Below, piece by piece: positions 1 through 32,000 of a stretch of DNA of 32,000 bases. The notes under the pieces were generated by a model, which saw nothing but the letters and a program-made list of their open reading frames with translations, ran no database searches and was not told the DNA's origin. The translations under genes were made by a program, and so were the position numbers. The DNA lies in contig MTSL01000126.1 of the NCBI GenBank assembly GCA_002794465.1, positions 46,155 through 78,154 of the forward strand. The letters run 5' to 3'. Position 1 is the first letter of the stretch; each line of letters opens with the position of its first letter. This stretch comes from Paramicrosporidium saccamoebae KSL3. Its lineage: Eukaryota; Fungi; Cryptomycota.

Positions 1-2041
1 TGTGCAGCAATGACACCCGGTCGCTTCTCCTCATTGGGAATAATGCAACGCACAAAGTGCGGCTGGGTAGAGTATAGTTGTTGCATCAGCAGAGCAAGTG
101 ATTCGCGATGTTTCTGGGCCACTGTGCGGAACAGGCCCTTTTTGGTGCCCTTGTTGGCCTGGTATACTTCTTCGTCAGTGCCGAAAAAGTCGGTAAACAA
201 ACTCGAAACAAAGGGCTGACTGGATCGAGCCAGTAGACGTGTGACACTCTCATTAAGTGGATCCTTGTTCTTTACCAACCATCCGTCAGTGCTATATTCT
301 ACTTTGCCTGCATAGTGGTTAATAAGGAAACCATCCCCAAAGCGCGTTACTTCAAACTTGCTCGACTTTCCCTTCCACAATGCGCTCACTTTGTCACAGA
401 ACGAACGATCGGTTGCTCGTGGTACCACACAGTCCTCATCCAAACAAGCGAGCACCCCAATGGGGTTTGACTTCTCAATCAGATCAATAGTTGGCTGCAA
501 ATCCAGGCCAAAATCAATATAATTCCATTCAATGCCTTCGCGTTTATACTCTTCCTGCTCAATGACAAACATGTGATGGTTGAAGAATTGTTGGAGTTTT
601 TCGTTCGTGTGATTAATGCACAGCTGCTCAAACGAGTTTTTTTCAAAAATCTCAAAGCCGGCAATATCGAGGACGCCAATAAAATTGCCCTTGTTGGATG
701 ACTTGTCGATAGACTTGTTGATGCGTTCGACTAGTTTGGTAAACATGCGATCATAAAGGGCTCGTGACAATGCCTCCACTGAATAAATGACTTGGGCCAT
801 ATCTCGGGATTGTGCCACCATTTCATCGCGACCAGCCTTGAACACTGGATTGAGCAGACCGGCCACAAATTCTTCCGTTGGAATCCCCAGACATTTGCAC
901 ACCCTCTCCGCTGCCTCCGGGCTCTTCAAGACGGCCTGGCCCTGCGAGTCTTCCTCAAACGTCAGATTTCCTAGCAAAAGAATTCCTGCTACTATGCGGA
1001 AAAAGGTATTTCTTTCCTCCTCGCTGAAGCCTAGGACATGCATGCATTTGACTAGATTTGCATACTCGGCCCGATCATCCATTCCCTCGACCTCCATGTT
1101 GGACTGTTTCATATAGCTGTAATCCTGTACACTGCCCGAGATGCCTAGTTCGACTTTTAGCGCTTCCGGTGCTCCCGCCAGGAGTTGATAAAACACATGA
1201 AAAGATCGTTCCTTTACATTACGATGCGTTACTCGTCCCTTTTCCAGCAAATATCGCTCAATGTTTCCTCCGCAAATCACTCCCGTCTTGTCAAATTCAA
1301 TCCGCACAAACTTGCCAAAACGCGACGAGTTATTATTGCGCACCGTCTGAGCATTTCCAAAGGCCTCCAAAATGGGATTGGCCTGGATGATCTGTTCCTC
1401 CAGACTGTCAGCCCCGCCGGCAATCTTGGCGAGATATTGGATCACGCGTTTGGTGTTTTCCGTCTTGCCCGCGCCTGACTCGCCCGTGATCAAAATGCTT
1501 TGGTTTTGACGCGTCGAAAGGGCGCGGTAGGCTGCGTCAGCGACGGAGAATATGTGCGGAGGACGATCAACACGACGCTGGTTCTTGTAATGGGCCACAA
1601 TGGGCTCTGTGTATATTGGAATGTTCCGATACGGATTCACGGCCACCAAGAATAATCCACTATACGTCTACATCATCAGGTCTGGTTTAGGAGGGAGCAC
1701 GTAAATGAGATTGGAATCGTAGCGTTGCTTAAGATTGTTGAGTACGGTTGCTTCATTCAGTTCGCTCAATTCGGCAATGTCTTCGCATCTGTCATAGCGG
1801 GTCGCATTTCCCGCCACAACCCTCTCCTTTTCCACCGTCTCCCTCTATCCGTAATTAGCATCCATCCGGATGGTACGGTCCTATCAGCAAACTCCAGCAG
1901 ACATTGGTCACCCCGCTCCACGACAGTCACGGGCACGTAGCCGTGCTCCTTGCTTGCCAGCCATGCGCACGGCGTGTCTTGCCACTCCAGCTCCACCGTA
2001 CCGACGGGACGGAGATAGCGCGACTCTTCAGGTGATAGCAT
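1..2041 (-). CDS. MYO1: Myosin class II heavy chain, N-terminal SH3-like plus motor domain; 3' part runs off the left edge. Exons 2041-1877, 1844-1701, 1667-<1
   Basis: Manual minus-strand translation after removing GT-AG introns 1876-1845 (32 nt) and 1700-1668 (33 nt): EDIAELSELNEATVLNNLKQRY, IY|TYSGLFLVAVNPY, GESGAGKTENTKRVIQYLA, NAQTVRNNNSSRFGKF, LDIAGFE, IDFGLDLQPTIDLIEK, KKGLFRTVAQKHRESL, STQPHFVRCIIPN. These are class II signatures. Mostly absent from the ORF track. The start codon is the least certain part. Confidence 0.95.
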
Positions 2042-2470
2042 TGTACACCTGTTGACTTGCGCTGGCAATCTATGAAGCCACTCGCTGGAAAAGGAAATCG
2101 TAAACAATCTAGTCAAATCCCGCCACCCGGCACATGTTGGCACGACAATGGCTTGGATGAATGGTTTACATCAGAATAGAGGCTTTATTAGTAAAACAAT
2201 CCAGCAGCTGCGTCCGCTGTCCGCATTGTAGCCTTTAATTCGGATCCAAGGTGCATCTCAGGGTGCCTACATTAGACTTGTGCCAGTCCAAATCTACCGT
2301 GGTTGTTTCATCGATAGCACCCAATATGGTACTTTTATAAAGCTAATGGACGATCACCCGCAACTTTGGTCATCCCAACTCCAACTCTTTCATCATTGGA
2401 CACTAGCCGATATAGCCCAAAGAGGAAGGTGGCCAATCTGGACAAATTAGCCTCGGGGCTTGCATAAATC

Positions 2471-4949
2471 ATGCTCTGTTCTCTACGGACCCTAATTGGC
2501 AGGACCCGCGCTATCCGACCCCTCCAACTCCGCTCCCTCAGCGTCTCGGTTGTACACATTGCCAAACCAACCCTTACTAGCCCACTTCGAACGTACACGA
2601 CAAAAAAGAAGATGAGAATGGAGGAAAAGGTAGCCATTAGTTTGCTGGAGAAGCAACAGTATTTACAATATGAAAAGTATGAGAAAAACCTCAAAATTGT
2701 GCGGGACAAGTACGGACGACTGTGAAAGTTGACTTTTAGATTGAAGCGTCCGTTGACATTGTCAGAAAAGATTCTTTACAGCCATTTGGACAATCCGCAA
2801 GAGCAAGACATTGAGCGTGGAAAATCCTACTTGATGCTTAATCCTGACCGTGTTGCCCTACAAGACGTCACTGCGCAAGTGCGTTTAATCTGTAACAACG
2901 CTAACATGGTAGATGGCAATCATGCAAATTGTGTCGGGAGGCGTGCCAAAGGTGGCAGTTCCCTCCACAATCCACTGTGACCACTTGATTCAGGCCGAAT
3001 TTGGTGCCGTGGAAGACTTGACCAAGTCCAAGACGCAGGACAAGGAAGTGTACACTTTCCTCAAGACGGCCAGCGGCAAGTACGGACTCGGCTTCTGGGG
3101 ACCGGGCAGTGGCATTATCCATCAGATTGTTTTGGAAAACTATGCGTTTCCCGGTGGATTGATGATTGGAACGGACAGTCACACCCCCAATGCGGGTGGT
3201 CTTGGGATGGCTGCCATTGGAGTTGGCGGAGCTGATGCAGTAGACGTGATGGCCGGCTACCCGTGGGAGCTAAAGTGTCCCAAGGTGATTGGAGTACATC
3301 TCACAGGCAAACTTGATGGATGGGCTTCTGCCAAGGACATTATCCTGCGCGTCGCTAGCATCCTCACAGTCAAGGGAGGCACTGGCGCGATTGTCGAATA
3401 TTACGGACCGGGTGTGGACTCTATCTCCTGCACGGGAATGGCCACTATTTGTAATATGGGAGCAGAGATTGGGGCCACCACCTCAGTGTTCCCCTTTAAC
3501 CAGCGCATGGTCAAGTATCTTGAGGCTACAGGTCGTGGCGCCATTGCTACTGAGGCTTTGAAACACAAGGACCTACTTTCAGCCGATTCGGGCTGCGAAT
3601 ATGACCGTGTGATTGAAATCAACCTTGATGAGCTGCGTCCCCACATCAATGGACCCTATACACCCGACCTGTCCACTCCGCTTAGCTCAATGAAGGAGGC
3701 CGTGAAGAAGAATGACTGGCCATCTGAAATTCGAGTCGCTTTGATTGGCAGCTGCACCAACAGCAGCTATGAAGACATGTCCCGTTCTGCCAGTATAGCT
3801 CGTCAAGCATCGGCCAAGGGACTCAAAGTAAAGTCGAAATTTACCGTAACGCCCGGCTCTGAACAAATCCGCGCCACCATTGAACGCGATCATTTAATGA
3901 AAGACTTTGAGGAGGTTGGAGCCATGGTCCTGGCCAACGCGTGCGGTCCCTGCATTGGGCAGTGGAAGCGAAAGGATGTGAAGCCTGGAGAGAAGAATAC
4001 CATTCTGACCTCTTACAATCGCAACTTTACCGGCCGCAATGATGCGAATCCTGGAACACATGCATTCATTGGTTCACCAGAAATTGTCACGGCAATGGCA
4101 TTCAGTGCCGACTTGACGTTCAACCCAATGACAGATTCGTTGGATCTGCCCAACGGCGAAAAGTTCAAGTTTAGTCCTCCGGTTGGTGATGAGCTTCCCT
4201 CTCGTGGCTTTGATGCGGGAGAGAATACGTATCAACCGCCGGCAGAGGATCCGTCGGGATTGAAGATTGACGTTGATCCCAATAGTAATCGTTTGCAGCT
4301 CCTGGCGCCGTTCAAGCCGTGGGACAAGAAGGATCGTCACGACCTCCCCATCCTGATCAAAGTCAAGGGAAAATGTACTACTGATCACATCAGCGCCGCT
4401 GGACCGTGGCTAAAGTATCGTGGTCATCTTGATAACATTTCCAACAATTACATGATCGGAGCGGTGAATGCCGAAAATGACAAAGTGAACAATATTCGCA
4501 ATGTCCTCACGGACAAGTACGAGCCGGTCCCACAAGTAGCGCGTGATTACAAGAAAAATGGTATTAATTGGGTCGTCATTGGTGATGAGAATGTCGGCGA
4601 GGGAAGTAGTCGCGAACATGCAGCCCTTGAGCCACGCTACCTGAATGGATTTGCCATCATTACCAAGAGCTTTGCACGCATTCACGAGACCAATCTCAAG
4701 AAGCAAGGAATGCTTCCCTTTACCTTCCAGGATCCGGCTGACTATGACAAGATCCAATCGACGGATCGTGTGAATTTCATTGACATTGAAGGAAACTTGA
4801 AGCCGAATAAGGCCTTCCCGATGGAGGTGAAACGTGCAGACGGCAGCAAATTCACTGTAATGCTGAACCACACGATGAATGCGCAGCACATTGAATGGTT
4901 CAAGGCCGGAAGTGCCCTAAACCTGATTGCTGCCACCAACCGAAAGTGA
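2471..4949 (+). CDS. ACO1: Mitochondrial aconitate hydratase, about 804 aa. Exons 2471-2709, 2740-2878, 2913-4949
   Basis: Introns 2710-2739 (30 nt) and 2879-2912 (34 nt, GCTAAC branch point) join three ORFs in frame. Motifs [57 protein letters not shown]. The Arg/Ser/Leu-rich N-terminus resembles a mitochondrial presequence. Confidence 0.97.
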
Positions 4950-5120
4950 TAGGCACTGAAATAAACCCGAGTGCGAATACGTAGGTGCGATATATGTGGC
5001 TGTGATGGATGTGCGGAATGTGAGTGCAGTAGATGTAAGTACGAGTGCAAAGAGCTTATATTCTCATTTAAAGCACTCTATCCGTTAGTTCGCCCATCGA
5101 TTCAACCATCCCCTCTCTTT

Positions 5121-5167
5121 AAACCTCAAATCTCAAATCTCAAATCTCAACGCTCAAAATCTCAAAT
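5121..5167. repeat. (TCTCAAA)n short tandem repeat downstream of the TSR1 stop
   Basis: CCTCAAA TCTCAAA TCTCAAA TCTCAA CGCTCAAAA TCTCAAA. Confidence 0.8.
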
Positions 5168-5185
5168 AATCTTCTTTATTAATAT

Positions 5186-7351
5186 CTATAAGGACCGTGT
5201 CGTCCATTTGGGAAAGACACGCTTGTAGAGATGCATTGCTACTGAATCGTGATGAAAGATGACTCGGTCAAATTGACATTTCATGTAGCCATGTGTTCCC
5301 AATGATTCGCGAATATGTCCCCTTCCACCTAATCGGGTACTGAGCTCCACAGGCTTAAACCACATGACATCTTCGGGAGTGGCAAACATGAACCGTACGA
5401 CAGCTGAACGCTTATGAACCTTGTATGGCAGGCCAGTGAGGGTGATGCGTTTGAGAATGACGCGATGTGGGTCCAGATCCTGGACTGAGCCGCTGGCCAC
5501 CAATTCCAAGCCGTTGGGAGTGCAACGGAACAGCAGTACGGGGGCGGGGTTGTAGGTTACCGGCGCATAAACTGTGCCGACAAACATGGTCTGTATCTCG
5601 GGACCCACCTGACGGAGCATTTTGTGCAGATTCGTGGTAGTGTGTTCGGAAAAGATGGGGGTGATGAAAAACTTGCGGAATCCAATCATGGCCACCAATT
5701 CCTCCTTGTTACTGAGCGTCCCTTCAAAGGACTTGCAACGATTGAGGGTAAAATTTACCACCGTTTTGCGCTGTTCATGCTTCAACAGTCCAAAAACGGA
5801 AACATTTTGACCAGCCTGTTCCAATCTCTGCAGCTGTTCACTACTCATTCCGGAAATATACAAAATAACCCGCTGGCCCACAAGGAACGGGGTCTGAGCA
5901 GAGATTACTGTCTCCCCGCATCCCTCCAGCGCAATCTTCCTCGACTGGCGATAATTTGCAAATCGGAAAATCTTTCCATAATCAAAGGGGAGGTTTTCAT
6001 TGACATCCCAAGAAGAAGTGCGCATACTCTGCACTCCACGGTATTTTTGAAGTCTGCTCCGAGCAGACATTTCATGGTTGAGTTCAATTTCATCTGCAAA
6101 ATGGCGCTCGGTAAAGACGAGTTCTTTGTGTTCCTGCAGTTTGGCATTGTGCTCATCAATATCCATTCCTTCGTCAATCTCTGAGCCGCTGTCGGCTTGT
6201 TCTGCTTGGATTTCCTCCATTTCCTCGTCCTCTTCAGAGCCGACTTGGTCGATCCAAGCCGCTTGGTACGATGAGGTTCCCTTTGGCACTTTGATCGACC
6301 CGGAGGTATTGGCCATTTCCACATTGTCATGGAGCTCGGCCATTTCTTCCTCAGCAGCCTGCATCATTGCCTCGGCACTGAATGGATCACCGGCTCCTTC
6401 CGATTCTAGCGGCTCGGCCTTGTCCTCTTCCCGTATTTGAGTGAGAGGACTGTCAACTTCCATCGAGCTTCGCCCCGTCCTGGGAATGGCCTCAATTTTG
6501 GAGACGGCAAAGGTCTCGTTTTGGAAATGCACAAGCTGATTTGCAGAGAATGGCTTTCCACCACGAATGCATCCTGTTACTTGGGCTACTCCATCTCTGA
6601 TGGTCACAGAGTCGGAAATCATGTATGGACGAGGATCGCGCCATGAAATTCCATTAAGGTGCTGTTGACAAAGCAACCTCTCCAACTCAAGAGCCTCTCT
6701 GGAGTCATCACCCTGCATCATGGACTCTGTGCAGTAGGCCTTACCAACAGAGGACATTACAGCTTGCAGCATTCCTAACCATCCCGATCTAACCGTTTGG
6801 GGATGTTTGTGGACTGTTAGTTGCTGCAAAACGGCTGCCGACGAGGACACTCCAATTCCTCTAATCACAGCAAGTGCATCTCTGCCAAATCCGTCCAAAT
6901 CTTCATCAACTGAGGAAGCCACTAGCAAAATGCAATCGGCAATTTGGGCAGCATCCATTACCTGTAAAATCCATTTTGAGTGGTCGTTGACCCGCTCACA
7001 GTTGATAAACTGGAGGTTTTGCTTGTTCCTCTCCGAGTAATACCTTCCACTGAATGGAAGCACTCTTGCCATGTCCACCGACGACGATACGGGTATCACT
7101 GCAATCACTCGGGACATTCCATCCCGTCCTGAATACACTCTTCGTTGTGCAGCCAGCTCGTTTCGTTTCTGCTGCTGGAGCAACGCTGCCTTGTTCTTCC
7201 GGTCCGCCTTTGAGAGATCCGCAGTTACGCTGGCTGAGCCTTTTTTGCGCTCAATGCGACCCCGAGAATGTGAGCGGGCACCACCCTTGAAGGGTTTGTT
7301 GCGTTGTTTGAGGGAAGAGCGATGGTGATGGCCTTTCTTTTCTTCACTCAT
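5186..7351 (-). CDS. TSR1: Pre-40S ribosome assembly factor Tsr1 (BMS1/TSR1 family)
   Basis: N-terminal HRSSLKQRNKPFK, SARSRLQKYRGVQSMRTSSWD, YGKIFRF, C-terminal GRGHIRESLGTHGYMKCQFD and LYKRVFPKW. Start placed at Met43 of the 763-aa ORF (MSEEKKGHHHR), based on family N-terminus. Confidence 0.93.
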   Translation of the reverse strand: MSEEKKGHHHRSSLKQRNKPFKGGARSHSRGRIERKKGSASVTADLSKADRKNKAALLQQQKRNELAAQRRVYSGRDGMSRVIAVIPVSSSVDMARVLPFSGRYYSERNKQNLQFINCERVNDHSKWILQVMDAAQIADCILLVASSVDEDLDGFGRDALAVIRGIGVSSSAAVLQQLTVHKHPQTVRSGWLGMLQAVMSSVGKAYCTESMMQGDDSREALELERLLCQQHLNGISWRDPRPYMISDSVTIRDGVAQVTGCIRGGKPFSANQLVHFQNETFAVSKIEAIPRTGRSSMEVDSPLTQIREEDKAEPLESEGAGDPFSAEAMMQAAEEEMAELHDNVEMANTSGSIKVPKGTSSYQAAWIDQVGSEEDEEMEEIQAEQADSGSEIDEGMDIDEHNAKLQEHKELVFTERHFADEIELNHEMSARSRLQKYRGVQSMRTSSWDVNENLPFDYGKIFRFANYRQSRKIALEGCGETVISAQTPFLVGQRVILYISGMSSEQLQRLEQAGQNVSVFGLLKHEQRKTVVNFTLNRCKSFEGTLSNKEELVAMIGFRKFFITPIFSEHTTTNLHKMLRQVGPEIQTMFVGTVYAPVTYNPAPVLLFRCTPNGLELVASGSVQDLDPHRVILKRITLTGLPYKVHKRSAVVRFMFATPEDVMWFKPVELSTRLGGRGHIRESLGTHGYMKCQFDRVIFHHDSVAMHLYKRVFPKWTTRSL

Positions 7352-7640
7352 CCCAAGAGGATCGTCCGTCCGGGGTGTCCCCCTGGTGTTTGTAAAATGT
7401 CTATATGACATGGCATTAATCGACTGTATCTTGAGGGTAGTCGCTTTTCCATTAATCAGCCGTATATCGAAATGCAAGTTGCCATCTTTTATAATCCAGA
7501 AACTCTGTAGGTAGCTAGGCGATGTGATTAAACTGGCGAGTCGAGTGTCAGATTCGATCCAGGCGATCCGCTATACGAATAGCTTATCGTTCTTATCCTT
7601 GTGCAGTTTCTTTATTTCGTAGTGTAAAGAGACGTTATTC

Positions 7641-7670
7641 CTCTCCATCTCCATCTCAATCTCAATCTCA
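7641..7670. repeat. (ATCTC[CA])n hexamer repeat in the TSR1/NOP10 divergent promoter
   Basis: CTCTCC ATCTCC ATCTCA ATCTCA ATCTCA. Confidence 0.8.
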
Positions 7671-7731
7671 GTCGTGCTAGTCTTTACCTTATACAGACAA
7701 CACCTTCCCATGATACCCCGGTCATACCAAA

Positions 7732-7957
7732 ATGTTCTTGATGCACTACTTGGACCCGACAGGCAACCGTGTCTACACACTCAAAGTACATACAAACCGG
7801 TTTATTGATATGTTAGAAAGCCAACCCTAACGACGAGGCTACCATGTCGGCCCACCCGGCACGTTTCTCTCCCGACGACAAATACTCGCGTCACCGTGTC
7901 ACCCTGAAGAAGCGGTTCGGCATCCTGCTCACCCAGCTTCCCTGCAAGCCGTATTAA
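7732..7957 (+). CDS. NOP10: H/ACA snoRNP subunit Nop10, 64 aa. Exons 7732-7785, 7817-7957
   Basis: Not in the ORF track. Removing GT-AG intron 7786-7816 (31 nt) gives [18 protein letters not shown]|[61 protein letters not shown] is the Nop10 signature. Confidence 0.97.
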
Positions 7958-8147
7958 TAAATAGATCTATTGCATTACCTCTGTGCATTTTGTGTCTTTA
8001 TAAGAGTGTGTCACTATTTGGGGGAGGCATTATCGGGGATCAATGTTATTGGGACTCTTGTCGCTATACTTTAACAGTATGGGGATGTCTCGCTACTAGG
8101 CACTACTGTAAATTACTATACATCGTTATACACTATGATATACAGCG

Positions 8148-9647
8148 CTACTCATGTTTATTGTCGAGCTCCATGCTGGCAGGCGAGGAAAGGGATGTAT
8201 AGCATGCATCAATTAGTTCGGCTTCCTCATCTAAAAGCAGTGGACGACTGGCAGTGGCTATCAAGTCGGCAGGTGACTGTGAACGTGAGGCATCTCTGGT
8301 CATATCGCTTGCTGAGGCGGACGTGGGAACTAATTGCTCCGCCTCTCCATCAATAGCGCCATCGCTACGCCATCGACGATGTAGAGAGGGCGACATTGGC
8401 CGTATGGGTTTTGGTACTGGCTGACTCCGGAACCAGCCCAGAGCAAATCCAACCGCCACAACACTTATTAAAGCAGTTATTTGAAGCAAACTGTATATGG
8501 CAATCCAGAATACGAGACGGTCATTCAGTCGCACCTCTTCGAGCATCTGATCTACTTGTTCAGTAATTCCTCGAGTATACTCGACAGTACGTTTCTCAAT
8601 GTGGTGGAGTAGACGCGCTCTAAATGACCTTTTTCTACTTGCATTGCTAAATAATGGATTCTTAGGGTTCGTCTCAATGATACCAATCTCCTCTTGGACG
8701 TATTTCATGTCACCAGTTAGCATTTTAATCTCTTCTTGCAAATTTTTGGAGGACCGGGTGACGTTCCTCTCCAACTGCTGCAATCGATCATAGATTGCCT
8801 TGAAGACATTTTCCTGGGGAAGCCGTACCGGCGGGAATTCGCCATCTTCAGAGTCGACTGTTTTGGTTGTTGTAGGGGGAGTGGCCCGACAGGACTGCGG
8901 TTGGAAGAGCTTCATAAAGTCATAGACTGCCGTTTGCAACTCAGCCGGCAGTTGATCGGCTACAGGTTCCTCGACATGTTCCGTTGTCTTTTGCACACTT
9001 CTGGGCTCAATGCTGGCAGTGGACAAGACGGTAGCCTTGATTGTGGAGATGGGAACCGACTCTCTCGGCTGCTTCTTTTCCGGTAGGGCGGATGCACTCT
9101 CTTCAAACACCTCCATCATTGTCTTTCCCAAGACCCGCAAAACGCTCACCAGACAGTAATATTCGTTGCCGTAGTGTGTATCAAAGTCGATCCTTAAATA
9201 CCGCGTATACATTTCGGCTCCCTCTACCCGAAACACTTGCTCTCCCCTCCCATTTTCAGCCACAAACTGACCCACCTCACGCCATCCCACAGCTGGATAT
9301 CTTTTGGAAACACTCACTCGAAACTCACGCACCGTGGAACTAAAATATTCAAAATTGGCGAGGATGAGAGTGTCAATGCGAATGTCCTGGCAGAGTTCGA
9401 TGATAATATGCTTGGAAGGGTAGGAGCACAGATTCAGGAGATAGGTGTCTTTTTGGGACTGCAGGATGGAGCTAGCAGACTTGCAGCCTCGGTTGGTGGA
9501 TAGTACCCGGGCAGCGCAGTCTGACGAAGCATAATTATAACGGGCCTTTAACGTCTCTAGAATTTCTTCCTTTGTGACGGCCTTGTGCGCCACCGGACTG
9601 GCCAGATGTAGCAGCGCGGCTGCCAGCAACCACTGCACAGCAATCAT
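8148..9647 (-). CDS. SLP1: Mid-SUN (Sad1/UNC-like) domain ER membrane protein, SLP1/SUCO family
   Basis: Signal peptide, NYASSDCAARV, KDTYLLNLC, IELCQDIRIDTLILANFEYFSS, HYGNEYYCLVSVLRVLG, ENVFKAIYDRLQQLERN coiled coil and a C-terminal hydrophobic helix (LVFWIAIYSLLQ...). Confidence 0.88.
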   Translation of the reverse strand: MIAVQWLLAAALLHLASPVAHKAVTKEEILETLKARYNYASSDCAARVLSTNRGCKSASSILQSQKDTYLLNLCSYPSKHIIIELCQDIRIDTLILANFEYFSSTVREFRVSVSKRYPAVGWREVGQFVAENGRGEQVFRVEGAEMYTRYLRIDFDTHYGNEYYCLVSVLRVLGKTMMEVFEESASALPEKKQPRESVPISTIKATVLSTASIEPRSVQKTTEHVEEPVADQLPAELQTAVYDFMKLFQPQSCRATPPTTTKTVDSEDGEFPPVRLPQENVFKAIYDRLQQLERNVTRSSKNLQEEIKMLTGDMKYVQEEIGIIETNPKNPLFSNASRKRSFRARLLHHIEKRTVEYTRGITEQVDQMLEEVRLNDRLVFWIAIYSLLQITALISVVAVGFALGWFRSQPVPKPIRPMSPSLHRRWRSDGAIDGEAEQLVPTSASASDMTRDASRSQSPADLIATASRPLLLDEEAELIDACYTSLSSPASMELDNKHE

Positions 9648-9673
9648 CTAAGAGAAATGGAAACAATTGTTAA

Positions 9674-10081
9674 ATGTTGCATGATGAGACAACCCAAATC
9701 GAGCAGGCTCGACAGGACCTAAAGGACGCCCAAGATGATCTGACAAATATCCTCAACCACGGACCCGCTGAAATTTTGCAATTTGTACACAAAGTTAGTA
9801 GTATTTATGTGCACAGATGGGAGAATCGCTGGCCAAGATTGTATCCATCCACTTGTGACTGCTCATCATTGCAGGAACGGAATATGAAGCACAATCACAA
9901 CGTGCTGCAACAACAAGGTAGCCTACTTACATGACTAACCATGTCCGTAGCGAGTCACCTGATGGAAAAGGTGGACGCTTTAGAAGCTTCCTTACTAAGC
10001 GCTGGCATGATTGGCGCGACGAGCACGAATGCGAGGGCTGAGACGCCAGATGTGTCTGATGAATACCCAGCCAAGAAATAA
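9674..10081 (+). CDS. Small orphan helical/coiled-coil protein, about 105 aa. Exons 9674-9793, 9817-9840, 9875-9917, 9951-10081
   Basis: Candidate introns 9794-9816 (23 nt), 9841-9874 (34 nt) and 9918-9950 (33 nt, GACTAAC branch point) give MLHDETTQIEQARQDLKDAQDDLTNILNHGPAEILQFVHK|MGESLAKI|ERNMKHNHNVLQQQ|ASHLMEKVDALEASLLSAG...PAKK. AATAAA overlaps the stop codon. No family recognised. Confidence 0.6.
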
Positions 10082-10438
10082 ATTGTTCTGTAACCGAGGG
10101 ATTCTGCTTCGTAGTAATAATTGAGGAGTTTTAACCAGAGCTACGACATATTTCCTAGTCTGTAAATGTGATACTCTTTCATAATCGCAGGGAAACCCAT
10201 TATATTTGACAGCCATTACGGAAGACGTATCAGCACACCATAACACGTCGTACCACATAATACACCATGAAAGTTGGATGATTGGATCCACGGTATACAT
10301 CACGAACCAGTGGAGACTGTCGACTACTGAACGAACCAATCATAACCTCTGCCAGAGGGTTCCCATTGGTCAGAGGGCATTGGCAGGGACGGTTCGCGCT
10401 CACCCCTACTGCTGCAGTCATTCTGATCGCAGTGCATT

Positions 10439-11668
10439 ATGGGCGCTATTCTGAGCACCTGTTGTCCCCCGCGGCAAGACTCGGTGGAGGAAATCCCCAT
10501 GACGCCGGTTCCGCTTCGTCGTCCCTCGGTGCTGGACCCTCAGACGTTTGAATTTGTCGACGCACTGCATCTCCCCAAGGAGGTGGTGGAACGGCCAAAA
10601 CGCGACTCGGTCTTCAAGACGTGGTTTTCTGGAGGAGTTTTCTCCTCCCGCGCCTCAAAGAGCGAGGGACGGCCGGTGAGCAAGCCGGTAAAGATGTTGA
10701 TGAGTGGGACGGGCGAGTCAGGCAAGTCGACCATTATTAAGCAGATGAAGATTATTCATCAGGGCGGCTTCACTCAGGAGGAGCTGAATGACTTCCGGCC
10801 GCAGATATACCGGAACATACAGGACTCGATAGTACAGATACTGGACACTATGGAGCCAGAGGAGCTTAGTCGGGACGAACGGACACTGGAGGCAGTGTGG
10901 GTGGTCCGGAGATTTAAGCCGGTGTTTGAGGAGCTAACCAGTCTGCCGACAGAATATGTAATGGCCATTAATTATTTATGGTTGGAGGTGATTCGAAGTA
11001 GTTTCGACAGTGTCCTTAGGAAAAGTTATATTCTGGACTCGGCGCCCTACTTTTTTGATGAAGTGGACCGGATAGCCCAGCCGGGCTTTGTGCCAAGCAA
11101 TGACGACGTTTTGAGGGCTCGTATCACCACCACGGGCATTAATGAGTACACATTCAAGTCGGGTCCGTTGAACATTATTATGATTGACGTTGGAGGCCAG
11201 CGGCCGGAACGGAGGAAATGGATTGAAACCTTTGATAATGTCACCACACTGATATTCTGTGTGGCCATTAGTGAGTACGATCACATGTTGAGGGAGGAGC
11301 CTCGACAAAATCGACTTCTCGAGTCGTTTCAGCTCTGGGAATCTGTCGTCAACAGTAAATGGTTCCAGCGCAGCTCTATTGTCCTGTTTTTGAACAAGAA
11401 GGACATTTTCCGACACAAGCTCCGTAGCAATCCGTTGCCCCGATACTTTCCCGAATATCGACCACCAGACTCGTTTCTCTCAGAGGAGGCCTCGTATGAA
11501 CATGCGGCCGAGTTTATCAAGAACAAGTTTCTTGCCATGAACTATGGAAGGGTACAGATTTACCCATATCTGACCTGTGCCACTGACACGAAGAATATTG
11601 ATCTGGTGTTTGCGGCGGTGAAGGAGACGGTGCTTGCGAATAATCTGAGGAGTGCGGGAATACTGTAG
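10439..11668 (+). CDS. GPA2: Heterotrimeric G-protein alpha subunit, resembling fungal group III (Gpa2/GNA-3, cAMP pathway)
   Basis: MG...CC lipidation-type N-terminus, GTGESGKST, DVLRAR..T.GI, DVGGQR, NKKD, TCATD. KQMKIIHQGG, SVVNSKWF and C-terminal VFAAVKETVLANNLRSAGIL match group III. The group assignment is less certain than the G-alpha call. Confidence 0.93.
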   Translation: MGAILSTCCPPRQDSVEEIPMTPVPLRRPSVLDPQTFEFVDALHLPKEVVERPKRDSVFKTWFSGGVFSSRASKSEGRPVSKPVKMLMSGTGESGKSTIIKQMKIIHQGGFTQEELNDFRPQIYRNIQDSIVQILDTMEPEELSRDERTLEAVWVVRRFKPVFEELTSLPTEYVMAINYLWLEVIRSSFDSVLRKSYILDSAPYFFDEVDRIAQPGFVPSNDDVLRARITTTGINEYTFKSGPLNIIMIDVGGQRPERRKWIETFDNVTTLIFCVAISEYDHMLREEPRQNRLLESFQLWESVVNSKWFQRSSIVLFLNKKDIFRHKLRSNPLPRYFPEYRPPDSFLSEEASYEHAAEFIKNKFLAMNYGRVQIYPYLTCATDTKNIDLVFAAVKETVLANNLRSAGIL

Positions 11669-11740
11669 TCCAGCGAGTTAGGAATCCATAAATTAGACAT
11701 TTGTACAAGTGAGCTGAAGTATCAGGGTACTGGTTATTAG

Positions 11741-11810
11741 TGGATAATAGTACGTAGCAGTGTAACAATACGATCCGTACTACGATACAATACAATACAA
11801 TACAATACAT
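11741..11810. repeat. (TACAA)n microsatellite with decayed pentamer flank
   Basis: Four clean TACAA copies at the right end, preceded by degenerate 5-mers. Confidence 0.85.
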
Positions 11811-11848
11811 CTTCCCCGACATCCAATCAGATCATGCTCCACCGTAAA

Positions 11849-12736
11849 ATGAAAGTGTCAATCATACAAATGTTGGTGGGTGAGGACAAGTCGCTAAATG
11901 TTAAACGAGCAATGGCACGGATTCGGGAGGCAGCTACTGCTGGTGCCAAGCTCGTCATTCTTCCAGTACTGCGTAATGTGGATTAACCGGCAGGAGTGCT
12001 TCAATTCTCCCTACAGCACATCTCTATTTCATCAGTATGCGGAGCAGGTTCCAGAGGGTGACACTTGTGTCCAGCTGGCTGCAGCAGCAAAATCCAACAA
12101 TGTCTGGCTGATTGGCGGCACCATCCCAGAGTGTGCAGATGGAAAGGTGTATAATTGCAGCACCGTCTACTCGCCCTCTGGATTCCTCTTTAAGTATCAA
12201 AAGGTACTATTCTCATCTACACTGACTGATGGTAGATGCATTTATTTGATATTGACATTCCCGGAAAAATTTCCTTCAAAGAGTCGGATACACTGTCTGC
12301 AGGGACTCGATTTCAACATTTCGATTGCGAGAGTTTCCGAATCGGCGTGGGTATATGCTACGACTTGCGATTTCCTGAATTCTCCTCCATCCTCGCCTCC
12401 CGTGGCTGCAATCTTATGGTGTTTCCAAGCGCATTCAACACCACCACCGGCCCCTTGCACTGGCATTTGCTGCAACGCGCACGTGCTGTTGATCAGGCCT
12501 GCTATGTTATCAGTGCTTCGCCTGCCCGGGATCCAACGGCCTCCTACAAGGCATATGGCCACTCAATGGTTGTCTCGCCGATGGGTGAGGTACTGGCCGA
12601 GGCGGGAGAGGGCGAAGAAATTTTGTATGCAGAAATCAATCCTTTGCAAGCTGAAGAAACGCGTCGTAATATCCCAGCTTTGCGACAGAAACGTACTGAC
12701 GTATACACTACCCCATCCATCATTGGGGGTGATTGA
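11849..12736 (+). CDS. NIT3: Nitrilase-superfamily omega-amidase (NIT2/yeast Nit3 type), about 275 aa. Exons 11849-11965, 11994-12203, 12236-12736
   Basis: Introns 11966-11993 (28 nt) and 12204-12235 (32 nt) restore LP|ECFNSPY, YQK|MHLFDIDIPGKISFKESDTL and GICYDLRFPE, the Glu-Lys-Cys triad. An in-frame upstream ATG exists at 11834. Confidence 0.94.
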
Positions 12737-12793
12737 GCGCGACTATAGTTTAAAAGAATAATACATTAACTGGACAAGGGTGCTCGCCTTGCA

Positions 12794-14911
12794 ATGACTG
12801 GACTTGTTCAACGTACGCTACCAACTTGTTTTCGCTTATTATTAGCACGCGCTGACCGCTTCCGCAAGCGAAGCTACCACGATGAGGAACATAGGGAGGA
12901 TCCCATCCGCACCATGGAGCAGACCATCTTCAACCTCGGAAACCCGCATCCTACATTGACCATTGAAGAAGATGTAGCCCAAACAGCGACAATGGTTGTT
13001 GGAGAGATGCAGGACATGGTGCCAGCAGTGGTGGCATGTATTCTTGAGTTGCCACACAAGTTGGTGTATTATGTTCGATTGTTAAAGTTGATTGGGAAGG
13101 AAAAGCCCGACTTTGTCAGTGAAGTGGTCAAGACTGTTGCTGCCCAGTTCCCATCCTTTGCAGCTGCTGGTCCGTGGCGTCATTTTGTGCAGTCGGTGCG
13201 TTTTTATGCGACATGCGTAGCCGAGGGCGTTTTGGGGATGGATTGCTTTGTGGAATTTGGAAAGGCATTACTGGCCTGCACGGGCGGAAAGGCGACTGAT
13301 TTTGTGTTATGGACACTCTGTGCTGCCTTACCATTGGCGCCGGTAACCGAACTGGATGGACTGCTGGCTACTGTTTGTGCCCAACGTGGCGACAATGTTC
13401 CTAAGGATCTTACTGGCGTATGGCATTGCATGAAAAATGCATCCCGGCCGGAACCCCATTCCTCTGATAATACGCTGTCAGTTCCCCTGGGATCTGTGAC
13501 TGCCGTGACGGCTGATGATTCTTGGGATGCCGCCTTTGAACCGCTAATGCTCTTTCCAGATGCCTTCCAGTGTGGCGACTATGAGCAATGGACTGTCTAT
13601 TTGTGGTGTCGTATCCTGCTAGAGTCCATGGAGCTTAATCATCGTCGGTGCGCAGACTTGCTGCTCAACGGTATTCCCGCTTCGTACGGCACCTCTGAGA
13701 AGATTGTTGTTCAGTTCCTGTTTGGGGAGTTGCTCCGCAACCGAAGCAACAAGGTGCCGGCTCTCGTCTATGAGACGCTGCTGATGGACTGTTGTCGACT
13801 ATCAAGGACCTTTCCTCCCAATATGGCAAAAGGTCTATTCATGCTCTATGACCAACTCGAAGAACTCGGCTTTGTGGCTACAGACCGATTGGCCTCGTGG
13901 TTTTCCCACCATCTGAGCAATTTTGATTACAAGTGGAAGTGGGCCGCCTGGTCGGCTGTCCTAACGGCACCGCCAACGTCCATGCAGTACGTCTTTGTGC
14001 GCTTTACACTGAAAAAGTTGGTGCGTCTCTCTTACTATGACCGAGTTGCGCCCACTGTTCCCGAAGAGTTCAAGGTAATGCTGCCTGAGAATGTTTGTCC
14101 ACACTTCAAATTTGCCGACAGCGATGACGATGCAGCAGAGATGGCGGGACGGATAACAGAACAGATTCAGAGCCGAGGGAGCATAGAGGAGATTAAGCGG
14201 TCGTTGGGAGCTGCGGATGATGACGAATTGGACGCTGTGCAGCGTGAAGTGCTCCTGCAAAGTCTCTTGCAAGTGGGCTCCAAGTCCCTTTCGCACATGT
14301 TGACTGTGGTGGAAAAATATCTCTCCCTTTTCCAATTGCTGCTCCCCAAACACGGAGATAAGATGAGTGCCAACATGTTCATCCTCGACCAGCTCTATTC
14401 ATTCTGGCGGAGTAGTATGCTGCATTTTGAGTTTGCCGTTGAGCGTCTCATTAATTACCGCATCTTGTTGCCAAAACACGTTATTCAATGGATATTTGAG
14501 CGTGCGGACGAACAGCTTTGTGATGTTGAGGCCTCCTTTTACGAGGTCGTGGCCCATATTATGGGACGGGGCATTATTATGCGCACCATTCAACAATCGT
14601 CCATGATGTCCTCTATTGCGGCAGCCAAGATGAGTGGACAGCCAGAGGAGAGGATTGCTACAACTGTAAGTAATCTCCAGGCTGAATACGAAGAGACGCT
14701 TGCTCTTGCTGTGGAGAAGCTGGCAACGTTGAGGGAGCAACTGGTCGCCTCTGACGAAATGCTCTCAGCCGTGCACAAGTTTACCTGCGCTTTGATAAAG
14801 GAGATTGTCACGTGCTATCAGGCAGACTGTGTCAAGATTTCTGGAGGCGTGCTGGCCGCGGTAGGACGGAAAATGTCCAATGAAATTAGAGTTATCCTGG
14901 AAGAATTGTAA
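12794..14911 (+). CDS. STO1: Nuclear cap-binding complex large subunit CBP80/NCBP1/Sto1
   Basis: Basic N-terminal RKR cluster, LPHKLVYY, WFSHHLSNFDYKWKW, RLSYYDRV, GSKSLSH. A probable in-frame 33-nt intron lies at 12813-12845 (GTACG...TTAG). Confidence 0.9.
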   Translation: MTGLVQRTLPTCFRLLLARADRFRKRSYHDEEHREDPIRTMEQTIFNLGNPHPTLTIEEDVAQTATMVVGEMQDMVPAVVACILELPHKLVYYVRLLKLIGKEKPDFVSEVVKTVAAQFPSFAAAGPWRHFVQSVRFYATCVAEGVLGMDCFVEFGKALLACTGGKATDFVLWTLCAALPLAPVTELDGLLATVCAQRGDNVPKDLTGVWHCMKNASRPEPHSSDNTLSVPLGSVTAVTADDSWDAAFEPLMLFPDAFQCGDYEQWTVYLWCRILLESMELNHRRCADLLLNGIPASYGTSEKIVVQFLFGELLRNRSNKVPALVYETLLMDCCRLSRTFPPNMAKGLFMLYDQLEELGFVATDRLASWFSHHLSNFDYKWKWAAWSAVLTAPPTSMQYVFVRFTLKKLVRLSYYDRVAPTVPEEFKVMLPENVCPHFKFADSDDDAAEMAGRITEQIQSRGSIEEIKRSLGAADDDELDAVQREVLLQSLLQVGSKSLSHMLTVVEKYLSLFQLLLPKHGDKMSANMFILDQLYSFWRSSMLHFEFAVERLINYRILLPKHVIQWIFERADEQLCDVEASFYEVVAHIMGRGIIMRTIQQSSMMSSIAAAKMSGQPEERIATTVSNLQAEYEETLALAVEKLATLREQLVASDEMLSAVHKFTCALIKEIVTCYQADCVKISGGVLAAVGRKMSNEIRVILEEL

Positions 14912-15033
14912 CCACGGTCATTACAGCTCACCCGCTGATTGGCCTAAATACCAATACAACTACATATGTGATATTAGCAAGATTGTTGCACTAATAAGTC
15001 TATGGAGCTAATGCTGCTAGTGCCATCGCAAAG

Positions 15034-15540
15034 ATGAACTTTGCCTCCATCGGCATTCTCATCATTTTGGCGTTCCTGGCGTCGACGAGTGGGAGACGAC
15101 ATGGCAAGAAGCAGACGGTAAAATTCTCAAGCTCCACCTCCAGCTACAGCAGCACAGAAGAGGACAATGCCCTCTCTCGCCTCCGCGAGGATGTCATCAA
15201 GACGCTCACTACTTACGTCTCCTCCCTACACTCCTCTCTCCGTACAAAGAATCGCGCCCTTGCACGCATCCTGATCTCCCGTCGCATGGGCGAAACGGCA
15301 ATGCACGAGGCGATTCGGGAGTGGGCATTGGGCAGTGTGAATGCGGCAAAGTCACGGGCCAAGGAAGCAGGAGGCGAGCTGAAGACGGCTGTGCAGACGA
15401 GATGGGGAATGAAGGGGGTTGGGAGGAGGAATGCGTTTGCCAGCACAGCCCACAACCATAGAGCCGAGGAGGATCGGACCAACCCGCTCCGAGCCGGCAG
15501 ACCACATGGCAATGATCATGAGTTTACTTTTCCATTATAG
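15034..15540 (+). CDS. Orphan secreted protein, 168 aa (poly-Ser/SL[RK]-motif family member 1)
   Basis: Hydrophobic N-terminus MNFASIGILIILAFLASTSG, then RR, basic segment, Ser tract and helical region with YVSSLHSSLR. Confidence 0.75.
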   Translation: MNFASIGILIILAFLASTSGRRHGKKQTVKFSSSTSSYSSTEEDNALSRLREDVIKTLTTYVSSLHSSLRTKNRALARILISRRMGETAMHEAIREWALGSVNAAKSRAKEAGGELKTAVQTRWGMKGVGRRNAFASTAHNHRAEEDRTNPLRAGRPHGNDHEFTFPL

Positions 15541-15677
15541 CCATTTACAATGGTTTATGTCCATGTCTATGTCTGTGTCTGTGTAATAAAATCCCCACCT
15601 GCGACTATTGAGCCTGAATTCAAAATGTGCTTACAAGGGTTTAGTGTATCAAATTTCATTAATAAGACCAGAGATCT

Positions 15678-15732
15678 TGTGGTTCTATGGTTTTGTGATT
15701 CTGTGGTTCTGTGGTTTTGTAGTTCTATGATT
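15678..15732. repeat. Degenerate 8-nt tandem repeat (near GTTCTGTG), about 6 copies
   Basis: GTTCTATG GTTTTGTG ATTCTGTG GTTCTGTG GTTTTGTA GTTCTATG in the spacer between two secreted-protein genes. Confidence 0.8.
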
Positions 15733-16014
15733 GTTGGAGTCGAGTTTGAACCCCCTTTTCACTGTTGACACTAAAATCTCAATCTATCATTGTTATTCGA
15801 TTTAGTCAACATCTAGGTCCACTTGCAACCTGTGCAGTAGTCAATATTCCAATTCTAGTAAAGGTCGAGATTGCTTTCAATTGGGTAAAGGTATTCTTAG
15901 TCGGGAACGAATATGCCCGATTGATAAATATTTGAAAATATGGAATAATCTACCTAATCAGTGATATTGATCGTCGTTCTATTTAGTTGGCCAAAAGTGA
16001 TATTAAAAAACACA

Positions 16015-16590
16015 ATGATCTGCAGTCTTCAAAGCATTCTCTCATTCTGTCTCTTTTCTCTGGTAACCGTCAGTGCCTCCCGTCGTACCGCTCCCCCTCG
16101 AGGCACCATCCGCCCTCGAGACGTGACTCGTCCCATCTTGCTCGCAAGCTCCTCTTCATCCTCCTCTAGCAGCAGCGAGAGGGCTGGTGGCTTGACACGC
16201 AGGGAGCTTCAGGAGGCCAGACGCTTATTGGAGCCATTCTACAGCACTGTCAATGATTCTCTAAAGTTGAAGGGCGAGCATCTCCTCACTCTCCTTGCAA
16301 AGGCTGGTACGTTGACCCTCGCCGAGGCCGACATCCTGGTTTTTGAAGAGGCTTGTCATCAGGCTCTCACACGTCGTCTCGCAGTCACTAGGGAGGAGCT
16401 CATTGGCATCTATAAGCAGGAGGGCACAGAATTGAAGTCACAGAGAGAGGCAACTAGGGCCTTTAAGGATCAGCTCACTCAGAACACTTTAACACAGGTG
16501 GCCAAGGAAGTAAACGAGGAGCGAAAGCGCAAGCGAGAAGAGCGCGAGGAGGAAAAGAGCGGACGCAAGAGATTCCGCTCTGGGAAATAA
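16015..16590 (+). CDS. Orphan secreted protein, 191 aa, with C-terminal NLS-like cluster (family member 2)
   Basis: First ATG at 16015 (the track start at 15961 is GTG). Signal peptide MICSLQSILSFCLFSLVTVSA, Ser10 tract, FYSTVNDSLK, C-terminal RKRKREEREEEKSGRKRFR. Confidence 0.8.
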   Translation: MICSLQSILSFCLFSLVTVSASRRTAPPRGTIRPRDVTRPILLASSSSSSSSSSERAGGLTRRELQEARRLLEPFYSTVNDSLKLKGEHLLTLLAKAGTLTLAEADILVFEEACHQALTRRLAVTREELIGIYKQEGTELKSQREATRAFKDQLTQNTLTQVAKEVNEERKRKREEREEEKSGRKRFRSGK

Positions 16591-16670
16591 GCATTCATTA
16601 ATTGCATAACACACAATACATTACATTTCTGTAATTTCCATGTTGTCCGCCGATCAGCCAATCAGAGGCC

Positions 16671-19600
16671 ATGTCGAGCGCAGACGAGTTGGAGTTTCAC
16701 GACGCCATTGATGCTGAGGAGACGCTGGCAAAGGTTGAAAGGATTGTAGACGAAATTGTTGAGGAGGTTTTATTTAACGAAAAACCAAGTTTAGCGGAGA
16801 GTGAGGTAGTCTCTCTGAAACCCGCCAAAGAGTCCAAGGACAAAGTCGTTAAGAAGGAGTCGCTCTTGACCGGAACGAAAAATGGTGTAGGGAGCACTGA
16901 GTCTGCGAACAAAAGTGCCAACGACAATTTCGACGAGCAGAGGACTAGATTTGTTGAGCGACTGGATAAAGAAGAAGCTGAGGCGGTCATTGGGGATATT
17001 GAAGGGGCCATAGAGAGTGTAGTTGAAGAGGCCCTGACTGGACTAACTCTTACAGAGGGGTCAGAGTCGGAATTTGAGACCAAGCGCACTGAATTTATTG
17101 CACAATTGGAGAGAGAGAATATGGATGAAATTGTGAGTAACATTGAATGTGCCGTCGAGAGTGTTATTGAGGAAGCCTTAGTAGGTGACGTAGAGTCTAG
17201 CGATGCAGACTTTAACAATGGGAGACTGGGTGATGAGTTGAGCGGTGGAGATTTAAATAATGGGGATGTAAGTGGTGGGGATGTAAATGATGGGGATTTA
17301 AGTGACGAAGAGTCGAATGACGGAGATTTGGATATTGGAAAGTCAAGTGACGGAAAACTTGACAGCCGCCATCAAGAATCTGGTAGCAATGGTCAAAAGC
17401 ACTTGGAGTCTAGAAGCAACGACCCAAGGCCTTTAGAATCTATAAGCAACGATCAAAAGCTTGCAGAATCTAAAAGCAATGATCAAAGGCTTGCAGAATC
17501 TAAGAGCAATGATCAAAAGCTTGCAGAATCTAAAAGCAATGATCAGAAATCCTCCAAGCCTAAAAACAGTGATCAAAGCAAGCCCAAAAGCAATGAACAA
17601 AAACACCCAAACCCTAGAAACGATCATCAAGGACACTCAAAGCCTAAAAACAGTGATCAAGAGCACTTGGAATTGAAAAGCAACGATCAAGAACCCCCAA
17701 AGCCTAAAAGCAATGATCAAGAATCCTTCGAGTCTAAAAGCAACGATCAAGAATCCCAAAAGCCTAAGAGCAATGATCAAGAACATCTAAACTCTAGGAG
17801 TAGTGATCACGAATCCTCCAAACCCAAAAGCAACGATCACGAATCCTCCAAGCCTAAAAGCAATGACCAAGAACCCCTAAAGCCTAAAAGCAATGGCCAA
17901 GAATCCTCAAAGCCTAAGAGTAGTGATCAAGAATCCTCAAAGCCTAGGAGTAGTGATCAAGAACATTCCCAGTCTAAACACAATAATCAAAAGCCCTCAA
18001 AGCCTAAGAACAATGATCAAGAGCCCTCCAAGCCTAAAAGCAATGGCCAAGAATCCTCAAAGCCTAGGAGTAGTGATCAAGAACATTCCCAGTCTAAACA
18101 CAATGATCAAAAGCCCTCAAAGCCTAAAAACAATGATCAAGAGCATCTAAACCTTAGGAGCAGTGACCACGGATCCTCCAAACCCAAAAGCAACGATCAC
18201 GAATCCTCAAAGCCTAGGAGCAATGATCAAGAACTCCTACAGCCTAGAAGCAATGCTCAAGAATTATCCAAGCCTAAGAGCAATGATCAAGAGCCCCCAA
18301 AACCCAAAAACAGCGATCAAGAACCCCCCAAGTCCAATAATAAGGATCAAGAGCACCCAATTGCCGAACAATCAGATAGTAGCACAGACTCGGATCGGAT
18401 ACGAGTGTTGGACAAACTCTCCGCCGCTGCTACCGCTACTGCCAGTAACGCTACTTCTGCAACGACGCAGAATGACTCATATCTGGGATCTTGGGGAGGA
18501 ATGTTTTCAGCGCTAACGGGAATCGGTTCAACTGTCAGTACGCAAGTGGACAAGATTTACGACGCACTGGATCCCAACCTGCCCGAGACAGAGGAAGATC
18601 CGAGATCCATCAAAACTCTACTGGATAAGCTGAGTCCCAACTCGGCGAAATCCAACGACAGCGAGACAAGCGGGTCATGGTTGTCCGGCTTTGACAAGAC
18701 ATTCGACTTTGCATCAGACAAGATTGGGCAAGCATTGATTGGGGGGATCAAAAGACTTGAATCGACGGTGGGGGTGGCAATTGAGCCAATTTCGTCCTCT
18801 AGCAGCGTCAATGAGGTCGTTTACGATGTGGATAATCCCGACGCGATTAGCACGAGTGGCACTAGTGGGGGTGAGGGACCATCACCCGTGTCGCAGGTAA
18901 GTCAGTTGGGGAAGAACATTTATTCAGCGGGAATGAGTACTCTGGGAAAGCTGGGCCGGACGACAGCAGATATGGTAGTGTCTACCAAGGACCGAATTAC
19001 GCCCCTTTTGGAAAAGGACAGCAAAATTGATCGGAGTGAGCTGAAGAAGCCGTTTGCAGTGCTATTCGACGAGTTTTGTGGAAATGACGCTCTGGAAAAG
19101 CTACAGATCCAATCCACACAGGCAGCAATCCAGCTAAAGAGCAAATTGAAGGCATTGAACCCACAACAGCTAAAGAAGGCACAGGGAGAACTAAAGGGTG
19201 TTGGAGCATTACTGGATAACATTGAGGCCAGCGAGGCAAAGCTAGTGTGGCCAGACTTGTTCAGTACGGGGGAAGCTGAAATGGTGACCAAACTGCAGGA
19301 CAGCTTTGTGCATAGTTTGGGAAAAATGGGAAATGTAGACGAATCTCTGGCCGAGCTACGTGATAATGTTGAGACACCCCTCCCCCCAGACATGCCGTCG
19401 CTGTTAGTCTATTTGGGCCGTTTTCATTTGGCCAAAATGCTCTCAGCGGCTCTACATTTAACACTCCTATTGGCACAACCTGACGAGACGGAAATCCACC
19501 GATTGGCCACGGTGCTCCGGGGGAAAATTGAATCCATCACGCAAATAGAAGAGGTGGCTGGATTGGATTCGAATCGTCGAAAGGCCGCGTTGCAATTGTT

Positions 19601-19688
19601 GGCGACGGATGTATCACAGGCACAAACGACGCTAAGAGATGCGCTACTGACTCTGCAGCCGCAGCTGAGATTGGCCCGACTGCAATAA
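16671..19688 (+). CDS. 1005-aa protein: FFAT-like N-terminus, acidic duplicated helices, about 30 decapeptide repeats and a FAM114A/DUF719-like C-terminal region
   Basis: Uninterrupted 3-kb ORF. C-terminal GSWGG, GMSTLGKLGRTTADMV and LFDEFCGNDALEKL recall FAM114A segments (WGSWG, GLDALEFIGKKTM, LFDEFQGLSHLEAL) recalled from memory. The ORF is solid; the family call is moderate. Confidence 0.7.
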   Translation: MSSADELEFHDAIDAEETLAKVERIVDEIVEEVLFNEKPSLAESEVVSLKPAKESKDKVVKKESLLTGTKNGVGSTESANKSANDNFDEQRTRFVERLDKEEAEAVIGDIEGAIESVVEEALTGLTLTEGSESEFETKRTEFIAQLERENMDEIVSNIECAVESVIEEALVGDVESSDADFNNGRLGDELSGGDLNNGDVSGGDVNDGDLSDEESNDGDLDIGKSSDGKLDSRHQESGSNGQKHLESRSNDPRPLESISNDQKLAESKSNDQRLAESKSNDQKLAESKSNDQKSSKPKNSDQSKPKSNEQKHPNPRNDHQGHSKPKNSDQEHLELKSNDQEPPKPKSNDQESFESKSNDQESQKPKSNDQEHLNSRSSDHESSKPKSNDHESSKPKSNDQEPLKPKSNGQESSKPKSSDQESSKPRSSDQEHSQSKHNNQKPSKPKNNDQEPSKPKSNGQESSKPRSSDQEHSQSKHNDQKPSKPKNNDQEHLNLRSSDHGSSKPKSNDHESSKPRSNDQELLQPRSNAQELSKPKSNDQEPPKPKNSDQEPPKSNNKDQEHPIAEQSDSSTDSDRIRVLDKLSAAATATASNATSATTQNDSYLGSWGGMFSALTGIGSTVSTQVDKIYDALDPNLPETEEDPRSIKTLLDKLSPNSAKSNDSETSGSWLSGFDKTFDFASDKIGQALIGGIKRLESTVGVAIEPISSSSSVNEVVYDVDNPDAISTSGTSGGEGPSPVSQVSQLGKNIYSAGMSTLGKLGRTTADMVVSTKDRITPLLEKDSKIDRSELKKPFAVLFDEFCGNDALEKLQIQSTQAAIQLKSKLKALNPQQLKKAQGELKGVGALLDNIEASEAKLVWPDLFSTGEAEMVTKLQDSFVHSLGKMGNVDESLAELRDNVETPLPPDMPSLLVYLGRFHLAKMLSAALHLTLLLAQPDETEIHRLATVLRGKIESITQIEEVAGLDSNRRKAALQLLATDVSQAQTTLRDALLTLQPQLRLARLQ
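17401..18360 (+). repeat. Coding minisatellite, 30-nt unit (consensus near AAGCCTAAAAGCAATGATCAAGAATCCTCC = KPKSNDQESS), about 30 copies
   Basis: Directly visible: AATGATCAA-type cores recur at the same column of the 60-nt lines. One shortened 24-nt unit near 17560-17585. Confidence 0.97.
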
Positions 19689-19935
19689 AATAGATTCGTC
19701 TTGATCAGTGACCGTTAACGGGGTGGGTTAGATAGTATGAACGACATGGGGGTTGAAAAGCAGCGTTAGGACGGGTAAAATGTAGTGAGTGCTGTGCAGC
19801 AAGTGTAGCGTAGTGCAGTGGGTTTAGTGCAACTCGACTCCATTCGACCCGATTTACCTCAATCCAGTTCAATCCAACTCTGATCGATTCACCTCACGCC
19901 CCGTTCTATCTCAATTCAATTCGACAAAGTGGACT

Positions 19936-21345
19936 ATGACTTTTATATGGAGAGCTTATTTGATATTAATACTTCCTTTAATGTTTCTACTTGCACAACA
20001 GACAGTGTATTGGGGCAAACCAAAGAAATACAAGGACATGTGGCGTGAACGGGGAATTCTGACGACACCTGCAGATCACGAGACTGGCGTTGGAAAGATG
20101 AAGATTTATGTGGAACGCTATGCCAACAGTCATACAACTACTAATAATCTGATTCTTCTGGCGGGCGGTCCGGGCCAGCGCAGTTCCGTCTGGCGCGCCG
20201 ATCTGCCCCATTTCACAAAATTCGGTTGGGCCGTCTATCTAATGGACCAACGCGGTGTTGGAAGGAGCACCCGTTTGTATAACGCAACGGATCGCACGTG
20301 GCGACGACGAAAAGTGCCCTCCTCAGCAGGCGATTACACCATTACGAGTACAGCACATGATGTGGCTTTGCTGGCCCAATCCTTAACGGGAAAAGTGTCG
20401 TTGTTGGGGGTTTCTTATGGTGGTCTGTTGGCGGCACGTACTGTGTCGATTTATCCGAATCTCTTTGCATGGCTGATTTTGGACAGTCCCTCCATGATCC
20501 GGGGCCGTTTCCACCCGTCCAATGACGCCCTCTTCTGGGCCGCTTGTAGTGAGGACCAGCATTGTTCTGCCAAAATAGGCAGTGTTCCTGCTGCACGTAG
20601 AGCATATCATCGTGTGATGACGGGACGTCGGGAGAATCAGTGCACAGCAAAGCTGAGTATGGATCTTGTGCGACCCTTACTGCGGGGAACTGTCAGTGAT
20701 CATCAGAATGGTCGACATCCCTCCATGTTGGTTGTGCCTCTGATGCTGCAGGCGTACAAATGTTCCAATCCGTCCTTTTTCAAAAGCCGTATTATCACTG
20801 CTCTACGACGTATCACTCAAAGTGGCCGTATCCGCGAAGGTCGTCACACACACCAATTGCACGACTTTTATAATTCGTGGATTTGCGTCGCTGAAATCTT
20901 CTCCTATCCGCACCGACCACGACAGTGTCGGCGGGGATTACACACAGTGGCGGATCAATGTGGCAATTGGCAGCATTATTATCGCGCTTACGAAGTATTC
21001 CGACGTGCTCTCTATTCGCCCGATCGGTTCCTCTACAATCCCATCAAGACAAATCGCACGCGGGTTGTGGTGTTGGCAGGGGCGCTTGATCTGGTCACTC
21101 CGCCCCCCGCCACCATCAAATGGCTGGCCAACATTACCGCCCGCGCCAAGACGCTGTTATTGTATAATGACATGGGTCATGCCCTTGCTCCTACTGCTCC
21201 CTGTCTGAATCTTCTTTTCCGGGCCATCACCCTCTCCGCGCGACGCTATATGCCACTCTTACGACGCTGTCTTCAAAAACACAATGCGTGCAAAACGGGT
21301 TGGAACTTTGATGGCGAATACTCGTTTGCCCGCAATTGGTGGTGA
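19936..21345 (+). CDS. Secreted alpha/beta-hydrolase, S33/TAP-like peptidase (paralog 1, Arg-rich, no C-terminal anchor)
   Basis: Signal peptide or anchor, LLAGGPG, MDQRGVGRS, GVSYGG nucleophile, AGALDLVTP (Asp), MGHAL (His). Confidence 0.88.
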   Translation: MTFIWRAYLILILPLMFLLAQQTVYWGKPKKYKDMWRERGILTTPADHETGVGKMKIYVERYANSHTTTNNLILLAGGPGQRSSVWRADLPHFTKFGWAVYLMDQRGVGRSTRLYNATDRTWRRRKVPSSAGDYTITSTAHDVALLAQSLTGKVSLLGVSYGGLLAARTVSIYPNLFAWLILDSPSMIRGRFHPSNDALFWAACSEDQHCSAKIGSVPAARRAYHRVMTGRRENQCTAKLSMDLVRPLLRGTVSDHQNGRHPSMLVVPLMLQAYKCSNPSFFKSRIITALRRITQSGRIREGRHTHQLHDFYNSWICVAEIFSYPHRPRQCRRGLHTVADQCGNWQHYYRAYEVFRRALYSPDRFLYNPIKTNRTRVVVLAGALDLVTPPPATIKWLANITARAKTLLLYNDMGHALAPTAPCLNLLFRAITLSARRYMPLLRRCLQKHNACKTGWNFDGEYSFARNWW

Positions 21346-21440
21346 TGTCGTGGTGGAGATGCCACGGTAGCAGCCAATAAAACACGCTCAAACATTGACC
21401 ATAACACTGGCCATAACACCAGTTATAGTATCAATTGATA

Positions 21441-21860
21441 ATGCTCCACATGTTAAGGAGGGGTCGGCAGTACACTGTTAACAGTCGGAACTTGGTGCTC
21501 GACCTACTGGTGGATCTTAGCAGACGAGTGGCCCATTTGGAGGGACAGGTCCGCGTCCTTTCCGAAACCCAACGGAAATTGCAATCTGTCCAAACCCTCC
21601 TCCAATTTGGCGAACACTTCAAGTCCCTGCACCTGCAGCTCATTAAACGCGGCGGGATTGAAGACCCGACGATGCGAAGAGCCTTGAGACGTCATGGAAT
21701 TAGCGTAACCGATGTGCTCCGGTTGGCGGAAATATGTCAAAAACGCAACGAGGTTGCCCATCCGACCAGCGTACCAGACTTGACTGACACTGATGTGGAA
21801 ATTGTCCGGTTATTTGTCAAGATTCAAGGATTTCTAAAGGCCACTGAGACGAAACTATGA
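21441..21860 (+). CDS. Small protein with N-terminal coiled coil and HEPN-like RNxxAH motif
   Basis: First ATG at 21441 (alternative 21450). Heptads LLVDLSRRVAHLEGQVRVLSETQRKL and RNEVAHP at 21744-21764. Coding status is likely; the HEPN call is inference. Confidence 0.6.
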   Translation: MLHMLRRGRQYTVNSRNLVLDLLVDLSRRVAHLEGQVRVLSETQRKLQSVQTLLQFGEHFKSLHLQLIKRGGIEDPTMRRALRRHGISVTDVLRLAEICQKRNEVAHPTSVPDLTDTDVEIVRLFVKIQGFLKATETKL

Positions 21861-21886
21861 GGGTCAGCATGAAATAGGAGGGTGTC

Positions 21887-22027
21887 TGAATGTCAATATA
21901 GCGGGCACTTTTGAATTTCAATATAGCGGCTACTTTTGGAGTTCAGTGTAGCGGGTACTTTTGAATTTCAACATGGCGGATACTTTTAGATTTCAATGTA
22001 CCATGCCGCCCGGAGTTCAATGCAATG
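21887..22027. repeat. Degenerate 25-nt tandem array, 5-6 copies (near TGAATTTCAATATAGCGGNTACTTT)
   Basis: Units start at 21887, 21912, 21937, 21962 and 21987, with a decayed unit at about 22011. Confidence 0.9.
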
Positions 22028-22141
22028 TTCTGTCTCTTTTAACTTTTAACTTAAAATGCAATTCCCACTCTGATTGGCTGGAGAATAAACAAACGTGACA
22101 TTGTTTATACATTATGGCCTGATTGGGCAAGGCAAATTTAC

Positions 22142-23824
22142 ATGCATCTTCTATCCATTATCATTGCAATCTTTGCCATAGTCTTTAAAGACGTCTTGGC
22201 TGGCGCTCCCAAGCTGAGCTGGGTTACGGCGAGCGCGGGGGGCTGCAAATGCACAAGTCTTTCTCCCTCCTCCACTGTGCTCACCGTCCCGGCCCAATAC
22301 ACTCCCCCGGGGGGCGAGGTAAGACTCTTCATCAAACGCTATATGACCAGTGGCAGCACAGCCACCACTCATCTGATCATGCTCCCTGGTGGGCCAGGCC
22401 AGTCCGAAACCATCCTGGAGGGCCATGTCCAGAATATTGCCAATTTCCTGGGAGGCTCAGTGGCACTATATCTGGTAGACATGCGAGGGGTTGCCCAATC
22501 CCAGCCCATCGTTCCCCAGGGCGACTTTTCATGGCGGAACAATCTAGACGCTGTGGCAAAGAGCGCTCCCTTTCCAATAGGCACCATCACCCTCTCCAAT
22601 GCTGCCCAAGATGTGCTGCAGTTAGCCAAGGCCATCAAGGCTTCTCCTGAATTTGCCGCTGATTCAAAACTTTCCGTATTTGGCGTCTCATTTGGTGCTG
22701 TATGGGCCTACCGGGCGCTGCAGCTGGACAGCTCACTCTTCCATGCGGCCATTCTGGACGGCATTCTGGCCTTTGAGGGCTTATTCGATCCTGAAAATGA
22801 CGAATCACTATTTGAAAACTGCGCCCGCCATCCATACTGCAAGGAACAGTTTGGCGGTGATCCAAAGAATGCTCGGAAAATGTTTGCAGAGATTTTGAAT
22901 CCGGCTCTAAATGGATGCACTGCCATCCTCGACCAGGTGTTGGGGAAGATGAAAAATCAACAAATGTCACGAGAGTATCGACTCTATGAATTGCTGCTGC
23001 CCCTATTGGAAGGAAGCAAGTCATTGGGCAATCGATACCATTCCACTCAGCTAATGCTCGCCTTTATCAAGACCACTCACCATTGCGCCACCCCAAGTGC
23101 ATATGGAGCCATCATCAGTGAAGTGGCAGGGATGGGTGGTCACACTGCTGCTGGCGTGATTGCACGCGCTGCTGATGCAAGAACAATGAACATGCTAGTC
23201 AACAATCTGCTTTTCTGCAGTGAGCCATATAACCTCACAGCCGGCCCTACGTCCCCCTCTTGTGGAAAACCAACTCTCATGCATCATTGCATGACTCGTT
23301 TTGTTTTCAATGCGCAATATCAGTCTCTCCTCAAGCCATACGTTGTACCCCGGGATCCCATATGGAATAAGAAGCCAAGCGGGGTCAAACTGTACTTTGT
23401 GCATGGAAAAGTGGACTTGGTGACGCCGTATCGCGCGGCAGCACGACTGGCTCAATCGGTTGGCGGACGTATGTTGGCCTATGACAATTTGGGCCATTCG
23501 CTCATCAGTGCAGGGCAATGTGCTCGGCCCATTTATCGAGAGGCGTTGTTGGGTGAGTCTTCTGGTGCCACTAACTCGTGTCTCGCCACCGTGAATAGTG
23601 CCCCTCTGGACTGGACCTTTAGAATGATGCCAAAATACACTGCATGGTTTGACTCTGCCATTGATGCTAACAAACATTACATTCCCGATCCGCCCAATCC
23701 ATCAGGCGGAGGTGGTGGTTCTATCCTTTGGATTGTGTCAATCATGGCAATATTGCTCATTGCCGGTGGTGCAGCGGCGGTATTCATGTGGAAGCGAAAG
23801 GCTACACCCAAAGTCGCCGAATAA
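22142..23824 (+). CDS. Type I membrane-anchored alpha/beta-hydrolase, S33/TAP-like (paralog 2)
   Basis: Signal peptide, MLPGGPG, DMRGVAQS, GVSFGA, HGKVDLVTP, LGHSL, Pro/Gly linker, TM helix ILWIVSIMAILLIAGGAAAVFMW and short basic tail. Confidence 0.88.
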   Translation: MHLLSIIIAIFAIVFKDVLAGAPKLSWVTASAGGCKCTSLSPSSTVLTVPAQYTPPGGEVRLFIKRYMTSGSTATTHLIMLPGGPGQSETILEGHVQNIANFLGGSVALYLVDMRGVAQSQPIVPQGDFSWRNNLDAVAKSAPFPIGTITLSNAAQDVLQLAKAIKASPEFAADSKLSVFGVSFGAVWAYRALQLDSSLFHAAILDGILAFEGLFDPENDESLFENCARHPYCKEQFGGDPKNARKMFAEILNPALNGCTAILDQVLGKMKNQQMSREYRLYELLLPLLEGSKSLGNRYHSTQLMLAFIKTTHHCATPSAYGAIISEVAGMGGHTAAGVIARAADARTMNMLVNNLLFCSEPYNLTAGPTSPSCGKPTLMHHCMTRFVFNAQYQSLLKPYVVPRDPIWNKKPSGVKLYFVHGKVDLVTPYRAAARLAQSVGGRMLAYDNLGHSLISAGQCARPIYREALLGESSGATNSCLATVNSAPLDWTFRMMPKYTAWFDSAIDANKHYIPDPPNPSGGGGGSILWIVSIMAILLIAGGAAAVFMWKRKATPKVAE

Positions 23825-23997
23825 CCGCCAAAGCGGGTGGAATGACAGGTTAAGAATGATCTATTTTTCTGATACTTTCTTAATCCGACCCTATTTCGAT
23901 ATCCTCTATGCACGGCTATGTCTCTAAGTAAATTCTGTAATTTTTCTTGACAAGATGCAATCTTTAGATCGATCTCGTATAACATAATTGGTAGAAG

Positions 23998-24033
23998 CAA
24001 TCAGATTGGCCATGCTGTGAGCTGGGATATAAA
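23998..24033 (+). promoter_or_regulatory. CCAAT-type box plus TATA box upstream of the 24061 gene
   Basis: CAATCAGATTGG at 23998-24009 (ATTGG is a reverse CCAAT) and TATAAA at 24028-24033, 27 nt before the ATG. This independently supports 24061 as the true start. Confidence 0.6.
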
Positions 24034-24060
24034 GCAGTTTGTGACGCAGCATGCAGCAGA

Positions 24061-24902
24061 ATGATTGTATCAATCGCCTCGCTTTTCTGCCTTTTTGTTA
24101 CGTTCACTGACGCTAGTCGAATTCTGGTATGGCTGTGGCCACTCTTAATATGTAGAGAAATGGTGGCATTCCAGCATCAGCCGGACCGATTATGCTGACT
24201 AATGTGTTAACTATCGGTACTTTTAATTCAAAAAATCCTACTTCTACGTTGAATTCATCCACTGATGGAAAGCGACGAAAATCCATACCAAGAGTCCGCA
24301 CCTTGCTAGACAAGTCTGTTCCTGCCGGTCAAAAGGAAGCAGTGAACGGGGCAGAGCCCAAGAAAAAGAGCAAGAAAGCGCAACCTGCCAAGTCTGGCTC
24401 ACGTGGCTCTGGCAAGCGCCCATCCAGTCCCGCTACCACATCCCAGTCTTCAAGGGCGAGCAATAGAGCTGCATCTTCCAGCTCCTCTTCGACTGATTTT
24501 CCTGTCCCGGACTTGAAGAGCACTGCTACAAAGTCTTTCGAAGAGTCCTTTACAAAGAGCGTCAATCAATCTCTAAGGTCATACCACAAGTCTGTGAAAG
24601 ATGCTTACAAGGCCAAATTGCATAGCAAGATTCGTGCCCAGGGGGACTTGGAGCAGCAATGCAAGAAGCTGCAAGACACCCTCAACAAAAAGTTGAGCGA
24701 GAACCAAAAGTTAAAGGCCGAGCTGAAAGAGTCTAATCAAAAATTGCACGAGTTACAAAATGCGGTTGGGACGGCACGTAACTTTATAAAGTCGGCACTA
24801 CGATCCAGTAAGGTAATCCAGAAGTCGGATGGTTGCGAGAGTGAAGCGAAAGAGTCCCCTGAAGAATCTGAATCCAGCGCGGCTAGTGATTCTTCCTCGT
24901 AA
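24061..24902 (+). CDS. Orphan secreted Ser/Lys-rich coiled-coil protein, 270 aa (family member 3). Exons 24061-24126, 24156-24902
   Basis: Intron 24127-24155 (GTATGG...TGTAG, 29 nt) joins signal-peptide exon MIVSIASLFCLFVTFTDASRIL in frame to RNGGIPASAGPI and the 236-aa track ORF. Contains KRRK, KKKSKK, Ser6 tract, FTKSVNQSLR and a coiled coil. Confidence 0.8.
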
Positions 24903-25149
24903 AAGTATTAATCTGTTCTGGCCACCACGAAATCTTCTAATTTCAGAATATGGGATGAGACCAAGTTGCTAATAAAACCCATCTGCTATTCAATCTTGTG
25001 TTAGTCGAGTTAGGTATCGTAAAAAATTGTCGTGTGGTCGCGGAATTGCTGTAAAATGGTAGAATGATCAGCTGATTCTTTGTAGCCAATTATATAGCGT
25101 CTCAAGTCATAATCTGCACACGGGCCCTTGCCGGGGTCATTCTGGTCTA

Positions 25150-25689
25150 ATGAAGTTCATTGCCACTTCCGTCTTATTCACGTCTGTTGTCGCAGTCCTA
25201 TCAAAGGCAAAATTTGGTGACGAGCTGCGCCAACTGCAACACGAACTTGTTAGTAACAATGCTGGAGTAGCCGCCATTTCACAACAGCTCGAGGGATGCC
25301 CGGAGGGCCAACTGACTGAGTGTGCTCTGGGCCTCCTAAGCCAGTATGGAGAGGTGGACCCCGCTATCCGTTTTAACCTGGAAACTCTCGGAAACTCTGC
25401 CACGAGCGTCCGTAGCGAGTTGCAGAGTTGCTCCGCCACGGGTAACCAGGAGGCGTGCAAGAACAGTGCCACTACCAAGGCGCTCCCTGAACTCGTAAAG
25501 AATGCCAAGCAAGTCTTGATGACTGTGAAAATGGCGTACCCTGGGGCATTTGAAATTCCCGAGATGCGCAAGTTGGAGGCAATACTGGCCAAATATGAAG
25601 CAGATAACGAGTCAACTGACTTTCAAGACGAGCTCAAGGAGAGTCTCCAGACGCTTGAAACTCGCTTCCGAAGCTTTAGCATTGCCTAA
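25150..25689 (+). CDS. Orphan secreted alpha-helical protein, 179 aa, with two Cys pairs
   Basis: Signal peptide MKFIATSVLFTSVVAVLS, amphipathic helices, C-x7-C and C-x8-C. Confidence 0.8.
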   Translation: MKFIATSVLFTSVVAVLSKAKFGDELRQLQHELVSNNAGVAAISQQLEGCPEGQLTECALGLLSQYGEVDPAIRFNLETLGNSATSVRSELQSCSATGNQEACKNSATTKALPELVKNAKQVLMTVKMAYPGAFEIPEMRKLEAILAKYEADNESTDFQDELKESLQTLETRFRSFSIA

Positions 25690-26211
25690 TCCTAAGGTTA
25701 GAATGAGTAAAGATTTTCAATCTTGACGTGTAAAGTTTAGTTAGCATGCACTGTAGCTCGGCAAGCCAATAATATAATTGAAAGTGTAATGTCCCTTCTT
25801 TATTATTAGCGTTAAGGCTGTGTTGTACAAAAGCCAAACCAAGCAGAAATTTTATTTATAAGTTGATATAAAGATCTGTGGGGGGGGGTTTTTTTAGTAA
25901 AAACTCTTTACTGGGAGGTTTGTAGTAAAGAACCATTTATCCAAAATCTGTCGATATGATGCCAATGTACTTTCTCAGTGAACTATTTACATGATGTATT
26001 CTTTAGAGTAGATTATCTATCGCAAACCTGTCAACATGATAGCAATATGCTTTTCGTAATGTACTATTCATATGCTTACTTTCACTATCTCTCACTACCT
26101 CACTCCCACCCACCATCACCCGCTCCTACTCCCATTCTTACCCGCCTGGACCATGTGGCCCAATCGTGTTTAGACTTCATTTAATTGGTCAACCAATCAG
26201 GGTCATCAATA

Positions 26212-27903
26212 ATGAAGCTATTCGCGTTGGCCGTCTTCCTTGGCGTGGCCTCGGCAAAGAACCTCAAATGGGAAACTTACAAGCCAAAGGATGTTGACGC
26301 AACGAAATACATTATCACTGCAGCCAAGCTGAACACTGGCCAAAGCCACGAAACAAGAGTTGTCAGGTTCTCTCGCGGCCATCCCTCTGCACACATTTTT
26401 CTGCTCCCTCCGGCACCTGGACAGGGCGCAAAGTACTGGGAATCCGAGGTGGAAAAGCTAAGAGCAGTGTATGGAGAGGATTTTGTGTTGTATGCAGTCG
26501 ACCTAAGGGGCACGACAAACGGGACGCCATTTTTCGATGAATCATCTGGGAACTGGAACTCGCTGGACGAGGACCTCAAGTCGCAGAGCGGCAAGTTGTC
26601 AATTTCGTCGTTGAATGTTAGTGGAATGGCCAGTGATTTAGAGAGACTTGTGAATCGAGTAAAGGACGATCCCGGATTTGCCGGCAAAGTCTATCTTCAT
26701 GCCCGCTCCTTTGGGGCCCTAATTGCCAAAAAAGTGCTGGAAAGCTCTGATAAGACTTATTCTGCCGTAGTTTTCGAATCCAGCCTGGTTCCTGGCTCCT
26801 GGACACACATCCAGAATGACTCTAGTTTCCTAAAATTGTGTGAAAGTGACGACTTTTGCAGGCACCAGTTTAATGGAATGAGCCCACTCCAAATGCGAAA
26901 CGCTGTGGCCTCTATTGGGTCACCAGGATATAACGAATGCTCCACTGCTCTCATGGAAACGCTGAAGAAGGAATCCATCGGCCTGCTGCCTTCAGATGCA
27001 TCCGATTGGGTTCGAGTTCAGGAATTCCTGCAGCCATTCTTTCAAGGCAAAATTCAGATTGGCGACTATCATTCGGCCATGATCACCCTTCCGTTTCTAA
27101 GTGCAACATATCTCTGCCCAAGCGTCGATACATACAAAAAAGATATTTTGCCAAAGATGATAAAGTTTGTCAAGGACGCAAAGAATCCCTTTTCACGATA
27201 CACCACGTTCGGCTCCGAGGTGGATATTAACCGTTTTGCCAACGCTTATTTGATGATGTACGAAGTGTTTAACATGGGGCTCGAGAAGGATCATCCGTGC
27301 CAAGGAGCGGCCCCCTTGGGGCTGGCCTCGCCCTGCATCCTCTACAAATATTACCACAAATACATTAAGCAGTTCAAAAAGATTTTGGGGAAGCATTCGC
27401 ATGACTATTCCTCTGTCAAGAACAGTAATACGAAAATGTTCTTTATCGGCGGGGCATTGGACCTTGTCACTCCGCTCTCTACAACATCCGAGTTTCATGA
27501 CAAATCGACTGGCATGGAAAAGCGCCTGCTTAAATTCCAGAACCTCGGCCATCATCCACTGAACAAAGGCGCCTGTGCAAGGGAGATTGGACGGGAGATT
27601 TTGGGAAAAGCTGGCTCTGGTGATACTGATGCTTGCATGAAACGTGCTAATGCTGAAAAGCTTGATTGGAAGATGCCAAAGATTAGCTACATTTCAAGCT
27701 GGTGGTCTGGCAAGGAACTAGCACCTAGCACGACCGTTCCGCCCAAAGTCGACGTAGATGATGGGAAGAGCAAGACCAAAGCATTGTATTATGTTGCCCT
27801 TGTAGTGGGAATTGTTGCCGTATTGGCAGTTACCGGACATGTCTGCTATACCCTGTACACGCGGCGAAAGGCTCGAAATGACGATACATATAGTGTCGCC
27901 TAG
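26212..27903 (+). CDS. Type I membrane-anchored alpha/beta-hydrolase, S33/TAP-like (paralog 3, divergent motifs)
   Basis: First ATG at 26212 (MKLFALAVFLGVASA signal peptide). LLPPAPG, DLRG, ARSFGA, GGALDLVTP, LGHHP, C-terminal TM helix and tail RRKARNDDTYSVA. Confidence 0.87.
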   Translation: MKLFALAVFLGVASAKNLKWETYKPKDVDATKYIITAAKLNTGQSHETRVVRFSRGHPSAHIFLLPPAPGQGAKYWESEVEKLRAVYGEDFVLYAVDLRGTTNGTPFFDESSGNWNSLDEDLKSQSGKLSISSLNVSGMASDLERLVNRVKDDPGFAGKVYLHARSFGALIAKKVLESSDKTYSAVVFESSLVPGSWTHIQNDSSFLKLCESDDFCRHQFNGMSPLQMRNAVASIGSPGYNECSTALMETLKKESIGLLPSDASDWVRVQEFLQPFFQGKIQIGDYHSAMITLPFLSATYLCPSVDTYKKDILPKMIKFVKDAKNPFSRYTTFGSEVDINRFANAYLMMYEVFNMGLEKDHPCQGAAPLGLASPCILYKYYHKYIKQFKKILGKHSHDYSSVKNSNTKMFFIGGALDLVTPLSTTSEFHDKSTGMEKRLLKFQNLGHHPLNKGACAREIGREILGKAGSGDTDACMKRANAEKLDWKMPKISYISSWWSGKELAPSTTVPPKVDVDDGKSKTKALYYVALVVGIVAVLAVTGHVCYTLYTRRKARNDDTYSVA

Positions 27904-27965
27904 AATAAATACTTGATACATGCAAGGTGTGAGTTGATAATTGATTGGGGGGCTCTTTATTGAGG

Positions 27966-28008
27966 ATTAATCTAACGTCAGGTCGATACGATACGTCGTT
28001 AGATTAAT
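27966..28008. repeat. Perfect 12-bp inverted repeat with 19-nt loop
   Basis: ATTAATCTAACG (27966-27977) and CGTTAGATTAAT (27997-28008). Confidence 0.9.
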
Positions 28009-28174
28009 ACTAGACGGATTCTCTTTCGGTTCGATTCATAAGCCCTTTGATTTGTAAATCCGCTTGATTCATAAACTTGCTCATAGACTCACTATAGACT
28101 CGATGATTGGCTCGTCCAAAAAGGGAAAACAATAAAATTGTTTGGTTGTTATTGCTTCTGGACCGATTCTTGCT

Positions 28175-31100
28175 ATGGTACCTATTGACCATGTGCGGTC
28201 GGGCACAGACCTACAGGTGGGAAAGCCTACCCTTAAGGAGGTATGCATATGGAAAGTGGGGTAGAATGTAGGGCTCGCACATCTGGGTGTCTGATGAGCA
28301 TGAAAGCTGGCTGGCAGCAACCGTGCTCTCTACGACCATGGTGGAATTGGAGGAGAGTGGAAAAGTTTCCTGCTGTATCAGTTATTTACGCTTGTAGGAA
28401 CGAGAGCTCTTGCCAAAAGACACAGTCTTGCCGCGCAATACGACACTGGGGGAGGAGCGAATTGACGATCTCACGGGACTCGCCTTTCTCCACGAAGCTT
28501 CTGGTACACTGTGTGCTGGCTAGACTTACTTTAGTGCTGAGTACAATAAGAAGCCGCTATGCTAATGGAAGCATATACACGTATTCGGGGATAGTCCTGA
28601 CCGCTGTGAATCCTTACTGTCGACAGCCAATCTATGAACGCGAAGTTATCTGGGCGTACAATGAGCAACGCCGCGAGGAATTGGCACCACACCTGTTTGC
28701 CATTGCAGAGGATGCCCTAAGGTCGCTCTGCATTCACGGAACCAGTCAATCCATCATTGTGAGCGGCGAATCGGGGGCCGGCAAGACAATCAGTGCAAAA
28801 TACATTATGCGATACTTTGCCGAAGTGTGTGCAGTTGGGACACCGTCCCTGCAGTCCACAGAACATTTGCGGAAGGCTACAGTAGAGGACCGCGTGCTCG
28901 CTACCAATCCCATTCTGGAAGCGTTTGGCAATGCCAAGACTATCCGCAATGATAACAGTTCCCGATTTGGCAAGTATGTACAAATATTGTTCAATGAGAC
29001 AAATCTCATATCGGGAGCGGCCATCAAGACGTATCTTTTGGAAAAGACGCGAGTTGTCGTGCAAGCAGAAGATGAGAGGAACTTTCACATTTTTTACCAG
29101 CTACTTGCTGGATGTCCAGAAGCAGAGAGGAGTGAGCTTGGCTTGACAAAATGGTCCGATTTTCATTATCTGGCCAGCTGTGGCACCATTGACGGTATTG
29201 ATGACTTGGAAGAGTTTGGCCTGACCAAGAATGCGATGGGGATTGCTGGATTCTCTGAAGAGCAGCAATGGAAGATTTTCAAGATACTTGCAGCCATTCT
29301 GCATCTTGGAAATGTAGATTTTGATGAAGACGGCGATGGTCATGCCAGCATAAGGGCCGAGCGCGTGACTGCACTGACAACTGCCTGCGAGCTCCTTGGG
29401 ATTGTTGATCTTGGAGCCCACCTTGTTAAGAGAAAGATTGTTGCTGCACACGAAGTTGTGGATGCCTTTAATAGCCGTGTGCAGGCTTTGGCAGCTCGAG
29501 ACTCGTTGGCAAAATATCTTTACTCGGCACTGTTTACTCATATTGTGGACGGACTCAATGCAAATCTCTCTCCCAGTGAAGAATGCGAAAAGTTTATCGG
29601 CGTCCTGGACATTTACGGCTTTGAAAAATTCACCATAAACTCTTTTGAGCAATTCTGCATCAATTATGCAAATGAAAAACTGCAGAATTTGTTTAACAAG
29701 CATGTTTTTGATTTGGAACAAAAGCTGTACACGGACGAAGGGATTGATTGGTCATTTGTAAAGTTTTATGATAATCAGGTTTGTATTGACCTGATCGAAT
29801 CTAAACTTGGTGTGCTTGATCTTTTGGATGAAGAGTGTCGCTTCCCGAATGGGTCGGATGCTTCTTTTGTAACCAAGCTGTATGATAAACATGCCAAGGC
29901 CGAGACGGGCGAGTTTCTGCTGCGTCCCAAAATTTCTGTGGACGGACAATTTACAGTGAAGCATTTTGCCTATGATGTTGATTATATGTCGCATGGCTTT
30001 ATTGAAAAGAATCGCGACCAAGTCCCGACAGACTTGCTAGAATTTGTTAGCAACTCTTCCAATGACTTTGTCCGCTCCTTACTAGCGCCTGGTGTCAACG
30101 CTCTAGCCGCCAGTAGGGAGAATCTCAAGGGAAGGGAAGTAAAGTTGTCTACAGGAATGGCCTTTAAGGCTAGTCTCGGCAACTTGATGGACGTCATCTC
30201 CTCTACCCGTTCACACTACATCCGATGTATCAAACCCAACGAACAAAAGGAAGCAATGCTATTTGATGCGCCATTCGTGGTTCAGCAGCTGCGAGCGTGT
30301 GGAATTTTAGAGACAGTGAGAATTAGTTCGGCGGGATATCCAGGTCGCTGGCCGTTTGCAGAGTTTTTGGAGCGCTTCAGATTACTTGCTGCCGATCCTT
30401 GCTGCCTTTCAGAAATCGCTGATCCGCGCACGGCATGTCTGCAGCTGCTTGGAGAGTTTAAAATGTCACCGGACCAATTCCAAGTGGGAAAGACTCGCGT
30501 TTTCATGCGATCTGGGGTGCTGGCTGCCTTGGAGGAAGCACGGACAACAAAATTGATACTTTCCGCCACGCGGATACAAAGCGTGGTCAGGAGCGCATTG
30601 GCAGTTGCAGAAATGAAAAAGAAGGTTCAATCGGCCGGTATCGTTATTACTGTGATTCGGAGGCTATTTGGATGGACCGTGTATCAAAAGTTGGCAAAAG
30701 AACGAGCTTCATATAAGATTGTTACCGTATACTCTCGATTTGCCGCAAAAAGGCTGCTGCGTTCTGCTCAAAAGGCTTTGAGTGTAATTGTGGCCGTGCA
30801 TCTCCGATTTGTTGCGCGGATGGCATCCAAAGAGCTGCACAAGACGAATGCAAGCGGCACCGTAGTAACAATAGTACGCTGCTACTTGGCCCAGCGGTCG
30901 TATCTTGCACAGGTGCTGATTGCACTGGCAGTACAATCTCGATATCGACGAAATATTGCCTGGACACAGCTGCTCAAGTACAAGGAAGAGGCTAGGTCGG
31001 TGGAGCATTTCAAGGAAACGTCGGAAATGCTGCACCAGAAGATTGCGGATCTGACACTACAACTAAAGCTTGCCGACGAACACTTGTCTTATGAGCGGGG

Positions 31101-32000
31101 TGTAAATGCCCGGCTTCAAGAAGAACAACGGACTAGCGACACTGCCGCGGTGCACTTGGATGAGGTAACTGCCTTGCGGGCCGAATTTGAAGAGAGGATC
31201 GAGTCATTTGAAAAGATGATTGAGAGTCTTGAGATTGCAAATAGCGAGCTATTTGAACGAAACGAAGAATTGACAAGGCAGCTTTGTGCATATAGACTGG
31301 AGAAGACGAATGCTGGCCGTCTTCCTAGCCACAATCAGTCGCTGGCCAATATTATTTTAAGAGACACTGACACACCGCCGAGGAGTATGAGACATATGAG
31401 GGTGCTCTCATATGATTCCAAGATTGGCATGTTGAGCGAGCTGAATTTGCCAGAAATTACCCGACCGGCAATGATTCAAGCGACCAGTTCTGACCAGGTA
31501 ATCAGCTGTTGATGGAGATTGTTAATTGATTATAGGAGGACTTGCGGAACGCCTTGGATGATCCAGGGTGTCTGGCGGAATTGCTGCAGGTTGTGGAGAC
31601 TGCCCGGATTCCCAAGACGCCAGATGAGCGGGCCATGAAAAGTCTGGCCCGTATTCCGTGTAGAATATTCGAGCGGTGGATTTCGAGTTGGCTGAAAGTT
31701 GGATCCAGCCCAGAATTGGTCAAATCGTATCTGGACCGGGTGTTGAGTCACATCAAGTTGAATTGCATAGCTGTCCATGATAATTTTGTTATGAATGGAA
31801 GACGAGGCACTACGTCGACTAGTACGGTGGGGATTAGTGCCGACAGAAAGTTGGCATTTTGGATAGCAAACCTGTTTGATTTCCTGTGCTTCTTGCAATG
31901 GGCAGTGTCCGACTTGAATGATAGTGATCAGACGCCTACTGATGGGCAATTATCACAGAACATGCTGGTGCTATTGCAGCTAAGGACAGATGTGGCCCGG
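28175..32000 (+). CDS. MYO2: Myosin class V heavy chain, running off the right edge. Exons 28175-28240, 28272-28364, 28398-28503, 28535-31497, 31536->32000
   Basis: Introns of 31, 33, 31 and 38 nt give DDLTGLAFLHEAS|VL, GESGAGKTISAKYIMRYFA, NSSRFGK, LDIYGFE, HYIRCIKPN, QLRACGILETVRIS, an IQ neck, a coiled coil and a tail frame open to the window end with LAFWIAN. The track's stop at 31512 lies inside intron 31498-31535. Confidence 0.95.

Follow-up and report, generated by a model that had tools for sequence, protein, structure and literature searches.

The PTP1 and PTP2 proteins of microsporidia are fast-evolving secreted proteins encoded by a syntenic tandem pair; the Ser/Thr-rich stretches of PTP1 are O-mannosylated and PTP2 is basic. 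Paramicrosporidium saccamoebae, a parasite of amoebae, grows within the nucleus of its host. The species has a polar filament, yet microsporidian HMMs found no polar filament protein (PMC5701793). On contig MTSL01000126.1 of P. saccamoebae, a stretch of 32,000 nucleotides (the window) contains three genes, G1 (15034-15540), G2 (16015-16590) and G3 (24061-24126 plus 24273-24902), which an earlier note had assigned to one unnamed family. They are members of a hitherto undescribed family, whose proteins are secreted, basic and helical and which also occurs in uncultured relatives; the comparisons given here establish its homology, synteny, layout and predicted fold. The relevant features are as follows; signal-peptide ends, marked by a slash, were called by eye and not by a predictor.

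15034-15540, + strand: G1, complete single-exon gene (ORF), 168 aa
15034-15093, + strand: predicted signal peptide of G1, aa 1-20, ...ASTSG/RR, hydrophobic core H10=3.36
15127-15165, + strand: Ser tract of G1 with acidic end, SSSTSSYSSTEED
15151-15279, + strand: predicted helix 1 of G1, aa 40-82, including the "spacer" and the motif (AlphaFold2)
15214-15249, + strand: motif of G1 in its extended form, YVSSLHSSLRTK, the best conserved window across subfamilies
15292-15402, + strand: predicted helix 2 of G1, aa 87-123, bearing the conserved A104 and R108 (AlphaFold2 and alignment)
16015-16590, + strand: G2, complete single-exon gene, 191 aa, in agreement with the deposited annotation
16015-16077, + strand: predicted signal peptide of G2, aa 1-21, ...VSA/SRR
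16147-16179, + strand: Ser tract of G2 plus Glu (S10-E)
16237-16272, + strand: motif of G2 in its extended form, FYSTVNDSLKLK
16522-16578, + strand: C-terminal basic tail of G2, RKRKREEREEEKSGRKRFR, bipartite-NLS-like
24061-24126, + strand: candidate exon 1 of G3, signal peptide MIVSIASLFCLFVTFTDA/SRIL, homologous to that of G2 and missing from the deposited model
24127-24272, + strand: proposed intron of G3, 146 nt, with a GTATGG donor, CTGAC and ACTGAT branch-like sites and an AAG acceptor
24273-24902, + strand: exon 2 of G3 (ORF), 209 aa
24474-24497, + strand: Ser tract of G3, SSSSSSTD
24549-24578, + strand: motif copy 1 of G3, FTKSVNQSLR, the copy of the earlier note; spacer 18-19, PSSM 16.2, shuffle p=0.005
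24582-24617, + strand: motif copy 2 of G3, YHKSVKDAYKAK, 11 residues downstream of copy 1; PSSM 22.1, p<0.0005

The deposited annotation wrongly joins G1 to the two genes before it, CN_hydrolase and NCBP1/MIF4G, in a 1135-aa model (11834-15540). All three ORFs carry a signal peptide, a Ser tract, a spacer and a motif, as had been described. The predicted signal peptides end in G or A followed by R or SR (TSG/RR in G1, VSA/SRR in G2 and TDA/SRIL in G3), and every G1 orthologue likewise has a small residue at -1. The Ser tracts occupy aa 32-41 of G1, aa 45-54 of G2 and aa 95-100 of the G3 ORF 24192-24902, and the motifs are YVSSLHSSLR (15214-15243, aa 61-70), FYSTVNDSLK (16237-16266, aa 75-84) and FTKSVNQSLR (24549-24578, aa 120-129 of that ORF). 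The spacers, previously put at 20, 20 and 19 residues, count 19, 20 and 19, each ±1 by choice of the tract end. The motif is the best ungapped three-way 10-mer in the post-Ser parts, with a sum-of-pairs BLOSUM62 score of 66 that is attained anywhere in 0.6% of 500 shuffles; when the same offset (±1) is demanded, shuffled block scores have a mean of 20, an sd of 7 and a maximum of 48. Within the window only G1, G2 and G3 pair a signal peptide with a Ser tract of this type, and their common layout exceeds chance. The FCLF...ASR similarity of the G2 and G3 signal peptides is significant as well (local score 46, shuffle p=2e-4), with a ceiling of 25 for pairs of unrelated signal peptides in the window. 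The DNA identity noted between G2 and G3, gtc aat nnn tct cta a.g, also holds up, and once the residues are shared it would arise by chance with a probability of ~0.005; it was rejected as a conserved DNA element because the G2 orthologue in L002 employs different codons (GTC CAA GAC ACT TTG AAG).

When only the three window proteins were compared in pairs, neither BLASTP nor Smith-Waterman gave a significant result. Aligned as profiles, the mature G1 and G2 branches match with a hhalign P of 3.6e-5 over 75 columns, motif on motif, and this homology, the shared layout, the G3 signal peptide and the PSSM matches bear out a single family. A profile search, exhaustive over 1.84 billion representatives, returned only seven matches: G2 itself, P0008 (the deposited G3), the G2-like P0009 and P0010 and the G1-like P0011, P0012 and P0013, the last five sharing the layout of the window proteins. 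Supplemented by contig look-ups, it yielded seven further members from five environmental assemblies; the G2 orthologues are P0005, P0006, P0007, P0009 and P0010. The gene order is SUN, G-alpha, CN_hydrolase, MIF4G and a G1-like gene in L005, G1, G2 and an orthologue of the 1005-aa gene in L006, and MIF4G, G1 and G2 in L007, while L002 starts with the C-terminus of G1 (...NEHEFTFPL*), followed by G2. Judged from these sequences, G1 and G2 are an old tandem pair maintained beside the NCBP1 (MIF4G) gene. Identity to orthologues is 33-42% for G1, versus 49-57% for NCBP1, and 67% for G2 in L002, above the 51% of the neighbouring gene.

Leaving G3 aside, the spacer measures 18-20 residues in nine of ten members, the exception being G1 of L006 with 23, or 20 when SSYDS is counted into the tract. 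S-x-E stands at the end of the Ser tract in 8/11 members, and the linker of the L005 member is acidic instead of basic. With a pI of 9.5-10.9 the mature proteins are basic; they have 0-2 Cys per member and no Pro-rich repeats, and there are two to three genes per genome in the genomes that could be searched. A basic tail resembling a bipartite NLS is retained in five of the six G2-branch members, two of which match a strict regex. We call the family unnamed, as the earlier note did, because no relative was found in Pfam, among PDB sequences or with Foldseek, where every match to the G1 model had E≥0.23.

The motif had been regarded as the only conserved element of the family, a view that fails in orthologues from other taxa, which are conserved across the whole helical domain. 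Between the G1 and G2 branches, conservation is highest in two blocks, the Ser tract and the motif. The proposed pattern [FY]xx[ST][VL][NH]xSL[RK] matches none of seven orthologues; position 6 can be N, H, Q, R, L, A or K and position 8 S or T, and the sequences suggest [FY]xx[ST][VIL]xx[ST][LI][KR]xK as an improved form. In G1 numbering, S36, S37, S40 (the three Ser judged over 10 members), L58, L69, K72, L76, L80, A104 and R108 are invariant or nearly so. An AlphaFold2 model of G1, made with the family alignment, predicts a helical hairpin (pLDDT 76-85 across aa 40-125) that begins directly after the Ser tract and places the motif in the middle of helix 1, which would explain the fixed spacing. 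The G2 model is poor (pLDDT 49) and has a helix break within the motif. On the basis of the model, the 10-residue motif looks like a conserved helix core rather than a host-targeting signal.

The signal-peptide exon upstream of G3 is very probably real, given its homology to the G2 signal peptide, and the spliced model from 24061 is put forward as a candidate. The interval 24127-24272 (GTATGG...ACTGATggaaAG) is the sole in-frame GT..AG pair with a good donor (GTATGG) that retains the exon through ...ASRIL; it exceeds the introns found elsewhere, those of L006 and L007 measuring 39-48 nt and the gene at 9674-10081 likewise having short ones. The deposited 436-aa model, P0008, starts at 24192 and merges exon 2 with the next gene. 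Exon 2 encodes, in order, a basic Lys-rich linker, the Ser tract, two motif copies, a heptad coiled-coil region and an acidic Ser-rich tail. The fixed spacer does not carry over to G3, where profiles made without this protein favour copy 2, 29 residues past the tract, and hmmsearch and hhalign each place this copy on the family motif.

That G3 is a divergent paralogue of G1 and G2 is indicated by sequence comparison: hhalign against the G1+G2 profile gives P=2.3e-4, both PSSM matches have p≤0.005, the signal peptide is homologous to that of G2 (p=2e-4), the Ser tract is followed by Asp where expected, the pairing of such a tract with a signal peptide is confined to G1, G2 and G3 within the window, and a good donor opens an in-frame candidate intron. 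It is therefore very unlikely that only G1 and G2 are related and that G3 is a Ser-rich coiled-coil protein of chance likeness with a relic as its upstream "exon". Such a reading could point to the score that G3 obtains with the G1+G2 HMM, just -0.7 to -2.9 bits (shuffle p=0.017), the lack of BLASTP significance, the deposited start at 24192, the two candidate registers that leave the "fixed spacer" ambiguous, and the fact that our searches, including the exhaustive one over 1.84 billion representatives, recovered no G3 orthologue. Far more improbable still is that all three similarities arose by chance from low-complexity Ser/Leu/Lys-rich sequence; while the three proteins alone give no significant pairwise comparison and the regex was derived afterwards from the same three sequences, this is contradicted by the shuffle tests, the profile-profile P value, the same-layout members in five other assemblies and the conserved synteny.

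For the function of the family, the earlier note had suggested that the motif is a host-targeting, processing or oligomerisation signal of fast-evolving effectors, analogous to RxLR or WY modules, with the rest free to vary. The conservation of motif and Ser tract between branches, the fixed distance from the N-terminal module and the Cys-poor, basic character shared with many effectors acting inside hosts would fit, and oligomerisation via a helical stripe fits the hairpin model. The analogy breaks down, however, since the motif lies mid-way in a predicted 43-residue helix rather than within a disordered leader, the whole helical domain is conserved in orthologues, the searchable genomes hold two to three members each, and RxLR-dEER is absent, the only R.LR strings occurring at scattered places, one of them RILR where the G3 exons meet. 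Moreover, the parasite resides inside the host nucleus and secreted proteins may therefore need no extra translocation signal. We consider the suggestion of the earlier note improbable. Somewhat less improbable, though still doubtful, is that these are extracellular structural proteins of the spore wall or polar filament, with a Ser tract O-mannosylated as in PTP1 and with G1-G2 corresponding to the ptp1-ptp2 pair. Signal peptides, Ser tracts, the conserved tandem pair, the capacity of helical, basic proteins to self-assemble and a polar filament without a protein recovered by microsporidian HMMs (PMC5701793) are in its favour. Against it, no Pfam family is similar by sequence or profile, the Cys content and lack of Pro-rich repeats differ from PTP2 or PTP1, and the NLS-like tail of G2 would be odd in a wall protein.

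We hypothesize, with moderate confidence, that G1, G2 and G3 are paralogues of a family limited, according to present databases, to Paramicrosporidium-like Rozellomycota, whose products would be released into the host nucleus. Each protein would start with a signal peptide that is cleaved off, followed by a linker, short and in most cases basic, an acidic-ended Ser tract and a helical domain; this domain begins right behind the tract and in G1 is predicted to form a hairpin from two long helices. Within helix 1, the 10-residue motif would represent the central 11-residue repeat, with L58, L69 and L80 spaced by 11 and Y61, L65, K72 and L76 in between, and this stripe may pack against helix 2 or a partner. 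The "fixed spacer" would be the first half of helix 1, intolerant of insertions and deletions. An old tandem duplication probably gave rise to G1 and G2, retained beside NCBP1 in several taxa, and G3, known so far from P. saccamoebae alone, would be a more divergent copy that has an intron near its 5' end, carries the motif repeat twice and is extended by a coiled coil. We infer that these basic, almost Cys-free products leave by the secretory pathway and enter the host nucleus that houses the parasite, where they may act as effectors. The Ser/acidic tract could be a site of modification, by phosphorylation at S-x-E or by O-mannosylation, and the G2 branch appears to bear a conserved bipartite-NLS-like tail.

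Among known structures, Foldseek places generic alpha-helical hairpins and antiparallel coiled coils (the designed helical-hairpin oligomers 5izs and 5j0k, SMAC and the MacA/HlyD hairpins) nearest to the G1 model; they share two long antiparallel helices, a resemblance of shape only from which, with every match at E≥0.23, no relationship can be claimed. In casein/SCPP-type secretory phosphoproteins, too, a Ser run ending in Glu or Asp comes after a signal peptide, but the likeness is at string level, with no homology and in another taxon, and modification in the present family is hypothetical. Oomycete RxLR(-dEER)/WY effectors also carry a short conserved motif at an approximately fixed distance behind an N-terminal signal peptide and are Cys-poor, helical and encoded in gene clusters. 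In contrast, the present family has its motif in a long helix instead of RxLR-dEER in a disordered leader, is a predicted two-helix hairpin with no WY-type match, comprises two to three genes rather than hundreds and is carried by a fungus-related rozellomycotan. With PTP1 and PTP2 it shares the signal peptide, the syntenic tandem pair, fast evolution and Ser/Thr-rich stretches; unlike these proteins, to which no sequence similarity was found, it is nearly Cys-free, is not Pro-rich and is predicted to fold as a helical hairpin.

The layout reported in the earlier note for three orphan genes, in which a signal peptide is followed by a serine tract, a spacer of near-constant length and the motif [FY]xx[ST][VL][NH]xSL[RK], is confirmed, and the family that it marks is real and unnamed. 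Coordinates, motifs, serine tracts and spacers were all found as described for the following genes.

15034-15540, forward strand: G1
16015-16590, forward strand: G2
24061-24126, forward strand: signal-peptide exon of G3, encoding MIVSIASLFCLFVTFTDA followed by SR and dependent on the proposed intron
24127-24272, forward strand: proposed G3 intron, in frame, with a GTATGG donor and CTGAC and ACTGAT branch-like sites
24273-24902, forward strand: second exon of G3

Among the ORFs of the window, G1, G2 and G3 are the only ones to combine a hydrophobic leader with a serine tract. The best ungapped three-way 10-mer block downstream of the tracts is the motif itself, with a score of 66 that was reached anywhere in 0.6% of shuffles; when the block was restricted to one common tract offset, shuffling gave 20 ± 7 (maximum 48) against the observed 66. 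That the proteins look unrelated was a fair description, as the three alone show no significant similarity in pairwise BLASTP or in Smith-Waterman comparisons of their post-serine parts with shuffles (p=0.08–0.26), and homology reached significance only when orthologues were included in the comparison. With signal peptides removed, the G1 and G2 branches, the two subfamilies with orthologues elsewhere, align over 75 collinear columns (hhalign P=3.6e-5) from the serine tract through the motif to helix 2, with the reported motifs superposed. The spacer between the last Ser/Thr run and the motif measures 18–20 residues in nine of the ten members other than G3; in the G1 orthologue on the environmental contig L006 it is 23, or 20 if SSYDS is counted in the tract. 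The original motif expression had to be relaxed: it matches no orthologue, position 6 being free to vary and position 8 being S or T, and the form that holds family-wide is [FY]xx[ST][VIL]xx[ST][LI][KR]xK, the most divergent member having M, E, F and N. An element at the DNA or RNA level behind the codons shared by G2 and G3 was ruled out by the different codons of the orthologue on contig L002. Scanning the window for Rfam families and tRNA genes gave no match, and the aligned upstream regions of G1, its orthologues and G3 held no convincing shared promoter element. The absence of a known name is matched by Pfam, which gave no significant match for any member (none at E<=0.1 for the three proteins, and at E<=1 among 10 members just sub-cutoff matches to unrelated families), while a PDB sequence search gave no credible relative, the top match being UPF0352 at E=0.006.

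For G3, kinship is suggested by weaker evidence than that joining G1 and G2, but its pieces come from parts of the protein that are independent of one another. Its predicted signal peptide aligns with that of G2 at a local score of 46 (shuffle p=2e-4), other signal-peptide pairs in the window scoring 25 or less, and appears cleavable, with a small residue at -1 and then SR, a reading that hinges on the proposed intron. G3 aligns with the combined G1 and G2 profile at P=2.3e-4 (hhalign, probability 44%), and an HMM made without G3 gives -0.7 bits by hmmsearch, with an empirical shuffle p of 0.017. The family PSSM finds the motif in G3 as two adjacent matches 11 residues apart, neither of which fits all positions: YHKSVKDAYKAK (score 22.1, p<0.0005) and FTKSVNQSLRSY (score 16.2, p=0.005). 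We read this double match as a putative duplicated 11-residue repeat. Counted from the G3 tract, SSSSSSTD, copy 1 (24549-24578) lies at 18–19 residues and fits the spacer rule, and copy 2 (24582-24617) lies at 29; the spacer rule thus favours copy 1, whereas the profiles favour copy 2.

The G2 model (191 aa) is an exact match to a deposited protein of contig MTSL01000126.1 (assembly GCA_002794465.1) and is unchanged in the deposited annotation. G1, in contrast, is joined to a CN_hydrolase and an NCBP1/MIF4G protein in a deposited 1135-aa model (11834-15540), and the G3 ORF is joined, from an ATG at 24192, to the signal-peptide gene at 25150-25689 in a deposited 436-aa model (24192-25689). The latter omits the G3 signal-peptide exon, and its junction is a read-through of the 5' flank of the downstream gene. 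Both fusions look like artefacts, because the MIF4G ORF stops on its own after 705 aa, here and on the environmental contig L005, and because each downstream ORF has an ATG and a hydrophobic leader of its own at its start. The proposed G3 intron exceeds the other introns seen in length. Neither the spliced 231-aa G3 product nor the 168-aa G1 product was present in an exact look-up in the protein collection, which thus gave these two models no transcript-derived support. The proposed splice junction (24118-24126 joined to 24273-24275, residues 20–23 of spliced G3) yields RILR right after the predicted cleavage site, an RxLR-like string that very probably arose by chance. Two deposited models are thereby put right, one that buries G1 in an NCBP1 model and one that strips G3 of its signal peptide.

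Orthologues of G2 with 64–70% identity occur in a Logan assembly and in a JGI metagenome. A profile of G1, G2, G3 exon 2 and two G2 orthologues, run exhaustively by hmmsearch against 1.84 billion representatives, returned seven proteins and no others.

G2 itself
P0008: the deposited G3 model
P0009 and P0010: G2-like proteins
P0011, P0012 and P0013: G1-like proteins

From the P. saccamoebae genome this search returned G2 and G3 only, G1 being concealed in the fused model. The family HMM found no further member in the 32 kb and its flanks, word-indexed searches found no homologues of G1 or of G3, and neither the G2 alignment nor G3 exon 2 matched anything when scanned against metagenome contigs. 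On the contigs of relatives, the genes are ordered as follows.

L005: SUN (reverse strand), G-alpha, CN_hydrolase, MIF4G (705 aa), G1-like gene
L006: G1 orthologue, G2 orthologue, orthologue of the 1005-aa neighbour
L007: MIF4G C-terminus, G1-like gene, G2-like gene
L002: opens with the conserved G1 C-terminus (NEHEFTFPL and stop), then G2 orthologue

Because gene order is conserved across these contigs, we infer that the G1–G2 pair is an old tandem duplication; it persists in lineages with an NCBP1 no more than 49–57% identical to that of P. saccamoebae. Two G2 orthologues have short introns (39 nt in L006, 48 nt in L007) that P. saccamoebae G2 lacks.

L006, 1780-1818: intron preceding the basic tail
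L007, 3083-3130: intron interrupting the motif itself, between FKVSLN and AKG

Upstream of G2, a block of some 94 nt (15892-15985) has 83% DNA identity to L002, against 73% for coding sequence; it is nearly invariant in three taxa, including L002 and L003, and has been lost from L006 and L007, which are more distant. The block is probably a promoter and is matched by no Rfam family.

Other features of the neighbourhood are recorded here in their own right. Three paralogous alpha/beta hydrolases (S33/TAP-like; 19936-21345, 22142-23824 and 26212-27903), each with an N-terminal signal peptide and two with a C-terminal hydrophobic anchor, are 24–25% identical to one another (E 4e-43 and 5e-53). 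They are interleaved with the family, so that seven secretory-pathway genes, every one on the forward strand, lie within 15–28 kb among ten forward-strand genes. A signal peptide (MKFIATSVLFTSVVAVLSKA) is clear in the ORF at 25150-25689 (179 aa), which has neither serine tract nor motif and is matched by neither Pfam nor the family HMM. The annotated 136-aa ORF at 21450-21860 has a sub-threshold HEPN RiboL-PSP match (E 1e-3; 19.5 bits, cut-off 28.4). The 1005-aa protein (16671-19688) contains about 29 tandem 30-nt repeats at 17470-18323, with a 10-aa unit like KSNDQExSKP, and its L006 orthologue has different repeats, ETKRDKF.EK.EH, at the same place. Shorter tandem repeats are a 25-nt unit (TGAATTTCAATATAGCGGGTACTTT, 4.4 copies) at 21887-21997, intergenic and upstream of the hydrolase gene at 22142, and an 8-nt unit (TGTGGTTC, about 6 copies) at 15678-15726, between G1 and G2 and just downstream of G1.

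Residues that are invariant or nearly so in ten members (G1 numbering) are S36, S37, S40, L58, L69, K72, L76, L80, A104 and R108. L58, L69 and L80 are spaced 11 apart and, together with Y61, L65, K72 and L76, form a 3-4-4 pattern, which is typical of 11-residue (hendecad) helical repeats. An AlphaFold2 model of G1 built on the family alignment has two long predicted helices (40–82 and 87–123, pLDDT 76–85), helix 1 starting where the serine tract ends and the motif lying mid-helix; a G2 model from four sequences was too poor (pLDDT 49) and was discarded. The spacer would thus be the first half of helix 1, which explains the constant distance with no need for a signal. Between branches the best conserved windows are the motif and the serine tract, whereas within each branch the whole helical domain is conserved. 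The claim of a fast-evolving family in which the motif alone is conserved was therefore overstated, because G2 exceeds its neighbour gene in conservation (67% against 51% identity) and G1, at 33–42% against 49–57% for NCBP1, is only somewhat faster-evolving.

Paramicrosporidium branches near the base of Microsporidia and lives in amoeba nuclei. P. saccamoebae is a parasite of Saccamoeba amoebae that resides in the nucleus (PMC5701793). The mature family members have a pI of 9.5–10.9 and 0–2 Cys, a basic, Cys-poor profile more typical of reducing-compartment proteins than of wall or apoplastic ones. Five of the six G2-branch members carry a two-cluster basic C-terminal tail (KRKR...RKRFR, KRRRR, RKRRR), and a strict bipartite-NLS expression matches two members of the branch; classical bipartite signals consist of two basic clusters about 10–12 residues apart, which the tail resembles. 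The serine tract ends in S-x-E in eight of 11 members, and may therefore be a phosphorylation or O-glycosylation site. The reading we prefer is that members would be helical-hairpin proteins that are secreted and reach the host nucleus, the motif being a structural packing stripe of the hairpin. In its fullest form this reading is a long shot: the signal peptide, the Ser/acidic tract and the helix-1 repeat module would together mark basic, Cys-free helical proteins released into the host nucleus, where the NLS-like tail would keep or send the G2 branch and the targets would be host chromatin or nuclear RNA. The main rival, a role in spore structure as the missing polar-filament or spore-wall proteins, seems less likely. 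Tandem genes, a signal peptide, a Ser-rich stretch and basic charge are all reminiscent of microsporidian polar tube proteins, of which PTP1 is Pro-rich and PTP2 Lys-rich with conserved Cys; the present members, however, are nearly Cys-free, lack Pro-rich repeats and show no profile similarity, Pfam giving no match. The polar filament protein (PFP) HMMs of the genome authors found nothing in the P. saccamoebae proteome (PMC5701793), and the proteome so scanned had G1 in a fused model and G3 without its signal peptide.

If delivery into the host nucleus is true, Paramicrosporidium-like Rozellomycota would have in this family their first candidates for host-directed proteins. To our knowledge nothing is known of Paramicrosporidium exported proteins, and no secretome analysis for the genus came up in a search of the literature. 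A conserved, syntenic, secreted helical family offers concrete candidates whose localisation and interactions can be studied, and its profile lets related uncultured parasites be recognised in metagenomes.

In RxLR/WY effectors an RxLR, in most cases accompanied by dEER, follows the signal peptide by no more than about 60 residues, and the genomic repertoires are large and expanded. The analogy that the earlier note drew with them finds no support: G1 and G2 of the window have no RxLR near the signal peptide, G3 has RILR at its exon junction without dEER, and matches in orthologues are scattered. The WY fold is likewise not matched, the G1 model being a two-helix hairpin for which Foldseek against the PDB returned nothing at E<=1e-3 and generic helical hairpins only (E>=0.23). 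Lineage-specific secreted families are common among intracellular parasites, and the one described here is a new family of this familiar kind rather than a new principle.
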